64,000 bases of DNA, taken from assembly GCA_034414575.1 (NCBI GenBank), contig DAOULZ010000024.1, forward strand, positions 9,150 to 73,149, given 5' to 3'. Origin of the DNA: Dehalococcoidales bacterium (lineage in GTDB: Bacteria > Chloroflexota > Dehalococcoidia > Dehalococcoidales > UBA5760). How positions within the stretch are numbered: position 1 is the first letter of the stretch; each line of letters opens with the position of its first letter. Below are positions 1 through 64,000 of the stretch, in pieces. A program made the translations under genes and the position numbers. Under the pieces are notes generated by a model. It was given only the letters and a program-made list of their open reading frames with translations, did not search any database and was not told the DNA's origin.

Positions 1-1
1 T

Positions 2-118
2 GAAGAGGAAATCAAGGAAGCAATATCGGGAAATTTATGTCGCTGTACCGGATATACTAAAATTATTGAGGCGATCCGGGCAACGGCTCAGAAGCTTAGC
101 TCCAAAGTTATGAGGTGA
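2..118 (+). CDS. C-terminal end (partial, enters from window start) of a [2Fe-2S]-binding small subunit of a molybdenum hydroxylase (CoxS / xanthine dehydrogenase / aldehyde oxidoreductase Fe-S subunit type)
   Basis: The frame from nt 2 reads EEEIKEAISGNLCRCTGYTKIIEAIRATAQKLSSKVMR, followed by TGA at 116-118. GNLCRCTGY is the cysteine motif of the second 2Fe-2S cluster in this family. Confidence 0.7.
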   Translation, partial: EEEIKEAISGNLCRCTGYTKIIEAIRATAQKLSSKVMR

Positions 119-271
119 TGTCGCACCACGTAAACCAAATATAAAAGGGGAACAACTGACCTACTCCCATGGTGATACCACACTTTAGGTCGTTACCACT
201 GCTAATGTAACTCTAGGAGCAGTTGTACTGTATCTCAGATCGTTACGCGGCCAGAATTCCTTATAATCTTT

Positions 272-619
272 GTGCTATTGCTCAGTCAATACCTTTTCTT
301 CCTTAGGGGTGGTAAGCCTCATATAGTTCAGGGTAACCCTGACCCCAAGTCAATATCTACTAGCTTTGTTGAGAGGCAAAACCTAACAATGAGAATGAAT
401 ATGAGGCGTTTTACGAGGCTAACCAATGCATTTTCTAAGAAGATAGAGAACCTAGAATATGCGGTAGCCCTACACTTCATGTATTACAACTTTGCCAGAC
501 CGCATAAGACGCTGGCTAATCCATATCCGAGAACACCAGCTATGGCAGCGGGAGTTACTAATCGGATTTGGGCAATAGAGGATATTGTAAGGCTAGTTGG
601 AGATAGAGCAAACGTTTAG
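272..619 (+). pseudogene. C-terminal remnant of an IS-type DDE transposase (IS1/IS1595-like)
   Basis: The block GKPHIVQGNPDPKSISTSFVERQNLTMRMNMRRFTRLTNAFSKKIENLEYAVALHFMYYNFARPHKTL matches, from memory, the conserved C-terminal part of IS1-like transposases. Only about 100 aa are homologous and no N-terminal or catalytic region lies upstream. The first residues of the ORF look like read-in. Confidence 0.6.
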
Positions 620-670
620 CGCACGTTTAGGTTGCAGATCCGAGCCAATTACAATATGGTTCTTGCTCTA

Positions 671-1192
671 CTACCGAGAAGTGCCCACTTCTCGGTAGAT
701 TCTGCCTTCGATTACTACACCCACAGTTAAGCGATAAATCCCCGCACTTAATTTGGTAAAGTTGTCATCAAACAAAGAAACATCTCCATTCTGCTCCACT
801 ATTAGAAATGTCGCATGAACAGTAGCCCCCGACGCAATATTAACACTTTGCCCTAATCCATTCCCTGTATAGTCTTGAATTTTGGGTATGAACCTATATT
901 GTTTTGTGCTGTCCTCGCAATTAGTTATTAGGCAAGGACTAATTACCCCTTCGGCTGTTCGCCTGGTCACCCCTAGAATATTCAGAAATTTGCCCTTAAT
1001 TGGCATGTTTTTAATGGCATACTGCCAGAAAACAGAATCATCGATAACTCTAGGCTTTGGTTGTCCAATAGATATTTGGGGTCTACCATATTTCATCTGA
1101 AGGGCAGGGGATACGGCTAGGGCCAATGCAACCACCCTCACAATAAGAGGGACAAGCCACTGCCAGTTCGCACCCCAAAATGACATGCCCAC
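671..1192 (-). CDS. Hypothetical protein with an N-terminal TM anchor and a beta-rich extracytoplasmic domain
   Basis: 173-aa ORF with a hydrophobic N-terminus (WQWLVPLIVRVVALALAVSPAL). I recognise no motif. It lies in a low-GC stretch beside the IS remnant. Confidence 0.45.
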   Translation of the reverse strand: MGMSFWGANWQWLVPLIVRVVALALAVSPALQMKYGRPQISIGQPKPRVIDDSVFWQYAIKNMPIKGKFLNILGVTRRTAEGVISPCLITNCEDSTKQYRFIPKIQDYTGNGLGQSVNIASGATVHATFLIVEQNGDVSLFDDNFTKLSAGIYRLTVGVVIEGRIYREVGTSR

Positions 1193-1321
1193 ATTTTATA
1201 CTGAGGCTGATGCATTTTCAAACTGACCCACTACCCGTGCTTGAAATCACTTATGTACAAGGCTTTCTTGTGATATAATTTAACTTTAAGTGAGTAAATA
1301 AGAACAGGGAGAGCGAGGGAC

Positions 1322-2839
1322 ATGGAAGTCGCACGAAATATATGTGCTAAGTATCTGGAAATGTTGAAGCCTAGAAAGATAATTAATAATCCTTCTGACG
1401 AAGAACTCAGGCAGTGGGCATTTGAAAAAGGGGGGGTAATAACTGAGTTTGGCAATCTGGCAGTAACCACAAATGTGCGTAATAGAATCGCCAAGTTTAC
1501 CGAGATAGTAATGGGCGACCTCTCAGCTGAGGATGACCATCTGTGTCGTCAGGTTTTGGAATACCTAAGGAATAAAGAAATGATACAGCTGGATCGGGTA
1601 ATGTGTCGGACCCCGGGTTTCAAGCGAAATTGTCGTGTATACGTTACTGCTAATTACCCGCGGATACCACTGATGTGGGGGAATACCCTTTTTCCTCATG
1701 AAGGTGGTAAGCCCGATTTTGTCACCATTACGGTTGCCGAGTGGCCGGAGAAGAAGACCCTTGTTTTTCCTGAGGCAGGTTTTACGCTGATTCTTGGTAG
1801 CGACTACAAGGGTGAGAACAAGAAGGCAATGCTGCGTCAGGTTATGTACCAGGCCAAGAAGCAAAGTAATCTTGGGCTGCATGCCGCCAGCAAGGTCATA
1901 AGAGTGTTTCGAGAAGGTAGGCTCAAGGACTACGGGTTCCTCCTCTTTGGTCTTAGTGGTACCGGGAAGACTGCGCTCTCTTGCCATTCTCACTGGTTGC
2001 GCCCGCCAGAGCGGGTGATAATCCGCCAGGACGACGTGGTTATCCTTAAGGCCGATGGCAGCGCTGTTGGCACCGAGGAGTCCTTCTACCTTAAAACAGA
2101 TGGACTTGAACCTACTTCTCAACCGCTTCTATATGCAGCGGCGATTAGCCCTCGTGCCATACTGGAAAACGTCTGTGTCGACCCAGAAACTGGCAGAGTT
2201 GATTTCTTCGACACCACACTTACCTCCAATGGTCGGGCAATGGTCAAGAGGCGCGATATTGCGTTCACTGATGATGACATAGACTTAGAAAAGGTTGACT
2301 TCGTGATATTCATCACCAGACGCTCTGATATCTTGCCTCCTGTAGCTCGGCTTTCACCGGAGTGGGCAGCGGCTGCCTTTATGCTAGGAGAGTCAGTGGA
2401 AACGTCGGCCGGTGACCCAACTCAGGCGGGTAAGGCATTAAGGGTTGTGGGTACAAATCCCTTCATCGTCGGCTCGGAGGAGGCAGAAGGCAATACCTTT
2501 CTTAATATCCTGAGAAATAACCCCGATATCCAGTGTTTTCTTTTGAACACGGGTAAGGTTGGTGGAGCCGATAGAGGGCAAAAGATAACGGTAAAGGACT
2601 CGGTAAAGATAATAGAAATGATAACCCGTGATAGCATCGTGTGGCAGAAGGATGATTGCTGGGGATATGAAGTGCCGGTTCAAATCCCGGGAATTGACTT
2701 GAGTCGATTCAAGCTGGACCGCTACTACGCCGAGGAACAAATACAGGAGATGTCCAAGGATCTGAAACAGGAAAGGCTGGAGTGGCTCTCTCAGTTTAAG
2801 CGGCTGGATAAGGATATCTTTAATACTATTATGCCTTAG
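1322..2839 (+). CDS. pckA: Phosphoenolpyruvate carboxykinase (ATP-dependent type)
   Basis: 505 aa. The kinase-1a P-loop FGLSGTGKTALS, the SNGRAMV block and the overall length fit ATP-PEPCK. Confidence 0.75.
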   Translation: MEVARNICAKYLEMLKPRKIINNPSDEELRQWAFEKGGVITEFGNLAVTTNVRNRIAKFTEIVMGDLSAEDDHLCRQVLEYLRNKEMIQLDRVMCRTPGFKRNCRVYVTANYPRIPLMWGNTLFPHEGGKPDFVTITVAEWPEKKTLVFPEAGFTLILGSDYKGENKKAMLRQVMYQAKKQSNLGLHAASKVIRVFREGRLKDYGFLLFGLSGTGKTALSCHSHWLRPPERVIIRQDDVVILKADGSAVGTEESFYLKTDGLEPTSQPLLYAAAISPRAILENVCVDPETGRVDFFDTTLTSNGRAMVKRRDIAFTDDDIDLEKVDFVIFITRRSDILPPVARLSPEWAAAAFMLGESVETSAGDPTQAGKALRVVGTNPFIVGSEEAEGNTFLNILRNNPDIQCFLLNTGKVGGADRGQKITVKDSVKIIEMITRDSIVWQKDDCWGYEVPVQIPGIDLSRFKLDRYYAEEQIQEMSKDLKQERLEWLSQFKRLDKDIFNTIMP

Positions 2840-3152
2840 AAATCACGATAGGGCTGGATATTTGCTGTGCCGTGCTTTCTATTATCGAAATAAATTAGAA
2901 TCGTAACTTACGCCTTAACCCTATATCCGTCGAATCCAACCCCCGGTTACTTGTTACCAACCAGGCAAGCCAGTTTTGCCGCCGGAGTCGGAGACGCTGA
3001 CGAGAGCTGGCCATATCTGGGAGATTTGGAAATCAGACCTGGCATTCTGAGAATGTAAATGTCCTGATCTCGAAATTGAACCTCTGGTACCTTGCCTTGA
3101 TTGGCATAGAACTTAGTTTGAGTATATCCCTATAATGGTTCGGGTAAGCCGG

Positions 3153-3181
3153 TTAATATTCGGTGGGAAAGCTGCTATAAT
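3153..3181 (+). promoter_or_regulatory. Possible sigma70-type promoter for the regulator gene
   Basis: TTAATA (3153-3158), 17-nt spacer, TATAAT (3176-3181), about 30 nt upstream of the ORF start. Confidence 0.3.
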
Positions 3182-3207
3182 AAACTAGGCTAGGATTACC
3201 CTGAGCC

Positions 3208-4005
3208 GTGTTTTATTGGGTTATGGTTGAGATACTGCGGAATAAAAGCTTGGCGACCAGATTTCAGGTGCTGGTGGCGGTAGCTGAGAGCGGGCCTAGT
3301 GTCCAGCAGCAGGAAATTGCTAAAAAGCTAGCTATCACCCCGCAGGCGATTTCGGATTACGTTGCCCAATTGGTAAAGGATGGGCTATTGACTGCAGACG
3401 GTCGTTCTCATTATAAGGTAACAGACGAGGGTGTGAACTGGATAGTTAGAATGCTGAGGGAGTTGAGAAGCTACACCAGTTCCGTGGAGAGGATTATCAC
3501 CAATATTTCGGTTTGTACCGCCATAGCCGAATGCGCATTGTCTAAAGGCGAGACTGTAGGTCTGAAGATGAAAGGCGGCCTGCTTTACGCCACTTCTAAG
3601 GTCACTAGTGGTGCCAGAGGAATAACTACATCTGATGCCCGCCCCGGTGAAGATGTAGGGGTAACCAGCATAGAGGGTATCGTAAAATTTAAACTCGGTG
3701 GGGTAACTATCCTTAGTGTGCCCGGTGTTGGCAAGGGAGGGTCCCGGAGCGTTGACCTTGCCAGACTGCGTCAGGAAGTGAAGGGCAAGTCTTTCGTTGG
3801 TGCTATAGGAATTGAGGCGCTGGTTACTTTAAGGCAGCTAAAAGTCGATTTCCATAGTTACGGTGTTCGGGAAGCCGCGATTGAAGCGGCTCACTGCGGT
3901 CTTCAGCCGGTAGTGGCCTGCACCGAAGGTGAAATCTCCGGCCTTATCAAAAGACTGGAGGAAGCGGATATCAGCTACCGGATAGCTGATATGGCAAGAA
4001 AATGA
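3208..4005 (+). CDS. Winged-helix DNA-binding protein with an uncharacterised ~190-aa C-terminal domain
   Basis: The N-terminal 70 aa (RFQVLVAVAESGPSVQQQEIAKKLAITPQAISDYVAQLVKDGLL) form a MarR/ArsR/Lrp-like wHTH. I do not recognise the remainder. The real start may be the ATG at 3223 (MVEILRNK...). Confidence 0.55.
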   Translation: MFYWVMVEILRNKSLATRFQVLVAVAESGPSVQQQEIAKKLAITPQAISDYVAQLVKDGLLTADGRSHYKVTDEGVNWIVRMLRELRSYTSSVERIITNISVCTAIAECALSKGETVGLKMKGGLLYATSKVTSGARGITTSDARPGEDVGVTSIEGIVKFKLGGVTILSVPGVGKGGSRSVDLARLRQEVKGKSFVGAIGIEALVTLRQLKVDFHSYGVREAAIEAAHCGLQPVVACTEGEISGLIKRLEEADISYRIADMARK

Positions 4006-4081
4006 GAGCTATTAGGCTATTTTAGCCCATCCTTATAGTTCGTAATTGCCTTTATTCTGACAACACAAGCTCTGTTCAGTA

Positions 4082-4111
4082 TTGACACAGATATTTTACC
4101 TCCGATATAAT
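4082..4111 (+). promoter_or_regulatory. Near-consensus sigma70-type promoter of the exported-protein/ECF operon
   Basis: TTGACA (4082-4087), 18-nt spacer, TATAAT (4106-4111). GGAGG at 4150-4154 precedes the GTG start at 4167. Confidence 0.6.
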
Positions 4112-4166
4112 CAAGTACAGTTGTTTATACGCTAGTAAAATTGATTAATGGAGGTACGTTTTAACT

Positions 4167-6164
4167 GTGAAGAGACGAAGGATTATAGCGTGTATTGTTA
4201 CCTTAGTAGTTGCCCTAACCGTGACTTCGGCATCGTTATTTATCGCTCCGGTTATGGCAGCGGACTCCTACCCCTTACAGACTATAGATCCAGAGGTAGC
4301 CAACGCTCTGGACTATCTCAGTGGCGAACAGGCCAGCGATGGCTCAATCGGTAGCTTTGTTGATTCAGCCTGGATAGCCATGGCGATTGCTGCGGCTGAT
4401 GATGACCCGCATGACTGGCAGGTGGGCGGAAACTCTATCGTTGATTACCTTGCCGCTAATGCCGGTAGTGCTGATTCTTCAACTGACTATTCGCGGATGA
4501 TACTGGCCATTGTCGCTTCCGGTGAGGATCCGACCAATTTCGGTAGCCGGGATTTCGTTTCTCTGCTGGAAGGAACCTATGATGACGCTAGTCAGCAGAT
4601 TGGTGAGGAGGCGTCTCTCAACGATGATATCTTTGGTGTCATGGCGCTAATCGCTGCGGGACGGAGTCAGAGTTATCAGATTATCACCGATGCGGTAGAT
4701 TTTATTATAGATAACCAGAATGGGGATGGTGGCTGGGCCTATTCGGTGGGGTTCGCCAGTGATGCTGACATGACTGGTGCGGCCGTGATGGCCTTAATTT
4801 CTGCCGGGGAGACAGTCGGCGCACCGATAGCTAGCGCCCTAGCCTATATTAAATCAACGCAGCAGGCTAACGGTGGTTTTTTGTCTTCTTGGGGTTCGAC
4901 TAATGCCGAGACTGATTCCTGGGCAATAAGTGCTATAGTGGCTTATGGGGAAGACCCCAACGGTACCGGCTGGACTTCCACCGGGGATAATACTCCGGTT
5001 GATGACCTCCTCACTTACCAGCAAGCGGGCGGTGAGTTCTATTACCAGGACGGTGTCCCCGGAGGCTGGCCGTCTCAGACAACGGCCAAAGCCATAATTG
5101 CCCTGCTGGGTGAGTTCTATCCGGTAGTAGCTATGGAGCCGACTGACGAAGAGGGAGTTACCGTTGACGTCAGGATCGAAGGGCAGAGTAGCACCATCTG
5201 GGATGGCAGCGTTACCGTTACGGAATCGACAGTTACGGCGGCCGATAGCGGCATCCCCTACTATTCTGAAGACCCGACGGCACTCGGAGCCCTGGACGAG
5301 GCATCTCAGGCTGGTGGTTTCGCCTATGAAGTGATTGACGAGTATGGGGAGGCGTTTGAGAGTTTGTATATAACTTCAATCGGGGGGGAGGCAGGCTCGA
5401 TGACCAGCGCCTGGCTCTATCGGGTGGACTATGTGAGTGTCATGGTGGGAGCCGGAGGTTTTACCCTTGGTGAGACAACGCCTCCTACTCCGCCGCACCG
5501 GGAAGTCCTGTTCTATTACATCACCGATAGTAACTGGGGGGCTCTGCCGCTCAAGGTCGAGGTTGACAATGACGAACCCGCGGTGGGCGAGCAATTTACC
5601 GTTACCGTAAGTGAGTTTAGCGATACTACCAATGACTGGTCGCCCTGTGAGGGGGCTACCGTCCACGCCGACACTAACTATACTACCGGGGCCCTGGGTA
5701 CGGTAGATATCACCGTGGACACGGATGCTACCCTTGAGATATATGCGGAGAAGGATAGCTTTATTCGCAGCAACCGGGTTGCCGTCACCGTGGGCACCGG
5801 TTCCGGAGTTAACGGAGAGGTAGGCTTGACCACCACCGTCATCCCGGCGATAGCCATTACGGTTGAGCCGGCTAGCTTGGATTTCGGTGAGTTGGGCCCC
5901 CGGGATACCAGTGCTCCTCAGGTAATAACCATAACCAATGTCGGGGCGTGGGATGTAGAGGTAACCTGTGAGGTAGCTGGGGTGGTGGGTGACCTCTATT
6001 TCGATGGGCTCAGGCTTAATGACGAGCTTTGGGACCTGTTTAGTGAAATAATTAACCGGGGTAATGATATGGATTGTTCCGCCACGCTCACCGTTCCGGA
6101 AAGCTATACCGGGGTAGGTGAGCAGAGCGGCACCGCCATCTTCTGGGCAGCGGAAGCCCCGTAG
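4167..6164 (+). CDS. Secreted multidomain protein: signal peptide, alpha/alpha-toroid (prenyltransferase/terpenoid-cyclase-like) repeats, DUF4430 (transcobalamin beta-domain-like) and two Ig-like domains
   Basis: Signal peptide MKRRRIIACIVTLVVALTVTSASLFIAPVMA/AD. Repeats of the QNGDGGWAY / QQANGGFLS / YQQAGGEFYY type span aa 41-320. Aa 330-452 (VTVDVRIEG...TALGALDEA...ITSIGG...SAWLYRVDYV...GAGGFTL...VLFYY) fit the DUF4430 pattern. Aa 556-665 are Ig-like (ITVEPASLDFGEL...VITITNVGAWDVEV). Confidence 0.65.
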   Translation: MKRRRIIACIVTLVVALTVTSASLFIAPVMAADSYPLQTIDPEVANALDYLSGEQASDGSIGSFVDSAWIAMAIAAADDDPHDWQVGGNSIVDYLAANAGSADSSTDYSRMILAIVASGEDPTNFGSRDFVSLLEGTYDDASQQIGEEASLNDDIFGVMALIAAGRSQSYQIITDAVDFIIDNQNGDGGWAYSVGFASDADMTGAAVMALISAGETVGAPIASALAYIKSTQQANGGFLSSWGSTNAETDSWAISAIVAYGEDPNGTGWTSTGDNTPVDDLLTYQQAGGEFYYQDGVPGGWPSQTTAKAIIALLGEFYPVVAMEPTDEEGVTVDVRIEGQSSTIWDGSVTVTESTVTAADSGIPYYSEDPTALGALDEASQAGGFAYEVIDEYGEAFESLYITSIGGEAGSMTSAWLYRVDYVSVMVGAGGFTLGETTPPTPPHREVLFYYITDSNWGALPLKVEVDNDEPAVGEQFTVTVSEFSDTTNDWSPCEGATVHADTNYTTGALGTVDITVDTDATLEIYAEKDSFIRSNRVAVTVGTGSGVNGEVGLTTTVIPAIAITVEPASLDFGELGPRDTSAPQVITITNVGAWDVEVTCEVAGVVGDLYFDGLRLNDELWDLFSEIINRGNDMDCSATLTVPESYTGVGEQSGTAIFWAAEAP

Positions 6165-6213
6165 TGGCAGAGATGCGGCTGTCGGCGGAGGATAACTGCC
6201 TTCCCCGTGACGT

Positions 6214-6777
6214 TTGGGAGAGGAAACAGGTTTGTTGACTAGGAAGTTAAGGGTATTACTACCGCTTACCCTGCTGCTGGGGCTGTTACTGTTCCCCAGG
6301 GGAGTATTGGCTTCGGGAATAGGAGTCACGCCCGGTAGTCTCAGTCTAGAGGCTTACCCGCTGATGAAGACTTCCGGACCGATAGAGGTCCTTAATACCT
6401 CTGAGGAGCGGGCGTTATACCAGGTGTATGCCGAGGGTGAAGTTGGGGAATGGTGCAGTATTTCCCCAGAGGAATTCGTCCTGGAGGCTGGTGGCAGCCA
6501 GATAGTGGAAGTAACGGTAACGCCGCCACTGGGGACGCGCGGCGATTATGAGGCGACGATATGTGCCGTCTCTCTGATGTCGGCATCGGAGCTGAAGGTC
6601 GGCTGCGGGGTTAAAATACCACTCCAGGTTTCGGTAGGCTTGGCACCTCCAGCCGGAAGGGTAGCCGAATTTATGGCGGGGTCGCCGCTGGTGTGGTTAA
6701 TTATTGCGGTAGTTCTGGCAATCGCTATTCCTATTACCCTCGCTGTTCGCAGGAGAAGGAGGCGCCGTGAGATTTAG
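6214..6777 (+). CDS. Exported Ig-like-fold protein with a C-terminal TM anchor and poly-Arg stop-transfer tail
   Basis: Signal-like N-terminus (LRVLLPLTLLLGLLLFPRGVLA), a beta-sandwich-like core (GIGVTPGSLSLEA...IEVLNTSEE...VEVTVTPP) and a C-terminal TM segment followed by RRRRRRRE. The 3' end overlaps the next gene by 11 nt. Confidence 0.5.
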   Translation: MGEETGLLTRKLRVLLPLTLLLGLLLFPRGVLASGIGVTPGSLSLEAYPLMKTSGPIEVLNTSEERALYQVYAEGEVGEWCSISPEEFVLEAGGSQIVEVTVTPPLGTRGDYEATICAVSLMSASELKVGCGVKIPLQVSVGLAPPAGRVAEFMAGSPLVWLIIAVVLAIAIPITLAVRRRRRRREI

Positions 6778-7810
6778 GCGGGTTATCAGCCTGTTTGCCA
6801 TAACCCTGCTGGTAGCCCTGCTCTGTAGCTGTGCTGGCGGCGTATCGGGAGGGTGGGAAGGTGATGTCGCCTCCCCCGACGATGGTGGCCCTGGCCCGGC
6901 TGAGAGCCCCCCCGCCCAGGAGGAAGCCGGCAGTCCGGCTGACTTGGGCCCCTCAACCAGAATCATAGTTACCCGTGGTTTCAGTGGGCCGGCCATTTTG
7001 ACGGAGACCGTGGCCATTGTCGAGGACACTACGGCGCTGGAAGCTCTGAAGATGGTGGCCAGTGTCGAGACTAAGTACGGGGGTGGCTTTGTCAGCTCGA
7101 TAGAGGGTATCAGCTCTGAGTATGAGGGGGAGGAAAAGGCGAAGGAGGACTGGTTTTTCTATATAAACGGCATTTCGCTCAGCACCGGCGCCGGTGGCTA
7201 TATCCTCCAGGATGGGGATAGCCAGCACTGGGACTATCACGACTGGAGCTTCCGCCAGTTTATTCCGGCCATAATCGGCGACTTTCCGGAGCCGTTTGTT
7301 CATGGTGTCAGGGGGGTGGTTTATCCTACCATCGTTGCCTATCAGAATGGCTGGCAGGAGGCGGCGGTACTGATAGCTGATAGACTGGAGGGGGTGGGTG
7401 TCCAGAATGTTAGCTGCCGGAATTTTGAGGAGCTTACGGCGGTGGATAAGGAGGCTAGCAATCTGATCTTGGTGGGCACCAGTGACTTTGCCCCGGTCGG
7501 GGAACTTAACGAGCCCTGGAGCCGCCTCGGCTTCTACTGTCACTTCGAAGAGGGGGGGCTTGCAGTCTTCGACGCGGCGGGTGAGCTGGTTAGTGAATAC
7601 AGTGAGGGTACCGGAATCATTCAGGCGACCCAGAGTATATGGAACCCGAAGGGGGTCGGGGCCGGCGAGAATGTGGTCTGGCTGGTCTCCGGATTAGATG
7701 AGCCCGGGGTGAGGGCTGCCGTGGACGTCCTGGTTAATCACCCCGATGATTATAAGTACGGCTGTGCCGTAGTAATTACTGAAGGAGAGACACTGAAGGT
7801 GCCCCGGTAG
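6767..7810 (+). CDS. Probable lipoprotein with an N-terminal DUF4430 (transcobalamin-like) domain and an unknown ~190-aa C-terminal domain
   Basis: Signal/lipobox-like ITLLVALLCSCAGG and a Pro/Gly/Glu-rich linker. Aa 64-160 (IIVTRGFSG...TTALEALK...YGGGFVSSIEGI...EDWFFYINGISLSTGAGGYILQDGDSQHWDY) are a textbook DUF4430 pattern. Confidence 0.6.
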   Translation: MRFRRVISLFAITLLVALLCSCAGGVSGGWEGDVASPDDGGPGPAESPPAQEEAGSPADLGPSTRIIVTRGFSGPAILTETVAIVEDTTALEALKMVASVETKYGGGFVSSIEGISSEYEGEEKAKEDWFFYINGISLSTGAGGYILQDGDSQHWDYHDWSFRQFIPAIIGDFPEPFVHGVRGVVYPTIVAYQNGWQEAAVLIADRLEGVGVQNVSCRNFEELTAVDKEASNLILVGTSDFAPVGELNEPWSRLGFYCHFEEGGLAVFDAAGELVSEYSEGTGIIQATQSIWNPKGVGAGENVVWLVSGLDEPGVRAAVDVLVNHPDDYKYGCAVVITEGETLKVPR

Positions 7811-8745
7811 TGAGGAGCTTTAGAAGCTTTAGATATCAAGATAAAGGTACCCCAGTCCACCGGCTTAATCCCTTCTCCAAGCTGGGGTGGATTACCAGCG
7901 TCCTCGTCCTTTCCCTGGTGCTTGATAGCCCCCTCTTTCTGCTGGCGGTGTTTCTGTCGACGCTGCCATTGGTGAAGGCGGCCCGGGTGTGGTCGGAGTG
8001 GCTGTCCGCTATGAGGCTGGCGCTGTATCTTTCGGCGGCGGTCATTCTCATCAATGCCCTGGTGAGTTCTCACGGCGCTCATGTCCTGTTTGAGGCTCCG
8101 TTTCACCTGCCACTGGTAGGGGTCCCGATGATAACGCTGGAAGCCATCATCTACGGGGTTGTCATGTCGCTCCGGCTGCTGTCAATAATCTCTGCCTTTG
8201 CCATACTTACCTTCACCGTTAACCCGGATGAGATGATGCTGGCGATGATAAAGATGAGGTTACCCTACAAATCGGTGCTGGTAGTTACGCTTTCCACTAG
8301 GTTTATTCCCACCCTGCTTGATGATGTCGAGCGCATTACCGATGTCCAGCGGTCGAGGGGTCTCGAGCTGGACAAGGGCAGATTAGCACGGAGAATAAAA
8401 AGCCGTGCCTCTATCGTGACCGTCCTGCTAGCTAATTCCCTTGATAGAGCAGTTCAGGTCGCCGAAGCTATGGAATCACGGGCCTTCGGTACCGGGCGAA
8501 ATCGCACTTTTTACCGCGACATAGGCTTCAGCCTGACCGATGTTACCACCCTGGTATTTTCTCTACTGCCGGCGGCGCTGGGCATCTTTATGGGGCTCAA
8601 GGGATACGGACAGTATCAGTATTACCCTACCGTGTCGTGGATAAACCCTACCGGCTGGGAGGCGTGGTTGCTGGTGTTAATGATAGTGCTGCTGGTGGCA
8701 CAGCTGCCGCTGGCATATCTGAAGCGGAGGGTTGACCTTGATTAG
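7810..8745 (+). CDS. ecfT: ECF transporter transmembrane (T) component, CbiQ/EcfT family
   Basis: Polytopic 311-aa protein with the EcfT C-terminal coupling-helix region (TDVQRSRGLEL...AEAMESRAFG). The GTG start overlaps the upstream stop codon (7808-7810). Confidence 0.85.
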   Translation: MRSFRSFRYQDKGTPVHRLNPFSKLGWITSVLVLSLVLDSPLFLLAVFLSTLPLVKAARVWSEWLSAMRLALYLSAAVILINALVSSHGAHVLFEAPFHLPLVGVPMITLEAIIYGVVMSLRLLSIISAFAILTFTVNPDEMMLAMIKMRLPYKSVLVVTLSTRFIPTLLDDVERITDVQRSRGLELDKGRLARRIKSRASIVTVLLANSLDRAVQVAEAMESRAFGTGRNRTFYRDIGFSLTDVTTLVFSLLPAALGIFMGLKGYGQYQYYPTVSWINPTGWEAWLLVLMIVLLVAQLPLAYLKRRVDLD

Positions 8746-10417
8746 AATCGAAAACCTGACCTTCTTTTATAGCAACATTAATCATCCTGCCCTCAAGGAC
8801 ATTAGTCTGGAAATCGGGGATGGGGAGTTTGTTCTGGTGACCGGGCCCTCCGGGGGTGGTAAGTCCAGCCTGTGCCGCTGCCTTAATGGTCTCATACCCC
8901 ACTTTTACGGCGGAAAGATTTACGGCCGGGTACTGGTTGCCGGGATGGATACGCTCGAACACTCTACCAAAGAACTGGCGACCAAGGTCGGCTTCGTGTT
9001 TCAGGACCCGGAGAGTCAGCTGGTGAGCATGGATGTGGAGCGGGAGGTTGCTTTTGGTCTGGAGAACCTCGGCTTTCCCCGGGACCTTATCGCCAAGCGG
9101 GTGGAGGAATCACTGGATACGCTCGGTATCGCCGGCCTCCGTTACCGGCAGCTCAGTGAGCTCTCCGGTGGGGAGAAGCAGAAGGTTGCCATTGCCTCGG
9201 TACTGGCGCTTCACCCCAGCGTTCTAATACTGGATGAGCCGACTTCAGAGCTGGACCCTAAGGGGGCGGAAGAGGTGCTGTCGGTAATAACCCGCCTCAA
9301 CGATGAACTCGGCCTTACGGTAATACTGATCGAGCACCGGCTCGATAGGGTGCTTCAGTATGCCGACCGATTAATAGTCCTGAGTGAGGGGATGGTGGCT
9401 ATTGACGGGGGGGTCAGAGATATCATAACTAATCGCTACCCCGAGCTTTCCAGAATTGGCGTTGGGGTTCCCCCCATGATCCGCCTGATTCAGGAGTTGC
9501 GTAATAAGGGCATCAAGATAGATAAAGTCCCTCTTACCGTTAAGGAAGGGCGGGCTATACTTAGGAAAACCTTAGATAAAACAACGCCTGTTCGAGATAC
9601 TGAGGGGGGTAACGGACGGGGGGTCGCTGATACTCTGGTCGAGGTCAAGAGGCTCTGGTATACCTACCCGAGTGGACTCCTTGCCCTGAGAAACGTGAAT
9701 CTGAGGATCGGCGAGGCGGAGTTCGTCACCATCATGGGGCGAAATGCCTCGGGCAAAACCACGCTGGCCAAGCATTTTAACCGTCTTCTGATACCGACCA
9801 AGGGCAGAATCAGGGTTGGCGGCCTTGATACCAGAGAGGCGACGATTGCGGAGCTGGCGAGAAAGGTCGGCTTCGTTTTTCAGAACCCTAACGATCATCT
9901 CTTCGCTGACACCGTCCATGATGAGATTGCCTTTACCCTGAAGAATTTGGGCTTTAGCCGCGAGGAGATAAGACTGCGCACCGCTGAGATGCTGGAGAGG
10001 TTTCAACTCACCGAATATCAGGATCAATATCCGCGTTCCTTGAGTGGTGGGGAAAAGCAGCGGGTGGCTCTGGCTTCGGTCCTGGCGACGAGACCCAAGG
10101 TTTTAATTCTTGATGAACCGACCCGGGGGATGGATTATCGGCTGAAAAGCGAGCTGATGCGGTTCCTGGACGAATACCGTTCCGAAGGCAACACGGTGGT
10201 TTTGGTAACCCACGATGTCGAGATAGTAGCTGAATATGCCGACCGGGTTATCCTCCTGAGTGAAGGCAAGGTTATCGTCGATGGGGAGAAACACCAGGTT
10301 CTATCTCAGGCTCTCCTTTTTTCACCGCAAATAAACCGCCTGGCACAATCATTCGAACGGTACGGCGTCTCTAACAGGATACTGACCGTTAGCGAGGCTC
10401 TAGGTATTCTGTCGTGA
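8732..10417 (+). CDS. ecfA: Fused tandem ECF/ABC ATPase (EcfA-EcfA')
   Basis: Two complete ABC domains. The first has GPSGGGKSS, LSGGEKQKVAIA and ILDEPTSELD. The second has GRNASGKTT, LSGGEKQRVALA and ILDEPTRGMD. Confidence 0.9.
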   Translation: MTLIRIENLTFFYSNINHPALKDISLEIGDGEFVLVTGPSGGGKSSLCRCLNGLIPHFYGGKIYGRVLVAGMDTLEHSTKELATKVGFVFQDPESQLVSMDVEREVAFGLENLGFPRDLIAKRVEESLDTLGIAGLRYRQLSELSGGEKQKVAIASVLALHPSVLILDEPTSELDPKGAEEVLSVITRLNDELGLTVILIEHRLDRVLQYADRLIVLSEGMVAIDGGVRDIITNRYPELSRIGVGVPPMIRLIQELRNKGIKIDKVPLTVKEGRAILRKTLDKTTPVRDTEGGNGRGVADTLVEVKRLWYTYPSGLLALRNVNLRIGEAEFVTIMGRNASGKTTLAKHFNRLLIPTKGRIRVGGLDTREATIAELARKVGFVFQNPNDHLFADTVHDEIAFTLKNLGFSREEIRLRTAEMLERFQLTEYQDQYPRSLSGGEKQRVALASVLATRPKVLILDEPTRGMDYRLKSELMRFLDEYRSEGNTVVLVTHDVEIVAEYADRVILLSEGKVIVDGEKHQVLSQALLFSPQINRLAQSFERYGVSNRILTVSEALGILS

Positions 10418-11157
10418 AACCGAGATATATCTTTCTGTTAGTGATTATCGGGCTGTGCGCCGCCGCTTTTGCAGCCCCGGTATTCAGTCCCTCGCCGCTT
10501 GATATCCTGCAGAACTGGGGGCTTATGTCGGTTATTCTGGTTGCCCTGACCATCGGTGCCTTCTTCTTTGAATTCGAGGGGAGCGCTATCGGCTCCAAGG
10601 AAATAGCCCTTATCGGCATACTGGGTACCGTTTCCGCCGTGGTCAGAATTCCCTTTGCCGCCGTCCCCAGTGTCCAGCCGTGCACCTACCTGATAATATG
10701 CGCGGGGTACGTCTTCGGCCCGCTGGCTGGATTTATGGTGGGGGCAATAACGGCCCTTATCTCTAACTTCTTTCTCGGACAGGGTCCCTGGACCATCTAT
10801 CAGATGTTTGCCTGGGGGATGGCGGGGGTCAGTGCCAGTTACCTGAAGCGTCTCAATCCGGGTCGGGGAAAGCTCTTGGCTTTTGGTATTCTCTGGGGTT
10901 ACCTCTTTGGCCTCATAGTCAATACTTGGTTCTGGGCCGCCTTCATCTACCCCCTGACACCGAGGACTTTCATTGTATCTCAGCTTAATAGCCTCTGGTT
11001 CGATACTGCCCATGCTGTGGCCAATGCCATCTTCCTGGGACTACTGGGTAAGAAGACCATCGATATTCTGGAGAGGTTTCATAAGAAATTCCAGTGGCAG
11101 GCACTCGGGCAAAGCCTGACGAATGCGGTTGTTGTGCCTAAAGCCGTCCTAAGGTGA
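10414..11157 (+). CDS. ECF transporter substrate-capture (S) component, substrate unknown
   Basis: 247 aa with about 6 TM segments and a typical S-component layout. The start overlaps the ecfA stop in GTGA (10414-10417). I cannot assign the subfamily by eye. Confidence 0.65.
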   Translation: MKPRYIFLLVIIGLCAAAFAAPVFSPSPLDILQNWGLMSVILVALTIGAFFFEFEGSAIGSKEIALIGILGTVSAVVRIPFAAVPSVQPCTYLIICAGYVFGPLAGFMVGAITALISNFFLGQGPWTIYQMFAWGMAGVSASYLKRLNPGRGKLLAFGILWGYLFGLIVNTWFWAAFIYPLTPRTFIVSQLNSLWFDTAHAVANAIFLGLLGKKTIDILERFHKKFQWQALGQSLTNAVVVPKAVLR

Positions 11158-11277
11158 GTTACGGTAGCTCAGTTGGTGTGGTACCAGTAAAAATTGGCTG
11201 TGTTGCTTCATTGAACATTGGCCGAACTAGCGTTTCGTGCACATGGGAAATCCACTGTAATTGAACTTAAATGAAAG

Positions 11278-11964
11278 GTGACTGATAAATCTATGAGCTA
11301 TATTGTATCCTGGAGTGGTGGTAAGGAAAGTTGCCTAACTTTATATGAGGCGATGGGCAAAGGGTATAAAATTTCTCACCTGGTGAACTTCATTTCCGAG
11401 GAATCTCATAGGGTAAGTTTTCATGGCACAGAGGCTCGGCTGATTCAGCTTCAAAGCCAAGCCATAGGGATTCCTCTTTTGCAGAAAAGGGCCGGCTGGG
11501 GTAAGTATGAGCAAGATTTTAAGGATGCAGTGCGTAGTCTAATTCCTGGTGGTGTGGAGGGCATGGTTTTTGGTGATATTTATCTTCAAGAGCACAAAGA
11601 TTGGGTTGAGAAAGTTTGTGCTGAACTAGGTATTGAGGCGATTGAGCCACTCTGGGGCAGGAACACGGAAGAGGTATTACTTAGCTTCATCAATAGCGGG
11701 TTCGAAGCGGTTATCGTCAGTGCCCAATCTGAACTGGTCGACGAAGATTGGATTGGTCAGCGAGTAGATAAGGCATTCATGGAGTACCTTGGGAGCAGGA
11801 ACATTGATCTGTGTGGGGAGAATGGCGAGTACCATACCCTTGTGGTTAACGGGCCTATTTTCCGGCGACAAATAAAACTGATTGAGAGTAGGACTATTGC
11901 TAGGGACCGCTATTGGTTCTTGAATACTGTTAGATATAAGCTTGGTCGGGGTGAGAGGACTTGA
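11278..11964 (+). CDS. PP-loop ATP pyrophosphatase of the Dph6/MJ0570-like family
   Basis: SWSGGKES PP-loop (SGGKDS type) at the N-terminus, about 225 aa. The start may be the ATG at 11293. The last 22 nt overlap tRNA-Pro on the opposite strand. Confidence 0.6.
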   Translation: MTDKSMSYIVSWSGGKESCLTLYEAMGKGYKISHLVNFISEESHRVSFHGTEARLIQLQSQAIGIPLLQKRAGWGKYEQDFKDAVRSLIPGGVEGMVFGDIYLQEHKDWVEKVCAELGIEAIEPLWGRNTEEVLLSFINSGFEAVIVSAQSELVDEDWIGQRVDKAFMEYLGSRNIDLCGENGEYHTLVVNGPIFRRQIKLIESRTIARDRYWFLNTVRYKLGRGERT

Positions 11965-12019
11965 ACCTCCGACCTCAGCGTCCCAAACGCTGCGCGCTAG
12001 CCAACTGCGCCACACCCCG
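11943..12019 (-). tRNA. tRNA-Pro (anticodon UGG), CCA encoded
   Basis: The reverse complement reads CGGGGTG-TG-GCGC-AGTTGGCTA-GCGC-G-CAGCG-TTTGGGA-CGCTG-AGGTC-GGAGG-TTCAAGT-CCTCT-CACCCCG-A-CCA. The cloverleaf is complete with a TGG anticodon. Confidence 0.9.
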
Positions 12020-12079
12020 CTTAAGGAGAATATAGCAGACCGCCTACCGAGGGTCAAGCTGGTAACAGTTGGTTGGGTC

Positions 12080-12814
12080 TCATTCCCTGCAGTCGGGGCA
12101 GACCTCAAAGGCATCCGGGGACAAGCCGGCTATCTTGGTGATGTACGCTAGTTGCCTTTCTGGAGCCCAGTACTTCCCGCACTTAGCGCACTTCTTCAGC
12201 TTGAACTCCATGGTTACATGGGGCATGGTAATTGTCCTGGTATCACCAGAGTCCTCAAAGCTAATCGCCCCGGTGGGGCAAACGTAGGCGCAGGAACCAC
12301 AACCGATACAGGCCTCGGAGAAGTCGTTGAAGGGGGTGGTCATCCGTCGGTCAACACCCCGATTAGCTAGGCTGATCGCCGAGACCCCTACCATCTCTTG
12401 GCACACCCGGTTACACAAGGCACAGAGAATACATTTCTGATTACCCTCTTCGGGTTTGAAGCGTGAGCCGTCAATACCCAGCCTTTTAGCCCAGTCCTGA
12501 ATGACGTCAGAATCAGGGCACCGGGCCAAAAGTAGCTTAATCACCATGCGGCGGACATTTATAACTCGCTCTGTGTCGGTCTTTACCGTGAGCCCCTCCT
12601 CCACTGGGTAGAGACAGGAGGCCACCAGCCTCTCCCGCCCACGGTGGGTGGTAATCTCCACCATGCAGAGACGGCAGGCACCGTAGGGAGCCACTTCTTC
12701 GTGATAGCAGAGCGCCGGGATGTCAATGCCGTTCTCCCTGGCTACCTCAAGGACTACCTTTCCTGCCTCCGCCTGAATTTCCCGCCCGTCAATATTCAGT
12801 GTCACCATCATCAC
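12080..12814 (-). CDS. NuoG/HydA-N-terminal-like Fe-S protein (2Fe-2S plus several 4Fe-4S) with no catalytic domain
   Basis: N-terminal 2Fe-2S ferredoxin (CYHEEVAPYGACRLC), then CILCALCNRVC and CIGCGSCAYVCPTG clusters, then a C-terminal CAKCG...CPDC Cys4 motif. Only 244 aa, and tRNA-Pro lies 60 nt downstream, so nothing is missing. Confidence 0.75.
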   Translation of the reverse strand: MMMVTLNIDGREIQAEAGKVVLEVARENGIDIPALCYHEEVAPYGACRLCMVEITTHRGRERLVASCLYPVEEGLTVKTDTERVINVRRMVIKLLLARCPDSDVIQDWAKRLGIDGSRFKPEEGNQKCILCALCNRVCQEMVGVSAISLANRGVDRRMTTPFNDFSEACIGCGSCAYVCPTGAISFEDSGDTRTITMPHVTMEFKLKKCAKCGKYWAPERQLAYITKIAGLSPDAFEVCPDCRE

Positions 12815-12820
12815 ATACCT

Positions 12821-14677
12821 TTACCTTACTTCGATGGCTCCCAGCTTACACACGTCATAGCAAGCCCCGCATTTGATACACTTCTCCTGGTCCAGGATAA
12901 CTGGCTTCTTCTTCCCTCTGGAGGTTATAGCTTCCTGGGGGCAAGCCTTGATACAGAGCCCGCACCCCGGGCATTTCTCCTCAATAATCTGGTAGGTAAT
13001 CAGGGCTTTACAGACACCGGCGGGGCATTTCTTGTCTTTGATGTGAGCCTGGTATTCATCTCGGAAGTAGCGCAGCGTGGTTAGCACCGGATTGGGAGCC
13101 GTGCCGCCCAGAGCGCACAGCGCTCCGTCAGCCAGGGCGGCTGAGAGCTGCTCCAAAAGTTCAATATCCCCTTCCTTACCTCTACCTTCGGTAATATCGC
13201 CCAGTACTTCCCGCATCCGCTTTAACCCCTCACGGCAGGGAACGCATTTACCGCATGATTCCCCCTCGAGGAAGTTGATGAAGTACTTGGCAATGTCCAC
13301 CATGCAGTTATCCTCGTCCGTGACAATCATGCCACCGGAACCCATCATGGAGCCAGCCTGGTTGAGTTCGTCAAAATCCACCGGTAGGTCGAGCAGGCTC
13401 TCCGGGATGATCCCTCCGGAGGGGCCGCCTGTCTGGACTCCCTTGAATTTCTTGCCCCCGGGAATACCGCCCCCAATATCATAGATTATCTTTCTCAGGG
13501 TTATCCCCATGGGCACTTCCACGAGGCCGGTATTATTAACCTTGCCCACCAGGGAGAAAATCTTGGTGCCCTTACTATTCTCGGTGCCCGTCTTGGCGTA
13601 CCAGTCGGCCCCCTTATTGATAATTATCGGGACATTGGCCCAGGTCTCTACATTGTTTAGGGTGGTGGGCATATCCCACAGCCCCTTCTCTACAGTGTGG
13701 ATATATTTTGCCTTTGGCTCACCGGGTTTACCCTCCAGCGAGGCCATCAGCGCCGATGACTCACCACAGATAAAGGCTCCGCCGCCTCGGTTTATCCTGA
13801 TGCTGAAATCAAAACCGGAGTCGAGAATATTTTTACCCAGCAGACCGTACTCTTCAGCCTGCTTGATGGCCAGTTGAATATTCTTTACCGCTAGCGGGTA
13901 CTCGTAGCGGACGTAGACGTAACCATGGTGACTACCAATAGCGTAAGCCCCGATTATCATCCCCTCGACGACGCTGTGCGGGTTACCTTCCACCAGGCTC
14001 CTATCCATATAAGCCCCGGGGTCGCCCTCATCGGCGTTGCAGATGACGTAGCGGGTATCACCCTTGGCCTTGCGGCAGGATTCCCACTTAACGCCAGTGG
14101 GGAAGCCACCGCCACCCCGCCCGCGCAGGCCGGATTTCTTGACCTCACTGATTATGTCTTCCGAGGACATTTTAAAGAGCGCCTTAGCTAGGGCCGCGTA
14201 GCCACCAACCGCCAGATAGTCATCAATTGAGGTCGGGTCAATATAGCCGTTGTTCCCAAAGACAAGCCGCTTTTGCAGTTTGTAGAAGGGAACTTCAGAC
14301 TCGTGGACTAGCTTCTTACCGGTATCAGGGTCGGTATAGAGCAGACGGTCAATAATTTTACCATCAAGAATGGTCTCGGAGATTATCTCGGGGACATCCT
14401 CCACCCGGACTCGCTGGTAGAAAATATCCTTCGGTCTGATGACTACCAGTGGGCCTCGTTCGCAGAAACCGTGACAGCCGGTAGCCCTGATATCGACCTT
14501 GTCCCCTAAACCGCGCTGCTCAATTTCTTGCTGGAAAGCGGCGGTTACCTTCTCGCAGCCATAGGCGTGGCATCCGGTACCGCTACAGATTGTAATACAC
14601 AGCCTATCGGGGTCGCGCTGGCTTATTATTGATTCTCTCAGAGTTTCCAGTTCTCTAGGAGAGCTTAATCTCTTCAA
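12821..14677 (-). CDS. NuoF/HydB/HndC-like NAD(P)H-binding FMN Fe-S flavoprotein
   Basis: 618 aa. It has an N-terminal thioredoxin-like 2Fe-2S ([11 protein letters not shown]...[10 protein letters not shown]), the [20 protein letters not shown] site, [12 protein letters not shown] (N3 cluster) and C-terminal 2x[4Fe-4S] ([23 protein letters not shown]). Confidence 0.85.
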
Positions 14678-14698
14678 CAGCTAGTCCTTCCCTCATAG

Positions 14699-15169
14699 TT
14701 AACTATAGTTTGCCAGAACATCTTTGACCTTCTCGGTCTTCATCTGCCCGTGGTATTCTCCATCGACGATTACCACCGGCCCCAGGGCGCAAGCCCCGAC
14801 ACAGTTAACGGTTTCCAGGGTGAACTTGAGGTCTTCGGTAGTCTCCCCGGACTTGATAGCCAGGTCTCGCTCTACGGCCTCCAGGACCTTCACTGCACCC
14901 CTGACGTGGCAGGCAGTCCCCAGGCAGACGTTGATCAGGTGGCGCCCCCGTGGTGTTAGACTCAAAGCCTTAAAAAAGGTGGCGACACTATAGACCTGAC
15001 TGAGGGGGACACCGAGACCTCGGCTGACCTCCTCCAGCGCCTCTCGGGGCAAGTAATTATGTTCCGCCTGAACATCCTGTAGGATAGCTACCAGCATGCC
15101 CTTGTCATGCTGATATTTACCTAATATTGACTCTACACTGTCAGCTAAAGGCTTTTCTCCTCGGTGCAT
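14699..15169 (-). CDS. NuoE/HydC/HndA-like 2Fe-2S thioredoxin-fold subunit
   Basis: 156 aa. The CLGTACHVRG...CVGACALGPV pattern is characteristic of NuoE-type subunits. Confidence 0.85.
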   Translation of the reverse strand: MHRGEKPLADSVESILGKYQHDKGMLVAILQDVQAEHNYLPREALEEVSRGLGVPLSQVYSVATFFKALSLTPRGRHLINVCLGTACHVRGAVKVLEAVERDLAIKSGETTEDLKFTLETVNCVGACALGPVVIVDGEYHGQMKTEKVKDVLANYS

Positions 15170-16086
15170 GCTGCCTTCTCCTTGAGCTTAGCGTACTCCC
15201 TGTTTACCCTATCCTGAATCTCTTTAATCAACTCTGCGGATAGATGCCGGAACCTTCCCTGCAGCTTCAGATAGTCCTCAACCGGCCTTAGCTTGGGGAC
15301 ATCAATACTTAATCTATAATTACCATTCTCAATCTCGTATAGAGGGAATATCCCGGTTTCAACCGCTAAGCGGCCTAATTTGACACTTAAATCGGTAGGG
15401 CACCGCCAGCCAGTAGGGCAAACCGATAGGATATGAATATAGGCTGGTCCAGGTACAGCTACTCCCTTCTTTACCTTGGCCATTAAATCAAAGGGATAGC
15501 TGGGACAGGCGGTAGCGACATATGGTATGTCATGGGCGGCCGCAATTGCTGGCAGATTCTTCTTCCAGGTGACCTGTCCGATACTGACCTTGCCCGCCGG
15601 GGCTGTAGTCGTCGAAGCACCAAACGGGGTCGCCGAAGAACGCTGTATTCCGGTATTCATGTAGGCTTCATTATCGAAGCAGATATAAAGAAAGTCGTGA
15701 CCTCTCTCCAGGGCCCCGGATAATGCCTGAAGTCCAATGTCACTGGTGCCGCCGTCGCCAGCTATGGCCACCACGTTTATCTTATTGTCGGGGCGCTTGC
15801 CCTTCTTCGTAAGGGCCTTTAAGCCGGCCTCAACGCCTGAAGCTACGGCAGCCGCATTCTCAAACAGGGTATGAATCCAGGGCAGGCGCCAGGAAGTCTC
15901 CGGAAATGGTGAAGCAATCACCTCCATACAGCCGGTGGCATTAACAATTATCACATTGCGCCCCAGCGCCTTACAGGCCTGTCTTACGGCCAAAGCTTCG
16001 CCGCAACCGATACAGGCCCGGTGACCAGGGGCGAAGTTCTCCTCCCTGGTTACCAGCTTGGGCACAAAAACAGAATACTTTTCCAT
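15145..16086 (-). CDS. porB: Pyruvate:ferredoxin (2-oxoacid) oxidoreductase beta subunit (TPP-binding)
   Basis: GHRACIGCGEALA N-terminus and the GDGGTSDIG TPP motif, 313 aa. Confidence 0.85.
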   Translation of the reverse strand: MEKYSVFVPKLVTREENFAPGHRACIGCGEALAVRQACKALGRNVIIVNATGCMEVIASPFPETSWRLPWIHTLFENAAAVASGVEAGLKALTKKGKRPDNKINVVAIAGDGGTSDIGLQALSGALERGHDFLYICFDNEAYMNTGIQRSSATPFGASTTTAPAGKVSIGQVTWKKNLPAIAAAHDIPYVATACPSYPFDLMAKVKKGVAVPGPAYIHILSVCPTGWRCPTDLSVKLGRLAVETGIFPLYEIENGNYRLSIDVPKLRPVEDYLKLQGRFRHLSAELIKEIQDRVNREYAKLKEKAACTEEKSL

Positions 16087-17261
16087 TACTCCCTCACCCC
16101 GAACATCTCAAATTCCTGCTCGCTACCAGTCTGTGCAATCTCAATACCACGGTTAATTATCTCTCTGAAGCCTTCCGGGGAAATATCTCTGCCTCCTAGG
16201 CCGCCAACAAAACCAATTACCTTGGGCTTTTTATCTAATCCATACAAGGCGGACCTAATCTCAGAGGAGACTGGTCCCCCTGGTCCGCCAAAGGAGAGTG
16301 CTCTATCTAGGATGATGAGCACCTCGGCGTCCCTAACGGCACTGCGGATTTCGTCAAAGGGGAAGGGACGCCATAACCGGAGCTTTATTAGCCCTACTTT
16401 GTTGCCTTCTTCCCGGACGGTGTCGATGGCACTCATAGCCGTCTCGCTAAAGCTACCCATGGCTAACAAGAGCACCTTAGCCTTTTCACACCGGTAGCAT
16501 TCTAGCGGAGAGTATGAGCGACCGAAGACGTTACCAAACTCCTGCCAGCACTGCGAAATTACCTCTTTGGATGCCTCCAGGCTCATCTGCTGGGCTTTTT
16601 TGACCTCAGGGTATATGTAGGGCGGGCCGAAAGCCCCCATGCTTACTGGCCGGTCAGGATCCAGAGGCAGTGGGTACTTGCATGGAGGCAGAAACCTCGC
16701 TACGTCACTCGGTTCCGGTATATATATTGGTTCAATGACGTGTGTCAGGTGAAATCCATCCAGGTGAACCATTACCGGCAGCAAAACCCTCTGGTCTTCA
16801 GCAATACGGAAGGCACAGAGCACGTTGTCAAAAGTCTCCTGACCATTGGCGGCGAATATCTGAATCCAGCCGGTATCGCGAACAGACATGACATCTGAGT
16901 GGTCACCCCAGATACTTATCGGCGCCGATAAAGCTCGATTAGCCACCGCCATAACTATCGGGAAGCGCATCGACGAGGCCACATATAACGCCTCGTGCAT
17001 GAGCTCCAACCCCTGAGCAGCAGTGGCGGTAAAGGTTCTGGCGCCGACGGCGGCAGAACCAAGACAGGCACTCATCGCCGAATGTTCCGATTCAACGGGA
17101 ATAAAGGAGGCCTCCAGTTCACCATTGGCTACCAGCTCTGCGATATCCTCAACGATGTGAGTCTGAGGAGTAATAGGATAGGCGGATACCACATCCACGT
17201 TAGCTAGCTTAACGGCTATGGCAACCGATCGTGAAACCTCGATACCTATCCTTTGTGCCAT
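16086..17261 (-). CDS. porA: Pyruvate:ferredoxin oxidoreductase alpha subunit
   Basis: Typical PorA N-terminus MAQRIGIEVSRSVAIAVKLANVDVVSAYPITPQT. I use the internal ATG at 17261. It overlaps the porD stop in TAATG, and the longer ORF to 17327 is read-through into porD. Confidence 0.85.
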   Translation of the reverse strand: MAQRIGIEVSRSVAIAVKLANVDVVSAYPITPQTHIVEDIAELVANGELEASFIPVESEHSAMSACLGSAAVGARTFTATAAQGLELMHEALYVASSMRFPIVMAVANRALSAPISIWGDHSDVMSVRDTGWIQIFAANGQETFDNVLCAFRIAEDQRVLLPVMVHLDGFHLTHVIEPIYIPEPSDVARFLPPCKYPLPLDPDRPVSMGAFGPPYIYPEVKKAQQMSLEASKEVISQCWQEFGNVFGRSYSPLECYRCEKAKVLLLAMGSFSETAMSAIDTVREEGNKVGLIKLRLWRPFPFDEIRSAVRDAEVLIILDRALSFGGPGGPVSSEIRSALYGLDKKPKVIGFVGGLGGRDISPEGFREIINRGIEIAQTGSEQEFEMFGVRE

Positions 17262-17557
17262 TACTCCTCCTCCTCTTCCACCATGGTAATGGCTCTTGTC
17301 CAGCACTCGCGGGCACAGATACCGCATCCCTTGCAGTAGAACAGATTGGCTTCGTAAAATCCTTCTTGGTTCGGCTCAATACACCCCTCGGGGCAAAAGA
17401 TAGAGCAAAGACCGCACTTTATACACCGGCTGTGCTCATAGGTTGGCTTCTGGGTTCGCCAATCCCCGGTCTGGTTCTGGCTGGCGCTACCGGCCTCGGT
17501 TATTATGGAACCAATCTCAAGTTCTTTCCAGGTTATTTCATTTCCGGGTTTGGTCAC
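17261..17557 (-). CDS. porD: Pyruvate:ferredoxin oxidoreductase delta subunit (2x[4Fe-4S] ferredoxin)
   Basis: 98 aa with CIKCGLCSIFCP and CKGCGICARECW motifs. Confidence 0.85.
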   Translation of the reverse strand: MTKPGNEITWKELEIGSIITEAGSASQNQTGDWRTQKPTYEHSRCIKCGLCSIFCPEGCIEPNQEGFYEANLFYCKGCGICARECWTRAITMVEEEEE

Positions 17558-17562
17558 TCGTG

Positions 17563-18150
17563 CTACTCCTTTACTAAAGTTACCTCATATGCTTCTTGCA
17601 TGGCACCAATATTCCTCTCCGCCAGACGACCGAAACGCTCCTTGAGCGGCTCAAGTAGCGACTCTAATTTAACCACCTCGGCGGCTTTAAGTAACGCCCC
17701 GATCATAGAGGTATTGACAATCGGAACCCCGAGTAGCTCGCGGGCAATCTTGGTAGCATCAACTGTGACCACCGACCATTTGGCGCCTTTCTGCTTGATA
17801 TCGGTCGGCTTTTTGGGAGTATTAACTACCAGTATGCCGTTATCTTTGAGCCCGGAGGTCACATTGACCACGCGCAGCAGTCCCGGGTCAAATACCACGA
17901 CGATATCAGGCTCGGTAACCTCGGCTCTTACCCTGATGGGGTGCTGGCTATCTATGCGGATGAAGGCCATAACCGGGGCGCCTCGCCTCTCCGCGCCAAA
18001 GGCGGGGAAGGCCTGAGCATACTTACCCTCGTTTATGGCTGCTTGTGCCAGAAGTTCGGCCGAGGTAACTGCTCCTTGGCCGCCCCGACCGTGCAGCCTG
18101 ATCTCGATAAGCCCTGCCTTACTGGTCACTAAAGCCTCCTCAATGGTCAT
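17563..18150 (-). CDS. porG: Pyruvate:ferredoxin oxidoreductase gamma subunit
   Basis: MTIEEALVTSKAGLIEIRLHGRGGQGAVTSAELLA is a typical PorG start. The ORF-track start at 18231 runs through tRNA-Arg, so I place the start at the ATG at 18150. Confidence 0.85.
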   Translation of the reverse strand: MTIEEALVTSKAGLIEIRLHGRGGQGAVTSAELLAQAAINEGKYAQAFPAFGAERRGAPVMAFIRIDSQHPIRVRAEVTEPDIVVVFDPGLLRVVNVTSGLKDNGILVVNTPKKPTDIKQKGAKWSVVTVDATKIARELLGVPIVNTSMIGALLKAAEVVKLESLLEPLKERFGRLAERNIGAMQEAYEVTLVKE

Positions 18151-18155
18151 AAAAA

Positions 18156-18228
18156 CGCCCCTGGAGCGACTTGAACGCTCGCACCCAGCTCCGGAGGCTG
18201 GTGCTCTATCCACCTGAGCTACAGGGGC
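18156..18228 (-). tRNA. tRNA-Arg (anticodon CCG), CCA not encoded
   Basis: The reverse complement reads GCCCCTG-TA-GCTC-AGGTGGATA-GAGC-A-CCAGC-CTCCGGA-GCTGG-GTGC-GAGCG-TTCAAGT-CGCTC-CAGGGGC-G. It folds as a cloverleaf with a short 4-nt variable loop. Confidence 0.85.
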
Positions 18229-18475
18229 CACCCTATGTTAGCACTTTTGTCCATATTTGTTAAACAAACATGGCAAATCAGGCACCTGCTGCCCAGAGAA
18301 GTTCTCCCCCACATCACTAAACCACTAGCCCTGAGAACTGATCGCAGTAAAAACGAGGCTGGTGTTCTCTCCAACCTCGCTGAAACTAGCACTTATATTA
18401 GATTAACATGTTTATCCATGCCTTGGCAAGCCGATTTTAGCACATCCGTCGATAACTGTGAGGTGTATTTCGCGG

Positions 18476-18907
18476 CTAGAATCCAGGCGGGAAAATATAC
18501 TGTGTTGTTGTTCTGAGCAGCTTTCTTATTACGGCTAACTGTGGTTTATATATTGTAATTTTTCTTTGCCTCGGGATGACCTTCATATCAAGGACCTTGG
18601 CTATTACCTTCGCTTCTGTCTCCCCGGGGCACACTACCGCTATTTCATCCTGGCCGGCACTTACCTCTATCAGCATCGGCAGCAATAATGACTTTTGTTC
18701 ATCAGCATCTATTAAGCCAGCCAGATATTTTAGCTCTTTACGACTGAAAAGATGGGTGCTACCGTCCTTGCATATCACATGAGGGTACTCCTCACTCAGC
18801 AGGTCCGAGAGCGGTTTCTGCTTAATGGGTAGATGGGCATTTACTACCCTGAGCTCACTCTTCAGGCTTTCCTGAAGCAGCCTTTCATAAGGTAACTCGC
18901 CAGTCAT
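18476..18907 (-). CDS. Small conserved hypothetical protein, possibly archaeal UPF0216/DUF61-like
   Basis: 143 aa, starting 4 nt after the ATPase D-subunit stop on the same strand. The pattern HLP...PLSDLL.EE.P.V..KDGS.H.F...EL..L...LLLP....RKLL.TTT.Y.F recalls UPF0216, but this is from memory and unverified. Confidence 0.45.
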   Translation of the reverse strand: MTGELPYERLLQESLKSELRVVNAHLPIKQKPLSDLLSEEYPHVICKDGSTHLFSRKELKYLAGLIDADEQKSLLLPMLIEVSAGQDEIAVVCPGETEAKVIAKVLDMKVIPRQRKITIYKPQLAVIRKLLRTTTQYIFPPGF

Positions 18908-18911
18908 TTTC

Positions 18912-19547
18912 CTACTTCCGTTCCAGTAGTACCTTAACTCGTTTCAACCGCGACTTCTCTTCCCGGTCCCGCTCCTCAAACTTCATATACAGGTATTTTA
19001 TGGTGATGCCCAGAGCCGGGATTATCAGGTACTCCAGGGCATTGAGTATTCTCTTGGTTCGGTTTATTTCCCGGCCCAACAGTTCCAGACTCCACTGGAG
19101 TTCAGCCAGCTCAACGGTGGTCTCGAGGCATTTTTGCGATAGCTGTGCCGTCCGATCCACCCAGGAAGACGTATCAGCTAGGCTGTAACCTCTTACTCCA
19201 GGCTCGGCTTCCTTTAACTCAAAGGCTGGAATTCTCACCCCACCGATATTTCTCTGGCCGGACGCGATGCCCAAATCCCGCTCGCTAGCCGTGAGTTCCT
19301 TTTCCAGAGCGATATAGCCGTGATAGCCAGCGGCGATGGACAACGCCTTATAGTTTTCGGCAAACTCGTCCAGCAGTTTCCGCTTGGTTTCCACCGTCTG
19401 CCGGGCTATCTGCAAGAACTCCAGCATCAGGATTGACACCCGGTCCTTTATTATCTTCTGTATCTTGGTAGCCAAAGCCAGCCGGCGTCTCAGCTTTATC
19501 AGCTCGATCTTGGTTGGCCTGGTTACTTTGATAACCTGTCGCGGCAT
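18912..19547 (-). CDS. atpD: A/V-type ATPase subunit D (central stalk)
   Basis: 211 aa with N-terminus VTRPTKIELIKLRRRLALA and coiled-coil character. It follows subunit B. Confidence 0.85.
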   Translation of the reverse strand: MPRQVIKVTRPTKIELIKLRRRLALATKIQKIIKDRVSILMLEFLQIARQTVETKRKLLDEFAENYKALSIAAGYHGYIALEKELTASERDLGIASGQRNIGGVRIPAFELKEAEPGVRGYSLADTSSWVDRTAQLSQKCLETTVELAELQWSLELLGREINRTKRILNALEYLIIPALGITIKYLYMKFEERDREEKSRLKRVKVLLERK

Positions 19548-19589
19548 ACTCTACTTAAAGTCCTTTTCAATATTAGAATCTATCGCCAG

Positions 19590-20993
19590 TTAATCTTTCT
19601 TCGCGTACTTGGGGAGGTACTTCTTAATCAGTTCTTCTCTAATCAGCTTCAGGTCTTCCTCAGGCAAGGCGGAGAATAACTTCCAGCCTATGCCTAAAGT
19701 CTCCTCCACTCTCCTCTTTTCAAATGCGTCCTGAGAAATAAATTCTCTTTCAAAGCGGTCAGCATTGGTGAGGTATATTTTATCCCTCTCCCCCAATGCC
19801 TCAGCCCCGATGATGGTCGATATCTCCCGGAGGTTACACCCTTCAGCATAAGCGGCATAGAGCTGCATAAAGACATTGTTGTGGTCCTCTCTGGTCTTGC
19901 CCGGCCCGATACCTTCTTTCATCATCCGGGAAAGCGACAGGAACACATCTATAGGAGGGTATATCCCTTTTCTCTCCAGTTCCCGGGATAGGACAATCTG
20001 CCCCTCCGTTATGTAGCCGGTCAGGTCGGGAATGGGGTGGGTGATGTCATCATCGGGCATGGTCAGGATAGGCATAATGGTTACCGAGCCCTCTTTATTC
20101 AGGATTCGGCCGGCCCGCTCGTACAGCGTGGCCAGGTCGGTATACATGTAACCGGGGTAACCTCTTCGCGACGGTATTTCCTCGCGCATCGCTGAGAGCT
20201 CGCGGAGCGCCTCACAGTAATTAGTCATATCGGCCAGTATCACCAGGACGTGCATACCCTGCTTCCAAGCCAGATACTCACCGGCCGTCAGGGCGAGCTT
20301 GGGGGTTGATATTCGTTCGATAACCGGGTCGGAGGCGGTGTTAATGAAGGCCACGGTCCTTTCCCTGGCCCCGGTCTGTTCCAGCCCCTTCATGAAAAAG
20401 GCAGCGTCATCATAACTCACCCCGATGGCCGCAAATACCATGGCGAACTGCTCTTCAGTGCCCTTAACTGCTGCCTGCCTGATTATTTGCACTGCAATTC
20501 GGTTGTGAGGCAAGCCGGAACCGCTGAATATAGGTAATTTCTGCCCCCTAACCAGCGCGTTCAGGCCATCTATGGCTGAGATACCAGTCTCAATAAACTC
20601 AGCCGGGGGCATACGGCTGGCCGGGTTAATGGGCTCCCCGTTAACATCGAGGTAGTCTTCCGGGATTACCGCTGGCCCTCCGTCTATCGGCTCACCCAGG
20701 CCGTTAAAAATCCGGCCTAGAATGTCCATGGAGACCGCCAGTTTCAGCGTTTCACCCTTACAGCGTACCCGGCTCCCGACGAGGTCAACCTCACTAACAC
20801 CACCGAAGACCTGAATTACAGTTATCTCCTTACTGATGTCTATTGCCTGACCCCGCTTCACCTCACCGTTAGACAGAATGACATCGACTATCTCACCAAA
20901 TTTGATGTCAGGTATGCTCTCGGCGATTAACAGAGCGCCCTTGGTACGGCTGATCGCCTGCGTTTCTTTTACATAAAGTGAAGATGAAATCAT
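19590..20993 (-). CDS. atpB: A/V-type ATPase subunit B (non-catalytic)
   Basis: 467 aa. It shows the family blocks [15 protein letters not shown] and [33 protein letters not shown]. Confidence 0.95.
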
Positions 20994-22741
20994 GATGTGC
21001 CTCCTTTGTGGGCTACTAGGCTGGCTTCCATATCAGCCCACAGTTCCTTTATCTTCGGCTCGATATCATCGTTGGGCATATCCTTCATTCGGGATATTCG
21101 CGGCACTATAGGAGATGGGCGGATTTCAGCCACCGTTACTCCCGAATCCAGCATCTTCTGGGTCAGCTCGTAGAACCTGATTATCGTTCTCAGCATGAGT
21201 TGGGCCTTGAGGGGCACGCAATAGGTGTCAATCTCGTGGTAGGCACTCTGCGTGAGAAAATCCTCACGTATCATCCTAGTTACCAGAAGTACCAGCTTAT
21301 CGTCTTCAGGCAGGGCTTCCGGACCCACCAGCCTGACAATCTCCTCCAGCTCAGCCTCTTGTTGCAGTAGCCTTAGAGCCGTGGCCCGGGTAGTATCCCA
21401 TTCTGAACTAACCTCTGACCACCAATCTTTGACATCGTCGACGTAAAGGCTGTAGCTGGTGAGCCAGTTTATAGCCGGAAAGTGCCGCCGGTTGGCCAGT
21501 GCCGTATCCAGGGCATAGAAAGCATCTACAATGCGCAAGGTATTCTGGGTTACCGGCTCGCTAAAGTCGGCTCCTGGGGGGCTAACGGCTCCGGCCACAG
21601 TCACTGAGCCCTCTCTTTCCGGGCTACCCAGACACGCTACCCGTCCCGCCCGTTCGTAGAATGAGGAGAGCCGCGAACCAAGGTAAGCCGGGAAGCCCTC
21701 CTCGCCGGGTATCTCCTCGAGCCGGCCGCCAATCTCTCTCATCGCTTCTGCCCATCTTGAGGTTGAGTCAGCCACCAAGAGGACATCATATCCCATATCC
21801 CGGAAGTATTCCGCCAGGGTGATACCGACGAAGACACTGGCCTCACGGGCCACCACCGGCATATTGGAGGTATTGGCAATAAATACCTCCTTCTCCTGTA
21901 ACAGTCGGCCCGTGGTCGGTTCCTTGAGCTGTCTAAAGCTGTAGAGCACGTCGGCCATCTCGTTACCTCGCTCGCCGCAGCCGACGTAAATATTCAGCTG
22001 GGTCTGGGCCCATCGGGCCAGCTGCTGCAAGGCTACCGTTTTCCCGGTACCGAAACCACCCGGTATGGCTGCCTTACCGCCGAGAGCCAGGGGGAACATA
22101 TAGTCCAGAATTCTCATACCGGTAACCAGCAGCTTTGAGGGAGCAAACCGCTGCTTATAGGGTCGGGGCTTTCTTACCGGCCACTTTTGCAGCATGGTTA
22201 TGTCCTTTACTGTGCCATTGTCCTGTAACCGGGCTACCGGCTCCTCAATGGTAAACTCCCCCTTACGAATCTCTTTAATGGTGCCCTTCATGCCGACTGG
22301 CACCATGATTCGGTGTTCCAGAAGATGGGTCTCCGGAACCGTCCCCAGTATATCCCCTTCACTGACTTTATCGCCGGCCTTAACCTTCGGTGAAAACGGC
22401 CACTTTTTATCACGGGAAAGGGAGGACACCTTGGCCCCGCGCTCTATAAATGAACTCTGCTCCATGAGAACGGTCAGGGATTTCTGCAGCCCGTCGTAGA
22501 TGGAGCTGACAATCCCGGGACCTAACTCGGCGGTTAAAATCGCTCCCGTGCCCCTGATCGTCTCGCCGACCTTAAGCTCTAGGGTATCCTCATGTACCTG
22601 GATTATCGCCTTGTCTTCCTCGAGACCAATTACCTCACCGACCAGCCCTTGGCTGCCTATCTCCACGATCTCATAGACCTGAGCCCCCTTCATACCCTCG
22701 CCGATAACTAGGGGGCCGGAAATCCTCCATATTTTGCCCAT
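20990..22741 (-). CDS. atpA: A/V-type ATPase catalytic subunit A
   Basis: 583 aa with Walker [18 protein letters not shown] and the A-subunit-specific non-homologous insert. Confidence 0.95.
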
Positions 22742-22766
22742 TTCTTACCACCTCCATAAAACACGC

Positions 22767-23114
22767 TTAGATTTCTATATCGAAGCCGATGAATTTTCTG
22801 ATGTAAGCCTTATAATATTGGGTGACATCTTGGTAGCGCGTACCGTATTTTGACGGTACCTCAATAACTACCGGGGGCGAAGTTTTCTTCTCTTTGGATT
22901 GAGCGACCAGGTCTTCAATGTGTCTGGCATAGTCTTCCAGTATCACGATGATGCCGATACCGGGCTCATCTATAAATTCAGTGAGAGCCTGTCTAACCTC
23001 TTCTCTATCATCACCGGTAATCACCCGATAGCGACGTACACCAGCCAGCCTCAGCTCGCTTACCAGGTCCTCGTCGCCGATAACCGCTATCTCCAGTTGT
23101 CTGATATTTACCAT
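22767..23114 (-). CDS. atpF: A/V-type ATPase subunit F
   Basis: 115 aa. The start IAVIGDEDLVSELRLAGV is typical of subunit F, and it lies between C and A. Confidence 0.8.
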   Translation of the reverse strand: MVNIRQLEIAVIGDEDLVSELRLAGVRRYRVITGDDREEVRQALTEFIDEPGIGIIVILEDYARHIEDLVAQSKEKKTSPPVVIEVPSKYGTRYQDVTQYYKAYIRKFIGFDIEI

Positions 23115-24166
23115 GCTGAGACCAGATACTCCTTTATTTCTTCTACGGGGATAGCGTCGAAGGCTGCCTTCATAATCAGCCTTAGGTTTCTTATCTCAAG
23201 TTCCTTAACGGTTAAGTACCAGGCTATCACCAATGGTGTCAGCACTCTCGGGGATAGCATCTCTCTGAGCAATCGGAACTTGTGTTTATCAATGATTTCG
23301 TTGATGACGCTAATACTTTTGGTTCTGTTATAGCCGGCGACGACTTCCTCTACTATCTCCCGGTACTGCGTCACCCCCAGCGCGCCAGGTAGGTCAGCCA
23401 GTTTATGTGACAGTAAATCCCGCGCTACTGCCTCTGAAATCATATAGCCACCGCTAATAATAGATTCACCTGCCTCCGAAACTATGCCCTCAACTATGGC
23501 TCTATTTATCAGGGCTAGATTGGCCATATCGATGATTATGCTGAAGGCTTTAGCTAGCAAAGGGCCGTCCGGCACATTCCGGGATACCTTCAGTAGGTTA
23601 TCATAATACGCCTCATCCAATTTGGCTTCAGTCAGGAATCTGGACTTCTTATCTTCCGCCGAATATTCTTTGAGAATGTCGGCGTAATTTGCCAATCTGC
23701 ATTCCCGCAACACCATGATAACATCGCCAACACTTTTGGCACCGGAAAGTACATCGAGCAGTCCCTGAATATGAATAGCGCCCACCGGCACCAGGCTAGA
23801 TTTCTTGCCCGTACTGATGCCCTGCAGCGCAGCCTTGATATTGATGACATCGTATTTCAACATGTAGGCTTTGAGCACCTGGCGCACCTCATCCGGCACC
23901 AGTTTTAGCCGCTCCAGCCGCTCGAGACACTCATTAAAGTAGTGCCACAAATACCTGTCCGAGTCGTCAAAGGTCTTAACCAGTGCCTCTTCAAGGTATC
24001 TTCCGGCCTCGGTGTCTCTAATCGTCTCCAGTACCTCACGGACGCTGGAGGCTATGTCCTGGACATTGGATATCCGTGACATTCGGTCGATATGCTCCGA
24101 GGTCAACACTTTAGACTCGGAGCCCTTCAGGTAGGCCGATACAAAGGCATATTTTGCGCTGGGCAA
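23108..24166 (-). CDS. atpC: A/V-type ATPase subunit C (d)
   Basis: 352-aa helical protein between E and F. Confidence 0.8.
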   Translation of the reverse strand: MPSAKYAFVSAYLKGSESKVLTSEHIDRMSRISNVQDIASSVREVLETIRDTEAGRYLEEALVKTFDDSDRYLWHYFNECLERLERLKLVPDEVRQVLKAYMLKYDVINIKAALQGISTGKKSSLVPVGAIHIQGLLDVLSGAKSVGDVIMVLRECRLANYADILKEYSAEDKKSRFLTEAKLDEAYYDNLLKVSRNVPDGPLLAKAFSIIIDMANLALINRAIVEGIVSEAGESIISGGYMISEAVARDLLSHKLADLPGALGVTQYREIVEEVVAGYNRTKSISVINEIIDKHKFRLLREMLSPRVLTPLVIAWYLTVKELEIRNLRLIMKAAFDAIPVEEIKEYLVSAW

Positions 24167-24183
24167 AGCTAACTCCTTTAAAT

Positions 24184-24765
24184 CTAGAAAAGCTCCTTAC
24201 CGACTTCAGGCAGTAACTTGGGGAGTAACATCTCCAGTCTGGTCTCATAGGTATTATCGATTCTGACCTTACCATCGATATCCTCGACGATAACACCTCC
24301 CATACTGCCGTGCTCCTTGACTTCCTCAATCTTACCGGCTAATTCCTTGTCCTTCTCCACGAGCTTCTGCACCGTGGTCAAATCCTTGGCTGAGACGTAG
24401 AGCCGTCCCTTACTGACTCCGAGGGTATCAATAGCTTCCTTAATCAGGCCGGTGAGGGAGCTTTTATCGCTGGGGCTTGAGGCCAGCTTCTTTTTTGCCC
24501 GACTGATTATCTCACTAATTACCTCATCTTTGGCTCGGGCCAGCTCCTGGCGTGCCTTGACTAGGGCTTGAGCCTCAATACGGGTAGCCTCATCCTTGGC
24601 TTGCTGGAGCATCCTGGCCTTCTCCTCCTCCAGTCTGGCTCCCTGCTGCTTTTTCGCTTCCTCTATTTCTTGCTTTGCCCTATCCTCGGCATCCTTTATG
24701 ATGTCATTCGCTTCGGCCTTTACCTTATCCAGGATAGCTTCACCTATTTTCTCCATTCCTGCCAT
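24184..24765 (-). CDS. atpE: A/V-type ATPase subunit E (peripheral stalk)
   Basis: 193 aa with an N-terminal charged coiled coil and a C-terminal globular part (GGVIVEDIDGKVRIDNTYETRLE). Confidence 0.85.
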   Translation of the reverse strand: MAGMEKIGEAILDKVKAEANDIIKDAEDRAKQEIEEAKKQQGARLEEEKARMLQQAKDEATRIEAQALVKARQELARAKDEVISEIISRAKKKLASSPSDKSSLTGLIKEAIDTLGVSKGRLYVSAKDLTTVQKLVEKDKELAGKIEEVKEHGSMGGVIVEDIDGKVRIDNTYETRLEMLLPKLLPEVGKELF

Positions 24766-24774
24766 ACGACACCC

Positions 24775-25245
24775 CTACATAAGTCCGTGTAAATTCAGTG
24801 CCATTATCGAGAACACCAGGCCCAAGACTCCGATGAGCTCGACAAACACGGCTAACATTACGGCATTGGTAAATATCTGCCCCTTGGTCTTGGGTAGTAG
24901 CGAGATACCGGAGGCGCACACGTTGCCCTGGTGTATGGCCGATAAACACTCCGCCGCTGCGGTCATCAGCCCGATAGCAAGCACGGCAAAACCGGCACCG
25001 CCGGTCTCTGGCAGCTTCGGCACCACCGTATTTAAAATGATGATCATCACGATGAGTCCGTAGAAGGTCTGTGTCATCGGCAGCGATGCCAAGATGATGA
25101 CGTTTCGGAATTGCCCTCGGTCTTCCGACAGGGTGGCCGCCCCTGCCGAGGCCGCGGTAGCGATGCCTATGGCCGAGCCCAGCAAGCCTCCGCCCAGGGC
25201 AATGGCACCGCCCAGAACCGCTAACGAACTTGGTTCAACTAACAT
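24775..25245 (-). CDS. atpK: A/V-type ATPase proteolipid subunit K (duplicated 4-TM c subunit)
   Basis: 156 aa with 4 TM segments and a single essential carboxylate, E136. The LPMTQ and HQG motifs are discussed in findings. Confidence 0.9.
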   Translation of the reverse strand: MLVEPSSLAVLGGAIALGGGLLGSAIGIATAASAGAATLSEDRGQFRNVIILASLPMTQTFYGLIVMIIILNTVVPKLPETGGAGFAVLAIGLMTAAAECLSAIHQGNVCASGISLLPKTKGQIFTNAVMLAVFVELIGVLGLVFSIMALNLHGLM

Positions 25246-25264
25246 TTTTGGCCTCTCCTTTCTA

Positions 25265-27289
25265 TCATGGTTTTTCCCCGACTAGCATTGATGCCCGCTT
25301 CCTTAGTCTAAACGGGCTATAGTGTATCCCACCCCCCTCATAGAACTTGATGAGGAATTCGACAAAGCACAGCCTGAGGGAGTGGACAAAACCGGTAAGA
25401 AAGCCGAGCAGCAGATTGATGGCATGCCCCAAGATGATAATGACAACGGCTAGAATGCCCCCCACCACCATGCCGGCAACCCCGGAAAGCGGTATCATAC
25501 CAGAGATGACACGTGCCAGGATATTGAACGCCTGACCCAGGTAGAAGGTTGCCAGGCCTACCCCGGCTAGTCTGGAGTAAGACATGGCATCACCCAGTAG
25601 ACCGGTGATATCAAATACCCCGAGTAAAGCCCCGATGCCGCCGCGTTCTTTATAAGCGCCAAAGACTATCAGGGCGACGCCGGCAAACGTACCGTACATC
25701 GCCACGTTGTAGACCACGGGAGCCACCGCCGGAAATGTCATAATATGGTCGAGCACAGACGGGATGTCGATATTCATCAAAGCCCGCAGCAGCCAGAAAG
25801 CCCCAAACTGAATGACTAGCAGGCCAACCTTATTGATTACCGCCCCCTGGTTTTTCTCCTTTACTGCCTTGATTAGAGCGGTTATGTGGGCAATGTTAAT
25901 ATGTACCCAGCCGATAAAGATGGCCAGTATGATGAACGATAGCGGAGACTGCAGCAACTGCTCAACGCCGGCGGCCAACCCCAGGCTCTCAAAGCCGAAG
26001 AAGACATAGACATCACCGAAATAGTTACCGGCTAATAGCCCCAGAACCAGAGCCACCCCGCTGGAGATATAGATTAACCTCTGAAACAGCTTAAAGCCCT
26101 CGGAACCGCCGCCACCGAGCAGCCTCCCCATCAGGAATCTAGCGAACAGCATAAGACCAATAGCATAGCCTACATCGGCGATCATCAGGCCAAAAAAGGT
26201 GGCGAAGGAATAGGCTACTATCGGGGTTGGATCCCATTCTCTATATTTAGGGGTAGCAAACAGGTTGACCACAGTCTGGAATGGTCTCAGTGCGGCCGGG
26301 TTCCTGAGCTTGGTGGGCGGTTCCTCTGATGGCTCCGGCTTTCTGGTATCAATAAACACGTAGTCGATATTCGTCTTAAGTTCAGCGGTTACCGACTCGA
26401 CATCACTGTCTGGAATCCAGCCTTCAATCAGGGTTACATATTTGGCCTCGCTGGCTCTAGCCAAGACCGATAGCCTTTGGTTTTCGGCGACTAAGACACC
26501 TCTCAGCAGGGCAATCCTTCGTAATTCTTCCTTGGACCGGCTGCGGAGCCCTTCATAAAGTTCGGCTAGTCTTTCCTCAAGCTCGTGAAGCCTGCTCTCA
26601 GTCTTTTTGAGGAATTCCCTTAGCGTTAAATCCTCTTCGGGTATGGGCAAGCTCTCACCTCCAGCACCACCAATCAAAGACTCTACGGTTTCCAGGCTCT
26701 CCATCTTGCCAAGAGCGTAGAGAACGGTTTCCTTCTCTACTGTAGCCGTAGTGCTTTCAAACAAGTATCTTTTCAGCTCATCGTGTAGACTGTCGTATCC
26801 CTCGTTGGGCAGCACAAAAACCCTTGAGAAGAGGTAGTTCCCGGAAAAGTGTAGGTCTTTTAATCTGACGTCAAGTTGCTGGGTAAGGGCTCCAAGGTAG
26901 GTTTGCTGTTCGGTTAGTTCCTCAATTTCCTTATCGATTCTGGTGGTCTTTTCGTGCAGTTCGGCAAAGTCGGCATAGAGTGACCTTACTTCTCTGGTAA
27001 CCTCGCCAAAGGGTCGGGTGTAGATAACCTCAACATCCTCCCCCAGCTCAACCTGCTCTTTTTCGGCGATGTAGCTTAGCATGCTACTCACGAAGGCTCG
27101 TAGCTCGGCTACTTCCTTTTGTTGATTTTCAATCGCCTCCCTATCTATCGGCGCTAATTCTTTGCCCTCCTCAACATGAAGTACCCCGACCTTATGCAAA
27201 GTCTTAAGGGCCGGTTCGGAGTAATCCCTTAGCGTGATCACTCTAACCCTGGTCATCGATTCAGGAACGTTGAGGATTACTGGCTTCAT
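25265..27289 (-). CDS. atpI: A/V-type ATPase subunit I (a)
   Basis: 674 aa with an N-terminal cytoplasmic coiled-coil half and a C-terminal polytopic half containing SYSRLAGVGLA (the conserved Arg region). Confidence 0.9.
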   Translation of the reverse strand: MKPVILNVPESMTRVRVITLRDYSEPALKTLHKVGVLHVEEGKELAPIDREAIENQQKEVAELRAFVSSMLSYIAEKEQVELGEDVEVIYTRPFGEVTREVRSLYADFAELHEKTTRIDKEIEELTEQQTYLGALTQQLDVRLKDLHFSGNYLFSRVFVLPNEGYDSLHDELKRYLFESTTATVEKETVLYALGKMESLETVESLIGGAGGESLPIPEEDLTLREFLKKTESRLHELEERLAELYEGLRSRSKEELRRIALLRGVLVAENQRLSVLARASEAKYVTLIEGWIPDSDVESVTAELKTNIDYVFIDTRKPEPSEEPPTKLRNPAALRPFQTVVNLFATPKYREWDPTPIVAYSFATFFGLMIADVGYAIGLMLFARFLMGRLLGGGGSEGFKLFQRLIYISSGVALVLGLLAGNYFGDVYVFFGFESLGLAAGVEQLLQSPLSFIILAIFIGWVHINIAHITALIKAVKEKNQGAVINKVGLLVIQFGAFWLLRALMNIDIPSVLDHIMTFPAVAPVVYNVAMYGTFAGVALIVFGAYKERGGIGALLGVFDITGLLGDAMSYSRLAGVGLATFYLGQAFNILARVISGMIPLSGVAGMVVGGILAVVIIILGHAINLLLGFLTGFVHSLRLCFVEFLIKFYEGGGIHYSPFRLRKRASMLVGEKP

Positions 27290-27606
27290 CTCACCTCGGC
27301 TCCGGTGACGACGTCTACGATATGCTCTACAATCTTCGCCGTCTTCTTGACGGCACCCTTTCTAATTTCGGCAGCCTTCTCTTTGGCTTTCTCCAGTTCT
27401 TGGTTAGCCTTCTCCTCCGCCTTATCTATAATTTGCTTGCCTTCCTTTTTCACTTTATCTGAGGACACCTCGGCGGAGAGAATTTTGGCGGCCTCATCCT
27501 TGGCCTTAAGGACGATTTTGCTGGCCCGCTTTCTAGCCTCTTCGAGTATCTTTTCCGCTTCACTTTCGATAGTCTCGACACTACTCGTGATTTCTTTAGC
27601 AGACAT
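27286..27606 (-). CDS. A/V-type ATPase small stalk subunit (H/G-like coiled coil)
   Basis: 106-aa Lys/Glu/Ala-rich coiled coil. It is the first gene of the operon and overlaps the subunit I start by 4 nt. Confidence 0.7.
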   Translation of the reverse strand: MSAKEITSSVETIESEAEKILEEARKRASKIVLKAKDEAAKILSAEVSSDKVKKEGKQIIDKAEEKANQELEKAKEKAAEIRKGAVKKTAKIVEHIVDVVTGAEVR

Positions 27607-27968
27607 AGCGCACCTCTTTCCGAGAAAATCTGGGGCTCATAAACGGGAAAACTTATGCCACCTAACATACCCACGGGTTAGTCTTCTCTCAACCCATGTT
27701 ATGCCATAGCTATTAACCAGCCTATAACGGCTCGCTAGTAACATCAAATCGTAAAAATCGTAAGAGGATGCCCCTCGATAATGATTTGCTTTTTAAGGAC
27801 GTGATCTGCTGCTTGTATTTCCCCACTGCTCCCGTGGCTAAATTAGGGAAGACCGAGTTGCTAACCAAGATTAATTTTGCTAAACAATCCTGACTGGTAA
27901 TTTATGTACCAATCTTTGAGATTATAGCAAACCTCCTCTCCAAAGTAAACCCCAGCCATAACGCGGAC

Positions 27969-28979
27969 TCACGTTAGACCGGTGCCGGAAAGAAAAATAT
28001 AATGCATCCCGAAGATATAGAGGCCAATGAGCGCCACCGACTGCCAGCTGATAAAGGAAAATGTTTTGCGCTCATGCTTGAGCCTGAGCCCGCTAATAGC
28101 AACGAGGCTCATGCCTATGATTAAAATGGCTGTGATAAGGTGTGCCCCTGACACCGATGATAAGACGGGGCCTTGCCGGAAGGCGAGGTCAACCGGAGTG
28201 ATAAGGGCCAGGTTAAACATATTACTACCCAATATATCCGCCACCGCCATATCTATGGCTCCCAAGCGGAGGGCAGCGACGCAAACCACCAATTCCGGGA
28301 GCGAAGTGGTAATAGCCACGAATAAGCTACCGACAAAACTGGAATGCCAGCTGTAGGTTAGGGCAATTTCGTCACCAATGAAGGCTAACCATATGCCAGC
28401 ACCAATAACAGCGGCGGTGGCTAAGCCGAATCTTAGATACACTGTTCTGGCTGACAATTCCCCGTATCGAGAGGCAGTAGCTCCCGTTGGCGGCGGCTTA
28501 CGGCTTCGCTCGGAGCGGAATAGCCACCATATCCCTAGGACATAGAGTACCAGCGGTAGTATGCCCGGGGCGTTTACCAACCCCGTGGTTAAACTGGGAA
28601 ACCTGGTGCCTCCCCATATACCACCGGCGATAACCCCGGCCAGCACTATGCCAAGGCCAGCCGACTTTAGGTGCTTTGAGCTAGCCCGGCTCAAGATGGG
28701 TACGGGACGGGACATGATATCCAGTAGAGCCAGAATAGCTAGATTAAACAGGCAACTGCCTAACAGGTTGCCAACAGCTAAATCAGGGAGCTTGACGAGG
28801 GCAGCCGCACTCACTCCGGCAACTAACTCCGGCATAGAAGTGATGGCAGCCAGAAGAATCAGACCTACCCATATCCGTCCCAGCCCCGTCTTCTCAGCAA
28901 TTGCATCCCCGTAGCGGGCTAAGCTCGTTCCGGAGAACAGGATGATAGTCAGGCAGGCAGCAAACTTTAACCAGACCAA
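27969..28979 (-). CDS. Ca2+/cation (Na+) antiporter, CaCA/YrbG family
   Basis: Two alpha-repeats are present: ITSMPELVAGVSAA...GNLLGSCLFNL and TTSLPELVVCVAALRLG...DILGSNMFNL. About 10 TM segments. Confidence 0.8.
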   Translation of the reverse strand: MVWLKFAACLTIILFSGTSLARYGDAIAEKTGLGRIWVGLILLAAITSMPELVAGVSAAALVKLPDLAVGNLLGSCLFNLAILALLDIMSRPVPILSRASSKHLKSAGLGIVLAGVIAGGIWGGTRFPSLTTGLVNAPGILPLVLYVLGIWWLFRSERSRKPPPTGATASRYGELSARTVYLRFGLATAAVIGAGIWLAFIGDEIALTYSWHSSFVGSLFVAITTSLPELVVCVAALRLGAIDMAVADILGSNMFNLALITPVDLAFRQGPVLSSVSGAHLITAILIIGMSLVAISGLRLKHERKTFSFISWQSVALIGLYIFGMHYIFLSGTGLT

Positions 28980-29182
28980 AACTTGGAACTCCTAGAGAAA
29001 GACAATTTACTGAAAGCATACAATATCGGGGGCAAGACCGTAAAGCCATACCACTGAGATACTGACGGTGTCTAGTGCCGTTGTCTGAGGAAGGCTCATC
29101 AAGCCACGTGTTATCCTCGGGGAAACTGTGGTGAAGTTTGAACGGGCTGCTTTTCCCAGGGGGGATTTCGGGGGCTTTTTAG

Positions 29183-29830
29183 TTACTTCTTTTCTGGCTT
29201 ACCCCTAGCTTCATCGGTCTTGGCTACCTCTTTGGCCGGCTTACCGAGGACCTCATCCACCAGACCGTATTCCACCGCCTGCTCCGGAGTAAGGTAGAAA
29301 TCGCGGTCGGTATCGTGAACTATCTTTTCCTCAGTTTGGCCGGTATGTTTTACCAGGATATTGCGCAGCAGTGCCTGCAGACGCATAATTTCGCGAGCCG
29401 CAATTTCGATATCGGCGGCCTGTCCCTGGGCACCACCGACCGCTTGGTGCAGGTGTATGGTGGCGTTGGGCAGGGCATAGCGCTTGCCCTTGGTGCCGGC
29501 GCAGAGAAGCACCGTCCCCATGCTGGCGGCCATACCGACACAGATGGTTGATATATCGGGGCGTACGAGCTGCATGGTGTCGTAGATGGCCAGCCCGGCG
29601 CTGATGATGCCACCGGGACAGTTGATATAAACGCTTATGTCCTTGTCCGGGTCTTCCCGTTCCAGATAGAGAAGCTGAGCAATGATAACATTGGCCACCT
29701 GGTCATTAATTGGCATGCCCATCATAACAATGCGCTCTTTTAATAAGAGCGAATAGATATCAAAAGCTCGCTCACCTCTGGCCCCACTCTCAATTACCAT
29801 TGGGATGACGTTCTTCGGTTGGATATTCAT
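29183..29830 (-). CDS. clpP: ATP-dependent Clp protease proteolytic subunit
   Basis: The [15 protein letters not shown] start and the catalytic-Ser context GMAASMG. It carries a Lys-rich C-terminal tail. Confidence 0.95.
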
Positions 29831-31164
29831 TTTGCCGCCTCCTTCTTCTTATTCTTCTTCTGTTTTATCTCTGTGCTTGAATCTGGACCCTTAGCCATTG
29901 TAATCAGCCGCTGGATAGTCTTTCTCCTGATTAGAATTTGCTTAATTGAATCACGAGACTGGGGAGTATTCAGCAGTCGTCTAAATTCGTCTCTCTTATC
30001 TTCACTGGTACGCTTTATCGTATCCTCAATCTCAGTATCTATCTCAGGGTCGCTAATCTCGATTTTCTCCTCCTGGCTGATCTTGCCTAAGACCAGCGAC
30101 CGGATAACCCGCTTTGTGGCCGGAGGACGCAGTTCCTCCCGCAGCTCCTCTTCGGTCTTATTAATGCTGGCTAGATACTCCTCCAAGCCTCGGCCACTCT
30201 CCCGCCAGTAACGTAGCTGCTGGTCGAGGAGCTGGTTGGTCTCCATCTCTACCAGGATGGGGGGGAACTCCACCTCTGACTGGTTGACCGCGGCATCTAT
30301 AACCCCCTCCTCGAAATCCAGTCGGGACTTCTCTTCGGCTCTGAGCTTCAGGTTATCCGCCACCTGCGCTCGCAGTGAATCCAGGGTTTCAAATTTGGGG
30401 TCGATCCCTTTAGCGAATTCATCATTTAGCTCGGGGAGTTTTTCCTGCTTTACTTCGCTGATCTTTACCCGAAAGGAGGCCTCCTTGCCGGCTATCTCCT
30501 TGTCGGGGTGATCCTCCGTAACCGGGAGCTTGAATTCCTTGGATTCATCCCTTTTTAGACCGATTAGCTGCTCGGCAAACCCGGGCACCGGGGCGGAGTA
30601 ATTCTCCAGGACCTGGTATTGAGCTCCATTCTGGTTGATAAACGGCTTACCGCCGGCGTTGCTTTCGATATCGAAGACTGCCAGGTCGTTAAAGGCTACG
30701 GCGCGGTCTACCGGCTCCCAGGTAGCCTGCTGATGCCGTATCCTTTCGATCATTGAGGCGACATCATCATCGGTTATGGCTACTGGCTCCGGGGTCAGCC
30801 GAATGCTTTGGTAATCACCCAGCTTAACCGTAGGCGGCAGGGGTATCGTTGCCTTGAAAACCAGCGGCTCAGTTTGGGTTATCTCAACCGACGGGCGGGC
30901 AAAAGCCTCAATCTCCTGCTCCTTAACGGCGTTCTCATAGGCCTCGGGAATCAGGACGTTCAGGGCCTCTTCGAAGAGGCCTTCTTTGCCGATGTAGCGT
31001 TCCAGCATAGCCCGGGGAGCCTTTCCCTTGCGAAAGCCGGGGACATTCGTCTTCTTAACTAGGCGTCGATATGCCTTGTCCAGAGACTCCTCAACCTCAG
31101 CTGGCTCCATCTCAATGGTTAGAAAGGCCTGGCTGTTCTCTATCTTGTCATTGGTTACTTTCAC
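29827..31164 (-). CDS. tig: Trigger factor
   Basis: 445 aa. The GFRKGKAP ribosome-binding motif is present, and the tig-clpP order is conserved synteny. Confidence 0.9.
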
Positions 31165-32957
31165 CCTTCCTCCTCTAAACGCAGATGTAATTCCTTAAGT
31201 TGCTCATCAGTAACTGGTGACGGGGCGTTAAAGGTTAGATCGATGGCTTCCTGGGTTTTAGGGAAGGCAATTACCTCCCGGATGGTCTTTTCTCCGGCGA
31301 GGAGCATTACTAAGCGGTCAATACCGATGGCGATGCCGCCGTGGGGTGGGGCGCCGTAGTCAAAAGCCTCCAGCATATGTCCAAAAAGCTCATTAACCTC
31401 GGTGTCACTGTAGCCCATCAGGCTGAATACTTGCCTTTGCAGCTCACTGGTGTGAATCCGGATGCTACCGCCGCCAATCTCATATCCGTTGCAGATAATG
31501 TCATAGTGTCTGCCCCTTACTCTGCCCGGGTCTTTATTGAGTAGCGGGGCATCTTCAGGCTGAGGTGCCGTGAAGGGGTGGTGCTCGGCTTCCCACCGCC
31601 CCGACTTCTCGTTCCACCCTAGCAGCGGGAAATCGGTAACGAAAGCAAAGGCAAGCTGGTTGGGGTCGGTTAGCGCCAGGCGCTGCCCCATCTCCTGCCG
31701 CAGCCCGCCGAGGACAGTGCTGACCACCCTGGGCTTACCGGCAATGATAAGCAGCAGGTCTCCCGGATTTGCCCCCAGGCGTTTTGCCATGTCCCTGATG
31801 TTATCTATGGTTAGGAATTTAGCCGCTACCGACTTTACGTCGTCCATGGTTAGAGAATCCAAGTCTGCGGCTTGGGCGTCCAGCGAGATGGTGACCAGGC
31901 CTCCGGCGCCGAGGCTCTGCGCCAGCCTGTTTAGCTCGTTGAGCTGACCGCGCGTGTAGTTTGCACATTCGGGGGCTGAGATGCCGGCTACTTTACCCCC
32001 GTCGGCGATTACCGACTGGAAGATGGAAAAGCTGGACTCGGCGGCGATGTCAGTCAGGTCTTTTATCTCCAGTCCGAAGCGCACATCTGGCTTATCGTTG
32101 CCGTAGCGTGCCGTTGCCTCAGCGTAGGTGAGGCGGGGGAATGGTTTTATCACCCGTCTTTTCGGTTGAACTGCCGTTGCCAGAGAGGTGAAAAGCTCCT
32201 CCATCAGGTTGAGAATATCCTCCTCCTCAACGAAGCTCATCTCCAGGTCAAGCTGAGTGAATTCGGGCTGGCGGTCGGCGCGGGTGTCTTCATCGCGAAA
32301 GCACCGGGCGATTTGGAAATACTGGTCAATACCGGCTACCATAAGCAGTTGCTTGAGCTGCTGTGGTGATTGCGGCAGGGCGTAGAACTTGCCGGCGTGA
32401 ATCCGGCTGGGCACCAGGTAATCTCGGGCTCCCTCTGGGGTACTCTTGATCAGGATTGGGGTTTCTACTTCAATAAAGCCCCTCCCGTCCAGGAAGTCGC
32501 GAATGAACTTTATAATCCGGTGACGAAGGAGGAGGTTCTCCTTCATTCGCGGCCGGCGCAGATCGAGATAGCGGTATTTAAGCCGGAGGCTTTCCTCCAC
32601 TTCGGTCTCTTCATTGATGTAAAAAGGCGGCGTCTTTGACGGGTTGAGCAGCTCTGAACTCTCAGCGATAAGCTCAATCTCACCGGTAGCCAAATTTGGG
32701 TTCTCAGTCCCCTTGGGGCGGGGGGTGACCTTACCTCTAACCCGAACCACATACTCGCTGCGCATCTCGCTGGCTACCCGATGACATTCCTCCGATACCT
32801 CTGGGTTAAACACCACCTGGACGATACCCTCCCGATCGCGCAGGTCAATAAATATCAGCCCGCCGTGGTCCCGGCGCCGGTCCACCCAGCCGGCCAGTGT
32901 TACCTCGCTACCGATATGCTCTTTGTTTAATTCACCGCAGCTGTGATTCTTTAGCAA
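31161..32957 (-). CDS. aspS: Aspartate--tRNA ligase (bacterial type)
   Basis: 598 aa with the class II motifs FRDEDTRADRQPEFTQLD and GGGSIRIH, and GIDRLVML. TTG start. Confidence 0.95.
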   Translation of the reverse strand: MLKNHSCGELNKEHIGSEVTLAGWVDRRRDHGGLIFIDLRDREGIVQVVFNPEVSEECHRVASEMRSEYVVRVRGKVTPRPKGTENPNLATGEIELIAESSELLNPSKTPPFYINEETEVEESLRLKYRYLDLRRPRMKENLLLRHRIIKFIRDFLDGRGFIEVETPILIKSTPEGARDYLVPSRIHAGKFYALPQSPQQLKQLLMVAGIDQYFQIARCFRDEDTRADRQPEFTQLDLEMSFVEEEDILNLMEELFTSLATAVQPKRRVIKPFPRLTYAEATARYGNDKPDVRFGLEIKDLTDIAAESSFSIFQSVIADGGKVAGISAPECANYTRGQLNELNRLAQSLGAGGLVTISLDAQAADLDSLTMDDVKSVAAKFLTIDNIRDMAKRLGANPGDLLLIIAGKPRVVSTVLGGLRQEMGQRLALTDPNQLAFAFVTDFPLLGWNEKSGRWEAEHHPFTAPQPEDAPLLNKDPGRVRGRHYDIICNGYEIGGGSIRIHTSELQRQVFSLMGYSDTEVNELFGHMLEAFDYGAPPHGGIAIGIDRLVMLLAGEKTIREVIAFPKTQEAIDLTFNAPSPVTDEQLKELHLRLEEEG

Positions 32958-33086
32958 AGCAAGACCTTTCTAAGGAGGTTTTTCCTGCTGATTATAGCTT
33001 ATCAGGGATGTTCTCGTCTATATGAGCCGGGGGGCATAGAAAACCCAACGGGCTCTAGGTTAAAACCCGGAGCCCGGTTTTAGACG

Positions 33087-33439
33087 TGGTGGAGACGGGG
33101 GAGAGTTGAACTCCCCGTCCAAGAAAGGCTACCCAGGATATACTACAAGCTTAGTCAGCTCTTTTTCTTACTTAACTAACCTCTGCTGACCGAGTTTAGC
33201 TAAGCCAGCTGATAACTCTTTCACCATCCTTATCAGTATCGGGATGATGGCACCTCAACTTTTCGGCACCCAATCCTAACCCGTTGAGGTGGGGTCAGGC
33301 TGGATGTGCAGCCCAGTTAATTAGGCTGCGAGAGCGAATTCAGGTTCGCCAGTTATTTTGGCCACTTGTTTTATGAGGGTAGCGGCACCTCAGCTTGCAA
33401 TCCTGTAGCATACCTCCCCTGTCGAACCCGCGCGTCCCC
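33087..33439 (-). ncRNA. ssrA: tmRNA (SsrA)
   Basis: The 5' end GGGGACGCGCGGGTTCGACAGGGG pairs with the 3' end ...GGACGGGGAGTTCAACTCTCCCCCGTCTCCACCA, giving an acceptor stem with a G3:U pair, a T-arm and encoded CCA. An internal tag ORF GGC GAA CCT GAA TTC GCT CTC GCA GCC TAA lies at 33321-33350. Confidence 0.95.
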
Positions 33440-33565
33440 ACTACAAAGGACTATACCACCATAAACTAACTCCCTTAATATTATACTCCTTTGGGACTCA
33501 AATGACTATCTTAACCGAGATGGAGGGTTGCCGCTTGAAGTACGTTTCTTATGTCTTGAGGTTGC

Positions 33566-34018
33566 TTATTTATGCCTTTTTATGGCTCGTTCTATTTCCC
33601 GCTTTGCCTGGCGACGGGCTACCACCTCGCGTTTGTCATACAGCTTTTTGCCCTTAGCCAGGGCGATCTCGACCTTGGCAACCCCATTTTTGATGTACAG
33701 TTTCAGTGGCAGCAGCGTCAGGCCCTTTTCCTGCACCTGGCTGGCGAGATTATCGATTTCCTTGCGGTGCAGCAGGAGCTTTCGGGGTCGGGTCGGGGTA
33801 TGGCTCATATAGCTGCCCGCCTCGTAGCGGGCAATGTGAGCGTTCAGTAACCATAGCTCCCTGCCTTCAGGTTTGACGTAGGCATCACCTAGGCTTACCC
33901 TGCCGGCCCGGATTGACTTTATTTCGGTGCCGCTGAGCACCATGCCAGCCTCCAGGCTGTCCAGTACGTGGTAGTTATGGTAGGCTTTGCGGTTGGTTAC
34001 TATCGTCTTTATGGCCAC
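33566..34018 (-). CDS. smpB: SsrA-binding protein
   Basis: 150 aa. NRKAYHNYHV...GTEIKSIR...LLLHRKEI match SmpB throughout. Confidence 0.95.
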   Translation of the reverse strand: MAIKTIVTNRKAYHNYHVLDSLEAGMVLSGTEIKSIRAGRVSLGDAYVKPEGRELWLLNAHIARYEAGSYMSHTPTRPRKLLLHRKEIDNLASQVQEKGLTLLPLKLYIKNGVAKVEIALAKGKKLYDKREVVARRQAKREIERAIKRHK

Positions 34019-34081
34019 GGGTTGATTATAGCACAGGTTATCTTTAGCCAGAAAAGCCGGGGGTAGTTAGGTGCCTAGCGT

Positions 34082-35623
34082 TTACTGTTTTACCAGTACG
34101 ATTTGGTGCTGCCACTCGGGGGAACTCTGGGGAAAATCGGAGCGGAAGTGGGCGCCGCGGCTCTCCTCTCTGAGGAGGGCGGCTTCGGTTACTAGACGGC
34201 CGGCTATTGCTAGGTTAGCCAGCTCGTAGGAGGGGCGGTCTTTGGGCTTGGGTAAACGGGCCTGCCAGGTGGCGAGAATATCGGCTGCCTGGTTTAAATC
34301 TTCCCTTTGGCGTATAATGCCAACCTTTTTCCAGAGTAGCTCCTGCAAGGTGGAAAGGCTGGGTGGGGGTATCGCCTTAAGGGGCTTTCGCCGAGACAGC
34401 GAGCTGCGGACCTCAGCCCCTGGGTAGGGGGTCGGTATTTCCGGGGCTGCCTCCCGGGCGGTTCTCTCCACAATTCTTTGGCAGAAGACCACTGCCTCGA
34501 GGAGTGAGTTTGAGGCCAGTCGGTTGGCTCCATGGACGCCGGTACAGGCGGTTTCACCGACGGCGAATAACCCGGCGATGTTGGTTTCTCCCCAGATATT
34601 GGTCTTAACACCACCCATAATATAATGGGCGGCCGGGGTAACTGGTATCAAATTCTTGGTGATATCTAAGCCGTGGTCGAGACAAAAGCGGTAGATTTGG
34701 GGGAAGCGGTTGGTAATAACATAGCGTGGTAGATGGGTGGCATCAATAAAGACCCGGTCCGAGTCTGTTTTAATCATCTCGTAGAGTATACTGCGTGCTA
34801 CCACATCTCTTGGTGCTAGGTCAGCTTCTGGTGTGTAGTCGGGCATGAATCGATATCCATTTATGTTACGGAGCACCCCTCCCTCACCTCTAACCGCTTC
34901 CGAGATCAGAAACGGTGGTACTCCCGGCAGGTGGAGGGCGGTGGGGTGAAACTGGAAGAACTCCATGTCAGTTATCTCGGCCCCAGCGCGATAAGCCAGG
35001 GCGATGCCATCACCGGTGGCCACGTCGGAGTTGGTGGTGAGCTTGTATAGCTGCCCGGCCCCGCCCGTGGCTATGACCAGGAAACGGCACTCAAACTCCT
35101 CAATAGAGCCAGTGTGGCAATCTAGGGATCTTGCGCCCCGGATGGCTCCCCGGTCTACCAGGATTTCAATAGCTAGGCAATCTTCGAGCACCTGGATTTT
35201 GGAAGAACGCACCCACCGGCTTAGGGTGACTTCAACATGTTCGCCGGTGGCGTCACCACCGGCATGGAGGATACGGGAGACACTGTGAGCTGCCTCCTTG
35301 GTGAGGGCGATCTCGCCGTTAACTGTGTCAAACGGCACCCCTAGATTGACCAGGTCAGCGATCCTCGCTGGGGCTTCGTTAACCAGAATACGTACCGCCT
35401 CAATATTGCACAAGCCATCCCCAGCGGCTAGGGTATCCTTAAGGTGGAGCTCAGGGGAATCGTCTTTACCGATAGCTGCGGCGATACCACCCTGGGCATG
35501 CCTCGTATTACAGTCATCAATACTGCCTTTAGTGATGATAAGCACACTGCCCTGCTCCTTGGCCAGCAGGGCAGTGTAGAGTCCGGCAATACCGCTGCCA
35601 ACTATAATGTAATCGTACTTCAT
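34082..35623 (-). CDS. nadB: L-aspartate oxidase-like FAD flavoprotein (NadB / soluble fumarate-reductase class)
   Basis: YDYIIVGSGIAGLY dinucleotide fold, HAQGGIAAA, HYIMGGVKTN...GETACTGVHGANRLASNSLLE and ESRGAHFRSDFP. The start is placed at the ATG at 35623 (MKYDYIIVG). The ORF-track start at 35725 would overlap the fumarase beta gene. Confidence 0.75.
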   Translation of the reverse strand: MKYDYIIVGSGIAGLYTALLAKEQGSVLIITKGSIDDCNTRHAQGGIAAAIGKDDSPELHLKDTLAAGDGLCNIEAVRILVNEAPARIADLVNLGVPFDTVNGEIALTKEAAHSVSRILHAGGDATGEHVEVTLSRWVRSSKIQVLEDCLAIEILVDRGAIRGARSLDCHTGSIEEFECRFLVIATGGAGQLYKLTTNSDVATGDGIALAYRAGAEITDMEFFQFHPTALHLPGVPPFLISEAVRGEGGVLRNINGYRFMPDYTPEADLAPRDVVARSILYEMIKTDSDRVFIDATHLPRYVITNRFPQIYRFCLDHGLDITKNLIPVTPAAHYIMGGVKTNIWGETNIAGLFAVGETACTGVHGANRLASNSLLEAVVFCQRIVERTAREAAPEIPTPYPGAEVRSSLSRRKPLKAIPPPSLSTLQELLWKKVGIIRQREDLNQAADILATWQARLPKPKDRPSYELANLAIAGRLVTEAALLREESRGAHFRSDFPQSSPEWQHQIVLVKQ

Positions 35624-35666
35624 CGGGTTACTCTCTGGGACTTGTCTCGATGTGGTGGAGCTTGCT

Positions 35667-36218
35667 TCAGTCTCTTCGATACTTGGTCTTTCCATCTTCA
35701 TATAGGTCGCCGCCATAGATATCATTTACTACCGTGACCGGGAAGTCAGTAACCTCGAGGCGGCGGAGTGCCTCAGCCCCGAGTTCTTCATAGGCGATCA
35801 CCTCTGATTGCTTGATGCTCCTTGAGGCGAGGGCGCCGGCACCGCCGATAGCTCCCAGATAGACTGCTTTATATTGCTTCATAGCCTCTTTGACGGCTGG
35901 TGAGCGCATTCCCTTGCCAATCATCCCTTTGAGCCCTTCAGCGATCAGGCGCGGCGAGTAGCTGTCCATACGGCCACTAGTAGTCGGCCCCGCCGATCCG
36001 ATGGGCCTTCCTGGCCTAGCCGGAGAGGGGCCCATAAAGTATATTGTCTGACCCTTGATATCAAGGGGAATGGGTTCTCCGCGATCCAGAGTCTCAATTA
36101 TTCTTTTATGAGCCGCATCGCGGCCGACATATATCGTGCCGGTAAGCAGGATATCGTCTCCTGCTCTCAAGTCTTTCAGGGTCTCCTCGGTCAGCGGAAG
36201 GGTAACCTTTTTCGTCAT
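35667..36218 (-). CDS. Class I (Fe-S) fumarate hydratase / tartrate dehydratase, beta subunit
   Basis: 183 aa. The blocks GTIYVGRDAAHKR and GPTTSGRMD are typical of the C-terminal-domain protein of two-subunit class I fumarases. Confidence 0.85.
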   Translation of the reverse strand: MTKKVTLPLTEETLKDLRAGDDILLTGTIYVGRDAAHKRIIETLDRGEPIPLDIKGQTIYFMGPSPARPGRPIGSAGPTTSGRMDSYSPRLIAEGLKGMIGKGMRSPAVKEAMKQYKAVYLGAIGGAGALASRSIKQSEVIAYEELGAEALRRLEVTDFPVTVVNDIYGGDLYEDGKTKYRRD

Positions 36219-36346
36219 GATGGCCTCCGAATTAATTACTTATACTTATACTCTGAGCCCCTTTAAGATATCCTGGGCAATAATGCTTCTCTGGAGTTCT
36301 AAGGCCAGCTCGGTAGCACTCGTTGCCAGGGCACCATGGTACCGAC

Positions 36347-37192
36347 CTAGAGGACTGCCTCTTTGTGCCGGGCACACCAGCACTGCATATTTACGGCTAC
36401 CGGCAGGCTGGCGATATGGGCGGGAAATACCTCAATGTGCACTGCCAGAGCTGTGGTTCTGCCTCCATATCCCATCGGCCCGATGCCCAGATTATTTACC
36501 CGTTTGAAGATTTCCCTTTCCAGCTCGGCGACCTCTTCGTCGGGGTTGGGTTTCCCGACCTTGCGTAATAAGGCTCGCTTGGCGAGCATAACACATTTCT
36601 CCACCGTGCCGCCAATGCCAATACCGACAATAACTGGGGGGCAGGGGTTACTTCCTGCCTCATCTACAGTTGTGATCACAAAATCAATGACCCCCTGGCG
36701 GCCCTGCGCCGGCTTGAGCATTGCCAGGCGCGACATATTCTCCGCCCCGCCTCCCTTGGGTATAGCGATGATCTTGAGCCTATCGCCCGGGACAATATCA
36801 GTATAGATGATAGCTGGGGTGTTGTCCTTGGTGTTGGCTCGGGCGGAAAAGGGTTTGCTCACCATGGATTTGCGCAGATAGCCTTCGGCGTAGCCCTGTC
36901 GTACCCCCTCATTTATGGCTGAGTAGAGGTCACCCCCGACAATGTGGATATCCTGCCCTAATTCCAAAAAGACAATGGCGCCCCCTGTATCCTGACACAG
37001 AGGAATCTGCTCGCTAGCCGCAATATCGACATTCTCGAGTATTCTTCCCAGCACCTCACGCCCCACGGGAGATTCCTCTGTTTCCTGTCCTCGTTTGATG
37101 GCGCTAGTTACGTCCTCGGGAAGAAAGTGGCAGGCTTCCTGAAAAAGCCGGGACACGGTCTTGGTTATTTCCTTGGCCTCAATCTCTCTCAT
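36347..37192 (-). CDS. Class I (Fe-S) fumarate hydratase / tartrate dehydratase, alpha subunit
   Basis: 281 aa. It has the LCQDTGGAIVF and GSNPCPPVIVGIGIGG blocks and Cys ligands. Confidence 0.85.
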   Translation of the reverse strand: MREIEAKEITKTVSRLFQEACHFLPEDVTSAIKRGQETEESPVGREVLGRILENVDIAASEQIPLCQDTGGAIVFLELGQDIHIVGGDLYSAINEGVRQGYAEGYLRKSMVSKPFSARANTKDNTPAIIYTDIVPGDRLKIIAIPKGGGAENMSRLAMLKPAQGRQGVIDFVITTVDEAGSNPCPPVIVGIGIGGTVEKCVMLAKRALLRKVGKPNPDEEVAELEREIFKRVNNLGIGPMGYGGRTTALAVHIEVFPAHIASLPVAVNMQCWCARHKEAVL

Positions 37193-37206
37193 TGCCGTCC
37201 GCTCCT

Positions 37207-38133
37207 TTACTGCTTCAGGCTCTTTACCAGCTCCTGCACCGCCTGAGCGGTCTTGATCAGGGCTGATTTCTCCTCAGCGGTTAGCTCAAGCTCTATGATT
37301 TGCTCGATGCCATCCTTGCCTAGTTTCACTGGTACGCCGATGACGCTATCTTTAATCCCGTATTCCCCATCCAGGTAGGTAGCACAGGGTAGGATTCGCT
37401 TCTTATCTAGGATTATGGTCTCGACCATCTGGGCCACGGCAGCTGAGGGGGCATAGAAGGCACTGCCAGTCTTAAGTAGGCCGACAATCTCCGCCCCGGC
37501 CCCTACGGTGCGCTCTACTAGCCGATTAATAGTTTCCTGAGGCAGGAGTTTGGTTATCGGGACGCCGTGGACGGTGCATAGTCTGGGGATAACGAGCATG
37601 GCGGCACCGTGTTGTCCCAGAATGCAGGCGGACACATCTTCCACCGATACAGTAAGCTCGGCAGCGATGAAACTTCTGAGGCGGGAAGTATCCAAAATAC
37701 CAGACATGCCCATAACTCTATTTCTGGGGAACTGGCTAGTGTGTAGAGCCAAGTAGGTCATAGCATCCAGGGGATTAGTAACCATAATGATAATACAATT
37801 TGGTGAATGTTCTGCGACATTGCGGATAACCCCGCTGACAATGTTGGCATTGGTTTGCAATAGCTCTTCACGACTCATGTTAGGTTTTCGGGGAATCCCT
37901 GAGGTAATGACCACCACGTCTGAGCTAGCCGTTTCTTGGTAGCTATTGGTTCCAGTGATATGGGTATCAGACCTGAGGATAGGTGCCGACTCAAGCATAT
38001 CTAAGCCTTTACCCTGAGGCAATCCCTCGATAATGTCTAACAGAACTACATCAGTATAGCCTCTCTCAGCAATTCGTTGGGCGCAGGAAGCACCGACATT
38101 TCCGGCACCAATAATACTGACTTTACTAACCAC
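37207..38133 (-). CDS. mdh: Malate dehydrogenase (LDH-like family)
   Basis: IIGAGNVGAS Rossmann fold. GIPRKPNMSREEL carries the MDH-type Arg, where LDHs have Gln. 308 aa. Confidence 0.9.
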   Translation of the reverse strand: MVSKVSIIGAGNVGASCAQRIAERGYTDVVLLDIIEGLPQGKGLDMLESAPILRSDTHITGTNSYQETASSDVVVITSGIPRKPNMSREELLQTNANIVSGVIRNVAEHSPNCIIIMVTNPLDAMTYLALHTSQFPRNRVMGMSGILDTSRLRSFIAAELTVSVEDVSACILGQHGAAMLVIPRLCTVHGVPITKLLPQETINRLVERTVGAGAEIVGLLKTGSAFYAPSAAVAQMVETIILDKKRILPCATYLDGEYGIKDSVIGVPVKLGKDGIEQIIELELTAEEKSALIKTAQAVQELVKSLKQ

Positions 38134-38145
38134 CTCTTCCCTCCT

Positions 38146-39621
38146 TTATTTCTCTGATAGCTTACCGGCTTTTGCCCTGGCGATCAGCTCATCTTCGCGC
38201 TTTATATCCTCTAGTGTCTTGGGCTTTAACGCTGCCGGTGGCGTTTCTAAGCCGTATTTCCATTTCAGGAAGCGCAGCCCGGTAATCGGATAGAGGGCGG
38301 CGATGAGCACATCACCGATAGCCTGAGTTATGTCCTTGACCGCTTCTTTGGCTTTATCCAGTTCCGGCTCAAGCGTGTCAGCGGCGCGGCCGGTAATCGG
38401 GGTCTTGCCTCTCGGGTAGTGCTTGAGCACTATTTCCTGGATTTCAGGGTCAATGGGGGCGGGTGGTTTGCCATAAAGTCCATAGACATAGTCCTGTACT
38501 TGGCGTGAGATCAGTTTGTATCTGCCGACGAGGACATTCTGGACAGCCTGCACTCCCACAATCTGGCTGGTCGGGGTGACCAGGGGTGGATAGCCAAGCT
38601 CTCTTCGGACGCGTGGCACTTCTTGATATACCTCGTCAATTCTATCAAGAGCGTTAGATTCTCGTAGCTGAGCTACCAGGTTTGAGATCATGCCGCCGGG
38701 TACTTGGTGCATGAGGACGCCGGTGTCAATAACTGCGGTTCGGGTAGTATTTAAGAAGTCCCGGTACTTGGGGGCGATGGATTCAAAATATTGTCCCAGC
38801 TTAAATAGTTGAGCTAGATCAAGCCCTGTGTCCCGTGGAGTTTCCTGTAAGGTAACAACAATAGGTTCCACCGCCGGGTGCGAGGTGCGTAGGGCAAAGG
38901 GAGCCAGGGCAGTATCAATAATGTCCACCCCGGCCTCAATCGCCTTAAGACAGCTCATTGAGGCCATACCACTGGTGTAGTGGGTATGGAGGTGTACCGG
39001 TATCCTTAGCGCCTCTTTGAGGGACTTGGTTAGTTTATAGGCGTCATCAGGGGCGATAAGCCCAGCCATATCCTTGATACACAGACTGTCAGCCCCCATA
39101 TCCTGAAGAACGCGGGCCTTATTGACATAATAATTGAGATTATACACTGGCCCACCCATTTTGCGTTCGGTGAGGGAGTAGCAAATGGAGAGCTGGGCGT
39201 GCTTACCGCATTCCTTAATTGCCTTGAGGGCGGTTTCAAAGTTGCGCTCGTCATTGACCGCGTCAAATACCCGGAAGATATCAATGCCTACCTCAGCCGC
39301 GTGGTGGACAAAAGCGGTGACCACATCATCGGCATAGTGGCGATAACCCACCAGGTTCTGCCCCCGGAGCAGCATCTGCAGGGGGGTATCGGGCATTAAT
39401 TTCTTCAGGATGCGGGGTCTCTCCCAGGGGTCTTCGTTTAAGAATCTGGTGGGGACATCAAAGGTGGCGCCACCCCAGACCTCCATAGAGTAGAAGCCGA
39501 CTTTGTTCATCTCGCTGGCGATGGCTGCCATATCCTCGGTTCGCATTCTGGTGGCTAGTATCGATTGATGCCCGTCGCGGAAGGTAACGTCGGTAATTTT
39601 TAGCGGGTTTGTCTTTACCAT
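38146..39621 (-). CDS. Carboxyltransferase of the oxaloacetate decarboxylase alpha / transcarboxylase 5S / PycB family, lacking a biotinyl domain
   Basis: ITDVTFRDGHQS start and HLHTHYTSGMA metal-site block. At 491 aa it ends without any AMKM biotin-attachment region, so it resembles the 5S subunit most. Confidence 0.75.
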   Translation of the reverse strand: MVKTNPLKITDVTFRDGHQSILATRMRTEDMAAIASEMNKVGFYSMEVWGGATFDVPTRFLNEDPWERPRILKKLMPDTPLQMLLRGQNLVGYRHYADDVVTAFVHHAAEVGIDIFRVFDAVNDERNFETALKAIKECGKHAQLSICYSLTERKMGGPVYNLNYYVNKARVLQDMGADSLCIKDMAGLIAPDDAYKLTKSLKEALRIPVHLHTHYTSGMASMSCLKAIEAGVDIIDTALAPFALRTSHPAVEPIVVTLQETPRDTGLDLAQLFKLGQYFESIAPKYRDFLNTTRTAVIDTGVLMHQVPGGMISNLVAQLRESNALDRIDEVYQEVPRVRRELGYPPLVTPTSQIVGVQAVQNVLVGRYKLISRQVQDYVYGLYGKPPAPIDPEIQEIVLKHYPRGKTPITGRAADTLEPELDKAKEAVKDITQAIGDVLIAALYPITGLRFLKWKYGLETPPAALKPKTLEDIKREDELIARAKAGKLSEK

Positions 39622-39804
39622 TAGGCCACCTCTGTTTAGCTTTAATCATTCCATGTGATATTGTCCATTGAGATGCCCGCGTTTTTCACTGGACTGTTTA
39701 CATTACAATGGCTCTCCAGTATATATCCATTATTCTTAAGCAGCCGGGCGGCATCACTGGGTTTATCTGCTACCGTTACCCCGGCGGCATTAGAGGCCTT
39801 AATC

Positions 39805-40275
39805 TTAGACTCTGCTTATGTATATATGATGTCCGTGGTTACTTTGCTTACCTTTTTGTTGTCCTACTGCCTTTTCCTTCTTTGACTCAACTAGTTCAAT
39901 TGATACCCTATTAGTTCCGCGAGGGTGCAGAAAAGCTACCTTGGTATCCCCAGCACCGATCCTTGGTTTTTCATCGACGAGTGGAATCTCCTGCGCTTTG
40001 AGTGAATTCAGCGTCGCCTCGATGTCGCTAACCTCTAAGGCTAGGTGGTGTAGCCCCTCCCCCCTTTTTTCAATGAACCTGGCAATTACCCCTTCGGGGT
40101 CGGTTGACTCTATTAACTCAATCTTGCTTTCGCCTACGGGGATCATGGCAACCTTTACCTTCTGCGACTCTAGAATCTCAACATGCTTAATCTTCAGTCC
40201 CAGGGCGGTATATGACTTAGCAGCTTCCTCAATGCTATTTACGGCAATCCCAATGTGGTTAATATTTTGGATCAC
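39805..40275 (-). CDS. mce: Methylmalonyl-CoA epimerase (glyoxalase/VOC fold)
   Basis: [14 protein letters not shown]...IELIE...[11 protein letters not shown]...[16 protein letters not shown]. The ORF carries a ~25-aa basic C-terminal tail of doubtful significance. Confidence 0.85.
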
Positions 40276-40678
40276 AACTCTCCTCCGCTAGTTTTTCTCT
40301 GATAAAATTGGCAATCTCCTCAATCGGTGTCCCCGGCCCAAAGGTTTGAGACATCCCCATTTGCTTCAGTTTAGACACATCATTCTTCGGTATGATGCCG
40401 CCGCCGATAAGCAGGATGTTCTTGCCGCCTTTCTCTCGGATAAGGTTAATTGTCTTAGGGAACAGGGTCAAATGAGCCCCGGATAGGCAGCTTAAGCCCA
40501 CCACATCCACATCTTCTTTGATTGCCACTTCAGCAATCTGCTCAGGTGTTAGTCGTAATCCGAGGTAAATTACCTCCATCCCGGCATCCCTCAGACCCTG
40601 GGCCAAAAACTTAACCCCCCGGTCATGCCCATCCAGTCCTGGTTTGGCAATCAAGACGCGTATCTTTCTGTTAGGCAC
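40259..40678 (-). CDS. Methylmalonyl-CoA mutase, separate B12-binding small subunit
   Basis: 139 aa. The DxHxxG cobalamin-binding motif occurs as [11 protein letters not shown], and GGGIIP lies near the C-terminus. Confidence 0.85.
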
Positions 40679-40690
40679 GATAGATACTCC

Positions 40691-42310
40691 CTAAATTATA
40701 CTTGGCTCTCGGTACTCTCCAAAGATATACCGGAGAGCGTCGCTTATTTCCCCGATGGTGGCGTAGGCCTCAACCGCCTCAATTAGCACCGGCATGATAT
40801 TCTCATCGCTCCGAGCCACATCGCACACTCTGTCCAGCACCTTCCCCACCTGGTGGTTATCTCTTTCTTGCTTTAGCTTCTTTAGCCTGGCGACCTGTCT
40901 TTTCTCCGTTTCGGCACTGATCTCCAGAAGCTCGGTAGCTGGCTCCTCTTTCGATTCAAATTTGTTAACGCCCACGATAACCTGCTCCCCAGAGTCTACG
41001 GCTCTTTGATAATTATAGGCTGATTGAGCGATTTCCTTCTGGATATATGCCTTTTCTATTGCCTTTAGCGCCCCACCCATCTTATCAATCTCAGCGATGT
41101 ATCTGGTTGCCCTGTCTTCTATTTGCTTGGTTAGCCATTCTATATAATATGAGCCACCGAGCGGGTCGACGGTGTCGGCGACACCGCTTTCGTGGGCAAT
41201 TATCTGCTGGGTTCTTAAGGCAACCTGTACTGCTTGCTCGCTGGGCAGAGCCAGCGCTTCGTCGAAGGAGTTGGTATGTAGCGACTGACAGCCACCCAAT
41301 ACCGCTGCTAGAGCCTGTAGGCTTACCCGGACAACGTTATTCAGCGGTTGCTGCTCGGTAAGGGTAAAGCCGTCGGTTTGAACGTGAAACCTCAGCATCA
41401 TGGACCTGGGGTTCTTGGCGCCGAACCTTTCTTTCATTATTTTGGCCCACATGCGGCGTAAAGCCCTGAACTTGGCTACCTCCTCCAGAACGTTGGTGTA
41501 AGCGGCAAAAAAGAAGGAGAAGCGGGGGGCGAAGGAATCAACATCCATTCCCTTCTCTATCATTGCCTTAACGTAGGCAATCCCGTTGGCAAGCGTAAAA
41601 CCAACTTCTTGAGCGGCAGTAGCTCCCGCCTCCCGCATATGGTAGCCGCTAATGCTTATTGAGTTCCACTGGGGCAGGTTCTGGGCACAGTAGGTGCAGA
41701 GGTCAGTGACGAGGCGCATTGACGGAGCCGGGGCAAAAATATAGGTGTTTCTGGCGATGTACTCCTTCAGGATATCATTCTGGACAGTTCCCCTGAGTTT
41801 ATCAGCGGCTGCCCCCTGCTTCTCGGCGGCGGCAATGTACATCGCCAGTAAGATAGCGGCGGTGGCGTTGATAGTCATTGAGGTGCTTACTTCAGCTAAC
41901 GGAATCCCCTCCCATAGCCTCTCCATGTCCGCAAGCGAGTCTATGGCGACCCCGCATTGGCCTACCTCTCCTGCCGAAAGTGGGTGGTCTGAATCATAAC
42001 CCTCCTGGGTGGGTAGGTGAAAGGCAACGCTAAACCCGGTCTGTCCCTGTTCGTAGAGATACTTGTAGCGCTGGTTCGTCTCCTCTACGGTAGCAAAACC
42101 GGCGTACTGGCGCATTGTCCAGAGCCTAGTTCGATAACCAGTGGGCATTATGTGCCTGGTATAGGGGTATTCGCCAGGAAGAGGAATATACTCCTCCCGG
42201 CACTGGTTCATGTCGGTTGGGGTATATACTCGGTTAACTACCGTGCCACCAACGGTGGTTATAAATTTATTTTTCCTCTCGGGTTTCTCTGCCCTCTTCT
42301 TTTCCAACAT
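40691..42310 (-). CDS. Methylmalonyl-CoA mutase, large (substrate-binding TIM-barrel) subunit
   Basis: 539 aa. The [21 protein letters not shown] and GYHMREAGA blocks are diagnostic. Confidence 0.9.
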
Positions 42311-42348
42311 ACCTCTTGCCTAACCTAGTATCAGGCGATAGTAGCTAC

Positions 42349-43082
42349 TTAGCGGTGCGTTTCTTTAACTGAGCACTCTTCTTGAATAAGCCGAGCCATA
42401 ATTCTAGCAGGTTTTACGGCGTTTGTCTATCTCATGGTAGAGTTCCTCGATACCGATATCGTTTATGGCTTGAGTTACCATAGCGGCTGGTTCGGTTTTC
42501 CGTGACCATATGCCCGTACCGCTTTAAACTCATCAACCAGTCTCTCGGCTCCATCACAGTCGGCTTTATTGACCACGATTATGTCGGCTACCTAGGCGAT
42601 GTTTAATTTATTCTGTCCAGAGCCGACGGTCTCGATGGTGATAACATCCTTGCCGAAGGCGTCGAGCAAGCCTATGGTCGCGGCGACAGCAAGAGACAAG
42701 CCTCCATGGCTATCTCTGGCGGCCATGCTGCGAGTAAACACACCCTCATCCAGGTAGTGCTGGTGCATCCTTACCCTATCACCCAACACGGCGCCGCCGC
42801 TGATGGGGCTGGTAGGATCCACAGTGATAATTCCCACTGAAAGCCCCCTGTCTCTAAGCTTGCTGGCTAGTTTATCCACTAGGGTACTCTTTCCGGCGCC
42901 GGGGGGCCAGTAATACCGATGCGGTATGCTTTACCGCAGTGGGGCTGCAGTATTTCCAGCGTTTCAGGAAGGGCTGGGCTTTCGTTCTCTGCCATAGAGA
43001 TTAGCTGCGCCAGGGATTTCTTGTCGCCGGCCAGCATGTTGTTTACCAGTTCCGTTACCCTGGAGGTTATTACCGTAGGCAT
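42349..43082 (-). pseudogene. meaB: Disrupted meaB/argK (methylmalonyl-CoA mutase G-protein chaperone)
   Basis: The P-loop reads GITGPP then shifts frame at the C-run at 42901-42906 (expected GITGPPGAGKSTLVDKL). There is an in-frame TAG at 42592-42594. About 25-30 aa are missing between ETVGSGQ and ADIIVVNKAD. At least one more frameshift precedes ...INDIGIEELYHEIDKRR. Confidence 0.8.
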
Positions 43083-43213
43083 CCTCCTCGGTAGTCTATT
43101 TTACTATATTTACCCTCCTTGAACAAAATATGTTAGCTTCTCGTTAAGTAGGTCTGGCCTGTTTGCTAGTAGCTACCTGGAGTAACCCGCAGGCTGTGGC
43201 TTACCCACCACTA

Positions 43214-43241
43214 TTGACAAAAATGTGGTTTTGGTTATAAT
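43214..43241 (+). promoter_or_regulatory. Near-consensus sigma70-type promoter upstream of the ferritin-like gene
   Basis: TTGACA (43214-43219), 16-nt spacer, TATAAT (43236-43241). The palindrome GTTATaATAAC (43234-43244) overlaps the -10 element. Confidence 0.5.
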
Positions 43242-43288
43242 AACGGACACAGGTTTGCCAAGGGGGCAAATTGGAAAGGAGGTACAGG

Positions 43289-43840
43289 ATGGCTAAAGTA
43301 GCGCGGGAGATGGTAGAAAAAGCGGGGATCAATCTGGACGAACTTTTGGAGCTACTAGTGAACAATGCTTCTGCCGAGCTGACCACCTACTACTATTACA
43401 CGATTTTGCGCGTGAACCTGATCGGGATGGAGGGGGAGACAGTTAAGGAGATTGCTGAGGTAGCCCGGGTTGAGGACCGCAATCACTTTGAAGCACTGGT
43501 GCCCAGAATTTACGAACTGGGTGGTAAATTGCCCGAGAGTATGGTGGACTTCCATAACCGCTCCGCCTGTCGCCCGGCCAGTTTGCCCAAGGACCCGAAG
43601 GACGTCATGGCCGTGCTTAAGGTTCTGGTAGAGGCGGAGAGATGTGCTGTGAGGGGATATACCCACATCTGTAATCTGACCGTGGGTAGGGATCACCGCA
43701 CCTATGACCTAGCCCTGGCGATTCTCAATGAGGAAATTGAGCATGAGTCGTGGTTTTCCGAGTTTCTGGGCGAGGGTCCTTCCGGTCACTTTATGCGTCG
43801 TGGCGAAACCTCTCCTTTCGTCTCCAAGTTCCTTAAGTAA
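43289..43840 (+). CDS. Ferritin-like diiron protein, DpsL/bacterioferritin-related
   Basis: 183 aa from the ATG at 43289, preceded by AAAGGAGG. It looks like a four-helix-bundle ferritin-like protein with Glu/His ligand patterns (SAELTTYYYY...EDRNHFE...EAERCAVRGY...NEEIEHESW). Confidence 0.65.
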   Translation: MAKVAREMVEKAGINLDELLELLVNNASAELTTYYYYTILRVNLIGMEGETVKEIAEVARVEDRNHFEALVPRIYELGGKLPESMVDFHNRSACRPASLPKDPKDVMAVLKVLVEAERCAVRGYTHICNLTVGRDHRTYDLALAILNEEIEHESWFSEFLGEGPSGHFMRRGETSPFVSKFLK

Positions 43841-43914
43841 GGGGTGCTGGAAGCCTACCCCCAAAAATCCGGAACAGCGAGGTACAGCCTAAGCACGGCT
43901 AGAAGGGCGGGTGA

Positions 43915-44727
43915 ATGACTGACCTCCTACAGAACCTTCACCCGGTGGTGCAGGCTCTGGTGGCCACCTGCTTTACCTGGGCAATGACTGCCGTCGGAGC
44001 CGCAGCCGTATTCATGGCCAGGGGGATCAAGCGGAAGACACTTGACGTCATGCTTGGTTTCGCGGGTGGGGTGATGGTGGCCGCCAGTTACTGGTCGCTC
44101 TTGGCTCCGGCTATTGAGCTCTCAGCCGGCAAGGATGTTCCCGCCTGGGTTCCGGCAGTCGTTGGTTTCCTGGCCGGGGCGGGTTTCTTAAGGGGCATTG
44201 ACAAGGTACTGCCTCATCTTCACCTTGGTTTTCCAACCAAGGAAGCTGAAGGGGTTAAAACAGGCTGGCGGCGGAGCACGCTGCTCGTTCTGGCGATAAC
44301 CATACACAATATCCCCGAGGGTCTGGCGGTTGGGGTTGCCTTTGGAGCCTTGGCCTCTGGTTTACCTTCGGCTACCTTGGCGGCAGCGGTGACGCTGGCT
44401 ATCGGTATCGGCATTCAGAATCTTCCGGAAGGGCTGGCTGTTTCCGTTGCCCTGCGCCGTGAGGGAATGTCGCGCCGCCGAAGTTTCTGGTACGGCCAGT
44501 TATCAGGGCTGGTGGAACCGGTGGCCGGTGTTATTGGGGCAGCGGCGGTTATTTCTGCCCAGCCGATACTTCCCTACGCCTTGGCCTTTGCCGCCGGTGC
44601 CATGATTTTTGTCGTGATTGAGGAGGTAATCCCGGAATCTCAGCGTGGTGGTAATACCGATTTAGCTACCATGGGGGCGATGATTGGTTTTGCGGTCATG
44701 ATGCTACTTGACGTCGCCTTTGGCTAG
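43915..44727 (+). CDS. zupT: ZIP-family divalent metal (Zn2+) transporter
   Basis: 270 aa with about 8 TM segments. The paired motifs HNIPEGLAVG and QNLPEGLAVS are typical of ZupT/GufA. Confidence 0.85.
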   Translation: MTDLLQNLHPVVQALVATCFTWAMTAVGAAAVFMARGIKRKTLDVMLGFAGGVMVAASYWSLLAPAIELSAGKDVPAWVPAVVGFLAGAGFLRGIDKVLPHLHLGFPTKEAEGVKTGWRRSTLLVLAITIHNIPEGLAVGVAFGALASGLPSATLAAAVTLAIGIGIQNLPEGLAVSVALRREGMSRRRSFWYGQLSGLVEPVAGVIGAAAVISAQPILPYALAFAAGAMIFVVIEEVIPESQRGGNTDLATMGAMIGFAVMMLLDVAFG

Positions 44728-44748
44728 AATTAAGCACTTGGTTCGGCA

Positions 44749-45009
44749 ATGCGAACTTTTACCAAAGAAGAACTAGCAAAATATGACGGGCGTAACGGCA
44801 TCGCCTATGTTGCCTGTCACGGCAAGGTGTATGATGTTTCCCAGAGTTTCCTGTGGCAGCGGGGCCGGCATCAGGTTGTTCATCATGCCGGCGGTGACCT
44901 GACCGAAGCCCTGAAGGGGGCTCCCCACGGATCCGAACTGCTTGAGAGATTTCCGGTGGTCGGCAGGTTGCTTAGACCAGAAGACCCTAGCCATTCCGGT
45001 CCCCGCTGA
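44749..45009 (+). CDS. Small cytochrome b5-like heme/steroid-binding-domain protein
   Basis: 86 aa. FTKEELAKYDGRNG...YVACHGKVYDVS...HAGGDLTEAL fits the b5-like/PGRMC-like domain. Confidence 0.6.
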   Translation: MRTFTKEELAKYDGRNGIAYVACHGKVYDVSQSFLWQRGRHQVVHHAGGDLTEALKGAPHGSELLERFPVVGRLLRPEDPSHSGPR

Positions 45010-45064
45010 GCTATAATAAAACAGTTCCGTAGCCTGAGGGTTGTTTTAAGAGTAAGGCGGGATT

Positions 45065-46237
45065 GTGAAGATAGCAGAGCTAAAGGCCTTAGTCATTAGT
45101 GAAGTGGATGCCCACCGCCAGCTACTTAACAAGCTCAGCCTAAAGATCCATGCTAACCCGGAACTTGGTTTCCAGGAAACCAGGGCGGCTGGCTGGCTAA
45201 CCGAGTACCTGGTAAAAAATGGCTTCTCCATAGAGCCAGGCTTCTGCGAGCTAGCAACTGCTTTTCGGGGAGGCTACGGAGAGGGAGAGCCTAAAGTTGC
45301 CATTCTGGCGGAATATGATGCCCTCCCCAAGCTGGGGCATGCCTGTGGTCATAATATTATTGCTGCCAGCGCCGTTGGGGCTGGGGTAGCCTGTAAGGCA
45401 GTAGTTGATCAGCTTGGGGGTATCATCCTCATCATCGGCACCCCGGCGGAAGAGATTTACGGGGGCAAGGTGATAATGGCTGATAGGGGAGCCTTCGATA
45501 ATGTTGATGTTGCCATGATGGTGCATCCGGGGACGCATGATACCGCGACCACCCAGGCTCTTACCTGCCAAACCCTGGAGGTTGAGTTCTGGGGCAGGGC
45601 AGTTCATGCTGCGGCGCACCCTGAGGCGGGTATTAATGCCCTGGAGGCCATGGTTCAGTCCTTTAATGCGGTGAATTCGCTGCGCCAGCATATTAAGAGT
45701 AAAGCCCGCATTCACGGGATTATTACTGACGGTGGGGAGGCAGCTAATATCGTTCCTGCTCACAGTGCCGGTACCTTTATCGTGCGGGCAGAAGGCAACG
45801 AATACCTTGGTGAACTAAAGCAGCGGGTCTTGAATTGCTTTGCGGGTGCGGCTACTGCCACCGGGGCTCGGCTGGAGTATAAGTGGGGAGAGGTCGGGTA
45901 TGCGGCCATGCGTGATAACCTGACCCTGGCTCGACTGTTTAAGCAGAATATGGAGTCGCTGGGGCGTAAGGTTAGTCTCACTGATCCAGATGGCGTCTTC
46001 GGGAGCACCGATATGGGTAACGTCAGTCAACTGGTGCCCAGCATTCACTCTGAGGTCGCCATAGCTCCCGATGATGTAATTATCCATTCCCCTGAATTTG
46101 CTCTGGCGGCAGCCTCAGAGGCCGGAAGTCGTGGTCTCCTTGATGCCGCTAAGGCGATGGCCATGACGGTTGTTGACCTAATCGCTAATCCTGAGGCAGT
46201 AAGCAAGGTTAAAGAGGAGTTTCGACAGGGAAAATGA
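45065..46237 (+). CDS. M20-family amidohydrolase (M20D/AbgB-like)
   Basis: 390 aa. It has the metal-site motif GHACGHNII and the GTPAEE block. GTG start. Confidence 0.75.
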   Translation: MKIAELKALVISEVDAHRQLLNKLSLKIHANPELGFQETRAAGWLTEYLVKNGFSIEPGFCELATAFRGGYGEGEPKVAILAEYDALPKLGHACGHNIIAASAVGAGVACKAVVDQLGGIILIIGTPAEEIYGGKVIMADRGAFDNVDVAMMVHPGTHDTATTQALTCQTLEVEFWGRAVHAAAHPEAGINALEAMVQSFNAVNSLRQHIKSKARIHGIITDGGEAANIVPAHSAGTFIVRAEGNEYLGELKQRVLNCFAGAATATGARLEYKWGEVGYAAMRDNLTLARLFKQNMESLGRKVSLTDPDGVFGSTDMGNVSQLVPSIHSEVAIAPDDVIIHSPEFALAAASEAGSRGLLDAAKAMAMTVVDLIANPEAVSKVKEEFRQGK

Positions 46238-46271
46238 AGAGTAAGGTTACGGAGAAATCTAAGCCGAGGAA

Positions 46272-47207
46272 GTGAGCATAAGATTGGCAGATAGTCTTAA
46301 AAACTATGAGGTTATTATTATCGGTGGTGGTCCGGCGGGGCTTAGCGCCGGAATCTACACGGCTAGAGCCAGACTGAGTAGCCTCCTTATCGAGAGGGGG
46401 CTTGTCGGCGGTCAGATAGTAAATGCCGAGCGGCTAGATAACTACCCGGGTTTCCCGGGTGGTATTAGTGGTACCAAGCTGGCTGAGTTGATGGAGGAGC
46501 AGGCGACCAAATATGGCCTGGAAACTGCCATAGCTGAGGTTACCGGGATAGAGCTTCGAGAAGGGCAGAGGGTTATCAAGACTACTGAAGGTGACTTTAC
46601 GGCGAGGGCACTTATTATCGCCGGGGGCTGTCACCGGCAGAAGCTGGGGGTAGTGGGGGAAGAGGAGTTTATCGGTAAGGGGGTGTCCTACTGTGCTACT
46701 TGTGACGGGGCTCTCTTTAGGGAGCTACCAGTAGCGGTAGTTGGTGGTGGCAATGCTGCCATTACCGAAGCGCTGCATCTGGCTAAGTTTGCCACCAGGG
46801 TTAGCGTAATTCACCGCCGCGACCAGCTCCGTGCCACCCCCATCCTGCAGGAAAAGGCCTTCTCCGAGCCCAAGATAGATTTCCTGTGGAATAGTGTGGT
46901 TCAGAAGATTGAGGGCGAAGATTTGGTTAACCGAATCAGACTGCGCAATGTGAAAACTGGCGAGGAATCTACCCTGGATATATCCGGGGTCTTTGTCTCC
47001 ATTGGCTTCATTCCCAATACCGAGTATCTTAAGGGCGTTTTACCTCTGGATAAGGCGGGGGCGGTAATTACCAATAGTAGTATGGAGACTGAGATAGCCG
47101 GCATTTTTGCCGCCGGTGATATCCGCCGGGACTCCCCCCGGCAGGTGATTGCCGCTGCCGGTGACGGGGCTACCGCCGCCATTGGGGCGACAAAATTTCT
47201 TGCCTAA
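46272..47207 (+). CDS. trxB: Thioredoxin-disulfide reductase
   Basis: GGGPAG FAD fold, redox-active CATCDG, GGGNAA NADPH fold and the AAGD C-terminal FAD motif. 311 aa. Confidence 0.9.
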   Translation: MSIRLADSLKNYEVIIIGGGPAGLSAGIYTARARLSSLLIERGLVGGQIVNAERLDNYPGFPGGISGTKLAELMEEQATKYGLETAIAEVTGIELREGQRVIKTTEGDFTARALIIAGGCHRQKLGVVGEEEFIGKGVSYCATCDGALFRELPVAVVGGGNAAITEALHLAKFATRVSVIHRRDQLRATPILQEKAFSEPKIDFLWNSVVQKIEGEDLVNRIRLRNVKTGEESTLDISGVFVSIGFIPNTEYLKGVLPLDKAGAVITNSSMETEIAGIFAAGDIRRDSPRQVIAAAGDGATAAIGATKFLA

Positions 47208-47272
47208 CGGTTAAATAATGGGCTTTTACTCCATTTCTGGGTGCAGTATAATTGTTTTAGAAAGGTAGAACG

Positions 47273-47737
47273 ATGAAGGTCATTTTTCTTCAAGATGTGC
47301 CCCGTGTTGCTAGAGCTGGTGAGGTAAAGGAGGTAGCTAGCGGCTACGGTCGAAACTTCCTTATCCCCCAGGGGCTAGCTTTGCTGGCCAGTCCCCGGGC
47401 TATCAGTCTGGCGGAGGCACAGCAACGGGTAAAAGCCCGCCGGCAGGCGGAGAGTGAGGCGGAACTTCTGGAGCTGGCTCGGGAGCTGGATGATAAGGAG
47501 GTCACTCTTGAAGCCCGAGTTGGTGCCAAGGGTCACCTGTACGGCTCGATTACCAATGCTGATATTGCTGCCGAGCTGGAGGGTAGTGCCGGTCTGGTGG
47601 TTGATAAGAGAAAGATAGAGTTAGCCGAGCCCATTCGTGAGCTCGGTAGCTATGAGGTAGTCGTCAGATTGGGCAAGGAGATAGTGCCCCAAATAAGGGT
47701 TACTGTGGTTGGAAAGGTAGAAGAGGAGTCTAAATAG
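47273..47737 (+). CDS. rplI: 50S ribosomal protein L9
   Basis: MKVIFLQDV...[17 protein letters not shown] start. The rplI-dnaB order is conserved synteny. Confidence 0.95.
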
Positions 47738-47738
47738 A

Positions 47739-49118
47739 GTGAATGGAGAGCGACTACCACCGCATGATATTGACGCTGAGGAAGCCGTAATTGGCTCGCT
47801 GCTGATAGATGGCACCGCCATTTATCAGATTGCAACCCTCCTTCAGCCGTCTAGCTTCTACAGTGAGCGAAACGCGCAGATATACAGTGCCTGCCTAGCG
47901 CTCTACCAGCGCAACGAAGCCATAAACCAAATTACCCTAGCCCAAGAGCTTGACCGGCAGGGTAAACTGGAGCCATGTGGTGGTGCTGCTTATCTAAGTC
48001 ATCTGGTATCTATCGTGCCGACATCGCTTGACATCGAACACTATGCTCAGATTGTTTTCCGATTGTCCGTAATGCGCTATCTCATCAATGCCGGTAGCCA
48101 GATTGCGTCGATCGGTTATGCCGCTGACCCGAATGTCGATGCCAGCCTCAGTCAAGCGGAGGATATTCTATTCAAATTGAGGCAGGGGCAATTCACTAGA
48201 GACCTAGTCCCGATCCGTCAGGTGCTGGACAGATACTTTGAGGATACTGCGGCCATTCCGACTGCCGAGGCAGGCCGTGTCGAGCCGGTTCCCCATGTAC
48301 TATCGGGCTTTGTTGCCTTGGATGAATTTCTGGGTGGTTTTCACCAGTCCGACCTGGTCATTGCCGCCGGCAGGCCCAGTACGGGCAAGACCAGCTTGGC
48401 TCTTAATATTGCCCGAAATGCCGCCGTGGACTACGGGGCCTGCGTGGCTTTCTTCAGCATGGAAATGGCTCGAGAATCGCTGGTCATGCGTCTCCTATCC
48501 AGCGAATCCGGGGTTAATTTAAGGCAGGTTCGTCTTGGTCTCCACACGGAGGCGGAGGAAAGAAGGATTATGGAGGCTACCGGGGCTCTGGCTGAGGCAG
48601 CAATCTATGTTGATGATTCACCTCAACTCCGGGTGGTGGAGCTGCGAAGCAAGGCGCGACGACTTCACTTTGAACGCGGTGTTAACCTGATCATCGTTGA
48701 CTATCTGCAGCTGATGCAGGCAGAGGGCAGAGTGGAAAACAGGGTTCAGGAGATAAGCTATATCTCTCGGTCCCTCAAGGGAATCGCGCGCGAGCTTAAT
48801 GTACCGGTGATAGCCGTATCCCAGCTCAGTCGAGCGGTAGAATGGCGGGCTTCACACCGGCCTCAGCTTTCTGACCTGCGCGAGAGTGGTAGTATTGAAC
48901 AGGATGCTGATGTGGTTATCTTTATCTACCGGGATGAGGTCTATTATTCTAGCCAGAAGGAGTGGGAGGATGCCCATCTCGGTGAAACCTACCCCCCGCC
49001 GGCTGAGATCATAATTGCCAAGCATCGTAATGGTCCTACCGGACAGGTAAATCTGCGTTTTATCCCCAAACTGGCCAAGTTTGAAAATATTGCTAATGCC
49101 GAGCCGAGTCTATTATGA
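47739..49118 (+). CDS. dnaB: Replicative DNA helicase (DnaB family)
   Basis: PPHDIDAEEAVIGSLL N-terminus, Walker A GRPSTGKTS, IIVDYLQLM and SQLSR motifs. 459 aa, with no intein. Confidence 0.95.
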   Translation: MNGERLPPHDIDAEEAVIGSLLIDGTAIYQIATLLQPSSFYSERNAQIYSACLALYQRNEAINQITLAQELDRQGKLEPCGGAAYLSHLVSIVPTSLDIEHYAQIVFRLSVMRYLINAGSQIASIGYAADPNVDASLSQAEDILFKLRQGQFTRDLVPIRQVLDRYFEDTAAIPTAEAGRVEPVPHVLSGFVALDEFLGGFHQSDLVIAAGRPSTGKTSLALNIARNAAVDYGACVAFFSMEMARESLVMRLLSSESGVNLRQVRLGLHTEAEERRIMEATGALAEAAIYVDDSPQLRVVELRSKARRLHFERGVNLIIVDYLQLMQAEGRVENRVQEISYISRSLKGIARELNVPVIAVSQLSRAVEWRASHRPQLSDLRESGSIEQDADVVIFIYRDEVYYSSQKEWEDAHLGETYPPPAEIIIAKHRNGPTGQVNLRFIPKLAKFENIANAEPSLL

Positions 49119-49176
49119 AGCGTTAAACCTCACACCGGATTATAACTAATGAGACGGAGCGTTTGAAAATACTGAT

Positions 49177-49890
49177 ATGGGACAATTTAAGGGTTTTCCC
49201 GTTAAGGTACAGTTTACCCCGCTCCCCAGCCTCTTCTTCAGCATGCTCCTGCCACAAATCAGCGATATCGCGGAGCTAAAGGTAACCCTTCATATTTTGG
49301 CTACCCTCTATCGGCGGCGGGGCTATCCCCGCTTTGTAAGCCTTAGAGAGTTGCTGGGCAGTACCAGCCTGATGCGCGGCCTCAGCCGGGCAGATGAGCC
49401 ACCGGCCGAGGCACTTACTAGAGCCTTGGAAATGGCTACCAAGCGGGGAACTATTCTCCGCTTAGCACTGGATAGGGATGGAGCTTCGGAGGACGTTTAT
49501 TTCCTCAATACTGAGTCGGACCGAGAGGCCATAGCTAAGATTCAGAAGGGTGAGCTTGGGCTTCCCGATCTGAAAGCCGAGGGCCAAGGCTATGTAGGGA
49601 CTGAGGAGCCACCCGATATCTTTACCCTTTATGAGCAGAACATCGGTATGCTTACCCCGATGATTGCCGAGGAGCTTAAAGAAGCCGAGAAGCTTTACCC
49701 TGGGGATTGGATTAAGGATGCCGTGAGAGAGGCAGTTAACCAGAATAAACGCAAATGGAGCTATATTTCAGCCATATTAGAGCGCTGGTTGCGAGAAGGA
49801 AGGGAAAGTGGAGCCCATAGGCGAGATTCTAAGAAACAAGACCCCGATAAATACATCAAGGGCAAATATGGACACATGGTCTGGCGGTAG
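49177..49890 (+). CDS. DnaD-domain (DnaB_2-type) replication/primosome protein
   Basis: The C-terminal block LYEQNIGMLTPMIAEELKEAEKLYPGDWIKDAVREAV...WSYISAILERW is the DnaD/DnaB_2 C-terminal domain pattern. Confidence 0.6.
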   Translation: MGQFKGFPVKVQFTPLPSLFFSMLLPQISDIAELKVTLHILATLYRRRGYPRFVSLRELLGSTSLMRGLSRADEPPAEALTRALEMATKRGTILRLALDRDGASEDVYFLNTESDREAIAKIQKGELGLPDLKAEGQGYVGTEEPPDIFTLYEQNIGMLTPMIAEELKEAEKLYPGDWIKDAVREAVNQNKRKWSYISAILERWLREGRESGAHRRDSKKQDPDKYIKGKYGHMVWR

Positions 49891-51226
49891 CGAAACCGAG
49901 GTAACCTCACCAGGTGCAGACTGCCCGGTTTGTAAGGGGGCGGGGTTCGTGCACCCGGTGCTCCCCTCGGGGAAGCCTGATTTTAGCCGGGTTATCCCCT
50001 GCCGCTGCACCCAGGAGACTCGGGACAAGGAGCGTTACACTCACCTCCTCCGCTACAGTAACTTGGGCTCGCTAACCCGTTTCACTTTTAGTAACCTGCA
50101 ACCACAGGGGAGGAGTGGGGATCCGATAAACCAGAAGCTGTTTAGCCGCGCCTATGAGGCGGCTAAAGCTTTTGCCGGTGAGCCTAAAGGGTGGTTAGTT
50201 CTCTCGGGCCCTACTAGCTCGGGTAAGACCCACCTAGCGGCAGCCATTGCTAACGAATGTATCAGTCAGGGCAGGCCAGTCCTTTTTATCTCAACCCCTG
50301 ACCTTCTGGACCGCTTGCGCTCGGCTTATAGCCCCGCTAGCGAGATGCCCTATGATGAGTTCTTTGACCAGGTGCGTAGTGCCCCGCTGCTCGTCCTAGA
50401 TGATTTGGGTGCTCAAACCGCTACCCCTTGGGCTAAGGAAAAACTGGATCAGCTCTTAAACTATCGCTTTAACAGTGAGTTACCCAGCGTAATTGTTACC
50501 ATCATCCCGATTGAGGAGTTAGAAGACCGATTGCACAGCCGGCTGACTAACCCTGATCTCTCTCAGATATATGTCCTTGAGGAAAAGAAGGCCTTATCTC
50601 AATATAGCTGGGGCCCCGAGTTTGAACTGCAGAAAGGTATGACCTTTGACAAATTTGACCGGAGGCCAAACCTGCTGCCCGAGCAACAGCAGAACCTGGA
50701 GGGGGCCTTTAAACTGGCCATGAGCTTTGCCAAATCCCCCGAAGGTTGGCTGGTGTTAATGGGGCAAAGCGGGTGTGGCAAGACTCATCTGGCCGCCGCC
50801 ATCGTTAATTATCACTATCAAGCCAGAAAGCCAGCTCTGTTCGTGGTGGTGCCCGATTTCCTTGACCACCTGCGCTCTGCCTTCAATCCGGAGAGTAAGG
50901 TATCCTACGACCAGCTGTTTGAAAGGGTAAAGACCGCCCCGATGCTCGTCCTGGATGATTTTGGCGAACAGACTACCACTCCGTGGGTGGAGGAGAAGCT
51001 CTACCAGCTTATTAATTTCCGTCATAACGCCCGACTAGCCACCGTAATCACCACTCGCTATTCGTCAGATGAGATAATGGAGCAAATTGATAGTCCTATT
51101 AGCTCCCGACTGGTTGACAATAAAATTAGCACCGCATTTAATATTATTGTCCCCGACTACCGGACTGACTTACGGGCCGGGCGGAAGAGAGTACTCCGTG
51201 GGGGTAAGAGAGGACGCTGGGACTAG
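49808..51226 (+). CDS. DnaC/IstB-like AAA+ helicase-loader protein with two tandem ATPase modules and an N-terminal Cys4 knuckle
   Basis: CPVCKGAGF...IPCRC near the N-terminus. Module 1 has GWLVLSGPTSSGKTHLAAAIAN...LLVLDDLG. Module 2 has GWLVLMGQSGCGKTHLAAAIVN...MLVLDDFG. The start is uncertain: GTG 49808 or ATG 49868, and both overlap the upstream gene. Confidence 0.75.
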   Translation: MEPIGEILRNKTPINTSRANMDTWSGGSETEVTSPGADCPVCKGAGFVHPVLPSGKPDFSRVIPCRCTQETRDKERYTHLLRYSNLGSLTRFTFSNLQPQGRSGDPINQKLFSRAYEAAKAFAGEPKGWLVLSGPTSSGKTHLAAAIANECISQGRPVLFISTPDLLDRLRSAYSPASEMPYDEFFDQVRSAPLLVLDDLGAQTATPWAKEKLDQLLNYRFNSELPSVIVTIIPIEELEDRLHSRLTNPDLSQIYVLEEKKALSQYSWGPEFELQKGMTFDKFDRRPNLLPEQQQNLEGAFKLAMSFAKSPEGWLVLMGQSGCGKTHLAAAIVNYHYQARKPALFVVVPDFLDHLRSAFNPESKVSYDQLFERVKTAPMLVLDDFGEQTTTPWVEEKLYQLINFRHNARLATVITTRYSSDEIMEQIDSPISSRLVDNKISTAFNIIVPDYRTDLRAGRKRVLRGGKRGRWD

Positions 51227-51338
51227 GTGACCTGAGTCGGCTTGTAAAGTCCGCGGTTTTTGAGTAAAATTAGGCGAGCTTACCTAAATACGTTTTGCTG
51301 CCGAATTTGGGGCATATCCCTGGGGAGAGACCTTAATT

Positions 51339-51842
51339 GTGATAAACCTGCCCGTCCTGGTATTAAATCAGAACTACGAGCCACTCAATATCTGTCGCGC
51401 CCGGCGAGCGGTAGTCTTGGTATATCGAGGTAAGGCTGAGATGTTAGAGGATGGCTCGGGATTTATCCACTCAACCACTGATGCCTTCTCGGTACCCTCG
51501 GTAATCCGCTTGGCCTACATGATTAAGCGTCCTCGACCAAAGAGAAGGCTAAACCGACTTGAGGTTTTTAACCGCGACCAATATATCTGCCAGTACTGTG
51601 GTAAAGAAGGTCGGCAGCTTACCTTGGATCACGTTATCCCACGCTACCGCGGTGGTGAGCACACCTGGGAGAATGTAGTCAGTGCCTGTGTTCCCTGTAA
51701 TCGTCACAAGGCGGGTAGAACCCCGGAACAAGCCAGGATGAGGTTAATTCGTCGTCCCTCACCCCCGCGAGATAAGCTTCCTTTCTATATCCCCCACCAG
51801 CTTAAGAACCAGCTTCAATGGCAGAAATACCTTCCCCAGTGA
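51339..51842 (+). CDS. HNH endonuclease (McrA/COG1403-like)
   Basis: CQYCG...LTLDHVIPRYRGGEHTWENVVSACVPCNRHK is a complete HNH/Cys4 motif. 167 aa. Confidence 0.8.
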   Translation: MINLPVLVLNQNYEPLNICRARRAVVLVYRGKAEMLEDGSGFIHSTTDAFSVPSVIRLAYMIKRPRPKRRLNRLEVFNRDQYICQYCGKEGRQLTLDHVIPRYRGGEHTWENVVSACVPCNRHKAGRTPEQARMRLIRRPSPPRDKLPFYIPHQLKNQLQWQKYLPQ

Positions 51843-51863
51843 AAAGGGTCGTAATCTACAGAC

Positions 51864-52694
51864 CTAGCCCTTTTTGCGCTGCTTGCGGCCTGACTCAGCC
51901 TCAGTAGCTACCTCGCTAACCGGCAATTCTACGGTCGCCCCGCTCTCCAGTTCAACCATTACCGTTTCCTTGAGAGGGTTACCGGCCACTACCTTAGCTA
52001 TGCCCATGGAGGTTGATACTTGTTGGCCTTTCTTGGGTAACTCATCCCGCATCGCTTGGTAAACTTCGTATTCATAACTGAGGCAACACATTAAGCGTCC
52101 GCAGATCCCCGATATTTTCATCGGATTAAGGGGTAAATCCTGTTCCTTGGCCATTCTAATCGAAACTGGGTCAAACTCGTCTAAGAAGCTGGCGCAGCAT
52201 AGCGGACGGCCACACCGGCCAAAGCCGCCTACCAGTTTGGCTTCATCTCTGGGCCCTACCTGCCGTAATTCTACGCGCGCTTTGAAGTGATTGGTTAATT
52301 CCTTAACCAGCTCGCGGAAGTCGACTCTCTCGGCAGCACTGAAGAAAAAAGTAAGACGGCTACCATTGAGGTTGTATTCAGCAGATATTAGCTTCATCGG
52401 CAGCTTTAGCTTATCAATCCACTCGCCACATTCAGCCAAGGCCTCCAGACTCTTCGCCTCCAGTTCCTGGGCACGTTTGATATCCTCGGGCTCTGCCAGG
52501 CGTACCACCGGCTTTAGGGGTTCGCCCACCTCACTATCCAGTACCTGCTCGGGAGCAATGACCACTTGTCCCAGCTCCAGACCGCGGCTGGTCTTGACGA
52601 CCACGTAGTCGTATACTTTTAGATCAATACCCGCTGGGTCAAAGAAGTACACCCTCCCAGCTCTCTTGAAACGGATGCCAACAATATCAGCCAT
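51864..52694 (-). CDS. PSP1-domain protein (RicT/YaaT-like)
   Basis: GIRFKRAGRVYFFD start and a Cys-rich GRCGRPLCCASFL...CGRLMCCLSYE block. It sits downstream of holB as in Firmicutes. Confidence 0.85.
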   Translation of the reverse strand: MADIVGIRFKRAGRVYFFDPAGIDLKVYDYVVVKTSRGLELGQVVIAPEQVLDSEVGEPLKPVVRLAEPEDIKRAQELEAKSLEALAECGEWIDKLKLPMKLISAEYNLNGSRLTFFFSAAERVDFRELVKELTNHFKARVELRQVGPRDEAKLVGGFGRCGRPLCCASFLDEFDPVSIRMAKEQDLPLNPMKISGICGRLMCCLSYEYEVYQAMRDELPKKGQQVSTSMGIAKVVAGNPLKETVMVELESGATVELPVSEVATEAESGRKQRKKG

Positions 52695-52697
52695 CTT

Positions 52698-53714
52698 TCA
52701 CTCACCTCTCCTGGGTATGCTCAGCGTTAGCACCTCCAGTACCAGTTGTGGATTGGCGTTTTGCTTGAGTTGTTCTTGAGCCGCCTGAATACTGCTGATG
52801 AAATCCCTTATTTGCCGGAGACTGTAGGCCTTGGCGTGGCTGATAAGCATGGCTTCTAGGTCAGTGTTGCTGATGAAGCTTGGGCAATCGGCCTTAACTA
52901 ATAGGAGGTCACGCCACCAGCTAAGCCACAAATCTAAAATTTCGCCAACCAGTTCCCGGTTCTGGCTGAACTGGGCGGACAGCTGAAGAGCATAGTTAAA
53001 ACGTTCCTCGCCGTCACCACTGGTTACCTTAATTATCCTCTCTACCCTCTCTGACCTCTGCTGAAGCAGAGTATCATCGCTGGCTGCTGAGAGTGCCCAG
53101 CCCAAACAGCCGCGGCAAAGCCTGGCCAGAAGCTTGGCCTGAGGCACCTCAATATCCCCTCGCTTGTTAAGAACCGTTTCTACCTCGGCCGTGGCTAGCG
53201 GGGTTAATTCGAGCCGCTGGCAGCGAGAAACAATGGTGGCTGGTAAGAGCCGGTCACTGGTAGTTAACAGGATAAAGACTACCTTCCCTACCGGCTCCTC
53301 TAGGGTTTTGAGGAGGCAATTGGCGGCTTCATGTGACATGAACTCGGCTCCATCGATAATGAATACCTTGAATCTGCCCTCAAATGGCGGTAGGCTGGCT
53401 GAGTGTTGAAGCTCTCTAATCTGGTGAATGCTGATTTCGGTCTGAGGCTTAGCTCCGGTCGAATTAAAGTTGCCGGTCAAGCCTATAATCTGGACATCGG
53501 CATGCTTAGCGGAAGCTATTTTTTGGCAGGAAGCACAAACCCCACAAGGGGGCTCAGGTGCCTCACAGTTTAGAGTCTTGGCTAAATCCAAAGCTAGGGT
53601 CATTTTGCCCACGTGGCGTGGACCGACAGCGAGATAGGCGTGGGCTAATGCCTGTCTCTCTAGGCTACGCTGAAGTAAGGAGACGGCCCTTTCTTGCCCG
53701 ATTACTTCCCACAC
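52698..53714 (-). CDS. holB: DNA polymerase III delta' subunit
   Basis: HAYLAVGPRHVGKMTLA degenerate P-loop, the Zn module CGVCASC, FIIDGAE and SRCQ sensor motifs. Confidence 0.85.
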   Translation of the reverse strand: MWEVIGQERAVSLLQRSLERQALAHAYLAVGPRHVGKMTLALDLAKTLNCEAPEPPCGVCASCQKIASAKHADVQIIGLTGNFNSTGAKPQTEISIHQIRELQHSASLPPFEGRFKVFIIDGAEFMSHEAANCLLKTLEEPVGKVVFILLTTSDRLLPATIVSRCQRLELTPLATAEVETVLNKRGDIEVPQAKLLARLCRGCLGWALSAASDDTLLQQRSERVERIIKVTSGDGEERFNYALQLSAQFSQNRELVGEILDLWLSWWRDLLLVKADCPSFISNTDLEAMLISHAKAYSLRQIRDFISSIQAAQEQLKQNANPQLVLEVLTLSIPRRGE

Positions 53715-53732
53715 CCTAGGTTTACCCCCTAT

Positions 53733-55040
53733 CTAAACCAAATCGCACTGGGTCAGGTCGGCGAGGGTCTCCCTTCGTCGTATGAGGCGTGCTTTACCCT
53801 CCTTAACCATGACCACCGCTGGCTTAAGCGAAGCATTATAGTTACTGGCCAGTGGCAGGCAGTAGGCGCCGCAGCCGGCTATGGCAATAATGTCACCGGC
53901 GGCTGGTTGCGGCAGGCGGATATCCCTTATCAGGATGTCTCCGGATTCACAAAACTTGCCGGTAATGGTAATCTCCCCGGTCTCCTTTTCCGTCATCTTG
54001 TTAGCTAAGACTGCCTCGTATTTAGCTCCGTAGAGGGCCGGGCGGATATTATCGCCCATGCCACCGTCCACCGAGACATAGCGCCTGATACCGGGTATAT
54101 CCTTGATGGTACCCACCGTATATAGGGCCACTCCAGCCTGCCCGACTATCGCCCGTCCCGGTTCAACGACAAGCTGTGGCATTTTTAACCCTAACCCTTG
54201 GCACTTAGTGGTAACCTTGGCTGCCATTCTCTCAGCGTAGAATGAGACGAGTGGTGCCGGCATATCCCGGGTGTACTGAATAGCAAAACCGCCACCAATA
54301 TTCAGCTCCTTGAGTTCAAACCCGCACTTAGCGTTCATCTCGCCGGAGAGGTCAAGCACGCGCTCAATAGCCTGCTCGTAAGGCTCTATCTCGTAGATGA
54401 GCGAGCCGATGTGAAAGTGCAGGCCGATAAGGTTAAGGTTAGACGTGCTTGTTGCCTGGGACACCGCTTCCTCTCCGCTTGGCATGGGGAGACCGAACTT
54501 ACTGTCGATAACGCCGGTAGCAATATACTGGTGGGTGTGAGGGTCTACCCCGGGAGATAGGCGGAGCAGGATATCGGGTCTAAGCCCCATCTCCCTGGCT
54601 ATCGTGTTAAGCAGTTCAAGCTCGTGGAGGTTATCCACCACGATGCGACCGACCTGCCACTCAAGTGCCAGTTTTAATTCCGCGGCTGATTTGTTATTCC
54701 CGTGGTAGTACACTCTGTCTAGGGGAAAACCGGCCGCCCGGGCGATATGGAGCTCCCCGGCCGAAACCACATCCAGTCCCAAACCCTCCTCTTTGAAGAG
54801 GATAGCCAGTGCAGTATTGATGAAAGCCTTGCCGGCGTAGATGACCCCGGTACCTGGATAGCGCTTGCCAAACTCAGCCTTGAATTCAGCACATTTGCTG
54901 CGTAGGTTAAATTCATCAAAGACATAGAGCGGCGTGCCAAACTCGGCTGCCAGCTCAAGGCTATCACAACCACCAATTGCAAGGTGACCTTGGGGATTCA
55001 CCTCGGCGGTGAGTGGAAACAGGGGAAGTCTATCCGTCAT
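53733..55040 (-). CDS. lysA: Diaminopimelate decarboxylase
   Basis: TPLYVFDE, YAGKAF, HFHIGS, GGGF, EPGRAIVG and CESGD motifs. 435 aa. Confidence 0.9.
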   Translation of the reverse strand: MTDRLPLFPLTAEVNPQGHLAIGGCDSLELAAEFGTPLYVFDEFNLRSKCAEFKAEFGKRYPGTGVIYAGKAFINTALAILFKEEGLGLDVVSAGELHIARAAGFPLDRVYYHGNNKSAAELKLALEWQVGRIVVDNLHELELLNTIAREMGLRPDILLRLSPGVDPHTHQYIATGVIDSKFGLPMPSGEEAVSQATSTSNLNLIGLHFHIGSLIYEIEPYEQAIERVLDLSGEMNAKCGFELKELNIGGGFAIQYTRDMPAPLVSFYAERMAAKVTTKCQGLGLKMPQLVVEPGRAIVGQAGVALYTVGTIKDIPGIRRYVSVDGGMGDNIRPALYGAKYEAVLANKMTEKETGEITITGKFCESGDILIRDIRLPQPAAGDIIAIAGCGAYCLPLASNYNASLKPAVVMVKEGKARLIRRRETLADLTQCDLV

Positions 55041-55128
55041 TTCACCTCAATGTTACCAGTGCCCACTGGCGAAGTCAATTTGGGGCTGACTTTCAGCCTT
55101 AGCTCAAAATTGACCGGAAAACATAATA

Positions 55129-55157
55129 TTGACAAATGGTAAAGGTTATGTTACATT
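55129..55157 (+). promoter_or_regulatory. Probable promoter of the trp operon leader
   Basis: TTGACA (55129-55134), 17-nt spacer, TACATT (55152-55157), just upstream of the T-box leader. Confidence 0.45.
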
Positions 55158-55164
55158 CAATTTA

Positions 55165-55467
55165 ATTAAATATGGTAAAGGCTGGGAACAAGACTAGTAG
55201 CCTTCCAGCGAAGCGCAGAGAGTCGGGTAAGGTGTGAGCCGATGCTGGCGTAGAAGGTGAATGGACTTGGGAGCTGCAGGTTGAAAGTTTGCATTTGTCA
55301 GTGAGTAGGCTTTGTCGCAGGGGAAGCGTTATCGGATCCCAGGGTATCGAGGTTAAAGCCTCTGTACCTGAAAAGAGATAATCGGCAGCTTGGTATTTAC
55401 TGTAGCCGGTTAAGAAGGGTGGCACCGCGAAATGAAATTCTCGCCCCTTTAAGGGACGGGAGTTTTT
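55165..55467 (+). promoter_or_regulatory. T-box leader (tRNA-Trp-responsive riboswitch) with intrinsic terminator
   Basis: Stem I element CAGAGAGUC (about 55216-55224). Specifier context GAA-UGG-A, with UGG at 55262-55264. T-box sequence GGGUGGCACCGCG at 55417-55429. Terminator hairpin 55438-55462 followed by UUUUU at 55463-55467. Confidence 0.8.
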
Positions 55468-55471
55468 GTTT

Positions 55472-56932
55472 ATGGGGCAAGAAAAAGAGATGTATTATCC
55501 AACTCTAGATGAGGTTAGTGAGCTATCAAAAAATGGTAATCTGGTGCCGGTCTACCATGAGATTATGGCTGACCTGGAGACCCCAGTATCTGCCTATCTC
55601 AAGATAGCCCGTGGTGACTATTCTTTTCTACTGGAGAGCGTTGAGGGTGGCGAGCAGCTGGCACGCTATAGCTTTCTGGGCACCGAGCCCTCCCTCATCC
55701 TTAAAACGGGTAATGAGGATCCGGTTGACCCCCTATTGCCGATAGAGAGAGAACTCAGTCGGTTCCAGTCGGTGCCCGTAAGCGGCCTGCCTCGCTTTCA
55801 CGGTGGCATGGTTGGCTACCTGGGTTATGAAGTAGCCCGCTACTTTGAGAGACTACCGTCTCCCGACCCTGACCCGCTGGGGCTTCCTGAATCCATATTT
55901 ATGCTGGCGGATAGTCTACTCGTTTTTGACCACCTTACCCATAAGATTAAGGTGGTTTCTCACGCTCACCTTGATGGCAATATTGAGTCTGCGTATTATG
56001 AGGCAACCCGCAAGATTGACAGTCTGGTGACCAGGTTGAGACAGCCCATCCCCGCCCAGCTCCCGCCGACCTTGTTTTCTGGGTCTCTGGCTGTGTCAAA
56101 TCTGTCTCAAGCCAGGTTCGAAGCCAGCGTCTCTCAGGCTAAGGAGCACATCTACGCTGGCGATATCATTCAGGTTGTTTTGTCACAGCGTCTTGCCAGG
56201 CCGATAAAGGCCCACCCTTTCGCCATGTACCGGGCGCTACGCTCCCTCAACCCGTCCCCCTATATGTATTATCTCCAGCTGGGGGACTTCCATATTGTGG
56301 GTTCCTCCCCAGAGCTACTGGTAAGGGTGGAGGACGGGATAGTATCCACTCACCCCATCGCCGGCACCCGGCCCCGGGGCAAGAGCCTGGCTCAGGATGT
56401 AGCCTTGGCTGAGGAGCTCAGTCATGATGAAAAGGAGTGTGCGGAGCACATTATGTTGGTTGACTTGGGGCGTAATGACATCGGGCGGGTAAGCGAGCCA
56501 GGTACGGTGAAGGTAACCCAGCTCATGGATATAGAGCGCTATTCCCACGTCATGCACCTGGTATCCCATGTTCAGGGTAGTCTTAAGAAGGGATTATCTC
56601 AGTTCGATGCCCTGCGGGCCTGTTTCCCGGCGGGGACCGTCTCGGGAGCACCCAAGATTCGGGCTATGGAGATTATTGCTGAACTGGAACCGGATAAGAG
56701 AGGCCCCTATGCCGGGGCGGTGGGTTATTTCGGTTTCTCGGGGAATATGGATAACGCCATCACCATCCGCACCAGCGTTATCAAGGACGGCGTTGCCTAT
56801 GTCCAGGCGGGGGCCGGCATTGTCGCTGATAGCATCCCGAAGCGTGAATATCAGGAGAGTCTGAGCAAAGCCCAGGCACTATTCACGGCGATAGAACAGG
56901 CGGAGGTAGCCAGCCGTGCTGCTGCTCATTGA
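55472..56932 (+). CDS. trpE: Anthranilate synthase component I
   Basis: LESVEGGE, the Trp-feedback region LNPSPYMYY, and the GTRPRG and GAGIVADS blocks. The start is taken at ATG 55472 because the TTG at 55466 lies inside the terminator U-run. Confidence 0.95.
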   Translation: MGQEKEMYYPTLDEVSELSKNGNLVPVYHEIMADLETPVSAYLKIARGDYSFLLESVEGGEQLARYSFLGTEPSLILKTGNEDPVDPLLPIERELSRFQSVPVSGLPRFHGGMVGYLGYEVARYFERLPSPDPDPLGLPESIFMLADSLLVFDHLTHKIKVVSHAHLDGNIESAYYEATRKIDSLVTRLRQPIPAQLPPTLFSGSLAVSNLSQARFEASVSQAKEHIYAGDIIQVVLSQRLARPIKAHPFAMYRALRSLNPSPYMYYLQLGDFHIVGSSPELLVRVEDGIVSTHPIAGTRPRGKSLAQDVALAEELSHDEKECAEHIMLVDLGRNDIGRVSEPGTVKVTQLMDIERYSHVMHLVSHVQGSLKKGLSQFDALRACFPAGTVSGAPKIRAMEIIAELEPDKRGPYAGAVGYFGFSGNMDNAITIRTSVIKDGVAYVQAGAGIVADSIPKREYQESLSKAQALFTAIEQAEVASRAAAH

Positions 56933-57494
56933 TAATTACGATAGCTTTACCTATAACCTCTTTCAGTACCTGAGCGAACTGGGGGCAGGGGTCTGGGTGG
57001 TTCGTAACGACCGGGTGAGCCTTAAGGAGATTGAGGCGAGGTTGCCGGAGCGTATCGTCATCTCGCCCGGGCCGGGCACACCGGAAGAGGCCGGTATCTC
57101 CAACGATGTTATCCGCTGCTTTGGTGGTAGTATTCCTATTCTCGGTGTTTGTTTGGGGCACCAGTGCGTTGGCTATGCCTACGGGGGTAAAGTTAGCCGC
57201 GCCGGTGAGATTATGCATGGTAAGTCCTCACTCATTCACCACGACGGCAAGGGGGTTTTCAAGGGTCTTGTCAGCCCCTTCCCCGCCATCCGCTACCACT
57301 CCCTGGCGGTGATGGCCGACGGTCTGCCCAGCTGCCTTGAGGTCAGCGCCCGAACCGAAAATGGTATTATAATGGGACTGCGGCACCGCGAGTTTTCGGT
57401 GGAGGGTGTTCAGTTTCATCCCGAGTCTATCATGACCGGGGTGGGTAAGGACTTGCTCAGGAATTTTCTGGGCTGCGAAGGGTGCTATGATTAA
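56916..57494 (+). CDS. trpG: Anthranilate synthase component II (glutamine amidotransferase)
   Basis: LLIDNYDSFTYNL, GVCLGHQ (catalytic Cys) and FHPES motifs. Confidence 0.9.
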   Translation: MLLLIDNYDSFTYNLFQYLSELGAGVWVVRNDRVSLKEIEARLPERIVISPGPGTPEEAGISNDVIRCFGGSIPILGVCLGHQCVGYAYGGKVSRAGEIMHGKSSLIHHDGKGVFKGLVSPFPAIRYHSLAVMADGLPSCLEVSARTENGIIMGLRHREFSVEGVQFHPESIMTGVGKDLLRNFLGCEGCYD

Positions 57495-58500
57495 AGAAGC
57501 CATTGAAATTGTTGTTAACGGTGGCTCGCTCAGCTCTACCGAGGCGGCGGGGGTAATGGAAGAGATAATGAGCGGTGCGGCGGCACCGGCTCAGATTGCC
57601 GCCTTCATTACTGCCTTGCGGCTTAAAGGGGAGACGGTTGAGGAGATTAGCGGGCTGGCCAGTGTCATGCGGGCTAGGGCGATTCCGGTGAAGGTAGCCC
57701 CGCCGCTGGTTGATACCTGCGGCATGGGTGGTGATAACGCCCAGACCTTTAACGTCTCCACGGCTGCGTCTCTGGTAGCGGCCGGGGCCGGGCTCAGGGT
57801 AGCCAAACACGGCAACCGGGCCATGAGCAGCCGTTGCGGCAGTGCTGATGTTCTCGAAGCCTTGGGGGTTAAGATTGGTCTTGGGGCTGAGGGGGTGGCG
57901 GAGTGTATTGAAGAAGTGGGTATCGGCTTTATGCTGGCCCCCATCTTTCACCCGGCGATGAAGTTTGCGGCGGCCCCCCGTCGTGAGATTGGCATCCGCA
58001 CCGTGTTTAACATCCTGGGCCCCTTGACCAACCCGGCCCGGGCTGAGTTTCAGGTTATCGGTGTCCCCACTCTGGAACTGGGGGAAAAGATAGCCCTCGT
58101 TCTCCACCAGCTGGGGACAAGGCACGCTCTGGTGGTACACGGCTTGGACGGCTTGGATGAGATCTCAATCACGGGTAAATCGGTGGTTTGGGAAGTAAAA
58201 GAGAGTGGCGTTTTGCCTCCTTACGAAGTTTCACCGCCGGAGTTAGGCTTTAGGGAAGCGAGTCTAGCTGAAATCCAGGGGGGAACACCGCAGGATAATG
58301 CCCAAATCCTGCGCCGTATCCTTAGCGGGGAGCTAGGACCAAAGCGAGATGTAGTCGCCATGAATGCCGCCGCCGCCCTGGTCGTTGGTGGTAAAGCTCG
58401 GGACCTGAGAGAGGGGGCCCGCCTCGCCGAAGCGGTGATTGATAGTGGTCGGGCTTTGGAGAAGCTTGAGACTCTGGTAACAGTCAGTCGGAATCTATAG
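57487..58500 (+). CDS. trpD: Anthranilate phosphoribosyltransferase
   Basis: DTCGMGGD, VAKHGNRA and FNILGPLTNP motifs. Confidence 0.95.
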   Translation: MIKEAIEIVVNGGSLSSTEAAGVMEEIMSGAAAPAQIAAFITALRLKGETVEEISGLASVMRARAIPVKVAPPLVDTCGMGGDNAQTFNVSTAASLVAAGAGLRVAKHGNRAMSSRCGSADVLEALGVKIGLGAEGVAECIEEVGIGFMLAPIFHPAMKFAAAPRREIGIRTVFNILGPLTNPARAEFQVIGVPTLELGEKIALVLHQLGTRHALVVHGLDGLDEISITGKSVVWEVKESGVLPPYEVSPPELGFREASLAEIQGGTPQDNAQILRRILSGELGPKRDVVAMNAAAALVVGGKARDLREGARLAEAVIDSGRALEKLETLVTVSRNL

Positions 58501-58524
58501 CAGACGGTTGAGTAGGTCGGGTAG

Positions 58525-59292
58525 ATGCTTAATAAGATTATTGCTCAAAAAAGAGACGAGGTTAAGCAGCGACGGCAGAGTGTGCCGCTATCTGTGCTTA
58601 AGGAGCGTATCGCTCACCGGGGGGTGGCGCTCGATTTCGCAGCGGCGCTCTCTGGTGAGCAAATCAGGCTGATTGCCGAGGTAAAGAGGGCATCGCCGTC
58701 GCGTGGCCTGCTCTGTCCCGACTTTGAGCCCGTTACGCTGGCGACAAGATATGCTCAGGGTGGGGCTGCGGCTATCTCCGTGCTTACTGAGGAAAACTAC
58801 TTTGGTGGTAGTCTTGATCACCTGCAAGCCATCAGAGAGGCGGTTAAGTTGCCGCTGCTGCGCAAAGATTTTATCTTCGATCCCTATCAGGTATACGAGG
58901 CCGCCGCCTACGGCGCCGATGCCCTGCTCTTGATCGTGGCTATCTTGAGCCAAGAGCAGCTTAGCGAACTATTGTCCCTGAGCCATGGCCTCGGCTTAGA
59001 GTGCCTGGTTGAGGTTCACAACGAGGCCGAAGTTGGTCGGGCGCTCAATAGTGGCGCCAAGGTTATTGGTATTAATAACCGGGACTTAAGGACCTTTGAC
59101 GTTGACATTAACACTACCCGGCGACTGCGTCCCTTGCTGCCGAGGGGGCAAATCGTGGTTAGCGAAAGCGGTATCCGCAGTCGGCAGGATATAAAGAAGC
59201 TTAAGGAGTGGAGAGTTAGTGCCGTGCTCATTGGCGAGGCTCTGGCCACCACGGGCGATATCCCGGCCAAAATGAGGGAGTTTATATTTTAA
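58525..59292 (+). CDS. trpC: Indole-3-glycerol-phosphate synthase
   Basis: IAEVKRASPS, LRKDFI, IGINNRDL and SESGI motifs. Confidence 0.9.
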   Translation: MLNKIIAQKRDEVKQRRQSVPLSVLKERIAHRGVALDFAAALSGEQIRLIAEVKRASPSRGLLCPDFEPVTLATRYAQGGAAAISVLTEENYFGGSLDHLQAIREAVKLPLLRKDFIFDPYQVYEAAAYGADALLLIVAILSQEQLSELLSLSHGLGLECLVEVHNEAEVGRALNSGAKVIGINNRDLRTFDVDINTTRRLRPLLPRGQIVVSESGIRSRQDIKKLKEWRVSAVLIGEALATTGDIPAKMREFIF

Positions 59293-59341
59293 GCTGACTT
59301 CGGGATGAAGAATGAAGTTAGCCGAGAGAAACGAAGTCAAT

Positions 59342-59998
59342 ATGAAAAAAACCCGGGTTAAGATTTGCGGTATTAAGGAAAAGTCCCATGCCCTTGGGGC
59401 TAGTAAGGCCGGGGCTGACTTTATGGGGCTGGTCATGGCTCCCAGCTCCAGGCAGGTAACAGTGGCTCAGGCGCAGGAGCTGGTCAGTGTTATCAAGGAG
59501 TATGGTAAAGCAACCGAGGTAGTAGGCGTTTTTGTCAACATGCCCGCCCCGGCGGTAAACCAGATTGCCCAGGACTGTAATCTGGACTGGATTCAGCTAA
59601 GCGGGAATGAAACCTGGGGTTACTGCCAGATGATTAAGCGGCCCCTGATTAAGGTAGTTCACATCGCCGGGCAGAGCCCTGAAGAAATCGGTGACTATCT
59701 GGCTTATGGCTGCGAGGCTTTGTCCGGCCAGCGGTATCTCTATCTCCTTGACTCCAAGGTTGAGGACAGGTATGGTGGTACGGGGATAGCCTTCGATTGG
59801 AACTTGGCCGGTGCCGTAGCCAGACGATTCCCGGTAATCGTCGCCGGTGGGCTTAACCCGGAGAATGTGGGCGAGGCTATTAAAGCGGCGGCTCCGTGGG
59901 GGGTGGATGTTTCCTCCGGAGTGGAAGTAAACGGGGTCAAGAGTATTAACCGGATTAAGGCTTTCGTTGAGGCGGTAAGGAGGGCTGATGACAGCTAA
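59342..59998 (+). CDS. trpF: Phosphoribosylanthranilate isomerase
   Basis: [11 protein letters not shown] start, then LDS...GGTG and AGGL blocks. The ORF track begins at 59312, but ATG 59342 gives the canonical N-terminus. Confidence 0.85.
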
Positions 59999-61193
59999 GA
60001 AGAAACGGTTACCCGACGAGCGTGGCTACTTCGGGGGGTTCGGAGGGAAATTTGTCCCCGAGACGCTGATGCCGGCCCTCTCCGAACTGGAACAGGCTTA
60101 CCGTAAGGCTCAAGCTGATACGGAGTTTCAGCAGGAATTTGAGCAGCTGTGTCGGAATTATGTCGGTCGGCCTACCCCGCTGTATCCCGCCGAGCGGCTC
60201 TCGGCCCAAATAGGTGGGGCTGCCATTCTCCTCAAGCGGGAAGACCTGACCCACACCGGGGCGCATAAGATAAACAATGCCCTGGGTCAGGGGCTCTTGG
60301 CAAAACGCATGGGCAAAACGAGGGTCATTGCCGAAACTGGGGCTGGACAGCACGGTGTTGCCGCCGCTACCGCCTGCGCTGTGCTGAATCTCGACTGCAT
60401 AGTGTATATGGGTGAAGAAGATATCAGGCGTCAGTCGTCCAATGTCTTCCGTATGAAGCTCTTGGGGGCTGAGGTGCGTTCCGTAACCTCAGGTAGCCGC
60501 ACCCTGAAGGATGCCATTAACGAGGCGATTCGGGATTGGGTAACCAACGTTACGGATACCTACTATCTTTTGGGCTCGGTGGTGGGACCCCACCCCTATC
60601 CGGTGATTGTCCGTGATTTTCAGGCGATAATTGGTTGGGAGACGAAGGAGCAGGTCACGGCCAGTTATCAGCGCCTGCCCGACTATCTGGTGGCCTGTGT
60701 TGGCGGCGGCAGTAATGCCATCGGTTTGTTCCATCCCTTCTTCAATGATAGAGATGTTAAATTTATCGGGGTCGAAGCTGCCGGGCGGGGGCTGAAGACA
60801 GGGTACCATTCAGCCTCGCTGGTCGCCGGCAGGGTGGGTGTGCTTCATGGTACCAGGTCGCTGCTGTTGCAGGACAAAGAGGGTCAGATATTGGAGACCC
60901 ACAGCTTGGCCCCGGGCCTAGACTATCCCGGAGTGGGTCCAGAACACAGCTACTATCAGGAAACGGGGCGGGCTAGCTATGTGGCCGTGGATGATGACCA
61001 AGCACTGGAGGGTTTCCAGCTTCTCTGTAATACGGAGGGCATAATTCCGGCACTGGAATCAGCCCATGCCGTCTACTATGCCGCCAAAATGGCTGCCGGT
61101 CTGCCGCGTGAGCAGCTTATCGTGGTAAATCTCTCCGGGCGGGGAGATAAGGATTTAGACATCGTCGCCCAAAGAATTGGTATGAAATTATGA
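59988..61193 (+). CDS. trpB: Tryptophan synthase beta chain (TrpB1 type)
   Basis: GGKFVPETL, the PLP-Lys context HTGAHKINN, and the GGGSNAIG and [11 protein letters not shown] blocks. Confidence 0.95.
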
Positions 61194-61969
61194 GTCATAT
61201 TGCCTCTGTTTTTAGACCCGGACATAAAGCACTAATTGCCTATCTTACCGTAGGCTATCCCAGTCTGGAAGCAACCTTGGAAGCCGTTACTATTCTGGCT
61301 GATAACGGCTGCGATATCATTGAGCTGGGTATCCCCTTTTCCGACCCCCTGGCTGATGGGGCCACTATCCAGAAGGCAAGTTATCAGGCACTGAAACAGG
61401 GTATCAGCCCACAAGGTTGCCTAGAGGTTGCCCGCAGGTTACGTCAGCGGGTAGCCACTCCCCTCGTGTTTATGAGTTACTATAACCCGATATTCAGCTT
61501 CGGGCTGGAGGCTTTCTGTCAGGCTTCGGCTGGGGTGGGGGTTGACGGTCTAATAATCCCTGACTTGCCCCCGGAGGAGGGGGTGGAGCTGGAGGCAAGC
61601 GCCGTAAAACACGGTCTTGACCTGATATATCTCCTGACTCCCGCCAGCACCGAGGAGCGTATCTCCCTGGTAGCCGAAAAATCTCAGGGGTTCATCTACC
61701 TGGTGTCTCTGACTGGCGTTACTGGGGCCCGGCAAGCTCTGCCCGTCGGGTTAGAGGACTTCGTCAGGGATGTCAGGCGCAGAACCTTAAAACCGCTCTG
61801 TGTTGGCTTTGGGGTGTCTAATCCGGAGCAGGCCAAGCGGGTAGCCAGGATAGCCGATGGTGTCATCGTCGGCAGCCGTCTTATTCAGCTGATCGACGAG
61901 GATGCCACCCTGTCTTCTCTCGAAGCCGCGGTCTCGGGCTTGCGCGAGGCCCTAAACCAATATCATTAG
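61190..61969 (+). CDS. trpA: Tryptophan synthase alpha chain
   Basis: [13 protein letters not shown], the YLVS..GVTG block, and a 4-nt overlap with trpB. Confidence 0.95.
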
Positions 61970-62082
61970 GGTGGGGGGAGAAATTAAGAGAAAGATTATG
62001 TTATCATAAACGACAGCGTCTAGGTGTCCCGCAAGGGCCGGGGCGCGACTATTTCATAGACCAAATACGATAGGAGGACAAA

Positions 62083-63447
62083 GTGGAGCGAGCAAAGTTT
62101 ATTCTCGACGAAAAGGATATGCCAACTCAATGGTATAACATTCTACCTGATTTACCTGAGCCGCTACCGCCCGAACTTCATCCGGGTACCAAAGAACCCA
62201 GTCGCCTGCCCCCACCCCTGTTCCCCGAGGCTATTAACAACCAGGAGTTCAGCCCGGAGCGCTGGATTGACATTCCCGAGGAGGTACAGGCGGTTTACCG
62301 TACCTGGAGACCAACAATATTGCACCGGGCCCACCGATTGGAGAAGGCGCTGGATACCCCGGCCAAGATTTTCTATAAATATGAGGGTACCAGCCAAGCG
62401 GGGAGTCATAAGCCCAATACTGCGGTGGCCCAGGCTTACTACAATAAGAAAGAGGGTGTCAAGCGTCTGACTACGGAGACTGGCGCCGGGCAGTGGGGCA
62501 GTGCCCTATCCATGGGCTGTATGTTCTTCGGACTTGAGCTAAAGGTATACATGGTCAAGGTAAGCTATTACCAGAAGCCCTACCGCCGCGTCCTGATGGA
62601 GACCTGGGGGGCCAAGTGTGTGCCTAGTCCCAGCCCGGATACCAAAGTCGGACGGGATATCCTGGCTCAAGACCCTGATTCCACTGGTAGCTTAGGTATT
62701 GCTATTGGCGAGGCATTAGAGGACGCCTTTGCCCATGACGACACCAAGTACTCCATAGGCAGTGTCGCTAATCACGTTCTACTGCACCAAACAGTAAACG
62801 GTCTGGAGGCAAGGAAACTGATGATGGAACAGGCAGATGCCTACCCTGATATCATCGTCGGTTGCATTGGCGGCGGCTCGAATTTCGCCGGCCTGTATCT
62901 GCCCTTTGTCAAGGATAAGATTGACGGCACTAGGCCGGATCTGCGTATCATCAATGTCGAGCCGACCAGTTGTCCCACGGTAACCAAGGGGCTCTATGCC
63001 TGGGACTATGGGGATGTGGCTGGACTGGCCCCGATACTCAAGATGCATACCCTGGGTCATACCTTTGTGCCCCCGCCGGTTCATGCCGGGGGCCTGCGTT
63101 ATCACGGGATGGCACCCATCATCTGCCACCTCCACAGGCTGGGCCTTGTTGAGGCGAGCGCGGTGCCACAGCTGGCTACCTTCGAGGCCGGGGTAACCTT
63201 TGCCCGCACCGAGGGTATTGTTAGCGCCCCGGAGACCAACCACGCCATCAGGGTAACCATTGATGAAGCCCTGAAGTGTAGGGAATCTGGCGAAGCGAAA
63301 ACTATTCTCTTGGCGCACAGTGGGCATGGGCACTTCGACATGGCTGCTTACGAAGCCTATCTCTCTGGTAAATTAGAGGATTACGAATACCCTGAGGAGA
63401 AGGTAAAGGAGGCACTGGCTCACCTGCCTGAGGTCCCGGGATTATAA
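62083..63447 (+). CDS. trpB2: Tryptophan synthase beta-like protein, TrpB2 type
   Basis: 454 aa with the N-terminal extension typical of TrpB2 ([15 protein letters not shown]), the PLP-Lys context GSHKPNTA and GGGSNFAG. It is clearly distinct from the upstream TrpB1. Confidence 0.85.
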
Positions 63448-63462
63448 ATATTGCTTAGCTAA

Positions 63463-63497
63463 GGGGGTGGGGGCTCAGGTGTCCCCACTCCCTTTTT
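63463..63497 (+). terminator. Rho-independent terminator after trpB2
   Basis: GGGGGTGGGG (63463-63472) pairs with CCCCACTCCC (63483-63492), a 10-bp stem with one G:U pair, followed by TTTTT (63493-63497). Confidence 0.6.
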
Positions 63498-63569
63498 CTA
63501 TTCTTCCCAAGCCCACCTAACTAATTTTTTGGTATAGCGTTATTATAAGTGATACAATATGCCATAGTG

Positions 63570-64000
63570 ATGAAAAGGTTAGGCCTGAAGCATTTATTAT
63601 TAATATGCCTCGTTCTACTCTTATCGCTGCTCCTAAGTAGCGGCTGCGGCGTTATTATCCCTGAAGAGTGGTTTGTGCCACCGCCCGATGTCGAGGAGCC
63701 CATACCATCTACTCCTACTGAGCCCGCTCTCGGTCCTATTGACCCTGAGCAGGCATCCCCGCCACCCTGTAACGGTGGTGAACCCCTGCCCGACTTTGTC
63801 GCCGTCGTGGAAAAGGTTAAACCTTCCGTGGTGGCTATCCAAACCGACACGGGAGCCGGCTCAGGTTGGATTATACGCGGGGATGGCATTATCGTAACCA
63901 ATAATCATGTGGTCAGCGGCGCTCAGACGATTGCCGTAACCCTGGATGATGGGAGAACCTTTACTGCGGAAGAGGTGCGTACCGACTCGCTTACTGACCT
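63570..64000 (+). CDS. HtrA/DegP-family serine protease, probable lipoprotein (partial, runs off window end)
   Basis: Not in the ORF track because it has no stop in the window. From ATG 63570 it reads MKRLGLKHLLLICLVLLLSLLLSSGCGV (lipobox-like), then a Pro-rich linker, then VVEKVKPSVVAIQTDTGAGSGWIIRGDGIIVTNNHVV, the trypsin-fold catalytic His region. Confidence 0.8.
   Translation, partial: MKRLGLKHLLLICLVLLLSLLLSSGCGVIIPEEWFVPPPDVEEPIPSTPTEPALGPIDPEQASPPPCNGGEPLPDFVAVVEKVKPSVVAIQTDTGAGSGWIIRGDGIIVTNNHVVSGAQTIAVTLDDGRTFTAEEVRTDSLTD

Follow-up and report, generated by a model that had tools for sequence, protein, structure and literature searches.

Transcobalamin-like surface proteins encoded with a CbrT-type ECF transporter in a Dehalococcoidales bacterium: a probable corrinoid-scavenging operon with a candidate protein regulator

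Why should the genes of an ECF transporter be preceded, in one operon, by those of three exported proteins, and which substrate does such an assembly take up? The question is raised by a locus of a Dehalococcoidales bacterium (contig DAOULZ010000024.1), analysed here within a stretch of 64,000 nucleotides, the window. The earlier note on this DNA had read the locus as a corrinoid-capture system; this reading is supported, with riboswitches and a regulator family, Reg, adding evidence beyond that note. The locus is best explained as a CbrT-type ECF importer of corrinoids (vitamin B12, cobinamide and related cobamides), co-expressed with transcobalamin-homologous surface proteins that are predicted corrinoid binders, an explanation to which a probability of roughly 0.78 is assigned. 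The B12 assignment is supported by four independent lines, namely the profile of the S component, the folds of P1 and P3, the riboswitches and the Reg family.

The operon spans positions 4167-11157 of the forward strand, with its promoter and downstream neighbour as follows:

4082-4111, forward strand: sigma-70-type promoter, TTGACA-18-TATAAT, 12/12 match
4167-6164, forward strand: P1, exported transcobalamin-like protein of 665 aa
6214-6777, forward strand: P2, small membrane-anchored Ig-like protein of 187 aa
6767-7810, forward strand: P3, lipoprotein of 347 aa
7810-8745, forward strand: EcfT, transmembrane coupling component of 311 aa (Pfam CbiQ 2.6e-29, NCBIfam ECF_T_CbiQ 3.6e-19)
8732-10417, forward strand: fused EcfA-EcfA' ATPase of 561 aa, with two ABC_tran domains (1e-59)
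10414-11157, forward strand: S component of the CbrT family, 247 aa (Pfam ECF_trnsprt 6e-14)
11278-11964, forward strand: Dph6-like ATP pyrophosphatase (PF01902, 7e-58), 120 nt downstream of the operon

The six co-directional genes, their coordinates and the promoter agree with the earlier note, as does its count of four overlapping junctions out of five: the overlaps measure 11 nt (P2/P3), 1 nt (P3/EcfT, TAGTG), 14 nt (EcfT/EcfA) and 4 nt (EcfA/EcfS, GTGA), and P1 and P2 are separated by a gap of 49 nt. The first start codon of each ORF was used, so that translation may actually begin a few codons further on, codons 7 and 8 being the alternatives for P2. P1 (GGAGG), P3 (AGGAGAAGGAGG) and EcfA (GCGGAGGG) are each preceded by a Shine-Dalgarno sequence. 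Across the region, promoter-like sites are not above chance (9 found, 7.4 +/- 3.0 expected), but orthologous loci keep, in the same place, a TTGACA with TATAAT 17-18 nt after it.

Regarding the transporter, the CbiQ, the two ABC_tran and the ECF_trnsprt matches bear out that the last three genes form a complete ECF system, and the fused ATPase reaches 493 bits with NCBIfam ECF_ATPase_1 and 472 bits with ECF_ATPase_2. The Pfam and NCBIfam labels CbiQ for the T component and cbiO for the ATPase would suit a cobalt or nickel transporter of the CbiMNQO/NikMNQO type; however, these are generic names for ECF T and A components, CbiM and CbiN are both absent, which already contradicts a metal transporter, and the matches of the S component are to ECF_trnsprt and to CbrT rather than to PF01891. 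Moreover, separate, genuine CbiM-CbiQ-CbiO operons stand elsewhere in related organisms (L082, L101), so a metal substrate is scarcely credible here.

The corrinoid reading is drawn first from the S component. Its family profile finds CbrT in the PDB (6FNP chain A, E=8.1e-16, aa 63-230), the next matches being RibU (E=0.87) and 4hzu_S, a 'Predicted membrane protein' (E=1.2); it thus groups with CbrT, away from families that have other substrates. As described by Santos et al. (PMC5997447), CbrT is a proven B12/cobinamide S component, with which ECF-CbrT carries cobalamin and cobinamide, hemin does not compete with B12, and the complex needs no accessory proteins to be active in E. coli and proteoliposomes. 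The six transmembrane helices assigned by the earlier note hold for the CbrT-like core, which follows an N-terminal stretch of about 60 further residues. This stretch includes two more hydrophobic segments and is conserved across the family, the Firmicutes version included. The module is accordingly read, within the overall explanation and at its probability, as a dedicated group I importer for corrinoids.

The second line comes from P1, which is divided as follows:

aa 4-32, forward strand: signal or anchor helix (TM scan)
aa ~36-322 (nt 4272-5132), forward strand: alpha/alpha toroid
aa ~328-455 (nt 5148-5531), forward strand: SLBB/DUF4430 beta-domain
aa 456-545, forward strand: Ig-like domain A
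aa 556-665, forward strand: Ig-like domain B

Both the toroid and the DUF4430 domain claimed for this protein are present, and the description had to be extended, as the model of P1 shows the full transcobalamin architecture of two domains, with two C-terminal Ig-like domains besides. With Pfam, DUF4430 scores 23.0 bits at aa 387-434, 0.8 bits short of the cut-off of 23.8, and Cobalamin_bind gives no match in P1; support for DUF4430 comes instead from hhalign with the P3 domain (93.5%, E=2.3e-7) and from the structure model, and the SLBB domains of the two proteins are, by sequence comparison, paralogues. The AlphaFold2 model (pLDDT 88.5) retrieves transcobalamin, haptocorrin and intrinsic factor as the top 11 Foldseek matches in the PDB, over about 450 columns and both domains (7qbe_A, E=2.6e-11). 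The global superposition on transcobalamin gives an rmsd around 24 A, indicating that the predicted inter-domain arrangement differs from that of closed, ligand-bound transcobalamin.

By sequence, the best matches of P1 are squalene-hopene-cyclase-type repeats (Pfam SQHop_cyclase_C 2e-7; PDB 8zg1 1.7e-11), and homologues are named 'prenyltransferase/squalene oxidase repeat-containing protein' at NCBI, as would be expected of an extracellular enzyme from the terpene-cyclase/prenyltransferase superfamily with a lipid or envelope substrate, whose place beside the transporter would be incidental. Such an enzyme is very improbable, since those matches span only the generic repeat (aa ~150-260), the DxDD position of the cyclases reads D199-A-D201-M, and by fold the cyclases (E around 1e-8) rank after the transcobalamin family, which aligns through the beta-domain too. 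The frequent pairing of toroid and SLBB among relatives, given below, also speaks against it.

P2, described before as a membrane-anchored Ig-like protein, starts with a signal at its N-terminus, contains a single Ig-like domain with weak Pfam matches (E 0.008-0.08) and ends in a transmembrane helix (aa 149-181) followed by RRRRRR, in line with that description. Where P1 carries Ig domain B, P2 occurs in 18/18 loci, as against 2/34 where P1 lacks that domain (Fisher p=4e-12, not phylogeny-corrected), and this co-occurrence suggests that P2 probably anchors P1, a candidate role.

P3 is indeed a lipoprotein with a DUF4430 domain, its lipobox being L-C-S-C with an invariant Cys22. A disordered tether (aa 23-58) is followed by two domains, the second an addition to the previous description:

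aa ~60-165 (nt 6944-7261), forward strand: SLBB/DUF4430 domain (Pfam DUF4430 2.7e-14, aa 88-158)
aa 166-347, forward strand: alpha/beta C-terminal domain 'P3C', ~180 aa

In the AF2 model (pLDDT 82.7, pTM 0.78), the SLBB domain superposes on transcobalamin/haptocorrin beta-domains with an rmsd of 2.0-2.7 A over about 106 residues, as found by Foldseek with 5no0 (transcobalamin beta-domain; TM 0.70, rmsd 2.7) and 4kki (rmsd 2.0); it also matches the DUF4430 structure 3u7z, and the C-terminal part resembles BcsB. Thus, Pfam, hhalign and Foldseek together assign the transcobalamin beta-domain fold to both P1 and P3.

The exported genes stand beside the ECF genes in essentially all of the 69 genomes in which the operon is conserved, almost all of them Dehalococcoidia. 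P3 adjoins EcfT, with EcfT after it, in 67/69 loci, and the order is kept for EcfA in 59/60 and for the S component in 54/55, with a toroid or P1-like gene upstream in 48/52. Of the accessory proteins, P3 alone is the constant extracytoplasmic partner of the ECF module. A single protein contains both toroid and SLBB in 22 loci, and in 20 the two come from neighbouring genes, together 42/52, which is the pattern expected for two halves of one binding unit. Each locus holds between 0 and 3 toroids, fused or split, and one (L094) adds a beta-propeller protein. The Dph6-like gene is possibly associated with the ECF system, as its homologues adjoin the ECF operon in three loci (L016, L031, L052) and lie within BtuF-Dph-CobO-BtuC operons downstream of Reg relatives in three others (L143, L145, L121).

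These neighbourhoods also bear on whether the exported proteins feed the transporter at all, or instead retain or store corrinoids at the cell surface, withhold them from competitors, or sort or remodel cobamide variants ahead of uptake, while the ECF system imports them unaided. ECF-CbrT needs no partner (PMC5997447), and the wide variation in number and arrangement of toroid and SLBB units fits an adaptable layer for capture better than a fixed partner for docking. On the other hand, P3 keeps its place next to EcfT, overlapping it by one base in the window; the Firmicutes version retains P3 as the only accessory protein, inside a riboswitch-controlled unit; and the conserved N-terminal segment of the S component in this subfamily, absent from stand-alone CbrT, could serve as a docking site. 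A purely non-feeding role is therefore considered unlikely, though it deserves more weight than any other alternative. Since ECF-CbrT is active on its own, transport can do without a hand-off, and the exported proteins are likely enhancers of affinity or scavenging, not obligatory receptors.

The remaining two lines concern regulation, for which two features precede P1:

3208-4005, forward strand: Reg, a regulator with a winged HTH and DUF7839 (Pfam DUF7839 6.6e-24, MarR_2 2e-8)
4106-4129, no strand: palindrome TATAATCAAGTACAGTTGTTTATA, overlapping the -10 box, one mismatch from a perfect inverted repeat

The winged HTH of Reg, of DtxR/MarR type, is N-terminal and DUF7839 is C-terminal; the family profile matches the PDB through a ScaR/SloR-like HTH only (6o5c, E=5e-7, aa 14-81). 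Reg is directly upstream and co-directional in 21/56 orthologous loci, and the palindrome (consensus TATAATCAA-N6-TTGWTTATA) stands ahead of the first operon gene in 22/56; the palindrome is rare, with 41 matches in 1.0 Mb of loci, and is found downstream of Reg relatives in 12/12 BtuF-type and 6/10 CbiX-CbiC contexts. In metagenomes, relatives of Reg precede cbiX-cbiC, cbiMQO, btuF-btuC, cobO and cbiB operons (CbiX-CbiC in 10 loci, BtuF-like genes in 12, P1-like genes in 10, CobO in 3), and 36/48 loci have a B12-related gene within 4.5 kb.

Directly upstream of the orthologous operon, 6/58 tested genomes carry a cobalamin riboswitch (RF00174, 32.7-106 bits; L039, L050, L053, L060, L061, L062), at the position which Reg occupies in the window; the window itself contains none. 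Reg and the riboswitch never co-occur at one locus, and 21/56 orthologous loci have neither of them nor the palindrome. This exclusion, together with the conserved palindrome that accompanies Reg and overlaps the -10 box, suggests that Reg may be a protein B12 sensor. The palindrome is a candidate operator for Reg, which is itself a candidate both for repressing the operon and for responding to corrinoids.

Regulation also weighs on another substrate, heme or a different non-corrin tetrapyrrole, for which the transcobalamin-like proteins would act as extracellular scavengers. The only homologous operon with a genetic study behind it, lsa1836-1840 of Lactobacillus sakei, has an alpha-toroid-like and a beta-like protein beside an ECF module; its deletion mutant accumulated 5- to 8-fold less heme at 5-40 uM hemin, a defect that complementation repaired (bioRxiv 10.1101/864751). 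However, that effect appears only at micromolar hemin, and the L. sakei S component is, according to its authors, without cobalamin-binding residues (bioRxiv 10.1101/864751). In the present family, six orthologous operons carry cobalamin riboswitches, the Reg family goes with cbi, cob and btu genes, no heme genes being seen near its loci, and in CbrT, to which the S component is homologous, hemin fails to compete with B12. Heme import is accordingly judged improbable.

Under corrinoid import, the following mode of action can be proposed. When corrinoids are scarce, Reg would leave the operator over the -10 box, and the six genes would be transcribed as one translationally coupled message. Exported P1, with its transcobalamin fold, would clamp the corrinoid between toroid and SLBB in the manner of transcobalamin, while its Ig-like domains would hold it at the surface, probably via P2, as their co-occurrence suggests. 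P3, on a flexible tether of ~35 residues, may take the corrinoid alone or with a toroid and most likely presents it to the S component, a hand-off that would connect the exported proteins to the membrane. The CbrT-like S component would then bind the corrinoid and topple in the membrane, driven by EcfT and EcfAA', as suggested by its homology to the characterised transporter ECF-CbrT. The imported cofactor would serve enzymes such as methylmalonyl-CoA mutase, a corrinoid consumer which the earlier note had placed in the same window and which is found there, as context:

40691-42310, reverse strand: methylmalonyl-CoA mutase catalytic subunit (PF01642, E=1.3e-225)

Its neighbours are an epimerase-like gene (39805-40275) and a carboxyltransferase (38146-39621).

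Comparing this system with known ones, extra extracytoplasmic or membrane components also occur in some group I metal ECF systems (CbiN, NikK/NikL); their folds are different, the substrate is a metal ion and the S component is of CbiM/NikM type. In Bacteroides BtuG and BtuH, as in BtuF-BtuCD, an extracytoplasmic protein binds with high affinity and supplies an importer in the membrane; however, BtuF- and BtuG-type folds (class III periplasmic binding protein, beta-propeller) are unrelated to the window proteins, and the transporters are a type II ABC importer and TonB-dependent systems instead of ECF. In related Dehalococcoidia, operons of BtuF/BtuC type lie under the Reg family.

Mammalian transcobalamin, intrinsic factor and haptocorrin share with P1 the alpha6/alpha6 toroid and the beta-grasp (SLBB) domain, which sandwich one B12 molecule in these carriers, at a sequence identity of 13-16% to the window proteins. 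They differ in that P1 has two added Ig-like domains, P3 lacks the toroid and has, beside its beta-domain, a lipid anchor and an unrelated domain at the C-terminus, and the proposed delivery is to an ECF transporter, whereas the mammalian carriers deliver to an endocytic receptor. The L. sakei system Lsa1836-1840, set beside the window operon by its description, likewise has an ECF module, an S component, and beta-domain-like (Lsa1839) and alpha-toroid-like (Lsa1840) proteins from separate genes, resembling the split form of 20 loci, and has been assigned to heme uptake from a deletion mutant at micromolar hemin (bioRxiv 10.1101/864751).

ECF-CbrT of Lactobacillus delbrueckii (6FNP; Santos et al. 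2018, PMC5997447) is homologous in its S component over the whole 6-TM core and likewise has a T component plus two ATPase domains. CbrT belongs to group II with a shared ECF module, whereas the window module is dedicated, operon-encoded and has a fused A-A'; the window S component is ~60 N-terminal residues longer, and three exported proteins are co-transcribed with it, while ECF-CbrT has been shown to work alone. A further gene, cbrS, adjoins cbrT (PMC5997447).

The closest precedent shows that this kind of operon is already known, and the capture-operon idea is not novel: Burroughs, Balaji, Iyer and Aravind (2007) predicted B12-scavenging operons from extracellular transcobalamin-like SLBB proteins, some fused to an alpha/alpha toroid, with signal peptides, Ig-fold domains, a second SLBB paralogue in the operon and CbiO/CbiQ-like genes, for scavenging of B12 or a precursor (PMC1796856). 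The agreement with the window operon is essentially complete. Their study preceded the recognition of ECF transporters and CbrT, reported no riboswitch or regulator evidence, and called the clade a Gram-positive innovation, whereas here the system is widespread in Dehalococcoidia, and the P3 family comprises 341 clusters at E<=1e-30. The system is now tied to a CbrT-type S component and set in a B12 regulon, in which Reg is the likely new element and possibly a new protein regulator of B12 genes.

All six ORFs of the operon that the earlier note had proposed as a corrinoid-capture system, in which an ECF transporter follows transcobalamin-like exported proteins, were recovered where that note had placed them, downstream of a regulator gene and a palindrome that is its candidate operator:

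3208-4005, forward strand, regulator (Reg)
4106-4129, palindrome, candidate operator of Reg
4167-6164, forward strand, exported protein 1 (P1)
6214-6777, forward strand, exported protein 2 (P2)
6767-7810, forward strand, exported protein 3 (P3)
7810-8745, forward strand, EcfT
8732-10417, forward strand, fused ATPase EcfAA'
10414-11157, forward strand, S component (EcfS)

The promoter described ahead of these ORFs is a TTGACA-18-TATAAT site matching at 12/12 positions (4082-4111), and the close coupling of the genes also holds, with overlaps of 11, 1, 14 and 4 nt and a single 49-nt gap between genes 1 and 2. The three transporter genes were correctly assigned, as seen by profile searches: EcfT matches CbiQ (PF02361, 2.6e-29) and TIGR02454 (3.6e-19); the fused ATPase, with 561 aa and two ABC_tran domains, exceeds the cut-off of both ECF ATPase models (TIGR04520, ECF_ATPase_1, 493 bits; TIGR04521, ECF_ATPase_2, 472 bits); and the S component, whose gene overlaps ecfA by 4 nt, matches ECF_trnsprt (PF12822, 6.4e-14). 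In all three defining respects, the operon encodes an ECF-type ABC importer of group I with a dedicated module. A cobalt or nickel transporter of the CbiMNQO/NikMNQO type is excluded, because the operon has neither CbiM nor CbiN and gives no PF01891 match in the Pfam search, whereas a true CbiM occurs elsewhere, as in the metagenome locus L082 (1.5e-49).

The S component falls where a corrinoid transporter would be placed. When a profile built from 23 family members was searched against the PDB, 6FNP chain A (CbrT) was matched with E=8.1e-16 and 61.7 bits (query residues 63-230 against CbrT 11-180), followed by RibU (E=0.87) and 4hzu_S, annotated as "Predicted membrane protein" (E=1.2). The CbrT alignment spans the complete S-component core and the other solved S components are far weaker, so by its sequence the protein would belong to the CbrT family of vitamin B12 S components. 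The 6FNP structure is ECF-CbrT from Lactobacillus delbrueckii, characterised in 2018; its substrates, cobalamin and cobinamide, are transported with nanomolar affinity, and hemin does not inhibit it (PMC5997447). Unlike it, the S component of the window possesses a N-terminal extension of about 60 residues with two hydrophobic segments (residues 1-60, window 10414-10600), shared by the whole family with the Firmicutes version included. The extension is also kept in the Firmicutes loci having P3 as the sole accessory protein.

As PDB sequence searches returned no match for P3, even using the family profile, and only cyclase repeats for P1, structure prediction was needed for the exported proteins. 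In the AlphaFold2 model of P1 (665 aa), built on 39 family members (pLDDT 88.5), helices form a toroid over residues 42-313, residues 331-452 make up a domain rich in beta structure, and two Ig-like sandwiches follow at 460-542 and 564-663. When compared with the PDB by Foldseek, its best 11 matches belong without exception to transcobalamin, haptocorrin and intrinsic factor, with alignments of 446-469 columns covering both domains (best 7qbe_A, E=2.6e-11) and 13-16% identity in the structural alignments. Because these matches span both domains, P1 reproduces in its model the complete two-domain layout known from the B12 carriers of animals, the alpha/alpha toroid being N-terminal and the beta-grasp (SLBB) domain coming after it in one predicted chain. 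The description of P1 as a toroid with a DUF4430 domain was therefore right in that both domains are present and incomplete in leaving out the full transcobalamin design and the two Ig-like domains. The large global rmsd between P1 and transcobalamin (~24 Å) indicates that the predicted inter-domain geometry is unlike the closed, ligand-bound crystal forms.

Regarding the DUF4430 assignment of P1, the Pfam score falls just short (23.0 bits, cut-off 23.8); the assignment is borne out by the structure and by hhalign, in which the SLBB domain of P1 matches the P3 domain with 93.5% probability (E=2.3e-7), and PF14478 matches are precomputed for many P1 homologues. The named relatives of P1 come from metagenome-assembled genomes of Dehalococcoidales, Dehalococcoidia and Chloroflexota. 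Neither P1 nor P3 matches Cobalamin_bind (PF01122) at E<=0.1 in the Pfam search; P1 is, on its model, transcobalamin/intrinsic factor/haptocorrin-like in fold and not a Cobalamin_bind member by sequence. Squalene-hopene and other terpene cyclases rank next in the Foldseek comparison (~1e-8), and P1 matches the cyclase-type toroid repeat in profile searches (2e-7). A cyclase activity of the class II, squalene-hopene type is unlikely, as the sequence matches cover the generic repeat only (TIGR01507 with 28.9 bits against a cut-off of 431, in one repeat), the DxDD position reads D199-A-D201-M in the P1 of the window (family consensus DVDD), and the protein bears an export signal.

The claim of the earlier note that P3 is a DUF4430 lipoprotein agrees with the sequence on both counts. 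P3 matches PF14478 with 53.8 bits (cut-off 23.8, E=2.7e-14), and in its model (pLDDT 82.7, pTM 0.78) a disordered stretch at residues 20-58 is followed by a SLBB domain close to the transcobalamin beta-domain 5no0 (TM 0.70, rmsd 2.7 Å), to 4kki among the transcobalamin/haptocorrin beta-domains (rmsd 2.0 Å over 106 columns) and to the DUF4430 crystal structure 3u7z (TM 0.70). By predicted fold, this domain would belong to the DUF4430/transcobalamin-like SLBB clade. The C-terminal domain is an alpha/beta structure of 180 residues with a distant likeness to part of BcsB. At the N-terminal, a predicted signal peptide with a hydrophobic segment (residues 1-30) contains the lipobox ...ALL-C-S-C22, in which Cys22 is invariant in 37 sequences, the pattern of a probable bacterial lipoprotein.

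P2 carries a signal at its N-terminus, then an Ig-like domain that is recognised only weakly, and at its C-terminus a membrane helix with six arginines behind it. It occurs in 18/18 loci whose P1 has the last Ig domain (domain B) against 2/34 of the others, counts that are not phylogenetically independent, and this co-occurrence hints that P2 holds P1 at the membrane. P2 as a homologue of the Ig domain B of P1 was considered and is not supported (hhalign probability <1%).

For the conservation of this arrangement, one genome per species was scanned for relatives of P3, which are encoded at 69 loci, nearly all from Dehalococcoidia and three from Firmicutes; each feature was counted over the loci whose contig permits the test. 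EcfT follows P3 in 67/69 loci, the fused ATPase is present in 59/60, the S component is present after EcfA in 54/55, and a toroid or P1-like gene lies within 6 kb upstream in 48/52. The synteny between exported and ECF genes, on which the proposal depended, is thus retained in nearly all of the 69 loci. Domain-level HMMs point to P3, with its SLBB and C-terminal domains, as the invariant partner, and 341 clusters (50% identity) out of 1.84 billion representatives belong to its family with E<=1e-30. Toroid and first SLBB domain form one protein in 22 loci and lie in two adjacent genes, in either order, in 20; 6 loci keep the toroid alone, and 4 have neither. Such fusion and fission is expected if the two are halves of one ligand clamp. 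Of the three Firmicutes loci, two are among the last four, and L062 is too short upstream and was left out of this count. One Firmicutes unit, L061, consists of a riboswitch, a P3-like gene, ecfT, ecfAA' and ecfS with no toroid protein, so that the minimal system would be P3 plus the ECF transporter.

Some loci have features of their own. In L036, L054 and L066, genes ordered as is typical of Dehalococcoidia sit in bins that carry the labels Bathyarchaeia, "archaeon" and Wildermuthbacteria, probably by mis-binning, otherwise by lateral transfer. In the metagenome locus L094 (5277-7298), the gene of an exported beta-propeller (PQQ_2) and CARDB protein separates the regulator from the toroid-P3-ECF genes; a beta-propeller fusion is also among the SLBB architectures of Burroughs et al. 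2007 (PMC1796856). In L030 (15528-15648, 73 bits) and L037 (15439-15564, 72 bits), the S component is followed after about 1.2 kb by a molybdenum-cofactor riboswitch (RF01055) that precedes a further ABC ATPase gene, and cofactor-uptake operons appear to cluster in these genomes.

A further indication of the substrate comes from cobalamin riboswitches. The window has no RF00174 match at the gathering threshold, nor any at E<=10 within 2800-4400. Among the orthologous operons, 58 of the 69 loci were tested and 6/58 have RF00174 immediately upstream on the same strand, comprising all three Firmicutes loci (L060 99.5 bits, L061 106, L062 91.1) and three from Chloroflexota (L053 54.5 bits, L050 52.1 and L039 32.7, against a gathering score of 31.5). 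A B12-box regular expression was not used for counting, as it flagged the three Chloroflexota riboswitches and missed all three Firmicutes ones.

Where the riboswitch is absent, a protein regulator may take its place. Reg, just upstream of the operon, joins a DtxR/MarR-like winged helix to a C-terminal DUF7839, and is directly upstream and co-directional in 21/56 loci with enough upstream sequence. A metagenome scan with the Reg family gave 80 loci (L070-L149), 48 of them with enough downstream sequence; it had been expected to yield more copies of the operon, whereas only 10/48 were such copies and the rest showed a wider B12 regulon on Dehalococcoidia contigs.

First gene after the Reg relative in the 48 metagenome loci with enough downstream sequence
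BtuF-like binding protein: 12 loci
CbiX-CbiC fusion: 10 loci
P1-like gene: 10 loci
CobO-type corrinoid adenosyltransferase: 3 loci
Unassigned or unrelated gene: 12 loci
None: 1 locus

Farther downstream are CbiM, CbiQ, CbiO, CbiD, CbiB, BtuC and CobQ-like genes, and a B12-related gene, with calls confirmed by Pfam, lies within 4.5 kb in 36/48 loci. In addition, the palindrome TATAATCAA-N6-TTGWTTATA, present with one mismatch over the -10 box of the window promoter (4106-4129), precedes the operon in 22/56 loci and is found in 12/12 BtuF-type and 6/10 CbiX-CbiC contexts. Riboswitch and regulator never occur together: the six riboswitch loci have neither Reg nor the palindrome, and the riboswitch is absent from the window, from 12 Reg-bearing orthologous loci and from 18 Reg-linked B12 loci. 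The simplest reading is that a protein repressor controls here the gene set that elsewhere is under the cobalamin riboswitch, and that the operon belongs to that set, linking the S component to B12 metabolism by genomic context and regulation, as would be expected of a CbrT-family member.

The ligand that best fits the regulon of Reg is a corrinoid, with something else being possible. A metal is less likely, since few potential metal ligands are conserved in Reg and a NiCo riboswitch is separate from it in two loci: RF02683 matches in L091 (2207-2293, 46.3 bits) and L097 (218-292, 38.1 bits) are found some 1 kb upstream of Reg genes preceding cbiX-cbiC, so that RNA-based cobalt sensing and the protein regulator are neighbours there. 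The C-terminal domain of Reg was also considered as an intracellular SLBB of the wHTH-SLBB type of Burroughs et al., and was rejected at this sensitivity (hhalign 0.1% against the P1 and P3 families). In many Dehalococcoidia, Reg may replace the cobalamin riboswitch and repress a B12 regulon via the palindrome, with this ECF-CbrT/transcobalamin-like operon, btuF-btuC, cbiX-cbiC-cbiD, cbiMQO, cobO and cbiB as putative members. No description of such a B12-linked regulator with a wHTH and DUF7839 was found in a limited literature search. Should Reg sense corrinoids, it would do as a protein what one of the most widespread riboswitches does as RNA.

Other genes of the region are worth recording. 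Downstream of the S component, after 120 nt, comes a Dph6-like ATP pyrophosphatase (PF01902, window 11278-11964); homologues stand beside the ECF operon in L016 (9304-9945), L031 (15406-16059) and L052 (1029-1730), and in BtuF-Dph-CobO-BtuC operons after Reg relatives in L143 (3183-3824), L145 and L121. This distribution suggests an unrecognised role in corrinoid salvage, such as ATP-dependent amidation. The methylmalonyl-CoA mutase mentioned in the earlier note is indeed encoded at 40691-42310 (reverse strand, E=1.3e-225). The window further contains a V/A-type ATPase operon (19590-27289, reverse strand) with A and B subunits, C/AC39 and the 116-kDa subunit family, a tmRNA (33087-33439, reverse strand) and a T-box leader (55175-55451, 100.3 bits), presumably tryptophan-responsive, immediately upstream of the anthranilate synthase component I gene (55466-56932); tmRNA and T-box mark the DNA as bacterial.

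Four independent lines, namely the CbrT homology, the transcobalamin folds of P1 and P3, the riboswitches of the orthologues and the B12 operons of the Reg family, point to corrinoids, in agreement with the substrate first proposed; on this in silico evidence, we assign corrinoid uptake a probability of about 0.8. The only serious alternative is heme, as deletion of the architecturally similar lsa1836-1840 operon of Lactobacillus sakei lowered heme accumulation, an effect confined to micromolar hemin; for this family, heme is disfavoured by riboswitches, regulon and CbrT homology alike, and this conflict over the substrate becomes directly testable.

The locus thus unites a dedicated ECF module having a CbrT-type S component with exported proteins of transcobalamin architecture, in a tightly coupled operon linked to B12 regulation. 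For corrinoid uptake, P1 would clamp the corrinoid between its toroid and SLBB domains while kept at the surface by its own Ig domains and P2; then, the tethered P3 would receive the corrinoid, or bind it independently, and present it to the S component, perhaps via the extra N-terminal segment of the latter, on which P3 may dock, with ATP hydrolysis by EcfAA' driving the import. The hand-off step is less well supported than corrinoid uptake itself, and a pure retention or competition role of the exported proteins is possible. ECF-CbrT is active alone in E. coli and in liposomes (PMC5997447), so the accessory proteins more likely raise capture at very low external concentrations than being mechanistically essential. 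The combined proposal, that Reg is an undescribed protein corrinoid sensor replacing the riboswitch and P3 the first extracytoplasmic delivery protein of a vitamin-type ECF transporter, is tentative, and we would put it somewhat short of even odds.

Dehalococcoidia include organohalide-respiring bacteria used in bioremediation, and Dehalococcoides need corrinoids that other organisms have made; the mode of cofactor acquisition therefore decides growth. For a large uncultured share of the class, the present data suggest the use of ECF-CbrT with transcobalamin-type surface proteins, instead of or alongside BtuFCD. ECF transporters are usually described as needing no binding protein, and this locus lets one ask whether such a transporter can be fed by one.

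The literature search yielded nothing specific to this system beyond the cited papers, nor any biochemical B12 binding by a bacterial member of this protein set. The soluble domains described here offer a tractable test of the 2007 prediction that bacterial transcobalamin-like proteins bind B12, a prediction also relevant to the proposal that the carriers of animals came from bacteria. As an operon, the novelty is modest, Reg being the lead most worth following. What is added is the explicit tie between transcobalamin-like proteins and a CbrT-type S component, the riboswitch evidence for the substrate, the breadth in Dehalococcoidia, the invariance of P3, and the regulator with its putative operator. 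The hypothesis of the earlier note is a sound rediscovery and not a new class, because comparative genomics had revealed systems of this kind in 2007. The SLBB proteins that Burroughs et al. reported are extracellular and transcobalamin-like, some fused to toroids and Ig domains, with a SLBB paralogue in the same operon and CbiO- and CbiQ-like neighbours, in hosts usually without B12 synthesis, and the authors proposed B12 scavenging (PMC1796856). The operon of the window shares with that type the export signals, the second SLBB paralogue and the CbiQ- and CbiO-like neighbours, conserved in 69 loci.

Follow-up and report, generated by a model that had tools for sequence, protein, structure and literature searches.

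The locus described here raises the question of whether a secreted bacterial protein can have the complete two-domain build of the mammalian B12 carriers and, if so, which ligand it would capture. The window, by which we mean the whole 64,000 nt stretch of DNA that was analysed, comes from a Dehalococcoidales bacterium (GCA_034414575.1, contig DAOULZ010000024.1, positions 9,150 to 73,149, forward strand). The gene at 4167..6164 on the plus strand encodes a 665 aa protein, which we call TCL (transcobalamin-like surface protein) and which is defined by its ORF, its homologues (hundreds, of about 655 aa), AF2 models and Foldseek comparisons. The part of interest, 4287-5522, corresponds to aa 41-452 and had been proposed, in a reading made from the sequence only, to consist of an alpha/alpha barrel, a linker and a beta domain as in transcobalamin.

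The AF2 models of TCL are confident (pLDDT 91-93; 90.7 for the full-length model) and agree with this proposal. The protein begins with a signal peptide (aa 1-31; 4167..4259, plus strand) with a KRRR n-region, a hydrophobic core and a VMA/A cleavage-type site, all read from the sequence, and the model has a signal helix ahead of the toroid (aa 2-24), with pLDDT low at aa 23-28. The helical-hairpin repeats, predicted to number about six, are borne out by 12 helices in aa 42-313, which form an alpha6/alpha6 toroid of prenyltransferase/terpene-cyclase-type repeats at aa 41-320 (4287..5126, plus strand; AF2 DSSP, Pfam and PDB sequence matches). The motifs on which that prediction was based are all present in the translation (DGSIGSF, aa 58-64; QNGDGGWAY, aa 184-192; QQANGGFLS, aa 232-240; YQQAGGEFYY, aa 284-293). 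There is a short acidic linker at aa 321-330 (5127..5156, plus strand; VAMEPTDEEG, with the acidic stretch EPTDEEG at aa 324-330), where pLDDT falls to about 73-74, and then, as had been expected of a DUF4430-like domain, a mixed beta domain of the SLBB/DUF4430 type at aa 331-452 (5157..5522, plus strand), which Pfam, hhalign and Foldseek identify as a homologue of the transcobalamin beta domain. The two further Ig-like domains assigned to aa 460-665 appear in the model as two beta-sandwiches. Domain 1 (aa 460-542; 5544..5792, plus strand) is CarboxypepD_reg-like, with CarboxypepD_reg matches at the same place in homologues, and domain 2 (aa 564-663; 5856..6155, plus strand) is of the Cep192/HYDIN Ig-like type, with Cep192_D4 and HYDIN Ig matches in homologues.

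Structural comparison shows that the likeness to the mammalian carriers extends through both domains. The top 11 PDB matches of the full-length model in Foldseek are transcobalamin, haptocorrin and intrinsic factor, with alignments of about 450-470 columns and E values of 4e-12 to 3e-10, far beyond chance, and the carriers are also the best matches of the two-domain model. The order barrel, linker, beta domain is that of the PF01122 carriers (TC/IF/HC). The isolated TCL beta domain superposes on the beta domain of apo transcobalamin (5no0) with a TMt of 0.65 and an rmsd of 4.8 Å in Foldseek, and hhalign aligns it with transcobalamin residues 341-378 (probability 83%, E 9e-6), a segment that we take to contribute cobalamin contacts.

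The homology claimed for the whole protein is supported by fold, domain order and beta-domain sequence, but not by the sequence of the alpha domain. When the full TCL-family alignment was compared with human transcobalamin using hhalign, the beta domain was the sole region matched. The TCL alpha domain against an alignment of 22 mammalian transcobalamins gave no match in local or global mode (probability 0.8%; both profiles with Neff of about 2), and there is no PF01122 match at E<=0.01 in TCL or in 8 relatives in Pfam. Because sequence comparison detects no similarity between this domain and transcobalamin, homology between the toroids rests on fold and architecture. A protein search with human transcobalamin gave no bridging bacterial sequence among the 120 of 207 matches listed, all of which are transcobalamin-2 from mammals or unnamed assemblies at at least 70% identity. 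The TCL-family motif S-D-x-D-x-T-A-A presumably resembles H-S-V-D-T-A-A around His173 of transcobalamin, which we treat as a lead only.

The packing of the two domains was also compared. Over both domains the ligand-free AF2 models superpose on transcobalamin, intrinsic factor and haptocorrin with an rmsd of about 24 Å and a TMt of 0.39-0.49, and the two-domain model has a pTM of 0.75. The beta domain is thus modelled at a considerable distance from the place that it takes in ligand-bound transcobalamin, so that a transcobalamin-like cleft is not evident from the AF2 models.

Sequence searches place the toroid among other families. Pfam SQHop_cyclase_C matches aa 158-238 (30.8 bits against a cutoff of 26.1, E 2e-7), and the PDB sequence matches of the toroid are squalene-cyclase C domains (E 1e-11). 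DUF4430 matches aa 387-434 with 23.0 bits, which is below the cutoff of 23.8 (E 1e-4), and many TCL relatives carry precomputed PF14478 matches. Conservation was read from alignments of 91 and 29 sequences. Residues conserved across the family are N152, D153, D154, Q184, G188, G189, W190, D199, T203, Q232, G236, G237 and F238 in the toroid and R336, E338, G339, Y387, W416, Y418 and G428 in the beta domain. W416 and Y418 are kept from Dehalococcoidia to archaea and Patescibacteria, and Y401 is kept in 75-90% of the Dehalococcoidia, archaeal and Patescibacteria sequences.

TCL heads an operon with the gene order TCL-p187-DUF4430-EcfT-EcfAA'-EcfS, all on the plus strand. Upstream, at 3208..4005 on the same strand, there is a putative operon regulator with a MarR-type winged helix and DUF7839 (Pfam DUF7839, E 6.6e-24; MarR_2, E 2e-8), a homologue of which precedes TCL, generally in the same orientation, in the majority of Dehalococcoidia loci. 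Directly downstream of TCL is the gene for p187 (6214..6777), a 187 aa protein with a signal peptide, a beta-sandwich, a C-terminal TM helix and a poly-Arg tail, for which the profile matches are weak (PACE-CTERM S-layer-like and Cep192_D6). This gene has a conserved position in Dehalococcoidia, Patescibacteria and a Halobacteriota MAG, and p187 may be a membrane anchor for TCL or a partner of it. Its gene co-occurs with beta-sandwich domain 2 of TCL (39 loci with both, 24 with neither and 8 discordant; Fisher p 1e-11, uncorrected for phylogeny). BLASTP gave no significant match between the last Ig-like domain of TCL and p187 that would indicate paralogy.

The next gene (6767..7810) encodes a second extracytoplasmic SLBB/DUF4430 protein of 347 aa with a lipoprotein-like signal and an unassigned C-terminal domain (Pfam DUF4430, E 2.7e-14). 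This protein is conserved in the operon, and a PDB sequence search with it gave no matches. The remaining genes encode an importer of the ECF-CbrT type: EcfT of the CbiQ family, the transmembrane component (7810..8745; Pfam CbiQ, E 2.6e-29), a fused EcfA-EcfA' ATPase with two ABC domains (8732..10417; NCBIfam ECF_ATPase_1, E 1.9e-148, and ECF_ATPase_2, E 4.4e-142) and a CbrT-like S component (10414..11157; Pfam ECF_trnsprt, E 6e-14). The sole significant PDB sequence match of the S component, with a search cutoff of E<=10, is 6fnp_A, CbrT of L. delbrueckii (E 1.5e-10, aa 63-229 against 11-179 of 182). The operon order is kept in about 30 Dehalococcoidia loci and in the Halobacteriota MAG (L027), in an unclassified archaeal MAG (L033) without p187, and in part in a Bathyarchaeia locus (L032). 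In some Dehalococcoidia loci (L046-L048, L054, L067 and L073) the alpha and beta parts are split genes.

The link to B12 drawn from the architecture gains independent support from the CbrT-like S component and from cobalamin riboswitches. A cobalamin-clan riboswitch lies on the same strand about 80-300 nt upstream of six Patescibacteria homologues (L053, L058, L059, L062, L068 and L070), every one scoring at or above the Rfam gathering threshold. These homologues, which are 30-34% identical to TCL and have the same four Pfam-detectable domains, are under cobalamin riboswitch control. Scans for a cobalamin riboswitch gave none in the window at the gathering threshold or, with permissive settings, in 2700-4400, and none in 8 loci examined from Dehalococcoidia and archaea. 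The window itself encodes an adenosylcobalamin-dependent enzyme, methylmalonyl-CoA mutase, as a large subunit (40691-42310) and a B12-binding subunit with the DGHDRG (DxHxxG) motif (40259-40678).

Since TCL is built like transcobalamin and is encoded beside an ECF importer, it most likely scavenges B12-type cofactors. We consider it likely that TCL is a secreted cell-surface binder of cobamides (B12-type corrinoids, probably including precursors such as cobinamide) with a transcobalamin-like build, which feeds an importer of the ECF-CbrT type. The SLBB/DUF4430 beta domain and the alpha6/alpha6 toroid would together capture the corrinoid outside the cell, with the ligand presumably held between the two domains. 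The two C-terminal beta-sandwiches would serve as a stalk, the last of them docking on p187 as the presumed membrane anchor. From TCL the ligand would then reach the CbrT-like S component, possibly with the second DUF4430 lipoprotein as an intermediate, and the dedicated EcfT/EcfA-A' module would import it.

The main rival substrate is heme. According to this explanation, which we think improbable, the toroid and SLBB domains hold a porphyrin, and what is scavenged through the ECF module is heme or some other non-corrin tetrapyrrole. The only homologous system studied experimentally, the L. sakei operon lsa1836-1840, is linked to heme uptake: it encodes an ECF S component, a fused A-A' ATPase, a T component and separate secreted transcobalamin alpha-like and beta-like proteins, and its deletion lowered 57Fe-heme uptake 5- to 8-fold, an effect restored by complementation. 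However, the assays in L. sakei covered heme and not B12, and the heme assignment of the two proteins there rests on docking. ECF-type heme importers do exist, for example in S. lugdunensis (PMC7299338). Against heme as the substrate here, the six homologues with the same four domains are under cobalamin riboswitches and not iron or heme regulators, the S component has B12-specific CbrT as its sole PDB sequence relative, and there are no heme-utilisation genes beside the operon within the window.

We give an equally small probability to the explanation that the toroid is a surface module for another ligand (isoprenoid lipids, quinones, glycans or peptides) and that DUF4430 is a generic soluble-ligand-binding partner, in which case the ECF cargo would not be a tetrapyrrole. 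By sequence the alpha domain is nearest to squalene-cyclase and prenyltransferase repeats, a profile search gave secreted toroid proteins by the thousand, carrying a variety of additional domains, and Burroughs et al. (2007; PMC1796856) pointed out that archaeal proteins of this kind, where the organism itself produces B12, might take up some other metabolite. The two-domain combination, however, fits the B12 carriers best, and the riboswitch and CbrT evidence favours cobamides. Weak TED_complement matches in TCL relatives would also fit another ligand, but the position of the thioester CGEQ reads SGEQ in TCL, without the cysteine.

Finally, TCL is very improbable as an extracellular enzyme of the class II terpene cyclase or prenyltransferase type: although SQHop_cyclase_C scores above the Pfam threshold and D-V-D-D, resembling the DxDD acid motif, is found at aa 199-202 in 69 of 91 close relatives, the motif is broken in TCL (D199-A-D201-M202) and in Patescibacteria relatives (D-T-N-M), D199 but not D201 or D202 is conserved family-wide, the zinc-site Asp/Cys/His triad is absent with no invariant Cys or His in aa 41-320 in the 91- and 29-sequence alignments, there is one toroid of about 280 aa and not a beta-gamma didomain, the operon encodes an importer and not a biosynthetic pathway, and TCL has a Sec signal peptide whereas class II cyclases are cytoplasmic or membrane-monotopic, so that isoprenoid diphosphate substrates are out of its reach. 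The toroid is nearest in sequence to terpene-cyclase repeats, with the catalytic motif not intact.

To our knowledge, ECF transporters by definition work without extracytoplasmic binding proteins. If TCL is a cobamide binder, coupling of a transcobalamin-like protein to an ECF importer would extend this textbook model, in which there is no soluble binding protein, and TCL would offer a prokaryotic relative of the three mammalian carriers that is amenable to experiment. Dehalococcoidia rely on corrinoid cofactors, and the biosynthetic capacity of many Patescibacteria is minimal; cobamide capture by these groups shapes community cross-feeding and bioremediation performance. The family is widely distributed, with 1,358 representatives of 50%-identity clusters at E<=1e-30 in a profile search in which toroid-only proteins are included. 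More speculatively, and with a fairly low probability, it may represent a widespread ECF variant with a multi-protein extracellular capture relay (the TCL binder, the second SLBB lipoprotein and the membrane anchor), hold the corrinoid in a geometry unlike that of mammalian transcobalamin, as the AF2 models hint, be the prokaryotic stock of the animal B12 carriers, and provide a main cobamide route of auxotrophic Dehalococcoidia, Bathyarchaeia and Patescibacteria.

Comparison with known systems shows that TCL is not a new kind of protein but belongs to a kind already predicted in 2007. Burroughs et al. (2007, Biol Direct 2:4; PMC1796856) described bacterial proteins that combine toroid, SLBB and Ig domains and occur in CbiQ/CbiO operons together with a paralogous SLBB partner, and predicted that the architecture and operon type serve in scavenging B12 or B12 precursors. 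TCL shares with those proteins the signal peptide, a toroid N-terminal to a transcobalamin-clade SLBB domain (as in their Desulfotomaculum example; in TCL from AF2, Pfam, hhalign and Foldseek) and the extra Ig-fold domains, and its locus shares with their operons the second paralogous SLBB protein (6767-7810) and the CbiQ-like (7810-8745) and CbiO-like (double ABC ATPase, 8732-10417) transporter genes. Their examples are mainly from Firmicutes with a few archaea, whereas TCL is from Dehalococcoidales and has relatives in Bathyarchaeia, Thermoplasmata, Halobacteriota and Patescibacteria. Because the concept was published as a prediction, the value of the present analysis lies in confirmation and added context, namely the control of homologues by riboswitches, the CbrT-like S component, the conserved 187 aa anchor-like partner and the wide distribution. 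BtuH of Bacteroides, considered as a possible DUF4430 protein, was dropped from the comparison; the BtuH paper names neither transcobalamin nor any DUF.

The L. sakei system has the same ECF components and transcobalamin alpha/beta-like secreted proteins as the TCL locus, but in L. sakei the alpha and beta parts are carried by separate proteins and the experiments pointed to heme, not B12. ECF-CbrT of L. delbrueckii (6FNP) shares with the TCL locus a clear S-component homologue over nearly its full length and the same EcfT/EcfA/EcfA' motor. The L. delbrueckii system is of group II, in which several S components presumably share one ECF module; the TCL locus, in contrast, has a dedicated ECF module with three extracytoplasmic proteins encoded alongside. 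Cobalamin and cobinamide are substrates of ECF-CbrT, which in liposomes transported cobalamin without an added extracytoplasmic binding protein (PMC5997447). Class II terpene cyclases and prenyltransferase beta subunits share the alpha/alpha toroid and Q-x-x-D-G-G-W/F repeat loops with TCL and are the best sequence relatives of its aa 146-264 (SQHop_cyclase_C and Prenyltrans), but TCL is secreted, has a single toroid with neither an intact DxDD nor zinc ligands, and is fused to SLBB and Ig-like domains. The mammalian carriers (PF01122) and TCL have in common their domain order and similar sizes, with a 12-helix alpha6/alpha6 barrel, a linker and a beta domain of about 110 aa. The beta domains are related at the sequence level, whereas the alpha domains are not matched and the TCL toroid, unlike that of the carriers, keeps terpene-cyclase-type repeats. 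The packing also appears to differ in the models, and TCL has two extra beta-sandwich domains. The mammalian carriers deliver to an endocytic receptor, whereas TCL is proposed to deliver to an ECF importer.

The gene for the transcobalamin-like surface protein (TCL) spans 4167-6164 on the forward strand and encodes 665 aa. The region 4287-5522, for which the sequence-only reading proposed a two-domain transcobalamin architecture, corresponds to aa 41-452, and the motifs quoted in that reading are all found in the translation. An AlphaFold2 model of full-length TCL, with 91 homologues as input, has a mean pLDDT of 90.7 and shows a signal helix (aa 2-24), an alpha6/alpha6 toroid of twelve helices (aa 42-313, as proposed for aa 41-320), a short acidic linker, a mixed beta domain (aa 331-452) and two beta-sandwich domains (aa 460-542 and 564-663). 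The top 11 PDB matches of this model in Foldseek are transcobalamin, haptocorrin and intrinsic factor, aligned over ~450-470 columns (E 4e-12 to 3e-10). The matches ranked next cover the toroid only and are to small squalene-hopene cyclases, drimenyl-diphosphate synthase and farnesyltransferase beta. Modelling aa 33-455 on its own (pLDDT 92.7, pTM 0.75) yields an identical ranking, with the apo transcobalamin beta domain by itself (5no0) as a further match (TMt 0.65, rmsd 4.8 Å). Because the B12 carriers rank first with both models, the proposed architecture is confirmed.

In a profile-profile comparison with transcobalamin (the sequence used is identical to PDB 7qbf_A), TCL aa 376-417 align to residues 341-378 (probability 83%, E 9e-6) and the alpha sub-alignment has a probability of 0.8%, so that the beta domain alone is detected. 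Pfam PF01122 has no match in TCL or 8 relatives (E<=0.01). Transcobalamin is absent from the matches of TCL in a PDB sequence search, where squalene-cyclase-type repeats (aa ~146-264, E 1e-11) are the sole match type. In Pfam, SQHop_cyclase_C exceeds its cutoff at aa 158-238 (30.8 bits) and DUF4430 scores 23.0 bits at aa 387-434 (cutoff 23.8). The relatives are a large family of ~655-aa proteins in Dehalococcoidales and other Dehalococcoidia MAGs, named 'prenyltransferase/squalene oxidase repeat-containing' or 'DUF4430 domain-containing' in databases. The family is abundant: 1,358 50%-identity cluster representatives match the two-domain profile (E<=1e-30), and roughly one in three of the 150 best matches cover both domains by manual count.

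Superposition of the ligand-free TCL models on ligand-bound transcobalamin, intrinsic factor and haptocorrin gives an rmsd of ~24 Å (TMt 0.39-0.49), which we read as the toroid alone overlaying, with the modelled beta domain shifted by about one toroid width. The models do not reproduce a ligand cleft of the transcobalamin type, though TCL may form one. In ligand-free transcobalamin and intrinsic factor the domains are mobile and come together on the ligand. Such mobility would account for separate alpha and beta genes in some relatives. Split segments or tandem toroids are seen at several homologous loci (L046, L047, L048, L054, L063, L067 and L073; also L065, L076, L077 and L080). At several of these the toroid and beta+Ig parts match separately with a gap between, a match pattern which suggests that the genes are split as in the alpha/beta pair of L. 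sakei; others have toroid-only copies, two in tandem.

TCL is followed on the same strand by genes for p187 (6214-6777; signal peptide, beta-sandwich and C-terminal TM helix with a poly-Arg tail), a lipoprotein-like DUF4430 protein of 347 aa (6767-7810, E 2.7e-14), EcfT/CbiQ (7810-8745), a fused EcfA-A' ATPase (8732-10417) and an ECF S component (10414-11157). The operon is preceded by the gene for a MarR/DUF7839 regulator (3208-4005, +). This order is complete or nearly so at about 30 Dehalococcoidia loci. A Halobacteriota MAG keeps it except for the regulator, an unclassified archaeal MAG lacks both regulator and p187, and a Bathyarchaeia locus retains part of the operon. The sole PDB sequence relative of the S component, near full length, is 6fnp_A (E 1.5e-10), the CbrT chain of an ECF transporter from L. 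delbrueckii; ECF-CbrT imports cobalamin and cobinamide (PMC5997447).

Patescibacteria homologues of TCL (30-34% identity) share four Pfam domains (SQHop_cyclase_C, DUF4430, CarboxypepD_reg-like and Cep192/HYDIN-type Ig), the last being undetected by Pfam at locus L053. Six of these homologues have a same-strand cobalamin-clan riboswitch about 80-300 nt upstream, each reaching or exceeding Rfam's gathering score: RF00174 at loci L053, L058, L059 and L070, and RF01689 (AdoCbl-II) at L062 and L068. These elements tie the family independently to B12. There is no cobalamin riboswitch in the window or in the 8 Dehalococcoidia and archaeal loci checked. We infer that the MarR/DUF7839 protein may substitute for it in Dehalococcoidia, perhaps as a protein-based, possibly cobamide-responsive regulator. 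A MarR-type wHTH-DUF7839 fusion is conserved upstream in most Dehalococcoidia loci, where Patescibacteria have the riboswitch instead.

The window also encodes, on the reverse strand, the large subunit of adenosylcobalamin-dependent methylmalonyl-CoA mutase (40691-42310), the B12-binding subunit (40259-40678; with DGHDRG as its DxHxxG motif), a glyoxalase-family protein that from its context is a probable methylmalonyl-CoA epimerase (39805-40275) and a carboxyltransferase 5S subunit (38146-39621). The presence of this mutase indicates that the organism uses cobamide. The pathway cluster (35667-42879, -) also holds malate dehydrogenase, a two-subunit Fe-S fumarase and a 95-aa ORF (42592-42879) that by eye resembles a MeaB/ArgK-type GTPase fragment and may be truncated.

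The most likely function of TCL, and one we consider probable, is to capture cobamides on the cell surface and supply them to an importer of the ECF-CbrT type. Heme or another ligand is a possible cargo: in L. sakei, where alpha-like and beta-like proteins are separate, an lsa1836-1840 deletion mutant was reported to be impaired in heme uptake, in a study without a B12 test. This was the sole experimental work on such systems in our literature search, which found no paper with a ligand-binding measurement on these bacterial proteins. The sequence-only reading made a real observation and interpreted it essentially correctly. A role as a cyclase or prenyltransferase is rejected, given the single toroid, Sec secretion and importer operon.

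The class II cyclase DxDD motif is not intact in TCL, which reads D-A-D-M at aa 199-202. D-V-D-D, reminiscent of DxDD, occurs there in 69/91 close relatives, and Patescibacteria relatives read D-T-N-M. In an alignment of 29 sequences that takes in Dehalococcoidia, archaea and Patescibacteria, conservation within this motif is limited to D199 and T203. No Cys or His is invariant in the toroid in the 91- or 29-sequence alignments, which also counts against a cyclase or prenyltransferase. Conserved family-wide (29 sequences) are N152-D153-D154, Q184, G188-G189-W190, D199, T203, Q232, G236-G237-F238 and W252 in the toroid and R336, E338, G339, Y387, W416, Y418 and G428 in the beta domain. By eye, the family motif S-D-[VA]-D-[DM]-T-[AG]-A-A (aa 198-206, nt 4758-4784) resembles class II cyclase DxDDTA as well as transcobalamin H-S-V-D-T-A-A, the stretch around the cobalt-coordinating His173, and could be a vestige connecting the TCL family, class II cyclases and transcobalamin.

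The p187 gene is found downstream almost solely where the TCL homologue bears the last Ig-like domain (5856-6155 in TCL): 39 loci have both and 24 have neither, against 8 discordant loci (Fisher p 1e-11, uncorrected for phylogeny; loci L001-L080). This suggests that the two are a docking or anchoring pair, in which p187 would tether or receive TCL at the membrane. Paralogy between them was not detectable by BLASTP. The TCL-p187 pair is also kept in Patescibacteria, with no ECF genes detected nearby by tblastn. At L058 (10437-13785), from a Patescibacteria-like MAG, riboswitch-controlled TCL-p187 is followed by an ABC ATPase (tblastn) and, by eye, by a membrane permease and a large accessory protein; ECF genes are not there.

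Elsewhere in the window, a Dph6-like ATP pyrophosphatase gene (11278-11964) comes after the ECF operon and is directly followed by one of two tRNA genes (11946-12019 and 18156-18228, -). An archaeal/V-type ATP synthase operon (18912-27289, -; subunits I, C, A, B and D identified) lies near porAB for pyruvate:ferredoxin oxidoreductase (15145-17327) and NuoE/NuoF/HoxU-like genes (12080-15169). There is a tmRNA gene at 33087-33439 (-, 160 bits). Downstream of a T-box leader (55175-55451, 100 bits), anthranilate synthase component I and further probable tryptophan-biosynthesis genes occupy 55466-63447, in what looks like a T-box-controlled trp operon.

TCL belongs to a class already predicted computationally and is therefore not new in kind. 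The SLBB superfamily was defined by Burroughs, Balaji, Iyer and Aravind (Biol Direct 2007; PMC1796856), who described a transcobalamin-like clade with alpha/alpha toroid fusions in bacteria as in eukaryotes (in a Desulfotomaculum example, N-terminal to SLBB), frequent Ig-fold additions, and operons with CbiO-like and CbiQ-like genes and frequently a second paralogous SLBB protein. They proposed that the clade probably scavenges B12 or its precursors and that animal B12 carriers were possibly acquired from Gram-positive bacteria (PMC1796856). To that paper our analysis adds the cobalamin riboswitches found with Patescibacteria homologues, the resemblance of the S component to CbrT, p187 as a conserved anchor-like partner, the spread of the family to Dehalococcoidia, Bathyarchaeia and Patescibacteria, and a predicted domain packing unlike that of ligand-bound transcobalamin.
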